Source: a virus (taxonomy: Duplodnaviria > Caudoviricetes). From it: a stretch of DNA of 54,905 nt. The notes beneath the pieces are model-generated. The model was not told where the DNA came from, did not search any database, and was given only the letters and a program-made list of their open reading frames with translations. Position 1 is the stretch's first letter. Each line of letters starts with the position of its first letter. Location of the stretch: the IMG/VR virus record IMGVR_UViG_3300035138_000057, positions 1 to 54,905 of that record; one strand, written 5' to 3'. Made by a program: the position numbers and the translations under genes. Positions 1-54,905 of the stretch are shown piece by piece.

Positions 1-239
1 TTTCATGTGAGAAGCTCTTACAACCCATGAGGCGGTTGACGGTGATCCTGGGACCCTTCGCCCCCAGGCAACCCCGCATGTAATTCATGAGGTTGGCCTG
101 CAGCTCGCATAGCCACAACCGCTGGCGGTGCAAACCACGGTTGAAAGCTCTTACCACGAGCTGCACCTCGACAGGAGTCAGGTCCCAGATCTCGTCGATG
201 CTTAGACCTGCCTCGAGCCCCAGCAAGGTCAACTCGTCG
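1..239. repeat. Terminal direct repeat / circular overlap, copy 1
   Basis: Identical to 54667-54905 except G112 vs A54778 (CTA/TTA, both Leu on the minus strand). Confidence 0.97.
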
Positions 240-585
240 TAGTCGAAGTCGTAGGGTCCTCGCCGTCGGGCTGCTTCTCCTCCTTCCCTCCGAGAGCCTT
301 GCGCATCGCTAGCACGTAGTCGTACGCGTGCGCTACGTCGAGCTGATCGAGCAACTCGTCTTCGCTCAGGGGATTGCCCCCGTGCCTCAGCCCCACCTCG
401 AGGATCTTCGTGAGCCCTTCGAGGTCTACGTCGTCTTCAGGCATCTGACCTAGGTACTTCTGCACGGACATACCGAAGTGCTCTTTGAGCTCCTTCATCG
501 CCCGGAAGCTTAGCCGCAGTACGTAAGCCTGCTCCCCGATCACGATCGCAGCCTCACCTCGCTTGTCGTTCGCCGTCCTTCCCAT
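229..585 (-). CDS. Tail assembly chaperone (gpG-like)
   Basis: 118 aa between tail tube and tape measure genes; LRLSFRAMKELKEHFG resembles TAC families. Confidence 0.8.
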   Translation of the reverse strand: MGRTANDKRGEAAIVIGEQAYVLRLSFRAMKELKEHFGMSVQKYLGQMPEDDVDLEGLTKILEVGLRHGGNPLSEDELLDQLDVAHAYDYVLAMRKALGGKEEKQPDGEDPTTSTTTS

Positions 586-595
586 GCTTCACCTC

Positions 596-1015
596 TCAAC
601 TCTGCGCCTGCTCGGTCAGCGCACCGCTCTTCGCCACCTCGAAGGATACCTCAGCCGCTGCGTCCTGCGACGATGACTCCTCGAAGCTCGTCACGGTACC
701 GGAGAGCAGGTACTCCTGGTAACCAGCGGTGTTTCCCCGCGGACGCCACCGAATATAGCACGTGGTCCCAGCATGGAAGGCATCGTGCACGACCATGAGC
801 CCCTGGTCGTCCTCATCCCAGTGCGCCGTCGCGCTGAACGACCCGCTGCGCCGCGCCGCGAGGTGCTCTTCGTCCCCTCCGCTGTCGAAATCCGTCGTGT
901 CGATCGTGTTACGGCTCATCGGCAACGATGCATCAGTGAGCCCTCCGATCTCGTAGTAGGTCACTCCATCGGAGCTCGCCGCGGCCTTGCCTTCGTAACC
1001 CTTCGTGTCACCCAT
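596..1015 (-). CDS. Major tail tube protein
   Basis: 139 aa acidic beta-rich protein; TIDTTDFDSGGDEEHL and VTSFEESS motifs typical of siphovirus tube proteins; position. Confidence 0.85.
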   Translation of the reverse strand: MGDTKGYEGKAAASSDGVTYYEIGGLTDASLPMSRNTIDTTDFDSGGDEEHLAARRSGSFSATAHWDEDDQGLMVVHDAFHAGTTCYIRWRPRGNTAGYQEYLLSGTVTSFEESSSQDAAAEVSFEVAKSGALTEQAQS

Positions 1016-1030
1016 CGTCCTGCTCCTTCT

Positions 1031-1384
1031 TTAGCTCTTCGCGAACCGGACCACCGCGAACGATACGCCGGTATCATCCGACAGATCAACGTACATCTTA
1101 CCGATCGCGCTGTTCCAATGTGGGGGTTTGAATGGCCCCGCAATCGAAATCCCTGTGGTAGCATCGGGAGCCAGAGTCACGTCACCTGTCCGACCGTACT
1201 CATCTGCCACACTGACCCCCGTAGCTGATTGCTCACTCGAATGCGTGTTTTTCATGAGCAACAGCTCGTTGCCGGTGTTCTCGAACTCGTGATCATTCGC
1301 CGCGTCCCCGGCCGTCCACGAAACGTCGTCCAACACCCCGCCATTGGTGGGGATCTCCTGAACTGGTATCGCCGTACGTGCCAT
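1031..1384 (-). CDS. Putative virion structural protein
   Basis: Beta-rich 117 aa ORF with RBS, within the neck/tail operon. Confidence 0.6.
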   Translation of the reverse strand: MARTAIPVQEIPTNGGVLDDVSWTAGDAANDHEFENTGNELLLMKNTHSSEQSATGVSVADEYGRTGDVTLAPDATTGISIAGPFKPPHWNSAIGKMYVDLSDDTGVSFAVVRFAKS

Positions 1385-1387
1385 CGC

Positions 1388-1645
1388 CTAGTCCTCCTCT
1401 GCTTTCTCCGAGAGCCGGATCTCAGGATAAAGCTTTTCGTGCTCCCGATGCCAGTCAAACATAACTGCCTCAGACGTCCCTTTGATCGGCTCGTCGTTCG
1501 CGTCCACCAGGAACGCATCACCGGATCTGATCCAGGTGTTAGCCAACGAGTCCTCGACGTTGTGATGACCTACCCCGTAACGCGTCGAGCCGCCTTTCGG
1601 TGCTTTGCTCACCCGTTGCCCCTTCCTCAGGTAAACTCTCTTCAT
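1388..1645 (-). CDS. Hypothetical protein
   Basis: Tightly packed ORF in the late operon. Confidence 0.6.
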   Translation of the reverse strand: MKRVYLRKGQRVSKAPKGGSTRYGVGHHNVEDSLANTWIRSGDAFLVDANDEPIKGTSEAVMFDWHREHEKLYPEIRLSEKAEED

Positions 1646-1648
1646 CGA

Positions 1649-2068
1649 TCACTCCCTATGCCAGAGCCGAAAGTTGTTCGTCCACCGGTGCCGCCGATGC
1701 CTGTCCATCCCGAGGTAGTTCGGAGCATCCTGCAAGGCAACGCATTCAGTATAATCTCCCCCGACACCGCGCGCGATCACCTGCCGGTGCAGCGCATCGC
1801 GGACCGCCCTTGCTTGTGCCTCACCCCCGTCGTAGTCATCCGGATCGGAACGCGTGGTCGCTTGCACGTACGGGTGTCTCAGCTCCACGCTCATTCCGAT
1901 GAACGGCATCGGTGCGGGACCACCCGTTGGAAGTACGAACGTTGCCGCGTGAGGTACACCCGTTCCCTGAGGCTGCTCGGGCCCATCGAACAAGTTGGTG
2001 CCCGAGGTCAAACCGATCCCAGCCCCGTTCAACGCGGTTCGTACGTCACCTCCGGGATCAGCGCTCAT
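1649..2068 (-). CDS. Tail terminator / minor tail completion protein
   Basis: 139 aa; C-terminal YLGMDRHRRHRWTNNF pattern; follows the gp10-like gene. Confidence 0.75.
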   Translation of the reverse strand: MSADPGGDVRTALNGAGIGLTSGTNLFDGPEQPQGTGVPHAATFVLPTGGPAPMPFIGMSVELRHPYVQATTRSDPDDYDGGEAQARAVRDALHRQVIARGVGGDYTECVALQDAPNYLGMDRHRRHRWTNNFRLWHRE

Positions 2069-2523
2069 CGGCCGCCCTCCCCGATGTCGCCTTCGTCAGG
2101 CGTAGCCGGCTGATGCTTGGGAACCGCTCGTACCCCGATCCCCAGCTGGAAGTTGTGCTCGGTCTGGTCTCCGACCCGTTTCCGATACCCTTTCTGCGCG
2201 TCGTTCACCGCGCTCTCGAGAAACTTGGGCCCACCCACGACGTGAAACACCTCGACGCGCTCGTGCACCGCCAGCCCGTAGTCCGTCCCGAACCCGATCT
2301 CGCATTCAGGCTTGCCGGTGATCGTCACCGACGGTGGAGCCGCGTAGCCGGTGGACCGCAGTCGCCCGACGTCAACCGGAGTCCGTTCCTGCGCCTCCCC
2401 GATGATCTCCTGCCCTTCTTGGTACAGCGCAGCGGCTAAAGCAGCCTGGTAGCCAGCGCTGGCCTTACGCATGTTGCGCTTGATCCGTTCCAAGCCTTTG
2501 ACCCTCGATCCTCTCACAACCAC
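2065..2523 (-). CDS. HK97 gp10-like neck/tail completion protein
   Basis: TPVDVGRLRST, YGLAVHE and KFLESA motifs. Confidence 0.85.
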   Translation of the reverse strand: MVVRGSRVKGLERIKRNMRKASAGYQAALAAALYQEGQEIIGEAQERTPVDVGRLRSTGYAAPPSVTITGKPECEIGFGTDYGLAVHERVEVFHVVGGPKFLESAVNDAQKGYRKRVGDQTEHNFQLGIGVRAVPKHQPATPDEGDIGEGGR

Positions 2524-2822
2524 ACCTCGTAGTGCGTCACAGCTCCGCGCTTGTCCTTCCCTTCCGCCACCGCGATCGCTCGCCGGTAGAAGCTCTCCTC
2601 ACTCAACTGGATCCGATCCTCCACCTTTACCTCAGTCTGAGTCATCAACCAGTGCGACGCAAAGACCCGCTCTCCCTGCGCGTTGACCACCGCCTTCGTC
2701 TTGATCTCGACGCGCGCCGGCACCCCCGTCTGCGGCGTGCCGTACGACGGATTGCCGCTCGCAGCCAAACCGGTGCGAGCGGCAAGCGTGATCGTATCGT
2801 TGAGCCACGACGCGACGTTCAC
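2514..2822 (-). CDS. Head closure / stopper protein
   Basis: 102 aa; GNPSYG..VPARVE..NAQGE pattern; position after the adaptor. Confidence 0.75.
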   Translation of the reverse strand: MNVASWLNDTITLAARTGLAASGNPSYGTPQTGVPARVEIKTKAVVNAQGERVFASHWLMTQTEVKVEDRIQLSEESFYRRAIAVAEGKDKRGAVTHYEVWL

Positions 2823-3484
2823 GTGATCCTCCGGTACCGCTTCACCGCCGAACGGGTCAACGAGGGTAGATCGCCATCGGAATCCGAAGCATCACTGCGT
2901 GAATCGAAGTACGTAAACGCCGCGGACAACACCTTCTCCGACTTGATAGTCGGGTCTCGGGGCATCGAGTGATACAGCTGCGCTACGAACTGCCTGCACG
3001 CCAGCTCGAGGTCACGCGGCAACGACCTAGTCCCAACCGTATCGTTAGGCAACACGTAGCCCCCGGTATACGTCACCTCGTAGAGTTTGCGCTCCGACCC
3101 GGGCAACAGGTCGTACCCGATGTTAGGTAACGCCCGCGCGGTCCACGTCCAAACACCCTCGACGTACCGGATGAATCCTAGCTGGGCGTCATCCGTCACT
3201 ACCTTGTAGTTAGTGGCATCGACCTCATCCCCGTCGTAGGTCACCGTGATGTCGGCGGTGATGTCGATGGGGGTCCGGGCAACCACGAGGAGCTCAGTAC
3301 CCAGTCCGGGGAGCTGCTCCGTGACCTCTTCCTTCCGGAACTGCCTGTTGGTTCGCGACTCGATCAGCTCCGATACGGTGAGGATCAGCTCCTCGAGCTT
3401 AGCGGTCTCGCTGCCTGGGGTGATCCCCAGATCGGTTTCCACCTGAGTTACCGTCGTCAACGCGTTGGTGTCGGTGAGACTCAT
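2819..3484 (-). CDS. Head-tail adaptor (gp6/gp15-like)
   Basis: LTTVTQVETDLGI, IESRTNRQF, VTYTGGY..LPRDLELAC, IKSEKV motifs. Confidence 0.85.
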   Translation of the reverse strand: MSLTDTNALTTVTQVETDLGITPGSETAKLEELILTVSELIESRTNRQFRKEEVTEQLPGLGTELLVVARTPIDITADITVTYDGDEVDATNYKVVTDDAQLGFIRYVEGVWTWTARALPNIGYDLLPGSERKLYEVTYTGGYVLPNDTVGTRSLPRDLELACRQFVAQLYHSMPRDPTIKSEKVLSAAFTYFDSRSDASDSDGDLPSLTRSAVKRYRRIT

Positions 3485-3674
3485 GCTTCACCAACTCCCG
3501 AGCCATCGTGAGGTTCGAAGCGATCCCCTCCTTGACCAAACGCTCCGCCTCGGCGTCCCGTGCAGCCAACCTGAGCTTCCGCGCTTCGTCATCGCTCTGC
3601 CTCACGATCGCACGGGCCGTAGCCAGGTCAACGGCCAACCCGCGATCCACCAAGCTCCGCGCCGCGTCGTCCAC
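3399..3674 (-). CDS. Hypothetical small helical protein
   Basis: Fills the gap between 3687 ORF and adaptor; internal LVxxGxA repeat; 3' end overlaps the adaptor gene. Confidence 0.45.
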   Translation of the reverse strand: MDDAARSLVDRGLAVDLATARAIVRQSDDEARKLRLAARDAEAERLVKEGIASNLTMARELVKHESHRHQRVDDGNSGGNRSGDHPRQRDR

Positions 3675-3686
3675 AATGCCTCGACC

Positions 3687-3926
3687 TCAACGGCGCTTCG
3701 GGTCGTTGCCGCGGGGCTCCTCGCCACCCTTGAGCACCGCTACCCGCGTGAGCACGTCCTCCTTCGGGTACTTCTTGCGCAACTCGTCGAGGGTCACCGC
3801 CCTGGCGATCCCTCTCTTCACTAGGTCCTCCGATGTCTTCCGGTCGAAGCCTGCGGTCTCCCCGACGCTGTAAACCCCGAACCGCTGCTCGAAGGTCACC
3901 GGCACCGGTTTCTGCTTGTTGTTCAT
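3687..3926 (-). CDS. Hypothetical head-associated protein
   Basis: 79 aa, RBS GAGGAG; YSVGETAGF..LVKRGIA pattern common downstream of capsid genes. Confidence 0.65.
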   Translation of the reverse strand: MNNKQKPVPVTFEQRFGVYSVGETAGFDRKTSEDLVKRGIARAVTLDELRKKYPKEDVLTRVAVLKGGEEPRGNDPKRR

Positions 3927-3952
3927 CGCTCGCTCCTCTCAGCTCTCGGCTT

Positions 3953-4366
3953 TTAGGCAGCCGGCAGCTTGTCCGCCCCACCCAGGATGACTCCGCTCTG
4001 CACCGGCCACGCCGGGGACGAGCCTCCGGTGAACGCCACGGTGTGCACGGCCCGGATGTATTGCTTGACCGTCTCGAGGCTCACGTGCACCGACCCGTAA
4101 CCGTTGTCCGCCGCTACCTGGGTGATCGCGGCGCTGGTGATATCCGTCCAAGCGCTGGTGCCCGTCGAGCTCTCCTGCAACTTCAGATCGAAGGTCTGCG
4201 TGGTCGGCGACCCCGTGGCCACTCCCGTCGAGCCCTCCAGCACGCAGCTGTTGTAGCCCGTCCGATCAACGGCCGCACCCTCCACCGCGGCTGACCCGTC
4301 GTCGTTCGTCGGAACGGTGCCCACCACCCTCTTGATGTAAGCACCGATGTCGGTCGAAGGATTCAT
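3953..4366 (-). CDS. Head decoration / capsid-associated protein
   Basis: 137 aa beta-rich protein right after the capsid; VDRTGY, LQES, KQYIR motifs. Confidence 0.7.
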   Translation of the reverse strand: MNPSTDIGAYIKRVVGTVPTNDDGSAAVEGAAVDRTGYNSCVLEGSTGVATGSPTTQTFDLKLQESSTGTSAWTDITSAAITQVAADNGYGSVHVSLETVKQYIRAVHTVAFTGGSSPAWPVQSGVILGGADKLPAA

Positions 4367-4402
4367 GTTTCACTCCGTTCCGCTGCACGTGGCAGCTACT
4401 TC

Positions 4403-5659
4403 TTAGGCGCCCCAATCCACCTCGGTCAGCACGCCGACCTCGTTCCCGTCATACCGCACCTGCAGGTCGATCTCCATCATGAGGCGCATAACGGTCTCGT
4501 CCTGCGAGATCCCGCTGACCACCGCCCCGCTCACGGAGTACGCACCCCCGTCGAAGGTATCAGTCCGGATCCCGCCCTCACGACCAACGATCAGCCGCGC
4601 GAAGTCGGCGAAGTAGACCTCCGACTCATCCGAAGTGCCCCCGAGGTTCCGCGGCACGAGGGATGTCGACTTGAAGGGCGACCCGAACAACTCGCCGCGA
4701 CCGACCTCGTCCTTGAAGGCGTAGTTGCCGTTCCCATCACGGATGGTGTACAAGTGCCACTTCGTCCGCGGAGCGAAGATCCAACCCGGTCGCCTGGTCC
4801 GGATCTTAGCTTCCTCCACCAACCGTTGCACCGTCGCGAGGTCAGTCGTGATCTCGTCGAGCGTGGCCGCCGCCGCCGCGTGCGTGATCGCGAACTTGTG
4901 GGTCGACGCCACGTGGTAGAGCAGACCCTTCGGCCGGCCCTCCGACCCTGCGCTGCGTAGCAACGTCGAGTCGAGCTCCTCGGTCGTGGTGCCCATCATG
5001 TCGTCCAAAATGAGCATGTCGGAATCGAACCCCACCCCATCCGAGTGCCGTAACAACTTGTTGCTCACCGGTACCAGCACCGCCAAGGTCTTCGAGCTGA
5101 GCTTGACTTGGCCAGTAGTTTGCTGGCTCGGCGTGATGATCTCACCCTCACCCACCCAGTAGGCGGTCGCCCCCGCGGTCGCCTTGCGCAGCGTGAGGTT
5201 GCCCCCGGGCATCGGAGCCATATTCGGGTTGAGCGCCAGTACCGTCGAATCCTCTCGCAACAACGCGATGAACTCTGCGGCCATCTGCTCGGGGATCAAC
5301 GCCCCGCCGGACTCGAAGTCCGCCTCCTGTAGCGCCTTGGCAACGTACTCGTCATTCAAGGTCTGCTTGGCAAACCGAATCGCGGCGTCCGGGTTACCTC
5401 GACCAGCGATCACCGATCGCGCGAACCGAGCCGCTTGAACCCCCTTCCGCGGATAGCCGTTGCTCGGAAACTGTTTGTCGTGCTCCGCACGCATCGCTAC
5501 GAGCTCCTGGTACAGCTTCTCGTAGCGGTCTTGGCTCTCCTTCTTGATGTCCTCCACCGTACGCTGCACGATCTCCTCGAAGAGCTCTTTGGCCTGCTCC
5601 TTGGTGATCTGCTTGGTGGCGTTTTGCTTGGCTGGCTCAGGCATCGTGCTCTCCTTCAC
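4403..5659 (-). CDS. Major capsid protein (HK97 fold)
   Basis: N-terminal coiled-coil delta domain, GGALIPE, AYWVGEG, YFADF motifs; start may be the second Met (5644). Confidence 0.95.
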   Translation of the reverse strand: MKESTMPEPAKQNATKQITKEQAKELFEEIVQRTVEDIKKESQDRYEKLYQELVAMRAEHDKQFPSNGYPRKGVQAARFARSVIAGRGNPDAAIRFAKQTLNDEYVAKALQEADFESGGALIPEQMAAEFIALLREDSTVLALNPNMAPMPGGNLTLRKATAGATAYWVGEGEIITPSQQTTGQVKLSSKTLAVLVPVSNKLLRHSDGVGFDSDMLILDDMMGTTTEELDSTLLRSAGSEGRPKGLLYHVASTHKFAITHAAAAATLDEITTDLATVQRLVEEAKIRTRRPGWIFAPRTKWHLYTIRDGNGNYAFKDEVGRGELFGSPFKSTSLVPRNLGGTSDESEVYFADFARLIVGREGGIRTDTFDGGAYSVSGAVVSGISQDETVMRLMMEIDLQVRYDGNEVGVLTEVDWGA

Positions 5660-7251
5660 TGCACCGGTGGAAGCTGATCCGGTAACCTCCCGGTCAGCTG
5701 CGTAAGGGCTTCCCCTAGCACCTCACTGGCTATGTCGCGAAGCTGTTCGGCGGTTACCCCATCACCGACAACTTCTGTTGAAGCGTTCTCGACGGTTGTC
5801 CCAGGCCACTCCTCGAGAGCTTCAAAAGCTCGATCGAAAGCCGAAGGCTCATCCAAACTACCATCGACCTGGTTACCGACCACCTCGTAGCGTTGAAGTA
5901 CTTCTCCAAGGCTGGCTTGAACGGACCTCAAACGAGCTACGCACTCATCACTGAGCGGAGATCTGCCAAACGCCTTCACCGTACTCTCCACGGCTCCAAC
6001 GAGCTTCGTCGCCAGCTGCTCGACCGAGGTCAGCACCGATGTCAACCGCTTGTTCAGCTGATCGATCTCCTCCTGAATATCGATCTCGTCGGGCTCGGCG
6101 TCGTCGACCGACGACGCTGGTGCCCCCCAGCACTTTCCTTCGTCGGTCAGCTCTTTGAACTCGGGAACCTCTTTATCAAACTCCTTGTAGTGCTTCGCCA
6201 GGTGGTTGTACACCGCTTTGCGGTCCTCATTTGGGATGTCAACACCACCCCGAGCACCGAGCAACGCGCCCATCGCCGCGCTCACCCCGTTCCAAACCAC
6301 AGCGTGTTGGCCGGCGGCCCGGTGGTGCGGCAACTTGTAAGCACCCTTGGTGTCCGAGCTCTCGCTGTCCAACCATGTACACATGACCTTGAGATCAACC
6401 ACCTCGGCCGCAGCTGTTTCTTTCGGCCCGCTCCACGCTTCGTCCTCAGCAGCTTTCGGTGTCCCCTCGCTGTGAGCTGATCCGTAACTGATCGCACCCT
6501 TGTCGACGACAGCCGGCAGTACAACCGTCGACCTCGAAGTCTTCCCTTTCACAACCTGCCACGAAGCTTCAACGATGTCCCGCGACACCACGACTAGATC
6601 GGTATCGCTATCAAGCACCTCTTCCGCCCACGGTACAAACGGAGTCAGATCGATCCCCGCATCCTTTGCTCCAACCAAAGCTTCGGGGTTTGCCGGTACT
6701 GGAGTAACCGACCACTCTAAGAGCTCCTTACGCCCGTAGTTGATCGGCATCCAGCCATCTCGGTCCTTCGCCTCCTCGAACTCGATCGGTCGAAAACCAA
6801 CGGACGACCCACGCAGTGCGTTGAAGTCAATGAGCTGCAACACCATGTAACCGAGAGGGTTGATGTCCCGTGGAGTGAACTCAGCCCGACTACGCAACCT
6901 CTTTTCCTCGAGCCACGTAGACTTAGGAGCAGCAACAATGTGACGAGGGTCATGCAGATTGTGCCCGAAGAGCACCGAACCACCCTTGTTGAAATTGTCT
7001 AGCTCCCACTGCGTATCGAGTATGTCCCCGTCGCGGTCCACTACCGGAGTGCTAATCGTGAACGTTCGCTCCAGACCACTTTCACCCGAAACCGCCGGCA
7101 CCAGCTGCCCGTCCGCCTCCCGCAGCTCGAGCTCGAACGGCTCGCTCCGGCACACGATGAGCTGCGACAGCTGCTTACTCAGATCCTGGTCCGGATCAGC
7201 GAGTAGCTCCTTGAACTTCTTCGTTCCGATGCGCTTGCGTCGCTTTCCCAT
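5656..7251 (-). CDS. Prohead maturation protease (HK97 family) with C-terminal extension
   Basis: VDRDGD, VLFGHN, SSVGF, LLEWSVTPVPANPEA motifs. Confidence 0.93.
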   Translation of the reverse strand: MGKRRKRIGTKKFKELLADPDQDLSKQLSQLIVCRSEPFELELREADGQLVPAVSGESGLERTFTISTPVVDRDGDILDTQWELDNFNKGGSVLFGHNLHDPRHIVAAPKSTWLEEKRLRSRAEFTPRDINPLGYMVLQLIDFNALRGSSVGFRPIEFEEAKDRDGWMPINYGRKELLEWSVTPVPANPEALVGAKDAGIDLTPFVPWAEEVLDSDTDLVVVSRDIVEASWQVVKGKTSRSTVVLPAVVDKGAISYGSAHSEGTPKAAEDEAWSGPKETAAAEVVDLKVMCTWLDSESSDTKGAYKLPHHRAAGQHAVVWNGVSAAMGALLGARGGVDIPNEDRKAVYNHLAKHYKEFDKEVPEFKELTDEGKCWGAPASSVDDAEPDEIDIQEEIDQLNKRLTSVLTSVEQLATKLVGAVESTVKAFGRSPLSDECVARLRSVQASLGEVLQRYEVVGNQVDGSLDEPSAFDRAFEALEEWPGTTVENASTEVVGDGVTAEQLRDIASEVLGEALTQLTGRLPDQLPPVQ

Positions 7252-7372
7252 GTACTGCCAACGCTAGCACGGATCACACATACCTTTGAACAGATCTAAA
7301 CAAAACAGGGATCCGGTGGTCTCAAGATCAGAGCTAGTAGAATGTATTTACTATAAGATCAGAACTACCAGG

Positions 7373-9478
7373 TCACACAACCAGCTGCACTTCGATCGCC
7401 TGCAGCACATCGTTCTCCTGCGCCGCGAAGCCTCGCCGGATCGCCGCCAACGCAGCCCGCTCCCACGGGATCAGCGCTCGGTCGAAGACCTTCCAGTGAG
7501 CGTCGGCCTCCTCGCGAGAAGCAGGGCGATCGATAACTGCGCGGGTTGTGCACCGGCAGGAGATCACGTTCCACGCCGACCCGTTGAAGTCTCCTGGGTA
7601 CATCAACGGCTCACCACCCACGATAAACGGTTCGTCGATACCCACGATGGCGATATCCCCAACCATCTCGGCATGCTCGTCTCGAGTCCTACCATCAGGA
7701 GTTTTGAGCCACTGCCTGCGAGCTACCACCCCGCTCTGCTTGTGTGCTGACCACGTTCCGAAGTTGCTCGAACCCATCACCTCGGTCCGCGCGATCCTCT
7801 CCGCGCGGTAACCACGAGCATCCGCGAACACGCTGCTCACCCGCTTCGACAGCTCCCTCTTACCCTCCCCAGCCTCGAAACCTTCGATCAACTGGAACCG
7901 CAGCTCCTTGCGCGTCGTCGCGTTGACGAGCTCGAAACGACCCTTCGTCGACGAGAAGTTAGCTAGGTGGTCCACGACCAACGGGTTGAGCATGTCGAAC
8001 GAGATCCCGACACCGAGCTCCGCCAGCTGCGCGCTCCCCCAACTCTCGAGCTGCGACGACCACACCGGTTCGACCTCCGTCATGAGCCGCGTAGGTTGCA
8101 ACGCTCGCAGAACGTTTTCCACCCGCTCGTCCTTCGTCACCGCCCGCGACGCAGCCTTCGGCGGCGGGTTCCGAAAAACACGTTGTTCCACGGTAGGTGG
8201 AACACCCAGTGACTGCGGCAGCAGGTTTACCGGCACCATCCGCACGTCTACGTCCCCCACCGGATCCACGTCCTGCAACGTATTCCATTGCCGTAACGTT
8301 AGCGCGTATGGTGCTGCCTTCGCTGCTTCGAGCTGCCGCTCGCGATCCTCAGGGACAGGGCTCTCGTACCAGAGCACGAGGCGCGGATCGAACTGCGGCA
8401 CGAGCTTCGCCTGGAAGTGGGCACGCTGCCGCTCGGCTCGCGGAACCACTACGTATTTACCCATCAGAAAGTCTGCTGTCCGTGCCTTCGCCCAGTTTGA
8501 ATCCTCGATGATTCCCACGACCTCAGGTGGCGTCCCAAAGGTTTCCACCACCGTGTTACGCTCGAACTTACGCAGCTCGATGAGCTCCATATCCTTGAAC
8601 GACCTACCGAGGACGTGGACGTCCACCTTCCCGTTCGTGATCTTGAGCTGATGCGCTCGACGCGGTCCGCGCAGCTGCGCCTTCCACTCCGCATCGATCT
8701 GTTTCACCTGCTCGGCTCGAGCCTCGGGATACGCGACGATCGCATCCGGCAGCGCTCCGTTGTAGAAAAACGCTTTGATGAACTGAGCCGCGTACTCATC
8801 GGTATCGAGCTCATCACCTAGCGCCTCACCGATCCCTGCTCCACGCTTGTACGGATCGTAGGCATCCGGAATCACCAGATCGAGCACGTCCGCTGCTGGA
8901 AACTTTTTCGGTAGGCTGCCCAACCTGATCTCATAAAACCCATCTGGACCCTTTGGCAACTCAGTCACCCAGTGCGAAGGGATCGGCCACTGCCGCACGG
9001 GCATACCCAACGCATTACGCTCGAGCAGCGCGAAAGCCTCACCCTTGAGATCGAGGTACACCTGCGTCAACGCCCGCACGTCGAGACCCGTCAACCGATG
9101 GCATCCAGCATCGAGGAAATCCAGTAACGGATGATCCGGCAGCTCCCGAAATCGGTCGGCGTCCCTCGCCTGCCGAATCAACGTGTTTCGCTTCACGTGA
9201 TCCCCAACTAACTGCAAGGCCTTCGATCGCGTTGGCCTTCCCCGGCTGTCAGTCGCTACTCCCACCTTCCACTCGATTGAGGCAGTGGCATGCGCGATCT
9301 TGCTCACTACCGATTGCAACCACGGCGACCGTCTGTACATCAGAATAAGTTCGGCGCTCCCTCTACGCGGCGGAGCCTTGCGCCTGAACAACTCCTCGAT
9401 GACCGCAGCCGCCTGCGCACCGTCAACCGACTTCGGTGTCAACCACGACGCCAGCTTTTGCCTCACCCCGTTCCACAT
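7373..9478 (-). CDS. Portal protein fused to MuF/SPP1 gp7 minor head domain
   Basis: HK97-type portal (LKGEAF, FFYNGALP, FGTPP) followed by RAERIARTE, WLKTPDGRTRDEH and CRC motifs. Confidence 0.93.
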   Translation of the reverse strand: MWNGVRQKLASWLTPKSVDGAQAAAVIEELFRRKAPPRRGSAELILMYRRSPWLQSVVSKIAHATASIEWKVGVATDSRGRPTRSKALQLVGDHVKRNTLIRQARDADRFRELPDHPLLDFLDAGCHRLTGLDVRALTQVYLDLKGEAFALLERNALGMPVRQWPIPSHWVTELPKGPDGFYEIRLGSLPKKFPAADVLDLVIPDAYDPYKRGAGIGEALGDELDTDEYAAQFIKAFFYNGALPDAIVAYPEARAEQVKQIDAEWKAQLRGPRRAHQLKITNGKVDVHVLGRSFKDMELIELRKFERNTVVETFGTPPEVVGIIEDSNWAKARTADFLMGKYVVVPRAERQRAHFQAKLVPQFDPRLVLWYESPVPEDRERQLEAAKAAPYALTLRQWNTLQDVDPVGDVDVRMVPVNLLPQSLGVPPTVEQRVFRNPPPKAASRAVTKDERVENVLRALQPTRLMTEVEPVWSSQLESWGSAQLAELGVGISFDMLNPLVVDHLANFSSTKGRFELVNATTRKELRFQLIEGFEAGEGKRELSKRVSSVFADARGYRAERIARTEVMGSSNFGTWSAHKQSGVVARRQWLKTPDGRTRDEHAEMVGDIAIVGIDEPFIVGGEPLMYPGDFNGSAWNVISCRCTTRAVIDRPASREEADAHWKVFDRALIPWERAALAAIRRGFAAQENDVLQAIEVQLVV

Positions 9479-9485
9479 AGTGCCC

Positions 9486-10895
9486 TCACAGAAGAACGAT
9501 GTCCTTATACTTAATCAAGAGCTCGGTAACCAGCCACACCAACGCATCGATCCGGTTGGGAGACTCGTTCGACCTCGATGCGTCCCAAGTACACATCTCG
9601 TCCTCGAGCAGCGGCAGCTCACCCACGTGATGCACCAAACCCTGCTCGTAGAGAGCGTGCACCGGTTCAGCACGCGCCCGCTTACCCTTCGACGCTCGCA
9701 CACCCTTGCACACCACACCGGGATCAACACCGTTGATAATGGTCTGCACCATGTCACCGCCCTGGTTAGTCTCGTAGACCACCATGTCCAAGTCACTATC
9801 TTGCAACCTGCGTATCGCCACCTTCGCTGCGGTCAACGGTGTCGCCTTCAACGTGTCGTCCCCGCAAACGTACACATGCCCGTCGGTTCCCCTTCCACCC
9901 CAGATCTGACCCCATGCATCGGAAGTTTCGGTGTTCGTTGTAGACGGATCCAACGACGTGATCCCCACCACGAACTCCGGATGACTATCCCGCCGAAACT
10001 GCTGGATCAGCTTACGCGACCACAACGCTCCCGGCACCTCGGCCGACCACGCTTCCTCGGGGGTAGCTGGGTACTCACGCCGAAACCTGTGCACCCCGAA
10101 GAGCTCCCGCACCTTGCCTCGACGCCACACCAGTTGCTCGTTCGTTACCTCATACTTTGTTTTGTACTCGACCTCCTCCGCAGTTAGCTCGAAGTCGTCA
10201 GGTAGCTGCTCCTGGTACTCACTCTGCCAAAACCACGGCACGAAGATCGGAATGTAACCTGAGTCTCCTTTAATGGCATCACTCCAGTATTTCCAAAATA
10301 ATCCGCGTGGTCCAACCGACGTGCTCTCGAGGATCACCTCGGATCCACTACCAGGAACCATCTGAAGAGCTCCAGCCGCGTGGTCCTCCGCGTTCGGCCA
10401 GAACGCCACCTCGCTGCCGTGAAAATACTGAATCGTGTCCGAACGACCAGTACCCTTCCCGCCCGCAGTGGCCACCCGGTAACCGCTGTCGAGCTTCCCG
10501 AAGACCAACTCCTTCGCGTTCGACGCGGCGAGCTTCGGTCGTACCTGCGATGGACTATTGCGGTAGTACCGATCCGTCATATCGAAGATCGTTTGCGTGC
10601 TCTCGTCCTTGTGAGTCAGGATGAAAGCACGCATCCCCCGAGCATGGATCAACTGATGGTAGAACCGAGCCTGCACGTAGGTGGAGATCCCCTGTTGCCG
10701 CCCTTTCAAAATTATCGCCCTCACCCTACCGGTCTGCTTCTTTTGCTTCTCGAGCCACTCGTGTACATACCGCTGCGCGCTGTTCAACCTTAGAGGGATG
10801 ACCTGTCCGTCCTTCGCTCGGATCCGAAGGCATTTCGCCGCGAAAAAATTGAAGTCGTCGCGCAACCGACGACGCATGGTAAGCTCGTCGGTCAT
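9486..10895 (-). CDS. terL: Terminase large subunit
   Basis: LKGRQQGIST Walker A, HGSEVAFW Walker B, ILEST coupling motif; RNase H-like LDPS, YETNQGG, RIDALVW. Confidence 0.96.
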   Translation of the reverse strand: MTDELTMRRRLRDDFNFFAAKCLRIRAKDGQVIPLRLNSAQRYVHEWLEKQKKQTGRVRAIILKGRQQGISTYVQARFYHQLIHARGMRAFILTHKDESTQTIFDMTDRYYRNSPSQVRPKLAASNAKELVFGKLDSGYRVATAGGKGTGRSDTIQYFHGSEVAFWPNAEDHAAGALQMVPGSGSEVILESTSVGPRGLFWKYWSDAIKGDSGYIPIFVPWFWQSEYQEQLPDDFELTAEEVEYKTKYEVTNEQLVWRRGKVRELFGVHRFRREYPATPEEAWSAEVPGALWSRKLIQQFRRDSHPEFVVGITSLDPSTTNTETSDAWGQIWGGRGTDGHVYVCGDDTLKATPLTAAKVAIRRLQDSDLDMVVYETNQGGDMVQTIINGVDPGVVCKGVRASKGKRARAEPVHALYEQGLVHHVGELPLLEDEMCTWDASRSNESPNRIDALVWLVTELLIKYKDIVLL

Positions 10896-11212
10896 TAAAA
10901 AGAACCCGTACGATCTACACCAGCACTGGGTACAGGCGTCGGAGGTGGTTTACTCAAACCACTACCACCTTGAGGAGGGGTCGCCTTCTTCGGTCGCTTG
11001 AACCATGCATAAGCATCGTCGCGCGTCGGACAGCACACAGTGCAGACAAAACGCTCCACCGGACGCCCACGTAAACCTTTAAACCACCAACCAACACCCC
11101 AACCAAACTCACGACGAAACTCTTGCTTGCACTTCTCACACCACAACCACTGAAACAACCTCCACACCTGCCCAACACAAGCCTTCTCTCTATCTTCATG
11201 AGTTCGCTTCAT
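10895..11212 (-). CDS. Hypothetical Cys-rich (Zn-finger-like) protein
   Basis: CEKC and CTVCC; start/stop overlaps with terS and terL. Confidence 0.6.
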   Translation of the reverse strand: MKRTHEDREKACVGQVWRLFQWLWCEKCKQEFRREFGWGVGWWFKGLRGRPVERFVCTVCCPTRDDAYAWFKRPKKATPPQGGSGLSKPPPTPVPSAGVDRTGSF

Positions 11213-11694
11213 TCCGTCTCCTCCATCTTCTTCAACCAGTCCTCGTGGCTGGCCGTCGCATCCACCTTCACCGGCGCGTCGAGCCCCCAGAGCTTCGCCA
11301 TCCGATCCATGAGCTTCACGACCCGATCCACCGCCTTCATGTTGATCTCCTGCTTACCCTTGATCGCCTTGGGAAGCAGGTTCCTCAACATCGCCTCGAT
11401 GCGCCGGGTCTCGATCCTGCGCAACTCGATAGCCTTGTCGGTCGTCGACTGCGCCAGGTCCTCCAACACGCGCTTCACCATCTTATGCGCGGCGGCACCA
11501 GACACCCCGAGCTGCCTGCCGATCTCGCGATATGAATTCCCGAGGATACGGAGGTCAAAAGCTTTATCCTCTTGCGTGCGCGCCTTCGAGCGTCGACCCG
11601 ACGTAGCAGATTCAGCGGTGCGCCGACGAGACTTTTTCGCTCGCGTGACTTTCTTTTGAGTAGCTTTCCTCTTAGTATACTTCTTTCCCGGCAT
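11209..11694 (-). CDS. terS: Terminase small subunit
   Basis: HTH (SYREIGRQLGVS), AVDRVVKLMDRMAKLWGLDAP, position upstream of terL. Confidence 0.85.
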   Translation of the reverse strand: MPGKKYTKRKATQKKVTRAKKSRRRTAESATSGRRSKARTQEDKAFDLRILGNSYREIGRQLGVSGAAAHKMVKRVLEDLAQSTTDKAIELRRIETRRIEAMLRNLLPKAIKGKQEINMKAVDRVVKLMDRMAKLWGLDAPVKVDATASHEDWLKKMEETE

Positions 11695-11709
11695 GTCAAC
11701 TCCAGACTG

Positions 11710-12024
11710 TCACTGACTGAATACATGCTTCTGCAGCTCGGCGATCGCTTCCGCTGCGGACCAAGCCAGCACCACTTGCCACCCCGCCTCCCGGAACCGC
11801 TCGAGCCACTTGTGCTGCTGCTCGGTAATGTCCTTGCGCCGGCATTTGAGCAACACCACCGCGCCGACGCTTCCTACGCGTACCGGCTGATCCAGGATCA
11901 ACACCGTCGGAGCACCCCGCTGCTTGTCGTGCTCACCAAGACGCAGGTACCACGCCTCACCGTTGCTCAACCACTCGACCAGCTTCGCGAGCTCGAGGTC
12001 TACCGGACGCCGCTTCGTTCTCAT
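11710..12024 (-). CDS. VRR-NUC-like protein, apparently degenerate
   Basis: TEQQHKWLERFREAGWQVVLAWSAAEAI C-terminal signature; PD and ExK residues absent. Confidence 0.65.
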   Translation of the reverse strand: MRTKRRPVDLELAKLVEWLSNGEAWYLRLGEHDKQRGAPTVLILDQPVRVGSVGAVVLLKCRRKDITEQQHKWLERFREAGWQVVLAWSAAEAIAELQKHVFSQ

Positions 12025-12099
12025 GCAACCATGGTACACCCGATCCACCAACGTTTGAAAGTACCGCCGCACCCTTTTGCCGGCCGATGTCGTGCTAAA

Positions 12100-12420
12100 C
12101 CGTATTAGTAAACCGGTGTATTTAGTATAGGCGGTAAAAACGCACGGGGACAGGGTTGGTTCCTTTAAAGTCCCCCTGCTGTACCTTTTTTCTCTATATT
12201 ATTTATATACTTATCTTAGGGGGTCAGGGGGTCAGGGAGAAGTAGTAGTAATAATAGTAATAAAAAACGGTGGTATAGTAATATATATAGGTATTAGGGG
12301 GGAAGGTATAGGGGCGGTTTTCGCTTGTCCCCCCTGACCCCAGGTGTTCTTTCTTGGAAACATTGTGTTTTAGTGGACAGGGTGGTCAGCCGATCACCCT
12401 GATGTTGCTGGTTTCGGTGT
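12100..12420. other. AT-rich non-coding region at the strand switch, candidate origin/packaging region
   Basis: No ORF; low GC; AGGGGGTC tandem repeat at 12218-12237 and inverted copy at 12329-12341. Confidence 0.6.
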
Positions 12421-12427
12421 TGCTCGT

Positions 12428-12456
12428 TTGCCAAATCGTTCCTTCTATATTATTAT
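12428..12456 (+). promoter_or_regulatory. Sigma70-type promoter
   Basis: TTGCCA-17 bp-TATTAT upstream of ORF 12502. Confidence 0.75.
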
Positions 12457-12501
12457 GTATAGGTTTGATGTGCGGTTGCTCAACTAGGTTATCTGGAGGA
12501 G

Positions 12502-12843
12502 GTGTGGAAAATGGCTCGTGGGACTAACGGTAAGATCTTCGTCGAGATAGATCCGGATCTGAAGTATCGCCTAGGCGTGAAGTTGACACGCGATAAGAGT
12601 ACCCTTAAAAATTGGGTCCGTCGAAAAGCGATCGAGGATACTAAGGACGTACCCGTGAAAACCGCGGACCTCTTGAGTGCGGTTGCAGGTCTTTTGAGCA
12701 CGGCTGTAGATCTTTTGAGCACGGCTCAGAAGACCGGGGGCACAGCCGGCGCCGTTGCTGGTTGCTCGACTGACCACGGAAAGCAGCCCGAAGCCAATGG
12801 TGGGGGCAAGACAGCCAGGAAGTCGCGCAAGTCGAAGTACTGA
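12502..12843 (+). CDS. Putative ribbon-helix-helix DNA-binding regulator
   Basis: KIFVEIDPDLKYRLGVKLTRDKSTLKNWV strand-helix-helix pattern; GGAGGAGG RBS. Confidence 0.6.
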   Translation: MWKMARGTNGKIFVEIDPDLKYRLGVKLTRDKSTLKNWVRRKAIEDTKDVPVKTADLLSAVAGLLSTAVDLLSTAQKTGGTAGAVAGCSTDHGKQPEANGGGKTARKSRKSKY

Positions 12844-12972
12844 TCGTGGCGGGCTCCCGTGCCTTGCGGTTGTCCTCGTTCTCGTGGTACAGTCGGCGTA
12901 ACTGGCACCCGCGCGTGGCGGTCTTCGGACCTCTCAGCTGCGACCGCGCGCGGGTGCTGAGAACCGCAGCTG

Positions 12973-14964
12973 ATGACATCACGCAGGAAGAAAGCCAAAC
13001 CAAGCAAGAAGACGTCGTGGTCGGCGCTCGCTCGCGAGCGGTTGGCCACCTACGGGTTGACCGTTGCTGATGCCAAGCAGCTCGGGATCGAGGAGCTCTC
13101 CGCGAAGTGCACCGCGCAGCTGCTCTCGACCATGCGGTCACCTCCTGAGCTGCCCTCCCTGTTGTTTCGGTACCACGACGTGCACGGCACTCAGCGCGAA
13201 GGGGTGTGGCGCTTGCGGCTGCTGGAGTTGCCAACAGGATCCTTCGGAGAGCGCAAGCAGCTCGGCAAGTACCTGCAGGAGCCTGGCACCCCGCCGGTGA
13301 TCTACTGGCCACGGACGCGCGCGTGGTCGAAGCTGATTACGCACCCGAGCGAAACCATCTTGATCACCGAAGGGGAAGGAAAGGCTGCGTGCGCGGCGAA
13401 GCACGGTTACGCGTGCCTCGGGCTCGGTGGCGTGTGGTCCTGGCGCAGCAAGAGGCACGACTGGTCGATCCTGCCGGAGCTGCTCGAAGTGACGTGGGCC
13501 GGGCGCGAGGTGATCGTGGTCTTCGACAGCGACGGGCGGCGCAACGAGCAGGTCTGCTTAGCGGCGGCGCAGCTTACCCGACAGCTGCAGCACCGCGGTG
13601 CTCGGACCAAGGTGGTCTTCCTGCCCGACCTCGACGGTCACGACAAGGTCGGCCTCGACGACTTCATCGTGTTGCGGGGGCCGGAAGCCTTCGACGCCCT
13701 GCTCGAGGACGGGGAGGAGTACGAGGTCTCGTTGCCGAAGCGGCTGACCGTGGCGGACCTCGGGGCCATCCTGAGGTACGACGCGTGGGACGCGCAGCCC
13801 ACCCACTGGTCCGGCGCGCTCGAGTACAACGAGTGCACGCAGGAGCTGTGCTTGGGGCGGCGTCCGTACAAGCTCGACGACCTGATCACCGAGCTGCGTG
13901 CAGAACTAGCTGGCAAGGGAGCACACGCGGCGAAGGAGGACATCGCGGACGTGGCGCTGCACCTCGCGCGGGACCAGGGCTATCACCCGGTGCGGGAGTA
14001 CCTGTTGGAGCTCGGCCCGCCGCCTCGGGGGGCGTGGCTCGAACGCTTGGTGACGCAGGCCTTCCGTCTCGAGCAGGACGAGCTGTCGGTTACCTTAATA
14101 AGGAAGTTCGCGATCAGCGCGGTGGCGCGAGCGCTCGACCCGGGGTGCAAGGTGGACACGGCGCTGATCCTGGTCGGTCCTCAGGGATGGCGCAAGAGCT
14201 CGTTTTTCGGGGCGCTGTTCGGGTCGGATTACCTAGGTGATACGGTGATCGATCTGAGGCAGATCAAAGATTCGATCCTCGCGCTGCACCGATGCTGGTG
14301 CTACGAGTGGCAGGAGATGCATACCTATAGGCGTGCGGATATCGAGAACATCAAAGGCTTCATCACGTCGCGGGCGGACATCGTACGGTTGCCCTACGAG
14401 CGCAGCCCGATCCGCAAGCCGCGGTGGACGGTGGTGGTCGGGTCGACGAACGACGACGCGTTCCTGACGGACCAAACCGGGTCGCGTCGCTTCTGGCCCG
14501 TCCCGGTTCCGTACCCGATCGACCTGGATTGGGTGGAAACGCACCGCGACGCGGTGTGGGCCGAAGCGGTGGAAGCGTACCAGGCTGGGGAGCCGTGGTG
14601 GCTCGATGAGGGGTCAAGGGAGGCCAGGCAGTTGTGGCACCGGCACGAGCAGCACGAGGTCGTCGACATTGTGGAGGAGCGGATCCGGTTGTACCTGCAG
14701 CGGCGGGCGGAGAACGGGATCGAGGAACCGCCGTCGGTGCTCGACGTGATCGACGGGGCGGGGTTGTCGGAGCGGGTTACCTCCTCGAGGATCGGGTTGG
14801 CTATGAAACGCTGCGGATACCGAGGTATTCGGCCTAAGGTAGCGAAGGGGAAGCCGGGGCCGACGCTGTACGTCCCGGAGGCCTGGCAGGGTCAGGTGCG
14901 GGATCTCAAGGGTCGGGCTCTCGAGGAGCTGCAGAAGCAACGGGCGAAGAAAAAGAAGTTTTGA
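12973..14964 (+). CDS. Primase (Toprim, DUF3854-like)-VapE/VirE helicase fusion
   Basis: ITEGEGKA, VVFDSD, KVGLDD Toprim motifs; YHPVREYL, GCKVD, GPQGWRKS, FLTDQTGSRRFWPV. Confidence 0.92.
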   Translation: MTSRRKKAKPSKKTSWSALARERLATYGLTVADAKQLGIEELSAKCTAQLLSTMRSPPELPSLLFRYHDVHGTQREGVWRLRLLELPTGSFGERKQLGKYLQEPGTPPVIYWPRTRAWSKLITHPSETILITEGEGKAACAAKHGYACLGLGGVWSWRSKRHDWSILPELLEVTWAGREVIVVFDSDGRRNEQVCLAAAQLTRQLQHRGARTKVVFLPDLDGHDKVGLDDFIVLRGPEAFDALLEDGEEYEVSLPKRLTVADLGAILRYDAWDAQPTHWSGALEYNECTQELCLGRRPYKLDDLITELRAELAGKGAHAAKEDIADVALHLARDQGYHPVREYLLELGPPPRGAWLERLVTQAFRLEQDELSVTLIRKFAISAVARALDPGCKVDTALILVGPQGWRKSSFFGALFGSDYLGDTVIDLRQIKDSILALHRCWCYEWQEMHTYRRADIENIKGFITSRADIVRLPYERSPIRKPRWTVVVGSTNDDAFLTDQTGSRRFWPVPVPYPIDLDWVETHRDAVWAEAVEAYQAGEPWWLDEGSREARQLWHRHEQHEVVDIVEERIRLYLQRRAENGIEEPPSVLDVIDGAGLSERVTSSRIGLAMKRCGYRGIRPKVAKGKPGPTLYVPEAWQGQVRDLKGRALEELQKQRAKKKKF

Positions 14965-14970
14965 GGTAAA

Positions 14971-15228
14971 GTGGTGAGTGGTAAGAGGTGCCAGCGGAAT
15001 CCTTCAGACAACGATCAGTCTTTGGACTGCGTTTTGAGTGACTGGCCGTCGCGGACTCTGCGTCGTCGTGGAGACCGGCGGTTGCGGATCATCGACGAGC
15101 AGGTGTTCGTGGTAGAGCGCGTCAAGGTGAGCCAGCTGAGCTACGAGCTGCTGTGTTCGGCGAGCACGCTGGGTGCGGCGGAGCGGTACTGGGGCAGGTG
15201 GGTAGGAGGTAGCGGTGAGGTTGTTTGA
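14971..15228 (+). CDS. Hypothetical protein
   Basis: ORF following primase with GAGG RBS. Confidence 0.4.
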   Translation: MVSGKRCQRNPSDNDQSLDCVLSDWPSRTLRRRGDRRLRIIDEQVFVVERVKVSQLSYELLCSASTLGAAERYWGRWVGGSGEVV

Positions 15229-15395
15229 GAAGTTTGTATATCACCATCATCCGAATTCGCGTAGGTTCAAGTGCCGGTGCGGCAGGGTTCACGAGTGGGG
15301 TAGGGACCCTACCGTACCAAAGAGGTGGCAGCCGGTACACAAGATAGTATGTTCGTGCGCTAGGATCCACCTTCGTGGGTAGGAGGTAGCGGTGA
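15198..15395 (+). repeat. 21-bp exact direct repeat GTGGGTAGGAGGTAGCGGTGA (15198-15218, 15375-15395)
   Basis: Read directly; each copy contains an RBS and GTG start. Confidence 0.9.
15215..15382 (+). CDS. Small 55-aa Cys/His protein (below the ORF track cutoff)
   Basis: GTG start after AGGAGG; motifs KCRCGRVH and VCSCARIH. Confidence 0.6.
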   Translation: MRLFEKFVYHHHPNSRRFKCRCGRVHEWGRDPTVPKRWQPVHKIVCSCARIHLRG

Positions 15396-15694
15396 TTGCC
15401 AAGTTGGTTGAACAGCTCCGCGAGCTGAAGGACAACGACGCGCGGGCGCTGGAGCTCGCGGTGCAGCTCTGGAACGAGTGCGTTCCGGTGGGGAGTCGGG
15501 TGAGCTACGATCGTTGGGGCGCGTGGCATGCGCAGGACTGGTCGGTCACCCGCGGGCCGGCGTTCGTGTGTAACGGGTTGCCGGTCGTGCGGATCAAGGG
15601 TATCATGGGTCCGGTGAGGTTGGATCGGGTAGAACCAAGGGACTACGATTCACGTGAAGCGATGGAGACCAAGCGGGTGGACTTCGATTTGTAG
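15392..15694 (+). CDS. Hypothetical phage protein
   Basis: WNECVPVGSRVSY domain, paralogous to the C-terminus of the next ORF. Confidence 0.75.
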   Translation: MIAKLVEQLRELKDNDARALELAVQLWNECVPVGSRVSYDRWGAWHAQDWSVTRGPAFVCNGLPVVRIKGIMGPVRLDRVEPRDYDSREAMETKRVDFDL

Positions 15695-15702
15695 GAGTAG
15701 AT

Positions 15703-16248
15703 GTGAACGAGATAAAGTTGAAGAGATTTTCCGCTGACTACTGCAACCCTCACAGTTTTCGCATGGTGGAAACCATCGACGGCCCGTGGTGTCACTACGC
15801 CGAGGTGAGTAGATTGCTCGACGTGCTCGTGGATCAGCTACGCCGGTCCGAGGCACAAAGGATTCAGATGGCGGTCAGGTGCACGCACCTCGATACCTGT
15901 CTGCGGGAAGGACATCACTTTGGCAGGTACGCGCACGAGGAAGCTAACTACGAGGAACCCGAGGTGTGCACGCGATGCGGGTACGTGGAGACCGAGGAGG
16001 ACCTGCGCCGGCAGGAGGGGGTTGATAGCCTCGAGCAGCAGGAGCACCTCGTAGCTACCTTTAACGGTAGTTACCCGGTTGGCACCGAGGTCTACTTTTG
16101 GAATTTGCCGCAGGAAGCTGCTCGTCCTCGCCGTTCGCGCACGAGGACCGTGGCACAGATCCTTTTCGGTCGGGCTGTCGTGTGGTTGGTAGGGCAACCC
16201 GGGTGCTGGGACCTGTCTCACGTTAGACCTGTCCCTCCTGGGTTGTGA
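15703..16248 (+). CDS. Hypothetical modular protein with Zn-ribbon
   Basis: CLREGHH..CTRCG motif and FNGSYPVGTEV domain. Confidence 0.75.
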   Translation: MNEIKLKRFSADYCNPHSFRMVETIDGPWCHYAEVSRLLDVLVDQLRRSEAQRIQMAVRCTHLDTCLREGHHFGRYAHEEANYEEPEVCTRCGYVETEEDLRRQEGVDSLEQQEHLVATFNGSYPVGTEVYFWNLPQEAARPRRSRTRTVAQILFGRAVVWLVGQPGCWDLSHVRPVPPGL

Positions 16249-16466
16249 GGAAGGTCCTCGTGGCTGGGCTGGATCCGATAACTTCTGAGCGCGTCAACGA
16301 GCTGTTGACTCAGTTGGCTCGCCTGTTTAGATCGGACTGCGAGTGCACCTTCGTTATGCGTCGACCAGGTGATCCTGAGTGCGAGTTGGTGGCGTCGAAC
16401 GACGACCTGGACGAGGTGATCCAGGTGCTGCAGCGGAGCAAGCAGCGAGAGGGGAACGATGGCTAG
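16245..16466 (+). CDS. Hypothetical protein
   Basis: Translationally coupled ORF. Confidence 0.65.
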   Translation: MRKVLVAGLDPITSERVNELLTQLARLFRSDCECTFVMRRPGDPECELVASNDDLDEVIQVLQRSKQREGNDG

Positions 16467-16644
16467 TAGGAAGCACGCGGACTTGCATGATAGGTTGGGT
16501 TCGCTGAACGTGAAGCTCACCGAGCTCCTGGCTGAGAAGCAGCTGTTGGAAAAGCTGATCGCGAAGCAGGAGGAGATCGAGCGGGTGACGGAAGACATCT
16601 CGAAGCTCAAGGAGAAGTTGAGCGAAGGAGAGCGTGATGGCTAA
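16459..16644 (+). CDS. Small coiled-coil protein
   Basis: Heptad Leu/Glu/Lys pattern, RBS. Confidence 0.65.
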   Translation: MASRKHADLHDRLGSLNVKLTELLAEKQLLEKLIAKQEEIERVTEDISKLKEKLSEGERDG

Positions 16645-17089
16645 AAGGGACATCGTGGTGCGGATCGAGTTGGATCCGGAGAACCAAGCTCAGCTGCAGG
16701 AGTTGTTCAACGTGCACTTGCTCGAGGTGCTCAACCGGGCCGTGGCGGAGGACCATGAAGCGGTGGAGGCACTGCTCCTGCACAGGGTGAAATGCAATCG
16801 GGCGTTGACGGAGGACCTGACAATTCAGGTGGGGTTGATTGATGTTGAATCTGAGGAATTCGATGTTGGTCTGATGGGCATCTTGTCGGGTTTAGCTGGG
16901 ACGCGTGAGGACGGGTATTCGCGGATTGCGTCGGTGTGGGACATATATTGTTCGGTCTGCGATCAGGTCATTCTTAACATCAATACTATTGAGTTTCCAT
17001 GCAATGTTTGTGGTGGAGAGCTCATACGTCGCTTACGCGGCTTCGAGCGAACGCGGGAGTGTCCGGAAAACGGTCCGCGTATGGTGTGA
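16634..17089 (+). CDS. Hypothetical protein with C-terminal Zn ribbon
   Basis: CSVC..CNVCGG; coupled ORF. Confidence 0.7.
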   Translation: MMAKRDIVVRIELDPENQAQLQELFNVHLLEVLNRAVAEDHEAVEALLLHRVKCNRALTEDLTIQVGLIDVESEEFDVGLMGILSGLAGTREDGYSRIASVWDIYCSVCDQVILNINTIEFPCNVCGGELIRRLRGFERTRECPENGPRMV

Positions 17090-17301
17090 TGGAGATCGCT
17101 ATGAAGGTGTTTCGGGTATACAACGGCATGATGGGTTTTAGCGCGGTACACCGGATCGTTGTAGCGGAGAGCAGTGAGGAGGCCGTAAAGATGGTGGTCG
17201 CGGCGGTATCCGTTATTAAAGATACGTGGTCTAATATAACTAAACTTAGTGCTGAGGAAGTGGTACTGATCGACGGGGTGGAGGTCGAGGACTACGATTA
17301 A
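17089..17301 (+). CDS. Hypothetical protein
   Basis: [13 protein letters not shown] motif typical of small phage proteins; start uncertain. Confidence 0.6.
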
Positions 17302-17351
17302 GCTCGCGAGCACGTCGCTCGCGTTTCGTGAAGGTGAAAGGTAGGTACGTC

Positions 17352-17555
17352 GTGAGAGGATCTTGTAAGTGGTTCAACGATCAAAAAGGCTTTGGTTTCA
17401 TCACTCCCGACGAGGGTGGTTCGGACGTGTTCGTGCATTTCTCGGCGATTCAAGGGGATGGCTTCAGAACCCTGTCCGAGGGGCAGAGGGTGGAGTACGA
17501 CCAGGTGAAGGGTCCGAAGGGGATCAGTGCCGAGCGCGTGCGGGTGCTGCGGTGA
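17352..17555 (+). CDS. cspA: Cold-shock domain RNA chaperone
   Basis: [14 protein letters not shown] (RNP1), DVFVHFSAI (RNP2), [11 protein letters not shown]. Confidence 0.96.
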
Positions 17556-18058
17556 GGGTGCTAGATGGAAGGAGAAGACCTCGGGAACAACAGAAGTATG
17601 GTTGTCTATGGTCCCTAGTGAGGATTGATCCTGAGGATCGACACTTGCTCGATGAGCATGCCTGGAGTATCCAGAGAAGTAGGGGTAAATATTATGTAGT
17701 AGGTAATGATTGGGTGGGAGGTACGTATAGAAAAAGACATTTGCACAGGATGATTCTCGGAGATTTGGCAGGTGTAGAGGTTGATCATCGTAATGGTGAC
17801 GGGCTCGATAACCGTCGTTGTAACTTGCGTCTGTGTACCAGGGCACAAAATTGTCAATCCATGAAAATAGCCCCAGGTAAAGCCTCCTTGTTTCGTGGTG
17901 TTACCTGGCATGCAGCTAGTAACTCTTGGCGGGCACGCATATCTTTAGTTGGTAAACGATTGCATCTTGGTTTGTTCAGTGAGGAGCGTGCTGCAGCTAA
18001 AGCATATGATGATGCAGCTAAAGAACTACATGGGGAGTTCGCTATTTTGAATTTTTAG
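17552..18058 (+). CDS. HNH homing endonuclease with AP2 domain
   Basis: [45 protein letters not shown]; low GC. Confidence 0.93.
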
Positions 18059-18068
18059 GAGGTGGGCG

Positions 18069-18758
18069 GTGGTCGAACCATTAAAAGTTTTTCATTGTCC
18101 TGGGCACGGAGGCCTGCGTAATCGCGGCCTCGAGTACGCGGGGTTCGTCGAGCGGGACTGGGTGGTGGAGCTCGCCTGTGGTTACCTTCAGTGGCGCTTC
18201 AACCAGCTGGAGAGCGATACCTCGCGCCTGGCCGCTGAGCAACATCGGCTGGCGCGGTTCCGCGACGAATACCTTCCGTATACGTACCGCGCGCGGGCAG
18301 CGGAGGAGTGGGGTGCTGATGTCGCGGTGCTTCATCATGTCAACGGTGTATTCTTTCCGAAGGATCACCCGCGTGCGGGCCAAGCTAACGCAGCGGAGAG
18401 CGGCCTGGCGGTGTTCGTCGTGAAGGGCGATCTCCACCTCGACGTGCATCAGCGTAGCTACGATCTAGCTCGGCAGCTGCTGCTCGCGGTGTGGCGGCCT
18501 CTGCAGCTGTGGAAGGGCCGCACCACGCCGCACCGGGCGAAGCGGTTCGGACACGATGGGAAGCCGCACTGGACCCGGCGGGCGCGGAGTCACCTGCGGC
18601 ACTACGTCAACCGGGGGATCCCGGCGGTGCTGGTGGAGTGGAGCTTCGCGACGAACGACGCCGACCGGCGAACGCTGTTGGATCCATCCCTTCGAGCGAG
18701 GTTTTATCGACCTCTCGACGCATTGGTAGACCACGCATTAAAGTACCGATCACGGTAA
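18069..18758 (+). CDS. N-acetylmuramoyl-L-alanine amidase (Amidase_3-like), putative endolysin
   Basis: PGHGG, ER, LHHVN, PAVLVEWSFATN Zn-amidase motifs. Confidence 0.85.
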   Translation: MVEPLKVFHCPGHGGLRNRGLEYAGFVERDWVVELACGYLQWRFNQLESDTSRLAAEQHRLARFRDEYLPYTYRARAAEEWGADVAVLHHVNGVFFPKDHPRAGQANAAESGLAVFVVKGDLHLDVHQRSYDLARQLLLAVWRPLQLWKGRTTPHRAKRFGHDGKPHWTRRARSHLRHYVNRGIPAVLVEWSFATNDADRRTLLDPSLRARFYRPLDALVDHALKYRSR

Positions 18759-18771
18759 GCAAATCTTTCGC

Positions 18772-18817
18772 TTGACACCCGGTCGCGCTTGGTTCAGACT
18801 CGGATCAGCTGAGAGGT
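18772..18817 (+). promoter_or_regulatory. Promoter with GCTGAGAGGT leader motif
   Basis: TTGACA-17-CAGACT, then GCTGAGAGGT at 18808. Confidence 0.65.
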
Positions 18818-18822
18818 ACTTT

Positions 18823-19341
18823 ATGAAACCGAGACAGTTCGCGGTTTTGCAAACGGTTCGTCGGTGGTCGTGGATCATGTTGGTTGGGGTGGATCCTTGG
18901 GACGGTGCTTGTGCTCTGTGCAGGGTGTCGTCCACCGAGGCCCGTGGTTTCTGCTTTAAGTGCGAGCTGTGCCCGTATCCTGAGGTTTTCGAGCAGCGGT
19001 GTTACAAAGATTTTCCTGACCTAAATGATCCGGGCAGCGAACCAGGTCATCCTGGGTTGAAGCTGAATCGGGCTCTAGAGCTCGCGCAGCAGTTCGGAGT
19101 CGGTGACGCTGCCTGGGGGATCTACCGTGGGATCGCGGACTACGCGCTGCAAGTGGCTAGGCTCTCTGTCTGGCGTCGCTGCGATCTGTGTAACGGTGGG
19201 GACGGGGAGCACGAGTGCTCCACCTGCGGGCAGCTCACGTGCTCTGCTTGTGGCGTCGCGATCGAGGTCGATGAGAGCACCGGTACCAAGCAGGACTGGG
19301 AGTGCGATCGTTGTTTGGTCGAGGGGCACAGGTTCGAGTGA
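18823..19341 (+). CDS. Cys-rich hypothetical protein
   Basis: Many CxxC pairs; ATG after GAGG RBS. Confidence 0.7.
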   Translation: MKPRQFAVLQTVRRWSWIMLVGVDPWDGACALCRVSSTEARGFCFKCELCPYPEVFEQRCYKDFPDLNDPGSEPGHPGLKLNRALELAQQFGVGDAAWGIYRGIADYALQVARLSVWRRCDLCNGGDGEHECSTCGQLTCSACGVAIEVDESTGTKQDWECDRCLVEGHRFE

Positions 19342-19646
19342 TGACCACGAGTGAAGCTCTCGTCGTCTTCGGATTCGATCCGTTCGCGCGCCCTACCCTC
19401 GCTGCTGCGCGGGCTCGGTACCACGTGCTCGCGCAGCAGCACCACCCTGATCGGGGAGGACGGCAGGAGGACTTCGTCCGGGTGAGTCAGGCGTGGGGGG
19501 TGCTATCGCATGACCTCGTTCCAACGGATGCGTGTTCTAACTGCGGTGGGAGGGGTTTTACTCTTGTGGTCAACGGGTTCCATACCCTTAGGTCACGGTG
19601 TGCAGCGTGTCGTGGTACCGGGAGGACGGATCGGTATGAGCCCTGA
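19341..19646 (+). CDS. Mini DnaJ: J-domain plus Zn finger
   Basis: YHVLAQQHHPDRGG..F.RVSQAW; CSNCGGRG and CAACRGTG repeats. Confidence 0.9.
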   Translation: MTTSEALVVFGFDPFARPTLAAARARYHVLAQQHHPDRGGRQEDFVRVSQAWGVLSHDLVPTDACSNCGGRGFTLVVNGFHTLRSRCAACRGTGRTDRYEP

Positions 19647-19789
19647 GGAGGTTGAGGTACAGGAGCACGTTTGCAGCAGCTGCCGCGTCGTGGTCAGCTA
19701 CGAGCCGTGGCCGCATCCTTTCGACGAGGACCCGTTGTGCACGGAATGCCTCGGAGCTCTGCTCAGGGAGAACGAGGAGGCCGACCGCG

Positions 19790-19996
19790 ATGAGTAGGGA
19801 TCAACGGATCCGGTATTACCTGCGACCGGAGGCGGTGACGTCCGACGAGCTGATCTCCCTGCGGTGCCTCAAGGCGGACCGGCAGGGGTTAGCTCGGAGC
19901 ACCGAGTTTACCTGTGACCGCTGCGTTTGGAGGTACCGGTGCACGTTGGTCTTCGACGAGGTCAACGTGGGTGGTCGGTGCCTGGTGGAGAGGTGA
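19790..19996 (+). CDS. Small Cys-rich hypothetical protein
   Basis: CDRC..C..FD..N.GG.CL pattern. Confidence 0.6.
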   Translation: MSRDQRIRYYLRPEAVTSDELISLRCLKADRQGLARSTEFTCDRCVWRYRCTLVFDEVNVGGRCLVER

Positions 19997-19997
19997 G

Positions 19998-20255
19998 ATG
20001 ATCGTTGTGACAAGCGCTTTTGGTTTTGTCTTGGTTTTGCTTGCCTGGGCTTTCTTGGTTATCCGTAACGATGCGAAGGACTACGCGAAGCTCGATACCA
20101 GGCACGAAAAGACGTTGTTCCTGTTGGCTGACTTGTACGATTACTGCGAGCACTGCTGCGGTTCCGATGTCGTGCGGGACGGTTGGTGCGGGGACCACGA
20201 TCCGGATCTGCGTACTCAGGTGAAGGAGTTCCTCGCTGAGGAGGGCTTAGGATGA
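19998..20255 (+). CDS. Membrane-anchored hypothetical protein
   Basis: N-terminal hydrophobic helix, CEHCC. Confidence 0.6.
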   Translation: MIVVTSAFGFVLVLLAWAFLVIRNDAKDYAKLDTRHEKTLFLLADLYDYCEHCCGSDVVRDGWCGDHDPDLRTQVKEFLAEEGLG

Positions 20256-20845
20256 TCACGAAGCGTAACGATCTGCTGGTGTGGGTAGACCTCGAGACAA
20301 CCGGATTGGATCCGGAGCGCGATGTGGTGCTCGAGGTGGCGCTGCAGCTCACCGACTGGGAGCTGGTCGAGGTGGGTGATCTGTTGCACTTCGTGATCGC
20401 GCGTGATCCGGCGGAGCTGCGAATGAACCGCACGGTCTGGCGTATGCACGAGGAGTCCGGACTGCTGGCGGCCATCGAAGGAAAACTAGGAGCTGGTTGG
20501 GGGTCCCTGCCTGGTGAGGTTGTCAACACTAGGTCGTTCGCATTGCACGTTCTATACGACCACGTAGCGGCGTACTGCGAGCGCGGGACGGCGCGACTCG
20601 CTGGTAGCAGCGTGCACTTCGATCGGAAGTTCCTCGCTCGGTACTTTCCAGGTCTGCTGGAGCACCTGCACTACCGGCAGGTCGACGTGTCGTCGGTCAA
20701 GGAGTTGGTCAAGCGCTGGTACGGGCAAGAGTTTCAGAAGCAGGCTAAGCACCGAGCGGCGGCTGACTTGCAGGAATCGATCGCCGAGCTGCGTTGGCTG
20801 CGCCGGTTCTTCGCGGATCCGGATCTGGTAAAGGTGCTTGACTAA
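20252..20845 (+). CDS. orn: Oligoribonuclease (DEDDh)
   Basis: LVWVDLETTGLDP, MHEESGL, LAGSSVHFDRKFL, HYRQVDVSSVKEL, HRAAADLQESIAEL. Confidence 0.95.
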   Translation: MITKRNDLLVWVDLETTGLDPERDVVLEVALQLTDWELVEVGDLLHFVIARDPAELRMNRTVWRMHEESGLLAAIEGKLGAGWGSLPGEVVNTRSFALHVLYDHVAAYCERGTARLAGSSVHFDRKFLARYFPGLLEHLHYRQVDVSSVKELVKRWYGQEFQKQAKHRAAADLQESIAELRWLRRFFADPDLVKVLD

Positions 20846-20879
20846 GGGGTTGATTCGTGCTGCTGACCAGGGATGATTA

Positions 20880-21071
20880 ATGAAGCGGCGAGAGCAGGCA
20901 GTTGACCTGTCGGTGTGTTGTAGTTCCAGGTGTTGTCAACCGGCTGAGATCGTTTACTTGGGCCGCCCACTTTGCTGGAAGCACTGGCAGCAAGTCTGCG
21001 ATCAACAGGAACCAAGGTGGAACCGAGATGGTCCGAAGCGGCGGGCACGTGAAAGGGGTGGGAAGTGTTGA
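20880..21071 (+). CDS. Small Cys-rich hypothetical protein
   Basis: CCSSRCC..LCWKH; fills the gap. Confidence 0.5.
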   Translation: MKRREQAVDLSVCCSSRCCQPAEIVYLGRPLCWKHWQQVCDQQEPRWNRDGPKRRARERGGKC

Positions 21072-21715
21072 AGCACATCTTGACCACAGCGTGTCCTCGG
21101 AAGTGCTCGTACTGTCTTACGCGCAACGTGCCGGTGTTGGACGTCGTGGTGAGCCCGAAGAGGATCCAAGAGCGGTACCGACAGCTGCGCGAGGCGGGCC
21201 ACCAGGAGATCATGCTCACCGGTGGGGAGCCGACGTGTCACCCGATCTTTCCGGTAATCGTGCAGCTAGCGTGGTCGGTTTTCCGGCGGGTACACCTCAC
21301 GACGCAGGACACAGGTGTTCTCGACGGGTCACTTCCGCTGAGTCGGCGGTTGCTGAGCAGCGTGGTGCTGTCGGTGCACGACCGGCGTGCGCTGCGTGAT
21401 GTGCTGGATCCGAGCATCGTTTTACCCCCGTGTTCGGTGTACGTAGCGGTGATGGCTGACTTTTACTATCATGGTTTGGTTAGGCAGTTGGAGCTTCGTG
21501 GTTACGCTGGGTTGACGGTCAACGAGAACCAGCGGAGCACTTACGAGACGCTTAACGAAGCTCCTGAGGTGTTGCAAGCATGGACGTGTCGGGCTGAGTT
21601 GTCCGACAACGAAGGGTTCAGCATTCGGGTCAACCGGCGCGGGACGTGTTTGGACGATACTCAGATTCTGTTGCCGGACCTAACTCTGATCGACAGCTTT
21701 CGACCGTACCTGTGA
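21065..21715 (+). CDS. Radical SAM protein
   Basis: CPRKCSYC (CxxxCxxC), LTGGEPT. Confidence 0.9.
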   Translation: MLKHILTTACPRKCSYCLTRNVPVLDVVVSPKRIQERYRQLREAGHQEIMLTGGEPTCHPIFPVIVQLAWSVFRRVHLTTQDTGVLDGSLPLSRRLLSSVVLSVHDRRALRDVLDPSIVLPPCSVYVAVMADFYYHGLVRQLELRGYAGLTVNENQRSTYETLNEAPEVLQAWTCRAELSDNEGFSIRVNRRGTCLDDTQILLPDLTLIDSFRPYL

Positions 21716-21723
21716 GGTGAGCG

Positions 21724-21927
21724 GTGAGCAGAGAGGTAGCTAGGTTCGCTGGGTGCAACGTTGACCGTGAAACGGATCGCGCTCTGCTGGTGTTTGTTCC
21801 GGATCTCGAGGAGCAGATCTGGGTTCCGAAATCGGTGGTCCACGAGGATTCGGAGGTCTACAAAGCTGATACCGATGGTGAGCTAGTGGTGTTCGAGTGG
21901 TGGGCGACGAAGAAAGGTTTGGTGTAA
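21724..21927 (+). CDS. Conserved small phage protein
   Basis: RETDRALL..WVPKS..EWWA.KKGL pattern. Confidence 0.75.
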   Translation: MSREVARFAGCNVDRETDRALLVFVPDLEEQIWVPKSVVHEDSEVYKADTDGELVVFEWWATKKGLV

Positions 21928-22304
21928 TGGTGAAGAAGGGTGAAAAGAAGATCGGCGCGGGTGAGCAGTTGTTTAACCAACCTTCACCAGTGCTCCGAGC
22001 GGAGTCGGTTGACCTGCTGCGATTGGCGGTGGCTGCGAAACGGGGTAACGTCAACTTGACGGCTTCGAGGCTCCAGGCCGCGTGGGAGCATCTGTGTGAG
22101 CTGCGATACTGCGCAGCGGTGCTCGAGCTGTGGGACGAGGGGTTGGTGCGCATCACGCCTGACACGGACGAGTCGGTGTTCCTGCGCGTTACCCAGCGGG
22201 GTTTCGCGGAGGGCGAGCGGCAGGAGAAGCTTCTCGAGGAGTTGCCGAAGCAGACGGATGTCGTGATCAGCTTGGATCCGAAGGACGGGGGCGGGTTATC
22301 GTGA
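21927..22304 (+). CDS. Hypothetical protein
   Basis: Coupled ORF. Confidence 0.6.
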   Translation: MVKKGEKKIGAGEQLFNQPSPVLRAESVDLLRLAVAAKRGNVNLTASRLQAAWEHLCELRYCAAVLELWDEGLVRITPDTDESVFLRVTQRGFAEGERQEKLLEELPKQTDVVISLDPKDGGGLS

Positions 22305-22717
22305 AGGTGTTCTCGTGCTCCGAGAAGGGGTCAGTGGTCGACTTGACTAGGTTGCTGCCGCCGAACGCTGTGGGTTTGTTCGAGGAGCTGCTCGTGCTCC
22401 CGTGGGTTACCGATCTGGAGATCGTGGTCAGCGGGAAATGGTTCGGGCTCGTGGTCTACCACGCGTACCCGGAGGGTGTTGACATCGAATCGCAGGTCAA
22501 ATGGATCGTTGCCGCTGCGTTGGTAGAGGGCTTCGAGCTGCGGCTCGAGGTGGTGCGCGGGCGGGAGGATCACCGGCGGCAGCTGCGCAGGGAGATCGAG
22601 ATCGGGCGGCGCGGTGGTCAGGAGTACTTACGGAGAACCCATTTGGATCTCCGTAGCAAGGCTCAAAGGGCGAGTGATGAGTTCAGGCGGCAGCTTCCGA
22701 AGAGCTGGCGGGAGTAA
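22301..22717 (+). CDS. Hypothetical protein
   Basis: Coupled ORF. Confidence 0.6.
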   Translation: MKVFSCSEKGSVVDLTRLLPPNAVGLFEELLVLPWVTDLEIVVSGKWFGLVVYHAYPEGVDIESQVKWIVAAALVEGFELRLEVVRGREDHRRQLRREIEIGRRGGQEYLRRTHLDLRSKAQRASDEFRRQLPKSWRE

Positions 22718-22881
22718 TTAATGTTCTGGTTGGAGCAGTTGGTTATGTTCTGGTCGGATCCGTTGGGACCGGTAATCTTCACTTTGATCTCGTGGCGTGA
22801 CCGCAGTTCGGGTACTCGTCGACGCTTCGTTTTGAACTGGGCCTTGACCGTCGCCTACTGCTTGTGGGTGGGGAGCACGTG

Positions 22882-23799
22882 GTGAGCAAACCGTTCCGAC
22901 CGATGAAGCCCGCGAAGGCGGGTGATCCGGCAACTTTGCGTTACCCGCTGATCGCGCAACCGAAGATCGATGGGATCCGGTGTCTGATCTCGCCGAGCGG
23001 CAAAGCGTTGACGTGCACGCTTAAACCGATCCCGAACAACGCGACGCGGGCCGCGCTGGAGGGCAACCGCTTGCTGCGCGGGCTCGACGGGGAGCTCGTG
23101 GTGCGCGGGGCGAAGTTCCACGAGACGAGCAGCGCGGTGATGAAGCGATCGGGGGAGCCGGTTCTCGACTACGTGGTGTTCGACGATTTGTTCCTCGCGA
23201 GGGACGGTGTCATCTACGGCAAGCGGTGGGATCGGTTGTGGCAGCGATTCAGTCCGAATCGACGAATGCGGGTTGGTAACGTCACCGTTACGCCCGTCAG
23301 GTCGTGGGTGGTGGCGACGCACGAGCAGGTGCTCGAGGCGGAGGAACAGGTGCTCGCCGAGGGTTACGAGGGGTTGATCCTCCGCGATCCGAGCGCACGC
23401 TACAAGTACGGGAGGTCAACGCGTCTCGAGCAGGGGTTGCTCAAGCTCAAACGCTTCGAGGAGGATGGGGAAGCGTTGATCATTGGGTTCGAGCCGCTGT
23501 ACACCAACGAGAACGCGGCGCAGCGCAACGCGTTGGGCCTGACGGAGCGGTCGACGCGGCAGGCTGGGAAGCGCCGTCGGGAGCTGCTCGGGAAGCTCGT
23601 GGTACGCGATCTGAAAACGAACGTCGAGTTCCGGGTAGGCTACGGGTTCACCGACGCGCAGAGGAGGGAGTTCTGGCGGCAGCGCCACCAGCTCCGTGGC
23701 CGGATCGCGAAGTATCGCCACCAGCCGTACGGGGCGAAGGACAAGCCGCGGATCGCTGGGTTCTTAGGGATTCGGGATTCGAGAGACATGTGCGAGTGA
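22882..23799 (+). CDS. lig: ATP-dependent DNA ligase
   Basis: QPKIDGIR, LDGEL, VFDD, GYEGLILR, YKYGRS, LLKLKRF, VGYGFT; start approximate. Confidence 0.95.
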   Translation: MSKPFRPMKPAKAGDPATLRYPLIAQPKIDGIRCLISPSGKALTCTLKPIPNNATRAALEGNRLLRGLDGELVVRGAKFHETSSAVMKRSGEPVLDYVVFDDLFLARDGVIYGKRWDRLWQRFSPNRRMRVGNVTVTPVRSWVVATHEQVLEAEEQVLAEGYEGLILRDPSARYKYGRSTRLEQGLLKLKRFEEDGEALIIGFEPLYTNENAAQRNALGLTERSTRQAGKRRRELLGKLVVRDLKTNVEFRVGYGFTDAQRREFWRQRHQLRGRIAKYRHQPYGAKDKPRIAGFLGIRDSRDMCE

Positions 23800-23861
23800 G
23801 TTATGGGTGCGGCGGTGTTATCGCAAGTGGGTCGGAAACTTGTAGAGGAAGGTAGCTGATC

Positions 23862-24539
23862 ATGCTAATCGTGGTCGAAGGGATCGACGGGAGCGGCAAG
23901 AATACCGTGGCGGATGGGGTGGCAAAGGAGATCAATGCGCTGCGGTTGGATTTTCCTTTAGAGGAAGGTAGTCCAGCTGGTTACGCTGCCCGTATGTATC
24001 TGCAGAACAAGTGGTACGCTTCGCACGAGGAGTGCGATGAGCCTGTCAACGAGCAGGAGTGGCTGTTCTCCAAGCACGGAGCTCTTAACCCGTTGCTGCT
24101 TCAGAGTCTCTTGACGGTCAACAAGTACGAGCAGCTCGAACTCCTGCGGCGGCATGCCGGGGTGCATAACCCGAGTCACCTAGTGCTCGCGTGCTACACG
24201 CCGAGTGCGCTGGTTTACGGGGGCCTGGACGGACTGGACCGCGGGTGGCTCGCAGGGATTCACGCTGGGTTGCCACCAGCGGATCTGAATTTGCTGGTGC
24301 AGGTGAGCACTGAGGTCGCGTTACGGCGGTGCGCGGATCGGGGTACGCCTCGGGAGCTCTACGAACGACGAGAGATCTTGGAGCGGGCCTACGACGCCTA
24401 CCAGGAGCTGTGGTGCGCGAACGGCGGTTTTAAAGGTGGGTGCTACCAGTGGGATATCCTCGACGGAGATCTGCCTGTGGACCAGGTAACCAGCCTAGCA
24501 TTGTTTTGCGTTAGGAGGTTGCTCAGCGATGAGTGCTGA
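23862..24539 (+). CDS. tmk: Thymidylate (dNMP) kinase
   Basis: LIVVEGIDGSGK P-loop, YTPSALVYG, LPPADL, ELYER; the canonical DR motif appears as AC. Confidence 0.88.
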   Translation: MLIVVEGIDGSGKNTVADGVAKEINALRLDFPLEEGSPAGYAARMYLQNKWYASHEECDEPVNEQEWLFSKHGALNPLLLQSLLTVNKYEQLELLRRHAGVHNPSHLVLACYTPSALVYGGLDGLDRGWLAGIHAGLPPADLNLLVQVSTEVALRRCADRGTPRELYERREILERAYDAYQELWCANGGFKGGCYQWDILDGDLPVDQVTSLALFCVRRLLSDEC

Positions 24540-25140
24540 AACCACGGTGGTTCAGCTGCACGACGGGTCGCTCTACGACTACCTGCGACCGTCGCTCGCG
24601 GCGCTTACGCTGGCTAACATCACCGTGCAGCTGAGTCGGTTGCCTCGGTTCGTAGGAGCCACCGGTGAGGTGTACACCGTTGGGCAGCACAGCGTGCTGT
24701 GCTCGGAGTTGTTGAAGGCGGATCCGGTCCTAGCCCGGTACGGGCTGCTCCACGATGCTCACGAGATCGTGATGAATGACATCTCCAGACCGTTGAAGAA
24801 CACGGTCCGAGAAGTATGTCGTAGATTTAACATCGGGTTGAACCCTCTGAACTTCGTGAACGAGAAAGCTAGGCTCGCGGTAGCTGCGAAGTTCAACCTC
24901 TCACGAGAGGTGCCGGCCCTGGTGCGTCTCGCGGACCAGCACCTCGTCGCGCTCGAGCGCGAGCAGCTCATGTTTCGGACGGCTGAGCTCGACGAGCGTT
25001 GGAGTACTGTTGTTGGTCGGGTGGAGGGTTTCCCCGACATCGAGATCAAACCGTGGGACGAGACGACTACGCGGAAACGCTTCTGGCAGCTCTGCCAGGT
25101 GTTTTACCCTCGACAGACCGGGGGTGGTAGTGTACCTTAA
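24529..25140 (+). CDS. HD-domain 5'-deoxynucleotidase (YfdR/YfbR-like)
   Basis: LSRLPRFVG, YTVGQHS, GLLHDAHE..NDISRPLK, ADQHLVALE. Confidence 0.9.
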   Translation: MSAETTVVQLHDGSLYDYLRPSLAALTLANITVQLSRLPRFVGATGEVYTVGQHSVLCSELLKADPVLARYGLLHDAHEIVMNDISRPLKNTVREVCRRFNIGLNPLNFVNEKARLAVAAKFNLSREVPALVRLADQHLVALEREQLMFRTAELDERWSTVVGRVEGFPDIEIKPWDETTTRKRFWQLCQVFYPRQTGGGSVP

Positions 25141-25156
25141 CGACCAGCTGAGAGGT
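25110..25156 (+). promoter_or_regulatory. Promoter with GCTGAGAGGT leader motif
   Basis: TCGACA-17-TACCTT, then GCTGAGAGGT at 25147. Confidence 0.55.
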
Positions 25157-25162
25157 GTCGTG

Positions 25163-25573
25163 ATGGCCAAGCAGAGAAAACAATCGTTGCCAAAAACCTT
25201 GGGGGCTTGTGCTGACGAGCTCTATAAGATCAAGCAAGAGCGATCGCGAGTGAACCAGCAGCTGGCGAAGCTGGACGATCGCCGCAAGGAGCTCGAGCAG
25301 CACCTGGTGGATCAGCTTAGCGCGCAGGACGCGAAGGGGATCAGCGGGAAGCTGGTGAAAGCCAGCATCGTAGTGGAGCGCGTGGGCACCGCGAAGGACT
25401 GGGGGAAGATCTACGCGTACGTCAAGCGCAACGGGGCCTTTCACCTCCTGCAGCGGCGGTTGTCGAACACCGCGCTCAGGGAGATCTGGGAAGCCGGTAA
25501 AAAGGTTCCCGGGGTGGAGGTCTTCAACCACAAAAAAGTGAGTCTGACGAAGGTCAGGCCGAGGAGCAAGTGA
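25163..25573 (+). CDS. Conserved replication-module protein (coiled coil, PGVE C-terminus)
   Basis: LPKTLGACAD.LY, DWGKIYAYV, LLQRRLS, VPGV; typical neighbour of PolA modules. Confidence 0.75.
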   Translation: MAKQRKQSLPKTLGACADELYKIKQERSRVNQQLAKLDDRRKELEQHLVDQLSAQDAKGISGKLVKASIVVERVGTAKDWGKIYAYVKRNGAFHLLQRRLSNTALREIWEAGKKVPGVEVFNHKKVSLTKVRPRSK

Positions 25574-26466
25574 TGGCACGACGAAAGAGTGAGACGAAAG
25601 CGATGACGAGGTGGGATGCGCAGCTGGCCGAAGCCGCCAAGCGGATGCAGGACCAGGCGGCTGACTTCGGTGGTGGGCGGTTTATCTCTGTGCGGGGAGG
25701 TCAACTGTCGATTGACGGAGACGCGGTGCCGGGAAACCGGATCGCAGTGGTGGTTCTGGACTCTTTGCGGGAAAACGTCTACTACGACGGCGATTTCGAT
25801 CCGGATGACCCGCAGGCTCCGCTGTGCTTCGCGTTCGACGTAGGGGGCCAGCTCGCGCCGCACGCCGATGCGCAGGACCCGCAGTGCGACACCTGCAAGG
25901 ACTGCCGGTGGGCGGAGTGGGGATCGGCTGACCGGGGGCGCGGGAAGGCGTGCCGGAACCGGATCCGGTTGGCGGTGCTGGCCGCAGGGAAGCTCGACAG
26001 CCGCGGGGCGTTCGAGGCTTACGACGATCCGGGCCACTTCGCGGGGGACGCGATCTACCAGCTGAGCGTGCCGCCCACTTCGGGGAAGATCTGGAAGCGG
26101 TACCTTGGAGGTCTCGGAGGGGCTCACCCGGCGACGGTCTACACGCTGATCGACGTGGTACCCGATCCCAAGGACCAGTGGCACTTCGCTTTCGAGCGGT
26201 TGGATCGGGTGCCGGACCAGATCGGTCAGGTGCTCGTCGAACGGTTGGGTGACGCGCGCGAAGCGATCAGCCAGCCGTACCAGCTGATCGAGCGCGAGGA
26301 GCAACCCAAGCCGAAACGCAGAAAAAAGGTTCGACGAGCGAGCGATGACAACCGGGCTCGACCGGCTGCGACGGGTAGACGGGTGACCTCGACGACGCGA
26401 AAGACGAAGACCGCAGCTCGAGGTGATGGTGAGACGACCAGGAAATCGCGTAAGACGAAATTTTAG
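25570..26466 (+). CDS. Putative ssDNA-binding/annealing protein
   Basis: FISVRGG, YYDGDFDPD..PLCFA, CKDC..WGSA..GRGKAC, VPPTS; position upstream of PolA. Confidence 0.65.
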   Translation: MMARRKSETKAMTRWDAQLAEAAKRMQDQAADFGGGRFISVRGGQLSIDGDAVPGNRIAVVVLDSLRENVYYDGDFDPDDPQAPLCFAFDVGGQLAPHADAQDPQCDTCKDCRWAEWGSADRGRGKACRNRIRLAVLAAGKLDSRGAFEAYDDPGHFAGDAIYQLSVPPTSGKIWKRYLGGLGGAHPATVYTLIDVVPDPKDQWHFAFERLDRVPDQIGQVLVERLGDAREAISQPYQLIEREEQPKPKRRKKVRRASDDNRARPAATGRRVTSTTRKTKTAARGDGETTRKSRKTKF

Positions 26467-26629
26467 TGCCTCTGACTTGGTACGTGAGGTTGAGTGGTAG
26501 GGTCGTCGGATCGGTTATCGCTCGTAACGAGGAGGAGGCTCTTCGCGCTTCCGTGGTGAAGTATCCAGGTTGGGGGATCGAGGAAGATAGATCCGTCGAG
26601 ATCAAGAAAAACAGAAGAAGGAGGAAGAA

Positions 26630-27025
26630 GTGAGTAGGGATAAGAGCCGTGAACTGGTTTACCTAGCGATTGACAGTGAGCGCGATTACCAGGAGGCGCT
26701 GTGGGAAAAAGCGGCTTCTGGGGGGAAGCATTCCGAGGGGGAATTCCTTCTTTACATCGAGGAGTACGTACAGCGAGCTCGTTGGGTCTGTACGCAGAAA
26801 GCTGATCCGGAGGGAAGGGTCGAAGCTCTAAAAGAGATCCGCAAGGTGGCAGCGCTGTGCGTTGCCTGTATGGAGAAGCACGGTGCTCCGCAGCGTGACC
26901 TAGCTGATCTGAACGCCCACGCCTTTCGCCGTCACGCAATCGCGGTGGAGAGGTCTGTTGATCCTGAAACCGAGATCCAAGAACACTTCGTGTCTGTCTT
27001 AAATGGTGAGCAGGGTTATCGGTGA
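26630..27025 (+). CDS. MazG-like nucleotide pyrophosphohydrolase fold protein
   Basis: IDSERDYQ..W, EFLLYIEEY, EIRKVAALCVACME helical pattern. Confidence 0.6.
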   Translation: MSRDKSRELVYLAIDSERDYQEALWEKAASGGKHSEGEFLLYIEEYVQRARWVCTQKADPEGRVEALKEIRKVAALCVACMEKHGAPQRDLADLNAHAFRRHAIAVERSVDPETEIQEHFVSVLNGEQGYR

Positions 27026-28935
27026 ACAGCTGGCTTCGCGACGCAGCGGTAATCGATTTCGAGGCTCTGCCGATCCGCAATCGACCGACTTACCCGCCGG
27101 CGCCGGTCGGGGTGGCTCTCGACGTACCAGGGCGGCGTGCACGTTACCTGGCGTGGGGTCACCCGACCGGCCGCAATAACTCGACGTGGGAAGAGGCTCG
27201 GCGAGAAGTGGGTGACTTGCAGGCATCAGGTCGTCCGCTGCTCTATCACAACGCGAAGTTCGACGTCGAGGTGCAGACTACGCACCTAGATCTGCCGTTA
27301 CCGCCGTGGGAGCAGGTGCACGACACGCTGCCGATGCTCTTCCTCCAGGACCCCAGGGCACCAGATTATCAGCTGAAACCGTCGGCGGAACGGTTACTCG
27401 GGGAGGCTCCCGAGGAGCGTGATGATCTGATTGATTGGTTGGTCGAGCATCAACCGGTGCCTGAGGTAAAGCTCGTTCCGACCAGAACGAAATCACGTAG
27501 TAAGAAGGTGAAAACCACCACGTACGCGGGGGCATATGTCGCTCTTGCTCCACCATCGGTAGCTGGTCCGTACGCGATCGGCGACGTGCGTCTGACGAAG
27601 TTTATAGCACGTCACGCTTATCCCTACATTGAAAAGATGGGCATGGTCGGAGCGTACGACCTCGAACGCGCGCTGCTGCCAACGCTCCTGGCTATGGAGA
27701 AGCGCGGGGTGCGGGTGGACCTCAAGCGGCTCGGGAAGGACATCGATCTCTACCAGCGAGCGCTGGTCAAGCTGGCTGCGTGGATCCGGCAGCGGCTCGG
27801 GGTGAAGGAGGACTTCAATCTCAATTCGCCGAAGCTGGGTGAAGCGTTGGTGAAGGCGCAGGTGGCGGATCCGACGAAGCTCGGACGCAACTCGAAGGGG
27901 TACGAGGTCAACAAGGACGCGTTGGAGCGCGGGGTGACCGACCCGCAGATGCTCGCGGCGCTGCGGTACTACGGGTCGATGACTTCTTATCTCAGCAACC
28001 CGCTGACACCGTGGTACGAGCAGGCTAGCGTCACGGGTGGACTGATCTATACGACGTGGCACTCGACGCGGCGATCGCACGACGGAGGGGGCTTGGCGGG
28101 GGCGCGTACCGGGCGACTGAGTTGCACGCCGAACCTGATGAACCTACGCAAGAAGGTAGAGCAGCACTTTCGATCGCGTAGGGATAAGTCTTTGCCGCTA
28201 GCCCCGGTGAAGCTACCTCCGCTGCCAGTCATTCGTCAGTACATCGTACCGCATGACGAGGGGGAGGTGCTCTTTGGGAGGGATTTCAACGGGCAGGAGC
28301 CACGGGTCTTCGCCCACTTTGAGGACGGCCCTCTCTGTCAGCGGTTCAACGAGGAACCGGAGACCGATCTCCATCAGGAGGTGGCCGATCAGGTGAGTGC
28401 TTTCGGTTATCCTATTCCGCGCAAGAAAGCTAAGATTATCAATCTAGCTACTATGTATTCCATGGGGATCGGCACGCTGGCTGAGCGGTTGGGTTGTAGT
28501 ATCGGTGAAGCGAAGAGCATCCGAAAGGCGTACTTCGAGTGCTTTCCCTCAATCCGATCGTTGTCGGATGAAGCTCGTAACCGATTCAGGCAGAAAGCCT
28601 TCATTCGAACGTTCGCCGGTCGGGTGTACTACGCGGAACAGGGTAAGCTTGTTAATGGTCGATGGCAGGATTTTGCTTATAAAGCGTTGAACATTCTGAT
28701 CCAAGGATCGAGTGCGGATCTCACTAAGCTAGCGATGAGGGACTTCGATCGCGTGGCCCGAGCCAAACTGCTGATCTCGGTACACGACGAGATAGTTTGC
28801 AGCGCTCCGAAGGAGATCTGGCGTGAGGAGATGGATCTTCTTCGATCTGTCATGAACTTGCCCAGGTTAGATGTACCGATCCTGAGTGAAGGTTACAAAG
28901 GATTTAACTGGGCGGAGATCGAATCGTGCGCGTAG
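27022..28935 (+). CDS. polA: Family A DNA polymerase with 3'-5' exonuclease
   Basis: IDFE, HNAKFD, YAIGDV; TGRLS; DFNGQEPRVFAHF (A), RKKAKIINLATMY (B), NILIQGSSAD, SVHDE (C). Confidence 0.97.
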   Translation: MNSWLRDAAVIDFEALPIRNRPTYPPAPVGVALDVPGRRARYLAWGHPTGRNNSTWEEARREVGDLQASGRPLLYHNAKFDVEVQTTHLDLPLPPWEQVHDTLPMLFLQDPRAPDYQLKPSAERLLGEAPEERDDLIDWLVEHQPVPEVKLVPTRTKSRSKKVKTTTYAGAYVALAPPSVAGPYAIGDVRLTKFIARHAYPYIEKMGMVGAYDLERALLPTLLAMEKRGVRVDLKRLGKDIDLYQRALVKLAAWIRQRLGVKEDFNLNSPKLGEALVKAQVADPTKLGRNSKGYEVNKDALERGVTDPQMLAALRYYGSMTSYLSNPLTPWYEQASVTGGLIYTTWHSTRRSHDGGGLAGARTGRLSCTPNLMNLRKKVEQHFRSRRDKSLPLAPVKLPPLPVIRQYIVPHDEGEVLFGRDFNGQEPRVFAHFEDGPLCQRFNEEPETDLHQEVADQVSAFGYPIPRKKAKIINLATMYSMGIGTLAERLGCSIGEAKSIRKAYFECFPSIRSLSDEARNRFRQKAFIRTFAGRVYYAEQGKLVNGRWQDFAYKALNILIQGSSADLTKLAMRDFDRVARAKLLISVHDEIVCSAPKEIWREEMDLLRSVMNLPRLDVPILSEGYKGFNWAEIESCA

Positions 28936-29402
28936 TAATCTGTTGTAGATGCGGTGTTAGATGCGAGCGCACCGGACGAAACCAAAGGTATTGCGTTAAA
29001 TGCAGAAAGGAGATCGGTAGAGAGGTTAGTTATCAGTACGCCGTGAGAAGCGGGCGCATTAAGAACCCTGGTGTTGGTAAAGGCAAAGCACAAGGTCGAG
29101 GTTTGGATCATTATAGTTACAAAAATGGCACAGGGTCCTACAAAGGATGTGTGAAATCGTTTTGTGAACGATGCGGATCACAAGCTTTCTTGTGCGTGCA
29201 TCACCGTGATCGCGATCGAGCTAACAACGAGCTGAGCAACCTCGTAACGTTGTGCAGGAGCTGTCATCAGAGGGAGCACGGAGCTGCCGATCACTTGAAC
29301 ACAGACGAAGCTATTAAAGCTAGACACCGGAGCAGGTCTAGGTTAGCCAAGCGTTTGAACAGAAAACGACCTCGAGATGACCGAGGAAGGTTTATCGGGT
29401 AG
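28926..29402 (+). CDS. HNH endonuclease
   Basis: CERCG..LCVHHRDRDRANNELSNLVTLCRSCHQREH; lower GC. Confidence 0.92.
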   Translation: MRVVICCRCGVRCERTGRNQRYCVKCRKEIGREVSYQYAVRSGRIKNPGVGKGKAQGRGLDHYSYKNGTGSYKGCVKSFCERCGSQAFLCVHHRDRDRANNELSNLVTLCRSCHQREHGAADHLNTDEAIKARHRSRSRLAKRLNRKRPRDDRGRFIG

Positions 29403-29411
29403 AAAGGCGGT

Positions 29412-30110
29412 GTGATGTCTCGAAAGCCAATGAAACGAATTGTTGCCTGGTCCGACAGTCGGAAGCGTGATTACGATATGTGTCCGTTGAAGGCCTTTTT
29501 CAAGCACGTGCAGAAGATCCGCGAACCGGAGAACGAAGCAATGGCTCGTGGACAACTGATCCATACCGAGGGGGAGGAGTACGCGATCGGTAAGCGTAAG
29601 AAGCTGCCGAAGTCTTGTGAGCTCTTCGAGGAGGAGTTCGCCGAGCTGCGGGCGGTGCGCAAGCGGATCGAGCGGGAGAAGGAGTACGCGGTTGATCGGT
29701 ACTGGCATCCGTGCAGCTGGTTTGCGCCGGAAACCTGGCTGCGGGTCAAGGCTGATTTGGGTTACCTGCTAGACGATGAGACCTACCGGGTGATCGACCT
29801 GAAGACCGGCAAGGTGCGGCCGGAGAACGTGACGCAGCTCGACATCTACGCCCCGGTGGTGCACGCACACCAACCTGAGCACGTGCTCGTGGTGCAGGCG
29901 GAGCTCTGGTACCTCGACTGGGGGGAGATCGAGGAGCGGCGGTACTCGCGAGCTGATTCGTTACGGTTGCAAAAGCAATGGGAGAAGGAGACGAAGCGAA
30001 TGCTCAGCGACACACAGTTCAAGCCGACACCCAGTCGGCTCTGCGCGTGGTGCTGGTACGGTCAAGCGAAGAAGGATGAAGGCGGTCCGGGGCTCTGCGA
30101 GCACGGATAG
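29412..30110 (+). CDS. PD-(D/E)xK Cas4/RecB-like exonuclease
   Basis: WSDS..CP, RGQLIH, KADL, VIDLKTGK, QLDIY, LCAWC. Confidence 0.9.
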   Translation: MMSRKPMKRIVAWSDSRKRDYDMCPLKAFFKHVQKIREPENEAMARGQLIHTEGEEYAIGKRKKLPKSCELFEEEFAELRAVRKRIEREKEYAVDRYWHPCSWFAPETWLRVKADLGYLLDDETYRVIDLKTGKVRPENVTQLDIYAPVVHAHQPEHVLVVQAELWYLDWGEIEERRYSRADSLRLQKQWEKETKRMLSDTQFKPTPSRLCAWCWYGQAKKDEGGPGLCEHG

Positions 30111-30120
30111 GAGGTGAGAG

Positions 30121-30378
30121 ATGCCGAGTACATCGGACGAGCAACGAGCGCGATGGCCAGGCGGCGACGCCGAGGCTGTTAGGGTGCTGGAGCGAGCTGG
30201 TTACCAATTGAATCAGTATTGGTCCTGGGAAGCGCCAGAGGGTCATACACCGACCGCGAGGGAGCTGGATGCGATTGGGTACCTGGTGCACGAATGGGAT
30301 TACGGTACGTTGGTGCGTGCTACACCAGACCAAATACATTCGATTTGGAGCAGTCCTTGGCAGGAGCCATCAGCGTGA
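30121..30378 (+). CDS. Hypothetical protein
   Basis: AGGAGG RBS; DAIGYLVHEWDYG. Confidence 0.7.
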   Translation: MPSTSDEQRARWPGGDAEAVRVLERAGYQLNQYWSWEAPEGHTPTARELDAIGYLVHEWDYGTLVRATPDQIHSIWSSPWQEPSA

Positions 30379-30671
30379 AGCGGTTGGAGAGATCGGTGGA
30401 ACGACGCTTCGTGCAGCTGCTCGACGACCGCGGGCTCGAGCACGTTAAGTTCACGCCGTGGAGCCGGACAGGTCGGCCGGATCGCTTGGTGCTACTGCCT
30501 GGCGGTCGGCCGGTGTTCGTGGAGCTCAAGCGATCGGGCGAGGTTCCTCGTCCGTTACAGGATCATGTGATCAACGAACTGCGCCAGCTGGGTTACCCGG
30601 TGATCGTCGAGGACGACGCGGACCGCGCGTTTCTCCTGGTGCTGCAGCACGGAGGGTTAACGCGTGAGTGA
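30375..30671 (+). CDS. VRR-NUC domain nuclease (resolvase)
   Basis: GRPDRLVLLPGG..FVELKR..PRPLQ..LRQLG. Confidence 0.93.
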   Translation: MKRLERSVERRFVQLLDDRGLEHVKFTPWSRTGRPDRLVLLPGGRPVFVELKRSGEVPRPLQDHVINELRQLGYPVIVEDDADRAFLLVLQHGGLTRE

Positions 30672-32112
30672 CTTGCTCGAGGTGAGACCCGAGTCCTGGC
30701 AACCGTACGCGTACCACAAGCGCGCGGTGAAGTGGTTGGTCGAGCACCAGTATGGGTTGCTGCTGCTCGACCTCGGACTCGGGAAGACCGCGTGCACCCT
30801 TAAGGCATTTGACATTTTGCGCGAAGCGAAAGTGGTTCGCCGAGCGCTGGTGGTCGCTCCGCGCCGGCCGTGCTACGAGGTGTGGAGCGCGAAGGAGGGG
30901 GGTGAGCTCTGGCGGTGGACGGACTTCCACCACCTGCGCGTGGTCCTCCTGCATGGTCCGAAGAAGGATCGACGTCTCGAGGACGACGCGGACCTCTACG
31001 TGGTCAACTGGAGCGGGCTGCGGTGGCTCGACGAGAGCGGTGGTTTTCGATCGTTGCTGCGACGCGGGCTCGACCTGTTGGTGCTGGACGAAGGGAGCAA
31101 GATCAAGAACCTACGGACCGAGCGAGCGCGAGCGGTGAAGCCGCACCTGTCGCGATTCGCGCGGCGGTGGTTGCTGACGGGTACCCCCGAGTCGAACTCG
31201 CTGCTGGACGTCTTCGGGGAGACGTTCGCGGTGGATCTGGGGAAGACGTTCGGACCGTACATCACACACTTTCGTACTCAGTACTTCCAACCCTGTGGGT
31301 ACATGGGTAAACAATGGAAGCCTCATGAGGATACTGAAAAGAAGATCTTCAAGCGCCTGAAACCGATCTCCCTTTCGATGCGAGCGAAAGACCACCTCGA
31401 TCTCCCGTCGCTCGTCGAGCGAAACACCTGGATCGACCTGCCAGCTAAAGCTCGTAAGGCCTACGACGAGCTCGAGCGGGACCTGATCACGCAGCTGGAT
31501 GACGGGACGCTGACCGCGGCGAACGCGGGGGTGGCTAGTATCAAGTGTCGGCAGGTAGCGAGCGGCGGGGTTTACCGGGAGAAGCTGATCCGAGTTAGGG
31601 GTGCGTCGAAGCGCGGCAGGGAGACCGTGCACCTGCACGACGCGAAGACCGAGGCGCTGGTTGACATCGTAGACGAGCTGCAGGGGTCGCCGTTGCTGGT
31701 GCTCTTCGAGTTCGGTCACGACCTCGAGCGCATCCGGAAGGCGCTGGGGCGGAGCACGCCATCGCTCGACGGGAGGACGTCGGACAAGGAGGCCTCGCGG
31801 TTGATCGTGAGGTGGAACGCTGGGAAGCTCCGGGTACTTTGCGGTCACCCGGCGTCGATGGGCCACGGGTTGAACCTGCAGCGCAGCGGGCATCACGTGT
31901 GTTGTTACTCGATAGGGTGGAACTTAGAGTTGTATTCTCAGGCGATCAAGCGAGTCCACCGACTAGGGCAGAAAAAGCGAGTGATCGTCCACCGGTTGCT
32001 CGCGCGGGACACGGTGGACGAGGCGATTGCTACGGCGCTGCAGCGCAAGCACAGTGCGCAGGAACGCTTACTCGACGCGCTGCGGGGCTACCTGCGTCGG
32101 CGAAAAATTTGA
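30664..32112 (+). CDS. SNF2-like SF2 helicase
   Basis: DLGLGKT, VLDEGS, LTGTP, HPASMGHGLNLQ, QAIKRVHRLGQ. Confidence 0.95.
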   Translation: MSDLLEVRPESWQPYAYHKRAVKWLVEHQYGLLLLDLGLGKTACTLKAFDILREAKVVRRALVVAPRRPCYEVWSAKEGGELWRWTDFHHLRVVLLHGPKKDRRLEDDADLYVVNWSGLRWLDESGGFRSLLRRGLDLLVLDEGSKIKNLRTERARAVKPHLSRFARRWLLTGTPESNSLLDVFGETFAVDLGKTFGPYITHFRTQYFQPCGYMGKQWKPHEDTEKKIFKRLKPISLSMRAKDHLDLPSLVERNTWIDLPAKARKAYDELERDLITQLDDGTLTAANAGVASIKCRQVASGGVYREKLIRVRGASKRGRETVHLHDAKTEALVDIVDELQGSPLLVLFEFGHDLERIRKALGRSTPSLDGRTSDKEASRLIVRWNAGKLRVLCGHPASMGHGLNLQRSGHHVCCYSIGWNLELYSQAIKRVHRLGQKKRVIVHRLLARDTVDEAIATALQRKHSAQERLLDALRGYLRRRKI

Positions 32113-32156
32113 TTACGCGGATCGGGTGTGGTATCGTTGGGAGAACGCTGAGAGGT
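32109..32156 (+). promoter_or_regulatory. Promoter with GCTGAGAGGT leader motif
   Basis: TTGATT-17-TATCGT with extended -10 TG, then GCTGAGAGGT at 32147. Confidence 0.65.
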
Positions 32157-32160
32157 AAGA

Positions 32161-32376
32161 GTGAGCAAACCACGTTCCCAGATCGAGTTTCCCTGTCCGG
32201 CGTGCGGTAAGCGCTTCCCTCTCCCGACACTGCTTACTCACGTTGAGCAGGGAAGGTGTAGACAACGACTGAACAAGCTGCGTAGCAAGCTGTTCAAGCG
32301 GAGTGGGAAGCGATCGGCAGCGCAGGTGCTGAAAGCGGAGATCCACGAGGTGCTGACCAAAGGGGGTGCGGTGTGA
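32161..32376 (+). CDS. Small Zn-finger protein
   Basis: FPCPACGKRF..L..HV..C. Confidence 0.7.
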   Translation: MSKPRSQIEFPCPACGKRFPLPTLLTHVEQGRCRQRLNKLRSKLFKRSGKRSAAQVLKAEIHEVLTKGGAV

Positions 32377-32449
32377 AACGCCGCCCTCTTACTGAACGAT
32401 TTTGGGAAAAGGTGTTAATCACTACACCCAAGGATTGTTGGCTATGGCC
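32373..32449 (+). pseudogene. N-terminal remnant of an HNH endonuclease
   Basis: MKRRPLTERFWEKV..CWLW, then loses similarity where the kinase gene begins. Confidence 0.65.
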
Positions 32450-33385
32450 CGAATTACTATATTTTGCGGCCCGGATGGCTCAGGCAAGAGCACGTTGGCT
32501 CACCAATATGCCGATCGTACCGGAGCGCGTTACTTCCATCACGGACCGTGCTCGCGGGTAACTGGTAATCACCTGCTCAAGGTGTACCTCGAGATGCTGC
32601 TGCCGGCGCTGTGGGGTTACCAGGACGTGGTGCTCGACCGCGCGTGGCCCTCCGAGCAGGTTTACGGATCGGTGATCCGAGGCAAGGACCGCGTCGGGTC
32701 GATCGGGGCGCGGTTGCTCGAGCGTCACGCGCTGCGCTGCGAGGTAGCGGTGGTGCTCTGCCTTCCGACGCTGGAGACCTGCCGCGAGGTGTGGCAGCGG
32801 CATGGGCGCGTCGAGCTCTACAGCCACGAATTGCTGGTACGCGTGCACGGGGAGTACCAGCGCCGGTGGCACGACGGGTGTTTTACGGAGCTGCCGCTGG
32901 TGACCCACGCAGTGCACGGGCACGAGGAAACGCTGTGGCGCGAGCTCGCGGCGGTGCACGAGCACCAGGAGGCGCACTACACCCTGCGAGGCATGGGTGG
33001 AAACCTGCTAGCTCCGGTGGCCCTGGTAGGTGACGAGCTCGGACCGATGCGCAACGAGGACCTCGCGATGCGCGTGCCGTTCGGATCGTTTAGCGGCGCT
33101 GGGTGCAGTCGGTGGTTGACGCAGCAACTACAGCTTAACGGGATCCGCGAGGACCAGCTGCTGTGGGTGAGCGCGGACAACCCGCAATTCCAGGATATAG
33201 CCACTGAGTGGCTTATGCATAAGAGTGCGGTGTATGCTCTTGGGAAGCAAGCCAGTCAGCGTTTGTACGAGGCTGGAATTTCGCACGTCGAAGTGGAACA
33301 TCCGCGAAACGCAAAACGGGTTTGTCATCGGCGGGCGTACGAGCTCCCACGGTTGATCAAGGAAGTGCTCGATGAGGAAGGCTAG
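32444..33385 (+). CDS. dNMP kinase-like P-loop domain fused to a UDG-superfamily-like domain
   Basis: GPDGSGKSTL, VLDRAWPSEQVYG; C-terminal VALVGDELG..PF..GCSRWL..ALGKQA..HP. Confidence 0.75.
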   Translation: MARITIFCGPDGSGKSTLAHQYADRTGARYFHHGPCSRVTGNHLLKVYLEMLLPALWGYQDVVLDRAWPSEQVYGSVIRGKDRVGSIGARLLERHALRCEVAVVLCLPTLETCREVWQRHGRVELYSHELLVRVHGEYQRRWHDGCFTELPLVTHAVHGHEETLWRELAAVHEHQEAHYTLRGMGGNLLAPVALVGDELGPMRNEDLAMRVPFGSFSGAGCSRWLTQQLQLNGIREDQLLWVSADNPQFQDIATEWLMHKSAVYALGKQASQRLYEAGISHVEVEHPRNAKRVCHRRAYELPRLIKEVLDEEG

Positions 33386-33932
33386 ACCGAAGAGTCGTCA
33401 GGACCGGCGTAGCCCGGAGTGGCTCGTGCGGTGCTTGGAGCGCGAGGTGCTGGGGGGAAAGCGCTTCCTGCTCGACCCGGCGGCGTCGAATCACAATGCT
33501 GTGTGTAAGCGCTACTATACCGAAGAACACGACGGGCTCGTGCCCAGGTGGGCGAGGTACAACTACGTCAATCCCGGGTTCGCCAAGGAAGCGTTGTGGC
33601 TGGAGAAGGCGATCGCGGAGTGGCGGGACCGAGGTTTTACCTCGTGCGTGCTCGGACCGACGGGTTGTTCGCAGGAGTGGTTCCACGAGCTCGCGCGGCT
33701 AGGGACGGTTTACGCTCCGAACGGACGGATCTCGTTCTGCGACCCGGGGACCGGAGCTCCGCACGCGCCAGACGAGACGGGGGCGGACCGTGACACGATG
33801 ATCTACGTCTTCGGGCCGGAGTTCGTCAATCGTCGGCGCGACGGATGGACGATCCGGCCGCTCGACGTGCGCGGCTTCCTCGAGACGTGGGATGGCCACC
33901 TCGGTGCGGTCGGGTGGAAGGGAGGCCGGTGA
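33372..33932 (+). CDS. Phage DNA N6-adenine methyltransferase (Dam-like)
   Basis: SPEWL, LDPAAS..NA.C..YYT...DGL, NPGF, WF, GRISF. Confidence 0.85.
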   Translation: MRKARPKSRQDRRSPEWLVRCLEREVLGGKRFLLDPAASNHNAVCKRYYTEEHDGLVPRWARYNYVNPGFAKEALWLEKAIAEWRDRGFTSCVLGPTGCSQEWFHELARLGTVYAPNGRISFCDPGTGAPHAPDETGADRDTMIYVFGPEFVNRRRDGWTIRPLDVRGFLETWDGHLGAVGWKGGR

Positions 33933-34183
33933 TGCCATCGACCGACCGAGCGATGCTCGCTGACCTGGCAAGGTGGCTGCTCGAGCCTCGGACTATCTCG
34001 AGTATAACCGAGCACTGCGGGATCGGCGTGTCGGGGGTGTACCGGCGGCTCCGCGCGCTCGAGCGGGAAGGGTACGTGATCTACCGGAGGCGGGACCGTG
34101 AGACGGGGGAGCTCGTCCGACAGGCAGCTGGGCGGGACGGGATCCCGGTGCAAGTGGTTGATCCTGTTGACGAAAAAAGATGA
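33932..34183 (+). CDS. Winged-HTH DNA-binding protein
   Basis: TISSITEHCGIGVSGVYRRLRALEREGYVI. Confidence 0.8.
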   Translation: MPSTDRAMLADLARWLLEPRTISSITEHCGIGVSGVYRRLRALEREGYVIYRRRDRETGELVRQAAGRDGIPVQVVDPVDEKR

Positions 34184-34203
34184 TTCCTCCGATGTCGATT
34201 TAG

Positions 34204-34241
34204 TTGAAGTCAGCGAAAAAATCGCCGATACTAGGATCATG
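34204..34241 (+). promoter_or_regulatory. Leaderless promoter with palindromic spacer, copy 1
   Basis: TTGAAG-TCAGCGAAAAAATCGCC-GATACT-AGGATC-ATG. Confidence 0.7.
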
Positions 34242-34670
34242 AAGACAACGCGAGAGATGCAGATAGCCTACCGACACGGCAAAGCGCATGCTGGCCAAGA
34301 CATGATGGGTATCGCTTACGGTCCGGATGGCGAGCGTTGGGGTTGTTGGATGGATGACCCAGTGCTGCGTTTATTTTGGGGCGCCGGGCACGAAGAGGAG
34401 CAAATGCCTCGCTGGGTCGAGGCCGAGCGCTACGGGGATCTACCCGCGGAAGGTGTGTCACGTAACTATACAGATGACCGAGCTGAGGCAGGTGTGTCGG
34501 TGGCACGGTTGCTCGACGGTAGCGATGACTACAATTGGATGATGGGTGCGTGGGGTGAGGACAGTGCTTACGCCCGCCCAGTCCGCAAGGTGGCGGGGTG
34601 GTTGCACCACGATCGCGGCAGTGACGGCGAGCCGTTGTTGGTGGGCGCTGTGGAGGTGCACTGTGGCTAA
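34239..34670 (+). CDS. Hypothetical early protein
   Basis: ATG directly after the promoter; RYGDLP..G.S.NY..EAGVSV..GSDGEPLL. Confidence 0.75.
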   Translation: MKTTREMQIAYRHGKAHAGQDMMGIAYGPDGERWGCWMDDPVLRLFWGAGHEEEQMPRWVEAERYGDLPAEGVSRNYTDDRAEAGVSVARLLDGSDDYNWMMGAWGEDSAYARPVRKVAGWLHHDRGSDGEPLLVGAVEVHCG

Positions 34671-34857
34671 GCTTAATCCCCGTGACGTCAAGCAGATAGC
34701 GATTGACGCGCTCACGACCGATGACACCCTGGCGGTGACTACGCGAGACGGAGAGCGCTTTATCGAGCTGAGCCCACGGGACATCCTGCACGTGGCCACC
34801 CGGATCGCCATCGAGATCGCCAGCAACCACGCTGGTAAAGTTGTCGAGGAGCTGTGA
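34663..34857 (+). CDS. Hypothetical protein
   Basis: GGAGG RBS, GTG start. Confidence 0.55.
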   Translation: MAKLNPRDVKQIAIDALTTDDTLAVTTRDGERFIELSPRDILHVATRIAIEIASNHAGKVVEEL

Positions 34858-34858
34858 G

Positions 34859-35050
34859 ATGCGTGCGATCGAGGGATCACGAGCTGGACGACCGGTAGCG
34901 CGGGACGACCTCCTCGAGGAGGAGCGCCGGCGCTACCGCGAGGCGAGCACCCCGTCAGACGCACAGCTCGCGTACCGTAGCTTGCTCCGGTCGGCTGCGC
35001 GGAGCTGCCTGGTGCTCAAGGCGATCGAGCAGCGCAGGGGTGTTAAGTGA
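34859..35050 (+). CDS. Hypothetical protein
   Basis: Coupled ORF. Confidence 0.5.
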   Translation: MRAIEGSRAGRPVARDDLLEEERRRYREASTPSDAQLAYRSLLRSAARSCLVLKAIEQRRGVK

Positions 35051-35424
35051 GAATGGACATCACCAGCGATGACCTCGATCTCGCCGCGAGGCGGTTGTGC
35101 CTCCAGCACCTGTTAGGCAACCACGGGGAGTTACACAAGCACCGGCACGTCTTCGTCAGGCAACACTCGATCACCGGCAGGTTGGGTCAGATCGAACCGC
35201 TAGCGATGCAAACGTGGCACGATGCGCTCGCGCGGGAGCTGCTCCGGCGTGGTTACCGGCACGAGAGCCCGTACACGCTGCCTCCGCTGGATTACCTGCC
35301 GTTGAAAGATCGCTTGGGTCGAGTTGACCGGGAGACAGCGTTGGAGAACCTTACCAGGAGGTGCGCAGCGTGCCGCGAGCGGATCTTCCGGCTGAACGCG
35401 TGGCTGCTTGGTTGGAGGAAGTAA
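35047..35424 (+). CDS. Pyrimidine-dimer DNA glycosylase / endonuclease V-like protein
   Basis: MRM..LCLQHLLGNHGELH, HDALARELLRRGYRHESP, C-terminal CAAC. Confidence 0.8.
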   Translation: MRMDITSDDLDLAARRLCLQHLLGNHGELHKHRHVFVRQHSITGRLGQIEPLAMQTWHDALARELLRRGYRHESPYTLPPLDYLPLKDRLGRVDRETALENLTRRCAACRERIFRLNAWLLGWRK

Positions 35425-35702
35425 TGAAGAGGTATCGTTGGATGGTTTTTCAAAAACTTCGGACCGAGCTGTTACATCAACTCGTATGTCGAGCGGTTGA
35501 GAACGGGTGGACGCCGGTGCAAGTCGTCGTGATACCTGGTCGGACGTACTCGAAAGTAGATTTCAATCATCCTTACCCGGGGCAGCGTACCGCTCCCATG
35601 ACAGCTACAGAAGACTCAACTGTGCTCCTTCTGGCGAAGAGGGGTTGGCTGCGTCACCAACTCCGACGGCTGATCGACTGGTTGACCGGCCGTAGGAAGT
35701 AA
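35424..35702 (+). CDS. Hypothetical protein
   Basis: TAATG coupling, RBS. Confidence 0.55.
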   Translation: MKRYRWMVFQKLRTELLHQLVCRAVENGWTPVQVVVIPGRTYSKVDFNHPYPGQRTAPMTATEDSTVLLLAKRGWLRHQLRRLIDWLTGRRK

Positions 35703-35752
35703 TGGCGTTCGACCAAACCCCGAGCCGGCCGTGGAGGTCACGAGGTAGATAG

Positions 35753-35968
35753 ATGATCACCGTACGCACAAATACCGACTCCTTGGGGATCACCTATTGC
35801 GTGGTTTTGCACGAGGGGTGGACCTTGCTGGTGTTGGCTGTTGTGCGTTCTGAGTCGCGAGATGTCTTACCGTGGCGTACCACACACTTCGAGCCTCATA
35901 AAAGTGACGCGCAGAAGGGGTTTTTGATTCATGCGCACGAGGCACTCGATGAACGCGGGCCCGGGTGA
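35753..35968 (+). CDS. Hypothetical protein
   Basis: GAGG RBS. Confidence 0.5.
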   Translation: MITVRTNTDSLGITYCVVLHEGWTLLVLAVVRSESRDVLPWRTTHFEPHKSDAQKGFLIHAHEALDERGPG

Positions 35969-36143
35969 GCCGGGCGCCCCGAGAGGGTACACCTACTAAA
36001 CACCGGCCATACGATGCCGGAGAACTTTAGCCAGCGTGGGTGCTGGAAGGAATGACCGAGGGGTGAAGCAGCTACGGGGTTCGCAGTTGTTTCACCACCT
36101 CCTCGAGCTGCCCGTTACGACGAGCGGTTGGAGGAGGTAGACA

Positions 36144-37046
36144 ATGGCTCTCGATCGAATTCTCTGCAGTCAGTGTGAATCAGCACTTCCGCCTAATGAC
36201 ATCGTAGATTGTGCTTGTGGTCTACCGTTCTGTGTGGACTGTTATGACGGACATTTTCTTAATTGCCCATTGGCGCTCGAAGCTGCAGGGTTTCACTCGG
36301 ACCCAACTGAGGAGGTCGTGCACTCGTCCGAGGTCAAACTGGATCGTTATAACTTGATCGACGGAGCATTGACCGTCGACAACTCGAACGGAGTTTGGTA
36401 CCTGCGCGCGGCTGCAGACCAGCGCTTCGAGCTCCTCGAAAGGGAGTACGACGAAACCCTTCTGGCGCAGAAGCGAGCTGAACAGCTCGTTTTAGATCGT
36501 GATAAGCACTGCGAGCAGTACTACCTGGAACGCGGTGAAGCCCGAGCACTGGTGCTGCGACTCATCGCGGCGCAGGGACGCGTGGGGTGGGAGCAGGGAG
36601 AGACCGAGCAGGAGATCGTCGATCACGCGTTCAACCAGCTCCACAACTGGGGACTCGACCCGCACAACGACGTCGAGGCGTGCCGAGCGCTGCTCGAGCA
36701 GCATAACCCGCAGGCGGACCTCGAGCTGATCCGCACGCGCGAGGAGCTGCTCGAAGAAACTGCGGAGATCCTGCGTACGACTGAGCAGGAGCTGGGGGAG
36801 CTCAACGGGAAGCTGGACGATCTGCGTATGTGCATCGAGGGAGGGCACGACTACGGATCAGGACCGACGGCCGACGAGATCTGTTATCGCTGCGGCCACC
36901 GCGGACCAGGTGACCGCGAGCACGCGTTGCGGTTGGGGAACGAGCAGTTGAAAGCGATGTGCGAAACCTGGCAAAAGGCTTACAACGAGTTGTGGCAGAC
37001 GGCGCGCAGGCAGCTCGATGATTTCAAAAAGGAACTCGGGTTATAG
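36144..37046 (+). CDS. Modular coiled-coil / Zn-ribbon protein
   Basis: N-terminal Cys cluster; CIEGGHD..CYRCG; GGAGGAGG RBS. Confidence 0.75.
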   Translation: MALDRILCSQCESALPPNDIVDCACGLPFCVDCYDGHFLNCPLALEAAGFHSDPTEEVVHSSEVKLDRYNLIDGALTVDNSNGVWYLRAAADQRFELLEREYDETLLAQKRAEQLVLDRDKHCEQYYLERGEARALVLRLIAAQGRVGWEQGETEQEIVDHAFNQLHNWGLDPHNDVEACRALLEQHNPQADLELIRTREELLEETAEILRTTEQELGELNGKLDDLRMCIEGGHDYGSGPTADEICYRCGHRGPGDREHALRLGNEQLKAMCETWQKAYNELWQTARRQLDDFKKELGL

Positions 37047-37074
37047 TCCTGATAACAGATCAAAGGAGTGAAGC

Positions 37075-37911
37075 ATGAGGCGGTTGAGCAAGTGGGGAGT
37101 GGTCAAGAGTTGGTTGCGGTACTGGTTGATCGACGACGTGCACCCGGGTTACGAACCGGGGCGCTTCGCCACACGGTGGACGGTGTTCGTACTGCTGGCG
37201 ATCGCCGTGATCGTACTGCTAGGGGTGGGAGCGATCGCGCTGACCGGGTGCGATCCCGAGTGCACGGTAGCGTACCCCAACGTAGGGAACTACAAAGGCC
37301 AACCGGGTTACTACACCTTCCGCGCGACGCACCGGTTGAGCAACGGGGCGTTGGTCGAGCTCCACCAGCCGTGGTTGATCGAAGAGCTCGACGACGCGGT
37401 TACCCGAGCGCTGGATCTGGCCAAGGCGGTCGGTCCGACGTTGACCGACGAGGAGCTGGACGACGAGCACGGGTTCTGCGTAGCGCACTTGGCGCGTAAC
37501 CCGCGCTGCGACGTTCGGGAGTGCTTGCGGATCCGGATTCTCCCGTTTCGATCGGTACACGTTAGCCGGCTCGATGGGGTGACGTTGCTGCTCAACGATT
37601 CGGTTGACCGAGCGCAGAACCACGGGTGCTGGGTACGAAAGCCTTGGCTCGACCCGAGCCTGCCGATCTACTGGCCGGCGGGCTGCCAGGAGGACAGCGT
37701 GTGCGTCGCGCCGGTGCCCAGCGGTGAGTATTTCACCGACGCCGACTGGCGACCTGTTGAAGGCGCGTACGGCCGGTGGTCCGCGCTGCAGCGAGCGGTG
37801 ATCGACTGGTACCTCGGGTGCTACAACTCGCCGTTGATCCCTGCGGTAGGGGGTTCCTCGCAGCGGAGGTGGCACGATGAGCTATCGCGAGAACCCGAAG
37901 ACGAAGGGTAG
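37075..37911 (+). CDS. Membrane-anchored or lipoprotein-like Cys-rich protein
   Basis: Long hydrophobic helix ending in LTGC lipobox-like motif. Confidence 0.7.
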   Translation: MRRLSKWGVVKSWLRYWLIDDVHPGYEPGRFATRWTVFVLLAIAVIVLLGVGAIALTGCDPECTVAYPNVGNYKGQPGYYTFRATHRLSNGALVELHQPWLIEELDDAVTRALDLAKAVGPTLTDEELDDEHGFCVAHLARNPRCDVRECLRIRILPFRSVHVSRLDGVTLLLNDSVDRAQNHGCWVRKPWLDPSLPIYWPAGCQEDSVCVAPVPSGEYFTDADWRPVEGAYGRWSALQRAVIDWYLGCYNSPLIPAVGGSSQRRWHDELSREPEDEG

Positions 37912-38605
37912 CGGGATCGTCTGCTGTATCCCGCAGCGTGGGCGGTGTCCTATCGGCTGCGAGGACTGTTTTTTCCAGGGTGGTCGGTCGTACCTCGAGC
38001 CGCTGAACGAGCGTACGCCGAACCTTCCACCTCTTAAAGATACTGAGTATACCGTCGTGCGCGTGAACGACGGGAACGACTCGGACCACCAACGGGGGCT
38101 CGTGCTCGAGCGTACTCAGTTGTACCGCCATAAGTTCTATAACACATCAGTTTCTCGGGATCTCGAGGGCTTCGGTGCGCCGGTGGTGTTGACGGTCAAC
38201 CCAGGGAAGTTGACTGACGGGTGTGCGCACTTGCTCGAGGAGGTCCCGCCGAATCTCATGTTCGTGCGATTTCGCGCGAACACCTGGAACACCTCATTAC
38301 TGATCGACGTGATCAAGCATTACGAGCCACGTCGGGTTCCGGTGGTGCTCACCTTCATAGCGTATTATACTCATGAGATTCCTGAGCAACATCAACGATG
38401 GTATACCTTCCGTAAACGCGTGCAAAATCCCTCGTGGGTGATCACGCAGGACGGGTGGCACTTCGTTCGGGGTCCTTACCGCGATTATCCTTGGGTGCGC
38501 ACCTGCGGACTCAGCGCGGACGTGCACGAGTGTCGGTTCTGCGGTACCTGCCTGCGGGAGTACTTCGCGACGGCAGAGCGGTTGCGTACAGGAGCACCTC
38601 GGTGA
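37877..38605 (+). CDS. Radical SAM-like protein
   Basis: CPIGCEDC (CxxxCxxC), VRVNDGNDS, C-terminal CRFCGTC. Confidence 0.75.
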   Translation: MSYRENPKTKGSGIVCCIPQRGRCPIGCEDCFFQGGRSYLEPLNERTPNLPPLKDTEYTVVRVNDGNDSDHQRGLVLERTQLYRHKFYNTSVSRDLEGFGAPVVLTVNPGKLTDGCAHLLEEVPPNLMFVRFRANTWNTSLLIDVIKHYEPRRVPVVLTFIAYYTHEIPEQHQRWYTFRKRVQNPSWVITQDGWHFVRGPYRDYPWVRTCGLSADVHECRFCGTCLREYFATAERLRTGAPR

Positions 38606-38933
38606 GCGTGCGAATAGCACATTTGACCCCTAAATAAACCATTGTTTTTAGTGGGATACGTATCGCGATCTACCCCCTTATCTTTCTGCGACAGACCAGG
38701 CTCACCCAACCCAACGGCCTCGCGCAGACCGCGAGGCTCACCACACGGTTCGTGCGCGCAGGTGGAAACTGGTGGGTCACACAGGCCACCTGGTGCCTCG
38801 TGACCGGTGTTTCACGGTCGGATCGTCGTTTTGTACCACACGAATGAAAATCGTCTCAGAACGGCTCTCAGTGGCACGTTCTAACCACCTGGAATGATTA
38901 ACAAAAATAATTCATTTTAACTGTCGTTTCCGG

Positions 38934-38971
38934 TTGACGTCAGCGAAAGATTCGCTTACTCTAGGATCATG
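38934..38971 (+). promoter_or_regulatory. Leaderless promoter with palindromic spacer, copy 2
   Basis: TTGACG-TCAGCGAAAGATTCGCT-TACTCT-AGGATC-ATG; AT-rich UP-like tract upstream. Confidence 0.75.
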
Positions 38972-39421
38972 ACGACGACACAAGACAAGAAGCAGCTCAC
39001 CTGGACAATCACCCCTACAGCACTGCGCAGCGGCACCTCCGGCGACGTGGCTGGTACCAAGCTTCCGGCCGCTAAGACCGGCCTCACTAAACAACAGGCG
39101 GCCGGTGTGGCCAAGAGGCTGCGGGGCTACGAGCTCGAGATCACTGACTCCGATGGGGGATGCTGGGCGATCAAGGGCGGTCGCCTCGTACGCGGTAAGT
39201 CCACCAAAATCGAGCTGTCGTCCGAGCAGCAGGCCAAACTGGACGACGCCCGCCTGCGGCGTGACCTCCGCACTGATCGCGAGCAAGTGGGTGCTGACCG
39301 CAGCCCCCTGGATGTGCTCGAGCTCGAGGACCTAGGCGACTACAGCCGGTCCTACGACGTGTACGGTAGCCCGGCGGACCCCGCCTCGGCGACCGAGGGT
39401 AATCGCAGATCTAAATTCTAA
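38969..39421 (+). CDS. Hypothetical early protein
   Basis: Starts at the promoter ATG. Confidence 0.75.
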   Translation: MTTTQDKKQLTWTITPTALRSGTSGDVAGTKLPAAKTGLTKQQAAGVAKRLRGYELEITDSDGGCWAIKGGRLVRGKSTKIELSSEQQAKLDDARLRRDLRTDREQVGADRSPLDVLELEDLGDYSRSYDVYGSPADPASATEGNRRSKF

Positions 39422-39440
39422 CCTATCAGAGGAGACGAAG

Positions 39441-40481
39441 ATGAGAGCCAGCAATCTAGTAGTAGTCGAGACGATCCCCGAGAGCCTCCGAGCCAGCCAC
39501 GCGGCCGCGGGCAACTCAGGCTCCTGGCCCCACAATGGCGCCGAGCGTATCGTGATGGACCGTGCCGACGCCGAGGAGCTCGTCGAGCACGATCCCGAGT
39601 GGTCGGAGATCCTCGAGGGTGAGGACCCCGCGGACTACGGCGATAACGACGAAACGATGAAAGAGATCACCGACGAGCAAATCGAGGCCCTGCGATCCGA
39701 GGCTGCCCAGGCAGGCGATACCCTGCAGGTGGCGCTGTGCGACGTCGCCCTCGCCAGCGGCCTGACCGACATGGCCGAGGTGGGTGAGCACCGCGCCGAG
39801 CTCGAGACCCTAGGCGTCGTACCCGAGCATGTGGATGCCGATGTGAAGGCACGCAAGCTCTGCGCTCAGGCTATCGCCGACGACGAGCCAACAACGACAC
39901 GTGATGAACAAATCGATAACATGGAGCTCATTATAGAACAGCAACTGCGCGTCATCGAGGGGCTCGAAAGAAAGACGAATCTTCTCCGGCGATGTATTGA
40001 GGAGGGTCATGATATGCACGATGGTCTCATTGCTCCCCGCATTTGCCACAGATGCGGCTATATACCCCGTGAGCTCTGCGCCCGAGCCGACGTGCGGGAC
40101 CAGACGACTCTCGAGGAGCAGTGGTGGGCCTGGCACGACGAGGACTACAGCAGGTGGGAGTATGAGACGGTGCAAGAGGCTGAGATCGCCTGCGCCGCAT
40201 GGGTGCGAGGTGAGTCGGATGTCGGGCCTGACCGCAATCGCGACGACGGCGACGACGAGCAGGAGACGATGTACCATCTAGACAACGGACCACCCCACCC
40301 ATTGGCGTATCTGATGAGACGCGCTGCACGGGATTGCCGCACGCAGGATCTCGAGGCTTTACGGATCTGGGCTACGGATCCTGCCCGAAAAAGCGGCGAC
40401 AGGTGGCTGTCACCGCTCCGATATAGGTATGGGACATCTGCAGGGCAGCCGCGTCTGGTGGTCACGGTAGCCAAGCAATAG
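39441..40481 (+). CDS. Acidic modular early protein
   Basis: ITDEQIEALRSEAAQAGD module, CIEEGHD..CHRCG motif. Confidence 0.75.
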   Translation: MRASNLVVVETIPESLRASHAAAGNSGSWPHNGAERIVMDRADAEELVEHDPEWSEILEGEDPADYGDNDETMKEITDEQIEALRSEAAQAGDTLQVALCDVALASGLTDMAEVGEHRAELETLGVVPEHVDADVKARKLCAQAIADDEPTTTRDEQIDNMELIIEQQLRVIEGLERKTNLLRRCIEEGHDMHDGLIAPRICHRCGYIPRELCARADVRDQTTLEEQWWAWHDEDYSRWEYETVQEAEIACAAWVRGESDVGPDRNRDDGDDEQETMYHLDNGPPHPLAYLMRRAARDCRTQDLEALRIWATDPARKSGDRWLSPLRYRYGTSAGQPRLVVTVAKQ

Positions 40482-40554
40482 CCCGTCTGCCACGCCCTCC
40501 CGCCGTCGGGGGCCGGAGGGTATGGCAGCGCTATCGCTCGAAAGGAGACCTATT

Positions 40555-41739
40555 ATGTCACACGAGATCGACGATACCAACGCCGTTTACACCGACCAGC
40601 AGGCCTGGCACCGCATCGGGACCGAGATCCCCCGATCCGAGACTTTCGCAGATGAGCTCCGCGCCGTCCGGGACGTCATGCCCGTCCTGTTCAGCGAGTA
40701 CGACGAGTACGACGCGTTCATCGTCACGAGTGACCCGACGTTCGTCGGGGGGAAGACCTACACCGTGAGGAACGGCGGAAAGCCGAAGCCCTGCCGCATC
40801 GCCCCGGTCCCCGACGTCAAGGCGATCGTTCGCCGGCAGGACGGCCGCGTCATGCGCCGCACGGTGGGCGCCGAGTCGTTCTACCTGCGCCAACCAGCTG
40901 ACCTCTGGCAGCGCGCCGAGACCTTCGCCCGCAACGCGCCTAACGCGCACCTGTCCTTCGCGGCTTACCTCTACCAAGGGTCGCGGCTCTTCGTCTGCCT
41001 CGACCTCGGGTCGGTCGAGATCAACGGGGAGGAACACCAGCGCTACCTGACCCTGGTGACCGGGTTCGACGGCTCCAAGGCCGAGGAGGTGATCCTCAGC
41101 GTGCAACGCGCGGTGTGCGCCAACACGGTGGCCGTGGCTCGCTACGACGCGCAGTCCGATGACCCAGCCAAGGCTTACTTCAAGACCAAGCACACCAAGT
41201 ACGCCGACCGCCGGATCCGTAAAGCTGACCTCGAGATCGCCAAGGTGCTCGAGCAGTTCGGCTTCATCCAGCGCCAGCTCGAGGCGCTGCCACGGATTAC
41301 GGTCGACCCTCGCATCGCTAGGGACCTCATCAGCGAGTGCCTCGAGCGCACTGGCCGGTTCGACACCGCGTCGGACTCGCCCAAGGCCCGAGCCAAGTCG
41401 GTCATCGACGAGATCCTCGACCTCTACGAGGACCCCCGAGCGGACCACGCGAAGTGGCACGGGACCGCGAATGGTGTGTACCAGGCTGTGACCGCGTACT
41501 GGAGTCATCACAGCACGGTGCGCGGTGCTCGCAGCGCGAAGACCGGTACGACTAGGTCACCAGCAGCAAGGACTCGTCTGACCGAGTACGCCTACGACAC
41601 CGGAGCGAAATCGGTGATGGCCGCGACCGAGGTCATGGCGGAGCTCGTCGAGCACCGCGGTATCACCCTCGAGGAGGCTGGTGTGCACGTCGGGGAGCAG
41701 CTCGACGGTTCGGGCGCCGTCGCTGCTAAGGTGATCTAA
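40555..41739 (+). CDS. DUF932 family protein
   Basis: MSHEID..AWHRIG, GSRLF, TGFDGS, RAVCANT, KHTK, GTANGVYQAVTAY..H. Confidence 0.85.
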   Translation: MSHEIDDTNAVYTDQQAWHRIGTEIPRSETFADELRAVRDVMPVLFSEYDEYDAFIVTSDPTFVGGKTYTVRNGGKPKPCRIAPVPDVKAIVRRQDGRVMRRTVGAESFYLRQPADLWQRAETFARNAPNAHLSFAAYLYQGSRLFVCLDLGSVEINGEEHQRYLTLVTGFDGSKAEEVILSVQRAVCANTVAVARYDAQSDDPAKAYFKTKHTKYADRRIRKADLEIAKVLEQFGFIQRQLEALPRITVDPRIARDLISECLERTGRFDTASDSPKARAKSVIDEILDLYEDPRADHAKWHGTANGVYQAVTAYWSHHSTVRGARSAKTGTTRSPAARTRLTEYAYDTGAKSVMAATEVMAELVEHRGITLEEAGVHVGEQLDGSGAVAAKVI

Positions 41740-41825
41740 TTCCAAGGCCCTCCGGGGCCCACCGGTGCTCCTCGGTCGCGGGTGGTGCCGGTGGTTCCCG
41801 GATGGACCGGGGACGGGAGGTAGAG

Positions 41826-42599
41826 ATGAAGGACTACACCGTCTATGTTGTGAAAGAGCTCGGCACAGGGCGCTATTTTCGAAAAAGGTCCATCGTGCAC
41901 GGCCTGCGCATGGTAGATTGGACCTACACGAGCGACAGAGCTTTCAAGACAGATCGCCGTGGCGAGGCCAAGGATGTCGTGCGCCAATTGATCATCGACG
42001 GTTATGCCGTCGACATCTACGTACACAGCAAAGGTGCTCAGTGCAAGCCCGGAACCGGGATCTCTCGACGTCGCATCGCGTGGTGTCTGTCGTTGTCGAT
42101 CGTGTTTGCCTTTCAAATCGCGTGCGTCACCTCTCAGGGGGTGGCGTTCGTCGACCACACCGGGTGGGCCGACGAGGCGGACGTTCGCCGCGCGGTGGAG
42201 CTCGTACTCGGTCCCGACGCGTGGACCAACGCCGACCCGCTGCTCGAGATCTCCTTGGTGACTACCACTGAGGACCTCGGGCGGGGTTGCGATGGGGACA
42301 CCGAGCACCACGGGTGCTTCCACCGCCGGAGCACCTTATTTGGTGTTACTGATACAATCACCGTACTATTGCCGGAGTACGCGGTTTGTTTCGCCGACGC
42401 GGGTTACTCGGTGCTCGTGCACGAGCTCGTGCACCGTTGGCAGCACGATCATAGGTTTCCGAGCGGCCACCCTATCGAGCTTTTTGGAGATCGGCGAGAC
42501 AACGGTCACGGGGGTCTTACCGGTCAGCTCGAGTGCAAGCTAGCGGAGGAGATCTGCCCCTGGTACGCCGAGCTCAGCCCGCGGTGTGCCGGTGATTGA
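41826..42599 (+). CDS. Membrane-associated HEXXH zinc-metallopeptidase-like protein
   Basis: Internal hydrophobic helix ending FQIAC; VLVHELVHRWQH..H. Confidence 0.65.
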   Translation: MKDYTVYVVKELGTGRYFRKRSIVHGLRMVDWTYTSDRAFKTDRRGEAKDVVRQLIIDGYAVDIYVHSKGAQCKPGTGISRRRIAWCLSLSIVFAFQIACVTSQGVAFVDHTGWADEADVRRAVELVLGPDAWTNADPLLEISLVTTTEDLGRGCDGDTEHHGCFHRRSTLFGVTDTITVLLPEYAVCFADAGYSVLVHELVHRWQHDHRFPSGHPIELFGDRRDNGHGGLTGQLECKLAEEICPWYAELSPRCAGD

Positions 42600-42837
42600 G
42601 CTCTGGCTAGTGCTCTCCTACCTCGCGATGTTCGGAGTGGGTGTGGTCCTCGGAATCGGTCTCGCGCAGCGCTACCGTATCCTGTGGTGGTTCGTGACAT
42701 CTCGCGCTGACGACTACGCTCCGGCGTGCCTTGAAACTCCGATCGGCTTTAGTCGTCACGCGACCACGCGAGATGATTCCCAGCCAGCCCGTGAGGCAGG
42801 TAGCGCCAGGCGATCGCCATGCGATCGGCGCCCGTGA
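42586..42837 (+). CDS. Small membrane protein
   Basis: N-terminal TM helix; 3' end overlaps the convergent gene. Confidence 0.5.
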   Translation: MPVIELWLVLSYLAMFGVGVVLGIGLAQRYRILWWFVTSRADDYAPACLETPIGFSRHATTRDDSQPAREAGSARRSPCDRRP

Positions 42838-44047
42838 AACCCCTCCCGTAATGCCAGGCGTCGGTGCTGGCCAGGCTCGGGTTACGACGTAAGGTGATCG
42901 CGTGCTCGTTGGAGAGTACGCGCGAGAGCTCGAACTCCTCGCGGTGGTGCTTGTGCCCCGTGTGGATCTCGCAGTACGTCGAGCTGCTGATGTGCTCGCG
43001 CGCTTCGCTGAACAGGTTCCCAATAGCTTTGTTGGGTTGGATCAGGTGCCCGTGCGCGAAGCCTAGCAGCACCTGCTCCCAGAGAAAGTATTTTCGCGGG
43101 ATGGCACGGATGTCGAAGGTGATCCCTGGGGTCTCACGATAGTGGGCCTCGAGCACCTGGCAGAGCCACCAGGACGAGGTCTCATCGTGGTTGCCTGGAA
43201 TGAGCACCACACGCACATCGTTGCAGATCCGTCGAAGGCGATCGATGATGTGCTTCTGAATGAGAATGCCAGCCTTCCAAACCTTGGCTGAGCGGGTATC
43301 TTTATCCAACAGAAATCCATCGGTGGGAGTCTCCCCTCGGCTGTTGTCCATGTGGTAGAAGTCGTTACCAACCACGTAGAAAACAGTTTGCACGTTGTAC
43401 AAAGATAGGTTAGCTACCAGGTCATCCGTAGCGTTGAACAACCGCTTAGTGGCGATCTTCGTGTCGTAGTCGTCACCGGTTTCCTCGTGCCACGCGAAGT
43501 TACCTAGGTGCGCGTCCCAGAAACCGAAGACACCCATCTGAGGGGGTCCGCGCTTCGGTACGGTGACCGGGGGCAACTGCTTGTTGAGCAGCCCAACGGC
43601 GTTTGCTTCTAAGAACTCCTGCACCGCCTCAGCGAAACCCACCGGCAATCTACGTCGAAGCGTTAACGAAGAATGCCAGACCTTCGTGTGCGTAGTGCGG
43701 TCCTTCGATCTGTAAAAGGAGCTCCACACCTTGAACTTCTCCGTCTCCCAGATCGTGGTATCAACCTGCGCCAGGTCGAGCACCTCGGGCTCGCTGTACG
43801 GTCGATCCACGCTACCTGCAGTGATCTCGTCCCCATGATGAGACACAGCTAGCAGAGCGTCGTCGAGCTCAGGTGGATCCGGGTAGGCAGTATCAGTCTT
43901 CTTGATACCTCGATTGCTCGCGTATCTCTGAACGGTCTCGTGGTGACACCCCAAATGACGAGCAACGGATCGAAACGAGTGGCCGGCCTCGAGCAGCTGC
44001 TTGATCTTTTGTTGTTCGTTGGTCGTGAATTCCTTGGCTTTACTCAC
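42749..44047 (-). CDS. HTH plus calcineurin-like metallophosphoesterase
   Basis: SFRSVARHLGCHHETV HTH; DAHLG, GNDFYH, PGNHD, AHGH, TGHKH; GTG start overlapping the upstream TAG. Confidence 0.88.
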   Translation of the reverse strand: MSKAKEFTTNEQQKIKQLLEAGHSFRSVARHLGCHHETVQRYASNRGIKKTDTAYPDPPELDDALLAVSHHGDEITAGSVDRPYSEPEVLDLAQVDTTIWETEKFKVWSSFYRSKDRTTHTKVWHSSLTLRRRLPVGFAEAVQEFLEANAVGLLNKQLPPVTVPKRGPPQMGVFGFWDAHLGNFAWHEETGDDYDTKIATKRLFNATDDLVANLSLYNVQTVFYVVGNDFYHMDNSRGETPTDGFLLDKDTRSAKVWKAGILIQKHIIDRLRRICNDVRVVLIPGNHDETSSWWLCQVLEAHYRETPGITFDIRAIPRKYFLWEQVLLGFAHGHLIQPNKAIGNLFSEAREHISSSTYCEIHTGHKHHREEFELSRVLSNEHAITLRRNPSLASTDAWHYGRGFTGADRMAIAWRYLPHGLAGNHLAWSRDD

Positions 44048-44595
44048 TAACGACCTCCATGCAGGATGGCGTAGGCTCCGGCGTAGAGGAGCGCACCCAT
44101 CACAGCGGAACCTATCACCAACACACCTACGAACCAATCTTGAAAGCTTCCCTGGTGCTCGCCCTTTCGTTCGCACAACCATCGAGCTTTGGCCGCCACC
44201 AGGTGGCGTTTTAACTCAGCATCGACTAGCGCTGGCACTTCGATCAATCGCAAATCATCTAGCTGCAACTGAAAGCGCCTGGGTAGGTCGAGAGCCAGCT
44301 CGAGAACGTGACTTTCGAAATCGCTTCGCTCGATCGACAACCACACCCCTTCACCGAGCTCGAAACCCATCGGTGTGGCGAAGCACACGGCATCCTGCGG
44401 CGTAGCATACAGCGGCGGGAGATCAGAGGGCCACGATGGGAGCTGCGGCGCTCGCCAGACGCTACGGGTCGCGTCGATCGGGATCCGGTCGTTTGGCTCG
44501 AGCAGCTGCGTCGAGCCGGCGGTGCAGGTCAACCAAACCATCATCGGGAACATGCTTCGTCTCCGCTTCGGTGTTTCTCGCTCGGGTTTGCTCAT
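44047..44595 (-). CDS. Spanin-like overlapping protein with C-terminal TM helix
   Basis: Starts inside the 44462 ORF; MMVWLTC, Pro-rich linker, coiled coil, C-terminal TM; start uncertain. Confidence 0.5.
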   Translation of the reverse strand: MSKPERETPKRRRSMFPMMVWLTCTAGSTQLLEPNDRIPIDATRSVWRAPQLPSWPSDLPPLYATPQDAVCFATPMGFELGEGVWLSIERSDFESHVLELALDLPRRFQLQLDDLRLIEVPALVDAELKRHLVAAKARWLCERKGEHQGSFQDWFVGVLVIGSAVMGALLYAGAYAILHGGR

Positions 44596-44791
44596 CCACC
44601 AGTTGCTGGGTGCGCGCCAGCTCGTCGCGGGACCGCTGGTCGACCTCGACCGCTGCGCGTTCGGCCTCCTCGAGCTCTCGTTGCTGGGCTCTTCGAGCTC
44701 GCAGCGCACGAGTGAGCAGCTGCCACCCGAACAGGACGACGGAAACGGCTCCGACCACGACTACCAAAAAGCGATTCCTTAACCAGCTCAC
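44462..44791 (-). CDS. Inner-membrane spanin (Rz-like) candidate
   Basis: N-terminal TM followed by a charged coiled coil; follows the holin-like gene. Confidence 0.6.
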   Translation of the reverse strand: MSWLRNRFLVVVVGAVSVVLFGWQLLTRALRARRAQQRELEEAERAAVEVDQRSRDELARTQQLVDEQTRARNTEAETKHVPDDGLVDLHRRLDAAARAKRPDPDRRDP

Positions 44792-45078
44792 TTCTGCGTA
44801 CCCTCTTTACCTGGGGTAGCGCGTCGCATAGCCTCGATCACCTTCGGGGCGTGCTCGAATGCGTTGCCGGCCGCGAGGATCCCTCCGAAGGTGGCTGCGA
44901 TCGTCGACGACCCGTCGATGAACTGCGCGGAGCTCATCTTTTCGGTGAACAGGAAAGCGTAGGAGAGCACTACCTCAGCCAGGAAGAAGGGTGGTACGAA
45001 AGCGGCGATCTTGCGTCGGCCAACCTTCGTAGCGATCTCCATCAGCCCTTCGACCAGAGTTAGCAGCTTAGCGATCAT
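44788..45078 (-). CDS. Holin-like membrane protein
   Basis: GRRK, two hydrophobic segments, AGNAFEH, basic C-terminus. Confidence 0.65.
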   Translation of the reverse strand: MIAKLLTLVEGLMEIATKVGRRKIAAFVPPFFLAEVVLSYAFLFTEKMSSAQFIDGSSTIAATFGGILAAGNAFEHAPKVIEAMRRATPGKEGTQK

Positions 45079-45127
45079 GAGAGCTCCGCACGACGTGACC
45101 TCCAGCCGATCCAGATGGTACCACGTG

Positions 45128-45385
45128 CTACGGCGGAGCGTCAACCGGAGGTTCGTAGCGGGCCCCTGTCGCTTCGATCACAGCGCGGAGCATGCCCTTG
45201 ATGTCTTCCTGGCTGTTCTCGAGAACGGTCACCCGCGCATCGAGCTCATCGATCTCCTTCCGTGCCGACCACGGATCCGCAGCGTTGACTCTATCGCAAA
45301 GGGTAAAGCCGGCGATCGCTCCGCCGAGCAGCGACGCGGCGATCCCTATCGAGGTTACGTACCATTTTGTCCTGCGTGCTGCCAT
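45128..45385 (-). CDS. TM plus coiled-coil protein (lysis-cassette type)
   Basis: One TM helix, then LDARVTVLENSQEDIK. Confidence 0.6.
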   Translation of the reverse strand: MAARRTKWYVTSIGIAASLLGGAIAGFTLCDRVNAADPWSARKEIDELDARVTVLENSQEDIKGMLRAVIEATGARYEPPVDAPP

Positions 45386-45393
45386 TGCTGCTC

Positions 45394-45705
45394 CTACGGA
45401 ACGGTTACCTCGAATTGTCCAGGCGGATCGTAGGTCACGGTGAAGACAGTCTTGCCTGTGTCTGTGTTGCATGTCGCACTGACCACGGTCCGATCGATGC
45501 AGGGATCCATCATGGTTGCGCAGGTTCCCGGCGTTTTTCCATATTCAGTGTCGAAGTCACTGCAGGTAACGTTCTCGATTTTGGCCCAGAAGTCGATGAC
45601 CTGTTGGTTGCTGTTGTTCACAGTCTTGATGAATGTCTTCGGGACATTAGCCGCAATACTGCCAAGCAACAAACCAGAGATCAAAGCAATGATTTTCTCT
45701 GTCAT
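45394..45705 (-). CDS. Signal-peptide-bearing Cys-containing protein
   Basis: MTEKIIALISGLLLGSIAA; four Cys; strong RBS. Confidence 0.75.
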   Translation of the reverse strand: MTEKIIALISGLLLGSIAANVPKTFIKTVNNSNQQVIDFWAKIENVTCSDFDTEYGKTPGTCATMMDPCIDRTVVSATCNTDTGKTVFTVTYDPPGQFEVTVP

Positions 45706-45718
45706 GGTAATCCCTCCT

Positions 45719-46996
45719 TTATGGTGACCAGTAGCAAATAACTACTGTCGCTTCCCCAGCTGAAATCGTACTCCAGTCATTATCGACTGTGATAGTAACG
45801 GTTACGCTCTTCGCGGCGTCATGCCAAGCTGTACCTGACGGAACACCCAAATCGACGCCACCTGCATTAGTCGTGTAAACATCAGGAGTGCCTGTGCTAT
45901 ATCGGTCCGGATCAGTACCATCGCCTATTTGCACAGTCGCGGTCGAGTTAGCGCCACCTGCAAACCCTGTCAAGTCGTGCAAGATAGCACGCTGCGCAAC
46001 CGCACCACTCGGAATACCGTTATTCAGAACGAGCGTCCCGACAACACCGCCTCCGTCCACGAAGTCCGCGTAGGATATGGTTTGGTTGATGCAACCGAAA
46101 CCCCCACCGTCGCCGCCAAGAGCGAATCGATTACCGCTAACCAACAGGTTGGCCGGCCCATCCTCTTCGTCATAGATGGCGAGCTCTCCGTCGGTTGTGT
46201 TGCCATCCAGTTGAATGGCTTGGGATCTATCCCCAACGAAGAAGTCCTGATCCCCGTCATTCATAAACCAAATCTCGCCGGTTGTTGTTCTTATCGATAA
46301 CCCAGTGTATGCGGGCTCGTACTCCATGATGTAGTCAAGGCCGCTACCAAGATATACTTCCTCGTTATCCTTAATCCACAAGTGCCCTTCTATGACAACC
46401 CGCCCATCAAAACGGGTTTCCGCGTCCACCTCCATTTTGACGCCTGTGATGTGTACATCATTCGCACCCACGCTGAATCCGGAGGCCGCAGGCGGCCCAA
46501 ACGTCATTTTGGCGTCGGGGTTCGTCACTGACGATGCCCGTAGGACTATCACATTAGCACCAGCGTCCTTGTAGAATTCCAGCGGATCGCACGGCGATCC
46601 CTCGCAGTCTTTCTGGGTAAGCCGTAGTCCATCAGGAGTGCCGCCCGTATCGTGCTCGATGCAAAAGTCATCATCGTCGCCCAGGCACAACGGGATATCG
46701 TCGGGCACCTTGATGCCCGTGGATGTGATGTCTACTACGTCCGCACCACCTGCCACGCAGCGCCACGTGTCTGCTGCCGCGTGCCAGCAGTACGTGTTGG
46801 GATCAGCCCCGTAGTTTCCGTAGAACTTGTTACCAGCGAGATCGGCGTCAGCGACGAACGTTCCGTCGAAGTCCGGCACGGGTAGCGTATCCCCGATCGT
46901 ACCCTGTTGAGCTCGAGCTCCAGCTTCTCTTGACCACAAACCCACAACCGTGGCGATAACGATCGCCGTTACCCAAGTGATCAGCCAACGATTCAT
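45719..46996 (-). CDS. Signal-peptide-bearing tail-fibre-like beta protein
   Basis: MNRWLITWVTAIVIATVVGLWSREAGA; repeated DD.P/E..LG.D.D fibre-like segments; Cys pairs. Confidence 0.75.
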   Translation of the reverse strand: MNRWLITWVTAIVIATVVGLWSREAGARAQQGTIGDTLPVPDFDGTFVADADLAGNKFYGNYGADPNTYCWHAAADTWRCVAGGADVVDITSTGIKVPDDIPLCLGDDDDFCIEHDTGGTPDGLRLTQKDCEGSPCDPLEFYKDAGANVIVLRASSVTNPDAKMTFGPPAASGFSVGANDVHITGVKMEVDAETRFDGRVVIEGHLWIKDNEEVYLGSGLDYIMEYEPAYTGLSIRTTTGEIWFMNDGDQDFFVGDRSQAIQLDGNTTDGELAIYDEEDGPANLLVSGNRFALGGDGGGFGCINQTISYADFVDGGGVVGTLVLNNGIPSGAVAQRAILHDLTGFAGGANSTATVQIGDGTDPDRYSTGTPDVYTTNAGGVDLGVPSGTAWHDAAKSVTVTITVDNDWSTISAGEATVVICYWSP

Positions 46997-47454
46997 CGCT
47001 GCACTCCCGCTCGCATAGAGATGGACTTCACCAAGTCAGTTCCGTCCGGTGTGCCCAACGCGGCTACAGTACACTGAAAGTACTCCGCGCTGAGCCCGAC
47101 GAGCGACCACCGCAGTGCGCCCGATGCGCTCACCGGGATCCGCAACAGCTGGTTGCTCCCGTCGTAGGTGCCATCCGTCGAGGTTTCCTTGAACGACTGG
47201 TGCGTTCCGAGGGCCGAGGTTGACGGGCCGTCCGCGCAGCTCAACGTCACGTGGGTGACGTTACCGCTCCCGTGCTCGTAGTCCACCCAAACGGTTACCG
47301 TGTCCCAACCTCCGATAGCGATCGGATCGAAGGTCACCGCCGAGGTCAACGGCGCGTCGCTGATCAGCGTTCCGCTCGCCAGCGCTACGTAGTCCGCGTA
47401 AGGTTGCGGGCCCGGACCAGTTGCCAGGACCAACGCCAGTAGAACTGCTCTCAT
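46993..47454 (-). CDS. Signal-peptide-bearing beta-sandwich protein
   Basis: MRAVLLALVLA after AGGAGG RBS; two Cys. Confidence 0.75.
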   Translation of the reverse strand: MRAVLLALVLATGPGPQPYADYVALASGTLISDAPLTSAVTFDPIAIGGWDTVTVWVDYEHGSGNVTHVTLSCADGPSTSALGTHQSFKETSTDGTYDGSNQLLRIPVSASGALRWSLVGLSAEYFQCTVAALGTPDGTDLVKSISMRAGVQR

Positions 47455-47473
47455 AGGCCTCCTCCTGCTTACC

Positions 47474-50239
47474 TTAGAGTTGCACCTGCTGTCCCGCGAA
47501 GTCAATACCCACGGTCTGAGTGGTACCGAAGGCGTGCCTCAGGTAACCTCTGATCTTGTCTCCAGCTAAGAATCGTTGCGGCCCTGAGATGGCGTAAACT
47601 CTCGCGTAGACCGTTGCGCTGGCTGTTCCGTTAGCGATCACTAGGTCGGTCTCGGATCCACCCACCTGCTGGTACGTCAGCTTCGTCATGATCTCGTAAG
47701 CCGTGGCCGACGTGGGAAAGATACCGGCGAAGACGAACGAGTACAACCCATCACGAGGGACCACGTAATAGTCATTCGTCAGATCGAGGTTTCCGCCGTA
47801 GTCAAAACCGTTGTAGGGCGAAGCCGCCTCGATATCAGCTTGCACCCAGGTACCCGTTGCCACGGAGGTGCCAGAAGTGCTAACCCCTTGGAAGGCATCT
47901 AGCTGCCTGACGAGCTCAGCTCGGTCAACGTAGATGTTCGGTGAAACGGATCCCCCGCTGTACGTTCGGTAAACCAGCACTCTCCCGTAACGAGCTGTCG
48001 ACGGAGCCACTACCTGAATGTAGTTCTCCACGTCGTACCAAACGTCAGCTGTAACCGATCCGATGTCGTAGGTGCCGTAGAAACTGCTCAGGGGGGGCGC
48101 TGTTTTGTTGATGTCCTCAAACTCCACCATGACGTAGATCTGCGCGTCGCTGTCCACCGCATCAGAGAGGAACCTAGCCCGCACCTTATACAGATCTCCC
48201 TCGGTCACCGGGAACCACTCCGAAACCGCACCAACCGATGCGGTCGCGACGGCTCTGAAGTGCAGCGAACGACCTCCTGACAGCTGTACCGAGGTCGAGT
48301 AATAGATGTCAGCCGAAGCCCCGTACGACCCATAGTGCTCCGCCCAGCGATCGGGCATGTGCGTAGTGGGGTCCAACGTTTGAGCGTTGAAGTCCGGATT
48401 AAACGTTAGGGTAGCCTTCTCCGACTCGGGGTTCTCGTGGTAGGGGCCCACCAGTTGCGTAGCCACGAGTACTTGCGTACTCGTCGCTGCGACGTTCCCA
48501 GCCTCGTCGATGATGATCAGCTTCGCGTAGTACGTCTGCCCTGGAACGAGCCCTGCGACCTCGAACCGAGTCTGCCTACCCGAACCCTTGAGGTTCGCCG
48601 CCGACGGCGTGAACCCGCTCGAGGTAGCTACATGACACCGGGTGTAAGCCCAATCATCGATCGGCGGATCCATCGTCCGGGGATCGTCGTAAGTCACGAT
48701 GATCCCCATCAGGTTAGATTCGATAGCCACATTGCTCGCTGCTGCGTCCGCGTAGTGGTCCGCCTCCGGAGCGATGCCCGGCAGGGTCTCCAGCTCGAGC
48801 CACCTGCGCAGACCTCCGGACGGCTTCCCACGCACCTCGACCGTAGTCCGGCTAGCTTGTTTGTGGCTAACCGCGTGCACCACGCTGCTCACCGCGAGGT
48901 CCTGGTCCGAATCGAAGTACCGACTCGTCGCGAGCCACCGGTAGAGATCCCCAACCTCCGCCGGCCAGAACAGCGGAAGCACGAACCCCGCGAGCGCCGT
49001 AGGCTCCGCGAGATCCGATAGCGCGGCATCCCCTAACGCGTTCGCTTCGATCAGCGTGTCGATTAGCGAACTGCTGCTCTCTGCGATATCCATCGCGCGC
49101 AGCCCGTACTTGTCCTGCGACGACGTGTCGTTACGGGTAGTCGTGGTCCGGTCGTCCGCGGTTCCGTACGTTACCCGCACCCGGTTCCGGATATCGGCGA
49201 TCGATAAACCTACCTCCGAGAGGTCCGCGATGAAGTCATCGCTGAACTCCTCGTCCGGCGTGGTCTTGCTGCGGTCGGGTTCGTAGAACGTCAGCGCGAA
49301 GGCCGCGAGGTTCGAGTGCCACCGGTACCGCACCTGCCAACCGATCTGTCGCGCGATGTCCTCCTGCAGCGCAGTGAGGAGACGCCGCTTACCTTGTTTG
49401 AACGTCTTCACCAACCAGTCAGGACTGTCGTCCCACGTCCCCCCGTTACGGTAGAGCGGATCGGACAATGTGCCGTTGACAGCGTAGAGCGTCACCCGGC
49501 TCTCCCCCGCGATCCACACCGTGGCGCTCGAACCGGTCGGGATGGTTCTATTAGACGGATTCGAGATCGTGATACTCGTGTTAGGCACGATCGACGCGAT
49601 CTCGAATAAAGGTGCCTCGGTCAAGCCTACGTAGTCCCCCACGTCCACCTCCGACGTGTCCGACGTCGTAACGGTGGTAGTGCCGTTCCACGTGTACGTC
49701 GCGACCAGGGTCTCTAGGTCCTGGCTGTAGTCGTCGAGGAGGTCCTGCATCACGAGCTCAGCGCGTACCCCGGACGCCGTCCCGTACACCCGTTGGGTCT
49801 CCATCCAGGTATCGAGCAGCCGTCCGCCTTGGTCCCGGCCGCGGATCTCGATCGTCGCGCGGTTGATCTTGTAAGCGTCGATCGCTCCTCGGAACACCTC
49901 GTGCCAGTCCGTTGCCTGCGGCTGCACGTCCAGCGGCACCACCGCCATCTCGATCACTACCGGACGGTTCAACACGATCAGCGCTCCGCTAGCGTTGAGC
50001 TTCGAGGCATCGACGAACGGCGAGAGGTTGAGGAAGAACTGCGCCAGCTCGAGCGTTGCCTTGAACTGCACGCACGCCGCGTCGACGCCGTCCTGCACCC
50101 GCACCTCGTGCACCCAGTCGCGTCCCTCGAGGTCCGATAGGTTCACCCAAGTACCTGACCGCAACACCTTCACCCGTGCGTGCGCCGCTCGCTCCTGCTT
50201 GAGGAGCACAGCTAGCTCGTTGGCCGTTACGCTTCTCAC
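47474..50239 (-). CDS. Tail tip / baseplate hub protein with FN3 and carbohydrate-binding-like domains
   Basis: 921 aa after distal tail; SQDKYGLR, GFTPSAANL..GLVPGQTYY..DEAGN FN3; C-terminal C1q-like YVVPRDGLYSF. Confidence 0.85.
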   Translation of the reverse strand: MRSVTANELAVLLKQERAAHARVKVLRSGTWVNLSDLEGRDWVHEVRVQDGVDAACVQFKATLELAQFFLNLSPFVDASKLNASGALIVLNRPVVIEMAVVPLDVQPQATDWHEVFRGAIDAYKINRATIEIRGRDQGGRLLDTWMETQRVYGTASGVRAELVMQDLLDDYSQDLETLVATYTWNGTTTVTTSDTSEVDVGDYVGLTEAPLFEIASIVPNTSITISNPSNRTIPTGSSATVWIAGESRVTLYAVNGTLSDPLYRNGGTWDDSPDWLVKTFKQGKRRLLTALQEDIARQIGWQVRYRWHSNLAAFALTFYEPDRSKTTPDEEFSDDFIADLSEVGLSIADIRNRVRVTYGTADDRTTTTRNDTSSQDKYGLRAMDIAESSSSLIDTLIEANALGDAALSDLAEPTALAGFVLPLFWPAEVGDLYRWLATSRYFDSDQDLAVSSVVHAVSHKQASRTTVEVRGKPSGGLRRWLELETLPGIAPEADHYADAAASNVAIESNLMGIIVTYDDPRTMDPPIDDWAYTRCHVATSSGFTPSAANLKGSGRQTRFEVAGLVPGQTYYAKLIIIDEAGNVAATSTQVLVATQLVGPYHENPESEKATLTFNPDFNAQTLDPTTHMPDRWAEHYGSYGASADIYYSTSVQLSGGRSLHFRAVATASVGAVSEWFPVTEGDLYKVRARFLSDAVDSDAQIYVMVEFEDINKTAPPLSSFYGTYDIGSVTADVWYDVENYIQVVAPSTARYGRVLVYRTYSGGSVSPNIYVDRAELVRQLDAFQGVSTSGTSVATGTWVQADIEAASPYNGFDYGGNLDLTNDYYVVPRDGLYSFVFAGIFPTSATAYEIMTKLTYQQVGGSETDLVIANGTASATVYARVYAISGPQRFLAGDKIRGYLRHAFGTTQTVGIDFAGQQVQL

Positions 50240-51762
50240 CGCTCCTCCAGCTCGAACGAGAGCCGCTCGAGGTGCACTTGCCAGCTCCCGTCGGCCACCG
50301 CTTGCACGTAGGGACCCCCGGCTAGCTTCCCGATCGCTTCCACCGACAGATCGGTCTCACGGATCGCGTCCCCGTGCACCAGCACCCGCGGAAGCGCTGA
50401 CTGCGCGCGGCCGAACGCGTACCAGTTCGCGATCTGAGCAGCGCTCGCGGCGTAAGGTACGATCAACAGGTCGTCGATCAAACCACCGCTGAACTGTGCA
50501 CCCCCGTAGGTATTACCGATCTTTAAAAAACCAGCTGAAGCTATAGCTGGGATCCCTGCCGGATCGGAGTAATCAACTAGAATACTATCAACATACAACT
50601 CCTTGATGTGCTCAAGCGATGTCGGAGAAGTTCGTAAAACAGCGGTAATCATATGCCATTCCTCGTCATTCCAGATACCGGTATCACTTAACATATCCCA
50701 ATTACCAGCCGACGCATCAGTAGTAATAAAGGAAACATTATCAACTGATGCATCTCTAAATACTACAAAGCTATTAGCGCCGACGGTCGTACCGATGGCA
50801 AATACATACCTAATGTCAGTAGAATTATGATAGAGGCTCCTGGCCCAACAGCTGAAGGTTAGATCACGATAACCACTCAGAACCGATGAATCGTATTCCA
50901 ACACCCCCGCTGCCCGCGAACCGTCCACCCACGAGGTGGGTACTTCGCCTTCCTCGATCTGAAGCCCGTCGCAGTAAAACACGCTAATGGCGTTTCCTAC
51001 CTGCTCCTCGATCTCTAATCGGATGCTACGACAATCGCTTCCCCCGATCGTGATCGTGCAGACGAGCCAGTACCAGGTATCAGCGGTCATCGCTAGGGAG
51101 TACGTCCACGCTCCGGCTGCAGCGTTAGTCACGTCGTACAAACGAATCTTCACCAACTCGTTGTCCGACGGCGCCTTGACGTACACGCTCCCAGAATAGG
51201 TCTTCCCAGCGCTACCCGCACCCGGATCAACTGCAGTGGTATAAGCACCGTCAGTGGGAAAAGACCCGTTCGTGGTCACCTTGAGGGACTTAGTGCCCTG
51301 CCAGTAGTTGCTGGTATCGACGGCGAGCACCGCCGCGTTGATCGCGCTGTACCCCGTGGGGGCGTTCTCCGCATCTCTGGAGTCCGCCCCCAAGATGTTG
51401 GTAGTCGCACGTTCTACAGCCACCGCTCCGGTGTACTTGCTCTCGAGGTACACCGGGGCTCCGTCCGCCGCGGTCCCGCTGCGCAGCGTTCGCACCGCAC
51501 CGCTCTCTGCCGGAAGCCCTTTACCGCTGTAGTCGTCAACGTCGAACGGCCAGCTGTGACCGAGCCCCTGCACGATCGCCTTTACGGCGGTAGCTTCCCC
51601 CCGTAACAACGGAGTGGTCTCCACCTTCCACACACGCTTCTGCGTCAAGCGGTCCACCAAGGGCGTCCCAACCAATCCGTACGCCCGCGAACCGACTTCG
51701 CGCACGCTTTCCTCGAAGCTCGCCACGCTGATCGGCCGGCCGTTGAGCTCTAGAAAACTCAC
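50236..51762 (-). CDS. Distal tail protein with inserted CBM-like and LamG domains
   Basis: MSFLELNG..KRVWKVET; YCDGLQIEEG; WHMITAV..LYVDS..IDDLLI. Confidence 0.8.
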   Translation of the reverse strand: MSFLELNGRPISVASFEESVREVGSRAYGLVGTPLVDRLTQKRVWKVETTPLLRGEATAVKAIVQGLGHSWPFDVDDYSGKGLPAESGAVRTLRSGTAADGAPVYLESKYTGAVAVERATTNILGADSRDAENAPTGYSAINAAVLAVDTSNYWQGTKSLKVTTNGSFPTDGAYTTAVDPGAGSAGKTYSGSVYVKAPSDNELVKIRLYDVTNAAAGAWTYSLAMTADTWYWLVCTITIGGSDCRSIRLEIEEQVGNAISVFYCDGLQIEEGEVPTSWVDGSRAAGVLEYDSSVLSGYRDLTFSCWARSLYHNSTDIRYVFAIGTTVGANSFVVFRDASVDNVSFITTDASAGNWDMLSDTGIWNDEEWHMITAVLRTSPTSLEHIKELYVDSILVDYSDPAGIPAIASAGFLKIGNTYGGAQFSGGLIDDLLIVPYAASAAQIANWYAFGRAQSALPRVLVHGDAIRETDLSVEAIGKLAGGPYVQAVADGSWQVHLERLSFELEER

Positions 51763-54611
51763 TTTGATACGCTCCGTGGTGCTCCTATCACCGTTGTACC
51801 CCGTTCCCCGAAGTTCCGATTGCGCGCCGCTGCCGCCAATCGGTCCGCCGCCTCCTCAGGATCACTGACCTGCACGATGATCGTAGCACCCTCAAAGGGT
51901 GCCGAACCCCCACCTGCGCCAGCCACCGCCGCGGGCACCACGTCCTCACCGACAATCGCTCCGAAGCGAGCCGAAGCTACCTTGAAGACGTCGGGTACGT
52001 TGCCCAACGAGGCGTTGACCTCCTTCACGGTGGAGTTCAGGTCACCCATCGACGACGTGCTCTCGTCCACCGCCTCGGTGTTATCCTCGACTGAGCTCGT
52101 CGCCTCATCGTAGGCGGACGACGTGTCGTACATGTTTATCTTTGATCTCCGCAGAGCACGTGCTGCTCCGCCAGAGAAGATACCCACTATCTTGGCAACG
52201 ATCTCGATCAAGGTGTTCCAGATCTTGGCCACCACCGACATGATCGCATGAAGAATCTTCCCCACCACCATCAGCACACGACCTACCAAATCAATTATTG
52301 GAATCAACAGCTTGAGAATTGAAAACAGACCTAACAACGGCGTCAGGATGTTACCCAAAGCGGCGATCACCGGGCCGAGCGCGTTGAAGAAAGGCTCAAG
52401 CACCTTCACCAAAACACCAAAGATCCTCGCCCCGACCTTCAGAAGTGTCTTGAAAGCTTTTGACTCCTTGAACAACGACGTAAAAGCTGCGGCTGCAGCA
52501 CCCCAGACACCACCCTTAGTAAAACCTTCCACGGTACTCGTGATCAGTTCCCCGGCGCTCCCAAGCGAGTCCACCACCGAGTTAACCATACCCCCTGCAG
52601 CGCCCATAACTTTCGCAGGGCCTTCCCCCCTCGCCTCACCTTCGGACACAGCTGCTTTGAGCTCGAGGTCCGCCGACGCTTGCCTGAATGCATCAGCCAT
52701 CGCAGCGCTTAACTCTGAAACCATCATACCACGATCTACCTTGCCACCAGGAGCACCAGGCACCGTTGCCATCGCAGGTGCAGTAGCTGCAGCGAGCTGC
52801 GCAGGCATGTCGAAGGCATCCTGCATCAATTCGTCGAAAGTGGCGGTAAACAAACTCTTGATCGTCGCGAAACCGTCCTTGAACGAATCCACGAAGAACC
52901 CACCAATGGTTTTCGCCCCCTCAGCCAGGTCGTCGACGTAGTACCCAAACACCTCACCCGCATCGCTGAAAGCATCACCCAGAACCTTGCCTATATCCTT
53001 CGCCTTGTCCTTCACGTCGTCGAACAACTCATCGGCGGTCGTAGGCAGCTGGATGTCGATCTTCCCCATGGTGATCTTCTCGATCGCGGTGGTCACCCAA
53101 CCCAGACCCTTCAAGGCCATGTTGACCATTTCCTTAACCACGATCACCACCCACTTCTTTACGAAGACAAAGGCTTCGTAGATCTTCTGCGCAATTGTCT
53201 TCGTCGTATCCACGAAGCTCATCACGATCGTTCTAATATAACCGAAGTCAGCTTTCCACGCCTTTTTCAGCAACCCAACATAGAGGATCACTCCAGCGAT
53301 GGCTCCTACCACCACCCCAATTGCCACGACAACAGGCCAGAACGCAGCAGTGATAGCTGCGCCAACACCTGTAGCCACGGTGCCCAGAAAAGCGAAGCCG
53401 GTAGCTAACCCTGGGATCGCCAGCCCCACTAAAGCCAGCACCGCGGTCAGCCCAGCTACCGCAGCCGTCACCCCTCCTAAGATCACAGCCGCGACCTTCC
53501 ACCCCTTGCCTAGATCTTGAAACCAACCGATCGCCGCGCGGGCCCATTCGTTCAGCTTCCGCGCTGCGGGCATGAGGATCTCCCCGATCTCGATCGCGAG
53601 TCGTTCCACCTGGCTCCCCAGGATCAGCATCTGCCCTGAGAACGTTTTCATCTCCGCCTCGGCGATCCGCTTCGCAATGCCACCTGAGTCCTCGAGCTTG
53701 GTGATCAACTGATCCAAGGCGTCCGAACCCATACCGATCAACGCAGCCATACCGGGACCAGCGCGCAGCCCGAAGATCTGCATGATGGCTCCGGTGTTCG
53801 CCGCGTGTGGTTCGAGACGTTTGATGATCTCAGTCATGCCGAGCAGCTTGCCGCTCGAGTCCGTGAGCTTCACCCCGAGCGAGGCCAGCGCGTCCCGAAC
53901 CTCGGCCGAGGGGTTGAGCAGCCGCGCGAACGCGCCTCGCAACGTAGTACCAGCCATGCTTCCTTGGATACCTGCGTTACCCAGCAACGCGATCGAAGCC
54001 GCGGTGTCCTCAAAACTTATCCCGGCGCTCTTTGCCACCGGACCGACGTACTTGAAAGCCGACCCCAGCTGCGCGACGTCAACGTTCGCGCTGGTGATCG
54101 CCTTTACCATTACGTCAACGCTCCCTCCCAACTGCTCCGTGCTCTGCCCGAACCCCGCCATGATGTTCGTAACGATGTCCGCCGCGGAGCCCAGGTCGAT
54201 CGCTCCGGCCGCAGCGAGATCCAATACGTGCGGCATTCCCCCCACGATTTGATTGGTCTTCATACCAGCCATCGCCATGAACTGCATACCCTGCGACACC
54301 TGCACCGCAGTGTACTTCGTCCCCGACGCGAGGTCGAGTGCACTCTGTCGCAGACGTCCGAACTCCTGCGTCGTAGCCTGCGACACCGCGCGCACGCGAG
54401 TCATCCCCGCCTCGAACTGCGACGCGGTTCGTAGAGCCTTAACCCCCACAGCTGTCAACGCACCACTTAGGACCCCGGCTCCGACGGCAACCTTGGTGAG
54501 CTGACCTTTCATTGCGTCCAGCTGAGCTACGGATCCCTTCATCGACGTAGCGAACTGCGCAGCGTCCGCCCGCAGCTTAACTACTAAGGTGCCTAGAACC
54601 GTAGCCCCCAC
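51759..54611 (-). CDS. Tape measure protein (TP901 family)
   Basis: FEAGMTRVRAVS, TKYTAVQV, VLDLAAAG, KYVGPVA, GIQGSMAGTTLR; 950 aa. Confidence 0.96.
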   Translation of the reverse strand: MGATVLGTLVVKLRADAAQFATSMKGSVAQLDAMKGQLTKVAVGAGVLSGALTAVGVKALRTASQFEAGMTRVRAVSQATTQEFGRLRQSALDLASGTKYTAVQVSQGMQFMAMAGMKTNQIVGGMPHVLDLAAAGAIDLGSAADIVTNIMAGFGQSTEQLGGSVDVMVKAITSANVDVAQLGSAFKYVGPVAKSAGISFEDTAASIALLGNAGIQGSMAGTTLRGAFARLLNPSAEVRDALASLGVKLTDSSGKLLGMTEIIKRLEPHAANTGAIMQIFGLRAGPGMAALIGMGSDALDQLITKLEDSGGIAKRIAEAEMKTFSGQMLILGSQVERLAIEIGEILMPAARKLNEWARAAIGWFQDLGKGWKVAAVILGGVTAAVAGLTAVLALVGLAIPGLATGFAFLGTVATGVGAAITAAFWPVVVAIGVVVGAIAGVILYVGLLKKAWKADFGYIRTIVMSFVDTTKTIAQKIYEAFVFVKKWVVIVVKEMVNMALKGLGWVTTAIEKITMGKIDIQLPTTADELFDDVKDKAKDIGKVLGDAFSDAGEVFGYYVDDLAEGAKTIGGFFVDSFKDGFATIKSLFTATFDELMQDAFDMPAQLAAATAPAMATVPGAPGGKVDRGMMVSELSAAMADAFRQASADLELKAAVSEGEARGEGPAKVMGAAGGMVNSVVDSLGSAGELITSTVEGFTKGGVWGAAAAAFTSLFKESKAFKTLLKVGARIFGVLVKVLEPFFNALGPVIAALGNILTPLLGLFSILKLLIPIIDLVGRVLMVVGKILHAIMSVVAKIWNTLIEIVAKIVGIFSGGAARALRRSKINMYDTSSAYDEATSSVEDNTEAVDESTSSMGDLNSTVKEVNASLGNVPDVFKVASARFGAIVGEDVVPAAVAGAGGGSAPFEGATIIVQVSDPEEAADRLAAAARNRNFGERGTTVIGAPRSVSK

Positions 54612-54898
54612 TACCTACCTCGCTCCCGCTTTTGCTGAAAGTACTCCGTGATCTCCTGCCTAGTCATTTCATGTGAGAAGCTCTTACAACCCATGAGGCG
54701 GTTGACGGTGATCCTGGGACCCTTCGCCCCCAGGCAACCCCGCATGTAATTCATGAGGTTGGCCTGCAGCTCGCATAACCACAACCGCTGGCGGTGCAAA
54801 CCACGGTTGAAAGCTCTTACCACGAGCTGCACCTCGACAGGAGTCAGGTCCCAGATCTCGTCGATGCTTAGACCTGCCTCGAGCCCCAGCAAGGTCAA
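54611..54898 (-). CDS. Tail assembly chaperone extension (gpT-like)
   Basis: IWDLTPVE motif; lies between TAC and tape measure across the junction. Confidence 0.8.
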   Translation of the reverse strand: MTLLGLEAGLSIDEIWDLTPVEVQLVVRAFNRGLHRQRLWLCELQANLMNYMRGCLGAKGPRITVNRLMGCKSFSHEMTRQEITEYFQQKRERGR

Positions 54899-54905
54899 CT
54901 CGTCG
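54667..54905. repeat. Terminal direct repeat / circular overlap, copy 2
   Basis: Matches 1-239; falls inside a gene, so most likely an assembly overlap. Confidence 0.97.

Follow-up and report, generated by a model that had tools for sequence, protein, structure and literature searches.

Genes at the locus

The window (the whole stretch of DNA analysed, 54,905 nucleotides of the viral record IMGVR_UViG_3300035138_000057) is that of a tailed phage, with genes for an HK97-type head, portal, terminase and tape measure; a search for an integrase in the window rendered none. The three open reading frames that a preliminary description of this DNA had placed at 45394-47454 were found there, on the minus strand, and are here called gpA, gpB and gpC. 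These genes and others relevant to their interpretation are the following:

47474-50239, minus strand: 921-aa protein, at the tail-tip position as judged by its place behind the tape measure and behind a LamG protein of 508 aa
46993-47454, minus strand: gpA, 153 aa, jelly-roll beta-sandwich behind a short, signal-like N-terminus
45719-46996, minus strand: gpB, 425 aa, four-part, fibre-like protein
45394-45705, minus strand: gpC, 103 aa, predicted signal (1-19) followed by an 84-aa part with four conserved Cys
45128-45385, minus strand: gpD, 85 aa, with a basic N-terminus, a single hydrophobic segment and a predicted coiled-coil-like tail
44788-45075, minus strand: gpE, 95 aa, holin-like small membrane protein, as judged by position and hydrophobic segment
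44462-44791, minus strand: gpF, 109 aa, N-terminal membrane segment and charged helical tail, i-spanin-like
44047-44553, minus strand: 168-aa protein of spanin-like architecture, read in another frame from a start within gpF
18069-18758, plus strand: Amidase_3 endolysin candidate (Pfam PF01520), away from the lysis cassette

The gpA gene starts at an ATG at 47454, located 5 nt past AGGAGGAGG and 20 nt past the stop of the gene for the 921-aa protein, for which no Pfam, PHROG or PDB sequence match was found. The ATG of gpB (46996) overlaps the gpA stop (ATGA), the two genes being hence coupled, and the ATG of gpC (45705) is preceded by AAGGAGGG. In the DNA of all three genes, good ribosome sites and starts lie upstream of the hydrophobic segments described below, so that the possibility of true starts downstream of these segments, checked on the DNA, was not borne out.

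The description of the trio as three consecutive signal proteins holds for the trio itself, but the run is longer, since gpD, gpE, gpF and the 168-aa protein also have membrane segments; the seven genes thus form a run of putative exported or membrane proteins that reaches into the lysis genes. According to a heuristic scan, an N-terminal hydrophobic run is present in 8 of the 79 ORFs of the window, five of them located in the block from gpA to the 168-aa protein. If such ORFs were placed at random, three in a row would be expected with P of ca. 0.05, and at least five in seven with P of ca. 0.002. The trio lies between tail and lysis genes, and what had been described as the tail-fibre position is also where the lysis cassette begins. 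In this block, promoter-like and terminator-like sites are about as frequent as in shuffled sequence (3 vs 2.3, and 5 vs 3.8, respectively), and the trio is therefore probably transcribed along with the tail and lysis genes.

Signal-like N-termini

Signal calls are based on a heuristic scan for a basic n-region, a hydrophobic h-region of ca. 7-20 residues, and small residues at -3/-1. Uncharged hydrophobic runs, each with a basic residue before it, span residues 3-13 of gpA, 4-22 of gpB and 5-19 of gpC, and small-residue -3/-1 sites are found at 27 and 29 in gpB, at 18 and 19 in gpC, and only at 11 in gpA. The gpA signal of the window is short, with an 11-residue run and a single -3/-1 site, and the 19-residue run of gpB is long for a cleaved signal. 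The hydrophobic segments of the three proteins do not end in a lipobox Cys. A pilin-type (class III) signal was rejected, because no N-terminus examined has the Gly-hydrophobic-Glu5 motif.

The Sec-like signals noticed on the three ORFs were thus recovered by the scan as hydrophobic, signal-like N-termini, and they recur in the respective families. By the same heuristic, an N-terminal signal is present in 19 of 20 gpA sequences and in 9 of 10 gpC sequences, while the 22 sequences of the gpB family comprise 13 with a clear signal, two with a short one, two that are full-length and lack it, and five that are fragments or unclear. Loss of the signals among homologues, which would have spoken against export, was therefore not what this comparison rendered. 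In all three families the signal is retained in kind while its sequence diverges; among gpB relatives, at least four unrelated signal sequences were found, each ending in small residues at -3/-1.

Codon comparisons point in the same direction. Between the window and its relative L002, codons 1-19 of gpC, which correspond to the signal, differ by 10 synonymous and one non-synonymous changes, which implies that they are translated; the mature part (85 codons) differs by 24 synonymous and five non-synonymous changes. In a gpB signal of another type, the comparison of L002 with L007 rendered five synonymous and two non-synonymous differences in 26 codons. This codon pattern indicates that the signal codons are under purifying selection.

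Mosaic structure of gpB

The gpB protein consists of a signal or N-terminal helix (1-29) followed by a linker, a conserved Cys/Asp-rich domain (ca. 95-175), a hypervariable cassette of 120 aa (ca. 176-295) and a C-terminal jelly roll (ca. 296-425). Its AF2 model has a mean pLDDT of 58.2, with values of 55-81 for the end domain and of ca. 80 for residues 2-30, which are modelled as a long helix. A family of 22 homologues was found, and identity per segment is 66-88% in the N-domain and 60-85% in the end domain, but 16-33% in the middle (95% in one relative), so that gpB has the variable middle between conserved flanks, that is, the mosaic specificity-type cassette, of fibres and receptor-binding proteins. 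Exchange of this part can be seen at the DNA level: over the gpB middle and end domains, the GC-poor locus L006 (GC 0.346) and the GC-rich locus L008 have 665 nt in common, with 78% identity, in spite of a gap of 20 points in GC content. In L006 this unit is joined to a signal-less N-terminus and, as read from that N-terminus, the protein would be a virion fibre; it has no PHROG match.

The end domain (295-425) superposes on the cement proteins of cyanophage Pam1 (7eel_H, Z 9.0), Helicobacter phage KHP40 (7dou_4, Z 8.6) and Ralstonia phage GP4 (8h89_J, Z 8.5) over 109-122 residues with rmsd 3.0-3.5, a moderate similarity for a domain of that pLDDT. It is also 41-52% identical to stand-alone proteins of 134-197 aa encoded in five loci (tblastn E 1e-20 to 1e-30), in four of which the major head protein is at most two genes away; 23 short homologues of the end domain were found. 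In the window, where the major head protein is encoded at 4403-5659, gpB lies 40 kb from the head genes, and the cement-like domain forms the final third of this signal-bearing protein of 425 aa; no relation to the end domain was detected in the small proteins encoded after the window's own capsid gene.

No N-terminal domain for docking to a tail or baseplate was found in gpB, in which the signal is followed by an N-domain common to three tail types, and gpB has no tail-fibre PHROG or Pfam match. Against PDB sequences, the best match of the gpB profile was 26de_W ("Structural protein", E 0.36), and the N-domain matched nothing. That gpB could be a missing endolysin was ruled out, because the window has the Amidase_3 gene at 18069-18758 and relatives carry both gpB and an amidase.

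gpA, gpC and searches for relatives

In the gpA family (20 sequences), M1, C73 and C128 are invariant. The AF2 model of gpA (pLDDT 90.9) consists entirely of strands, and its fold matches are generic jelly rolls, namely BcsB (Z 9.4), XepA (9.1), EphA2 (9.0) and Pgp3 (9.0). The trio had been described as beta-rich, and this applies to gpA and to the C-terminal domain of gpB, but the model of the rest of gpB is weak. No relation between gpA and the gpB end domain appeared in a profile comparison, and no Pfam, PHROG, NCBIfam or PADLOC match was found for gpA. Against PDB sequences, the gpA profile matched 8fk7_A ("Flagellin", E 4.5e-4, 23 bits), which we read as a weak match of beta-strand patterns. 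Single-protein scans for the loci of distant gpA relatives found nothing in viral or metagenome contigs. A 2012-aa candidate (P0031) proved spurious, with no stretch of it passing in Pfam and an hhalign probability of 0.2, and was left out of the family alignment. The L002-type protein encoded upstream of gpB is a true gpA relative (hhalign probability 96.5%); the secreted protein found at that place in L003, L005 and L008 is a positional equivalent only (16%).

The gpC family comprises 10 sequences. The place of gpC is always directly downstream of gpB, which it follows in 8 of 10 related loci; in L006, a gpC-like protein could be assigned only weakly (E 1e-4 over 32 residues). Against PDB sequences, the best match of the gpC profile has an E of 0.078.

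No named relative of gpA, gpB or gpC was found in Pfam, PHROGs, NCBIfam, PADLOC, PDB sequences or GenBank phages. Among GenBank phages there was no DNA match to the window, tblastn searches with gpB, gpA and the 921-aa protein found nothing, and the module has no cultured relative. The portal has only distant matches there, to phages of many different hosts, so that the host could not be inferred from them. A search of the ESM Atlas rendered nothing for gpC and otherwise only unnamed viral clusters, plus a lead (0.84) to an Mtd_N cluster. A literature search, mostly at the level of titles and abstracts and hence a weak negative, rendered no report of signal-bearing fibre-like proteins of tailed phages.

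Cysteines and the presence of a signal

The spaced Cys pairs noticed earlier in the trio (YCW..WRC, LCL..FCI and DCEGSPC) correspond to C70/C80, C104/C112 and C131/C136 of gpB, and two more cysteines, C302 and C421, are present in this protein; gpC has four and gpA two. In 14 aligned gpB rows, positions 104, 112, 131, 136, 302 and 421 are all Cys. The gpB copies that lack a clear signal (P0017, P0018, P0019, P0020 and P0022) have Cys at none or one of those six positions, the single signal-less gpC-like copy has none of the four, and there are 0-1 Cys in the stand-alone proteins related to the gpB end domain. The conserved cysteines are therefore restricted to signal-bearing copies. Signals kept in kind, purifying selection on their codons and this link with the cysteines give comparative support to the proposal that the trio is exported and oxidatively folded; on these sequence grounds, both export and disulfide formation appear likely.

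Inheritance with lysis genes

In 10 related loci, tblastn detected gpC in eight, gpD in five (with up to 89% identity), the spanin-like 168-aa protein in eight, three of them weak, and a cassette amidase in three, while the 921-aa and 508-aa tail proteins of the window were found in none. What lies upstream of the module in these loci are myovirus baseplate and tail-fibre genes or a podovirus-like block, so that the module adjoins unrelated tail genes of sipho-, myo- and podo-type. This distribution indicates that the module is inherited with the lysis genes and not with the tails. Of the two features to be checked in homologues, the signals are kept in kind, and the synteny found is with lysis genes, not with tail genes. 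An adsorption module in the sense of a virion part, as had been suggested, is not supported: the module is associated with three unrelated tail types and is co-inherited with lysis genes, and gpB lacks a tail-specific attachment domain.

In relatives, gpD adjoins the endolysin gene, directly upstream of it; the protein has a conserved Cys after its hydrophobic segment, but with Leu at -1. In L003, L005 and L011, an amidase gene is located between those of gpD and the spanin-like protein, and these amidases are 40-46% identical to the Amidase_3 candidate of the window (PF01520 E 1.4e-8, 35.4 bits, cut-off 27). For gpE, one weak homologue was found, in L011. The gpF protein matches PHROG 1026 ("Rz-like spanin", E 5.2e-4), and the 168-aa protein, which has a membrane segment near its C-terminus and a short hydrophobic stretch (Cys10) at its N-terminus, would be a candidate spanin by its architecture; its lipobox-like Cys recurs in three of six relatives, and its leader has just nine residues. 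The PHROG spanin match, the spanin-like gene pair and the small single-domain amidases weakly indicate a diderm host, which is presupposed, and thus equally weakly indicated, wherever the periplasm is named here as a location.

Possible functions of the module

Our preferred reading, which is tentative and which we place somewhat short of probable, is that gpA, gpB and gpC constitute an exported, disulfide-bonded, non-virion accessory module that acts on a ligand of the envelope, excluding other phages or sparing the progeny. The three proteins would be made late and exported via Sec, their type I signal-like N-termini being cleaved or serving as anchors, and disulfides would stabilise them outside the cytoplasm, apart from the cytoplasmically assembled virion. 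gpB, probably trimeric and fibre-like, would carry a ligand-binding unit, made up of the hypervariable cassette and the conserved jelly-roll end, such as those on phage fibres; gpC would be obligately associated with gpB, and gpA would be secreted as a small jelly-roll protein. Grouped functionally with the envelope and lysis genes, the module would occupy or alter the ligand on the host envelope from within, or at lysis. Such masking would exclude other phages and stop the progeny from sticking to debris, following the logic of T5 Llp with a fibre-derived binder. We infer the trimeric state, the contacts among gpA, gpB and gpC, and the function from the features described above. Between the two roles that had been put forward for the trio, joining virions at lysis or acting as a receptor decoy or blocker, the latter fits better. 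On the other hand, a periplasmic protein would need a further step to reach ligands exposed on the exterior of the cell, and both the homology of the gpB end domain to capsid cement proteins and the location of the trio at the expected fibre position in the podovirus-like genome G001 are compatible with a virion role.

It could also be the case, although we regard it as unlikely, that the exported trio helps egress, aiding envelope breakdown and virion release together with the holin, amidase and spanins, for which XepA of PBSX would be the model. The module adjoins gpD, the amidase and the spanin-like genes and is inherited along with them, and gpA superposes on the N-terminal beta-sandwich of XepA (Z 9.1, rmsd 2.9, 103 residues aligned) and on YomS (Z 7.5). 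However, many unrelated jelly rolls score as well as XepA (Z 9.4 to 7.5 over 50 rows), and the gpA profile has no XepA sequence match. Moreover, a hypervariable cassette that is exchanged with a signal-less fibre-like protein points to ligand specificity, and the usual kinds of lysis genes are already present in the window. A reading without export, in which the N-termini are oligomerisation or membrane-insertion helices of cytoplasmic virion proteins of the ejection or pilot type and the cysteines oxidise after release, would agree with the long helix predicted for the gpB N-terminus and with the length of its hydrophobic run. It appears very improbable in view of the textbook n/h/c signals with -3/-1 sites in 19 of 20 gpA relatives, the four unrelated types of gpB signal that all end in such sites, the recurrence of the feature in three to five consecutive proteins, and the coincidence of signal loss with Cys loss.

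Distinctly unlikely, in our opinion, is that the trio represents virion fibres matured outside the cytoplasm, which would join tails, or capsids via the cement-like end, at lysis. The trio occupies the tail-fibre position in three genome types, and G001 has no other recognised fibre; the gpB end domain has cement-protein homologues, encoded beside major-head genes in four of five loci, and cement-protein fold matches of Z 8.5-9.0; and the middle and end domains of gpB are also found on the signal-less L006 protein. However, no attachment domain of gpB changes with the type of tail, one and the same N-domain being found with three unrelated tails, and tail fibres recognised by PHROGs are already encoded immediately upstream of the module in the myovirus-type loci. 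The absence of a recognised fibre in G001 says little, because PHROGs recognises almost nothing in that genome. We know of no precedent for post-lysis assembly of tailed-phage parts, and the specific version in which a receptor-binding fibre and its partners are exported via Sec, folded with disulfides in the periplasm and loaded on the finished tail or capsid at lysis is, in our estimation, quite improbable.

Should the preferred reading of ligand masking be true, phages would reuse their own adsorption hardware as a secreted competitor; this would be a new way of achieving superinfection exclusion, and viromes could be mined for what would be a new class of ligand binders. If the trio joined virions instead, it would be an exception to the wholly cytoplasmic assembly of tailed-phage particles, and loading after lysis would add an extracytoplasmic step to that assembly. 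Either way, three unannotated protein families gain a testable context, and the link between signal and cysteines provides a simple computational marker for finding further modules of this type.

Comparison with known phage proteins

Export is unusual for a fibre-like phage protein. Known exported accessory proteins of phages include receptor blockers, periplasmic antiholins and XepA, none of which, to our knowledge, is a mosaic fibre-like protein built of virion-type domains. Among the receptor blockers are the phage-encoded Cor proteins of T1/phi80-type phages. T5 Llp is reported to be a lipoprotein that resides in the outer membrane, in its inner leaflet, and binds FhuA (bioRxiv 10.64898/2026.03.26.714494). 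Similarly to what is proposed for the trio, Llp and Cor are exported, are encoded near adsorption genes, and act on the receptor from the periplasmic side, excluding further phage. However, they are small lipoproteins, whereas gpA, gpB and gpC lack a lipobox Cys; Llp is made early, whereas the module lies in a late tail-lysis block; and these systems have nothing like the 425-aa mosaic fibre and no sequence relation to the trio.

XepA reportedly also figures in a study of non-classical (signal-independent) secretion. The available part of the XepA report describes it as exported in the course of phage development, absent from PBSX particles, encoded between tail and lysis genes and devoid of a transmembrane domain, with no mention there of a signal peptide (PMC6834076). 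XepA and YomS, lytic-cassette proteins of the Bacillus prophages PBSX and SPbeta, resemble the trio, as far as that text goes, in their tail-lysis position and beta-sandwich domains (PMC6834076), but they belong to a Gram-positive host, XepA is a pentameric dumbbell, and there is no sequence match to gpA, whose superposition on XepA residues 34-141 (Z 9.1) is no better than that on unrelated jelly rolls.

Other signal-bearing phage proteins differ further from the trio. In contrast to it, filamentous-phage pIII, an adsorption protein that bears a Sec signal and folds, with its disulfides, in the periplasm, belongs to a phage that assembles at the membrane, while the window is that of a tailed phage. 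Lambda Lom/Bor-type morons also bear signals and are located directly after the tail tip gene, but they are prophage-expressed outer-membrane proteins or lipoproteins with their own promoters, whereas in the window no integrase was found, promoter-like and terminator-like sites are at shuffled levels, and the folds are different. T4 RI and Sp are small signal-exported periplasmic proteins that act on lysis timing or on superinfecting phage. The signal of RI is cleavable, as cited in PMC13577005. Neither RI nor Sp has a fibre-like component or any relation in sequence or architecture to the trio. Finally, the cement proteins that share the jelly roll of the gpB end domain stand alone, whereas in gpB a signal, a Cys-rich domain and a variable cassette precede this domain in a single protein; the gpB domain has the Cys pair 302/421, which the stand-alone cement-like forms lack, and it is encoded far from the head genes.

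Gene order and conserved signals

A preliminary description had placed three consecutive signal-bearing proteins at the tail-fibre position. The trio (gpA, gpB and gpC) is indeed present, downstream of the genes for the tape measure, a 508-aa protein and a 921-aa protein, but envelope proteins continue beyond the three that had been described, with gpD, gpE, gpF and a 168-aa protein as further members of the run:

46993-47454, minus strand: gpA
45719-46996, minus strand: gpB
45394-45705, minus strand: gpC
45128-45385, minus strand: gpD, 85 aa, a single hydrophobic segment followed by a helical tail
next toward the lysis end: gpE, 95 aa, holin-like
44047-44791, minus strand: overlapped pair of gpF (109 aa; match to PHROG 'Rz-like spanin', E 5.2e-4) and the 168-aa protein with a C-terminal membrane segment, which is read in a different frame from a start at 44553, within the gpF gene, to a point beyond the end of that gene

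Inspection of the DNA found a strong ribosome site for each trio ATG ahead of the hydrophobic segment. The start of gpB (ATG, 46996) and the stop of gpA overlap in ATGA, with GGAG 7 nt ahead of the start, and the next gaps downstream are of 13 and 8 nt. Neither promoter-like sites (3 found, 2.3 expected from shuffled sequence) nor terminator-like sites (5 and 3.8, respectively) are enriched, and the tail genes through the lysis genes look like one late transcript. By a simple heuristic, 8 of the 79 ORFs have an N-terminal hydrophobic run, the tape measure being a false positive among them, and five of these 8 lie in the trio-lysis block; under random placement, P is about 0.05 for a row of three and about 0.002 for five or more in seven. 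The 168-aa protein has a 9-residue hydrophobic start ending in a Cys; as only 3 of 6 relatives retain this Cys, the spanin assignment of the pair is uncertain. A Cys, with Leu at -1, directly follows the hydrophobic segment in all three aligned copies of gpD (compared: the window and the related loci L003, L008 and L011); this is not a canonical lipobox.

Codon differences bear on whether the hydrophobic segments are translated. Between the gpC genes of the window and locus L002 (94% protein identity), codons 1-19 show 10 synonymous differences and 1 non-synonymous, and the other 85 codons 24 and 5, respectively; a second type of gpB signal shows 5 synonymous and 2 non-synonymous differences in 26 codons between L002 and L007. 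True starts downstream of the hydrophobic segments are thereby rejected, and the source gene call for gpB (386 aa, from a GTG at codon 40, skipping the signal) is therefore probably too short. The expectation that homologues keep the signals was borne out in kind. An exhaustive HMMER search with gpA rendered 17 proteins, P0031 being dropped as spurious. Of the 20 sequences aligned, 19 have a basic start that leads into a hydrophobic run with -3/-1 sites; P0035, the exception, begins downstream of this part. Invariance across the alignment is limited to M1 and two cysteines. The signal is kept in 9 of 10 gpC relatives. The 22 gpB rows include 13 with a clear signal, 2 with a short hydrophobic start, 2 full-length proteins without one, and 5 fragments or unclear cases, and the clear signals belong to at least four unrelated sequence types, every one ending in small residues at -3/-1. 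The evidence says that the signals of gpA, gpB and gpC are coding and conserved, from which we infer that the three proteins would be exported.

Cysteines and predicted folds

Positions 104, 112, 131, 136, 302 and 421 of gpB are all Cys in 14 rows; five homologues without a clear signal (P0017, P0018, P0019, P0020 and P0022) have Cys at only 0-1 of these six positions, the sole gpC-like protein without a signal has 0 of 4 cysteines, and the stand-alone proteins related to the gpB end domain contain 0-1 Cys. Head and tail proteins of the window are also Cys-poor (major head protein, 0; tape measure, 0; 921-aa protein, 2). Judging from these alignments, cysteines follow the signal in the gpB and gpC families.

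A jelly-roll sandwich behind a disordered N-terminus is predicted for gpA (pLDDT 90.9, pTM 0.82). Its top structural matches are generic (BcsB 9.4, XepA 9.1, EphA2 9.0, Pgp3 9.0 and carbohydrate-binding modules), and a domain of lambda gpJ is among the further Foldseek matches, as are numerous small phage proteins without a name. The profile of the gpA family alignment weakly matches a 144-aa PDB chain labelled 'Flagellin' (8fk7_A, E 4.5e-4) over the hydrophobic start and first strands, which we read as chance or a common strand pattern.

The monomer model of gpB is poor (mean pLDDT 58.2), with an N-terminal helix (2-30) and a better defined end domain (295-425). The latter resembles capsid cement proteins of cyanophage Pam1 (Z 9.0), Helicobacter phage KHP40 (8.6) and Ralstonia phage GP4 (8.5), as well as a baseplate-complex chain of siphophage R4C (7.4). 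In agreement with the cement-protein matches, it is 41-52% identical to stand-alone proteins of 134-197 aa at five genome-contig loci, in four of which the gene lies no more than two genes from the major head gene; a further 23 short homologues were found. Among gpB relatives identity is 66-88% in the Cys/Asp-rich N-domain (95-175), 16-33% in the middle (176-295; 95% in one relative) and 60-85% in the end domain, the pattern of a specificity cassette that can be exchanged while its flanks are conserved.

An exception is found in L006, a 162-kb contig of GC 0.346, where the 410-aa protein P0017 carries gpB-type middle and end domains behind a different, signal-less N-terminus, and is followed by a weakly matching gpC-like ORF with neither signal nor cysteines. 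P0017 has no PHROG match; from its N-terminus we read it as a fibre. L006:6085-6747 and L008:6508-7170 share 78% DNA identity over 665 nt, and local GC in L006 climbs to 0.416 at this stretch (L008 GC, 0.561), which indicates a fairly recent exchange of a fibre cassette between two very different phage genomes. The binding unit would thus function on exported gpB as well as on a protein that is cytoplasmic and presumably virion-borne.

Distribution of the module

A gpB scan of viral contigs rendered 10 loci, with gpC downstream in 8, gpD in 5, a spanin-like protein in 8 (three weakly), and an Amidase_3 40-46% identical to the window's own in 3. The 921-aa and 508-aa tail proteins of the window have a match in none of the 10, and the genes upstream vary: baseplate wedge proteins and PHROG-recognised tail fibres in L003, L005, L008/L010 and L009, and in the 44-kb genomes with terminal repeats L002, L004 and L007 a block without tape measure that resembles podovirus internal-core genes. 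A textbook signal is likewise present in the 148-164-aa protein encoded directly upstream of gpB in 7 of the 10 loci. Comparison by hhalign makes the L002-type version a genuine relative of gpA (96.5%, E 7.7e-10); the L003-type (16%) corresponds to gpA in position only. Differing upstream genes together with kept lysis neighbours imply that the module moves among phages of three tail architectures and accompanies lysis genes. It carries no tail-specific adaptor. The module is present in a 43.7-kb terminal-repeat genome, G001 (L019-L021), nearly all of whose structural proteins, including a 1032-aa one (28126-31224, minus strand), have no PHROG match; G001 is an unannotated podovirus-like lineage.

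Possible role of the trio

The simplest account would be that gpA, gpB and gpC are exported, disulfide-bonded and act on the envelope, gpB supplying a fibre-type ligand binder and gpC being its putative partner. A secreted copy of the binder could then compete for the same host ligand as the signal-less protein of another phage in a common gene pool. Since the binding unit also serves such a protein, this suggests receptor masking or superinfection exclusion, which may include keeping progeny off debris, with the logic known from T5 Llp. To act on a ligand of the outer surface, a periplasmic protein would need a further step. The N-termini are unlikely to be non-exported hydrophobic helices, given the signals across the gpA family and the link of signal with cysteines.

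Alternatively, the trio could consist of fibres that attach to tails or capsids when the cell lyses, a reading favoured by the cement-like end domain of gpB and by the location of the trio in G001, where it is fibre-like; however, there is no tail-specific adaptor at all, and myovirus-type loci already have ordinary fibres. The trio might also help egress in the manner of PBSX XepA, a protein described as exported, absent from particles and encoded between tail and lysis genes (PMC6834076). Named relatives of gpA, gpB or gpC were not found in Pfam, PHROGs, NCBIfam, PADLOC, PDB or GenBank phages, nor signal-bearing fibre-like proteins of tailed phages in the literature covered (listings and a few passages). 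The trio would belong with exported phage accessory proteins, a kind already known, with a minority chance of something more radical.

Genome layout

The window, an entire IMG/VR virus record of 54,905 bp, was rated complete by CheckV, has about 60% GC, and is shown to be a tailed phage by PHROG and Pfam scans. No integrase was seen in it; the DNA search gave no match and thus no close GenBank phage, and the portal has only distant matches among GenBank phages, scattered over hosts. A plus-strand replication block follows the first minus-strand block:

229-11212, minus strand: terminase, portal, protease/scaffold, HK97-type major head protein, connectors and major tail protein (PHROG and Pfam scans)
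17369-18058 and 28926-29402, plus strand: two genes for HNH endonucleases, one of them immediately downstream of the DNA polymerase gene
21065-21715: radical-SAM protein
35047-35424: pyrimidine-dimer glycosylase
42749-44182, minus strand: 477-aa HTH and metallophosphatase-type exonuclease (PHROG 704, 4.8e-65)
54898-44047, minus strand: second block, opening with the tape measure (PF10145, 1.2e-45) and the 508-aa LamG protein

Both minus-strand blocks join across the record ends, which split the tail operon (major tail protein at 596-1015; chaperone-like ORF and tape measure at 51759-54898, all on the minus strand); despite being classed 'linear', the window therefore represents a permuted genome or one closed into a circle. 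The one endolysin recognisable in it, an Amidase_3 (18069-18758, plus strand, E 1.4e-8), is encoded within the replication block, at a distance of 26 kb from the genes for the holin-like and spanin-like proteins. In L003, L005 and L011 the lysis cassette itself contains the homologous gene, placed between those for gpD and the spanin-like protein. The exonuclease gene directly follows the lysis genes and points towards the end of the plus-strand block.
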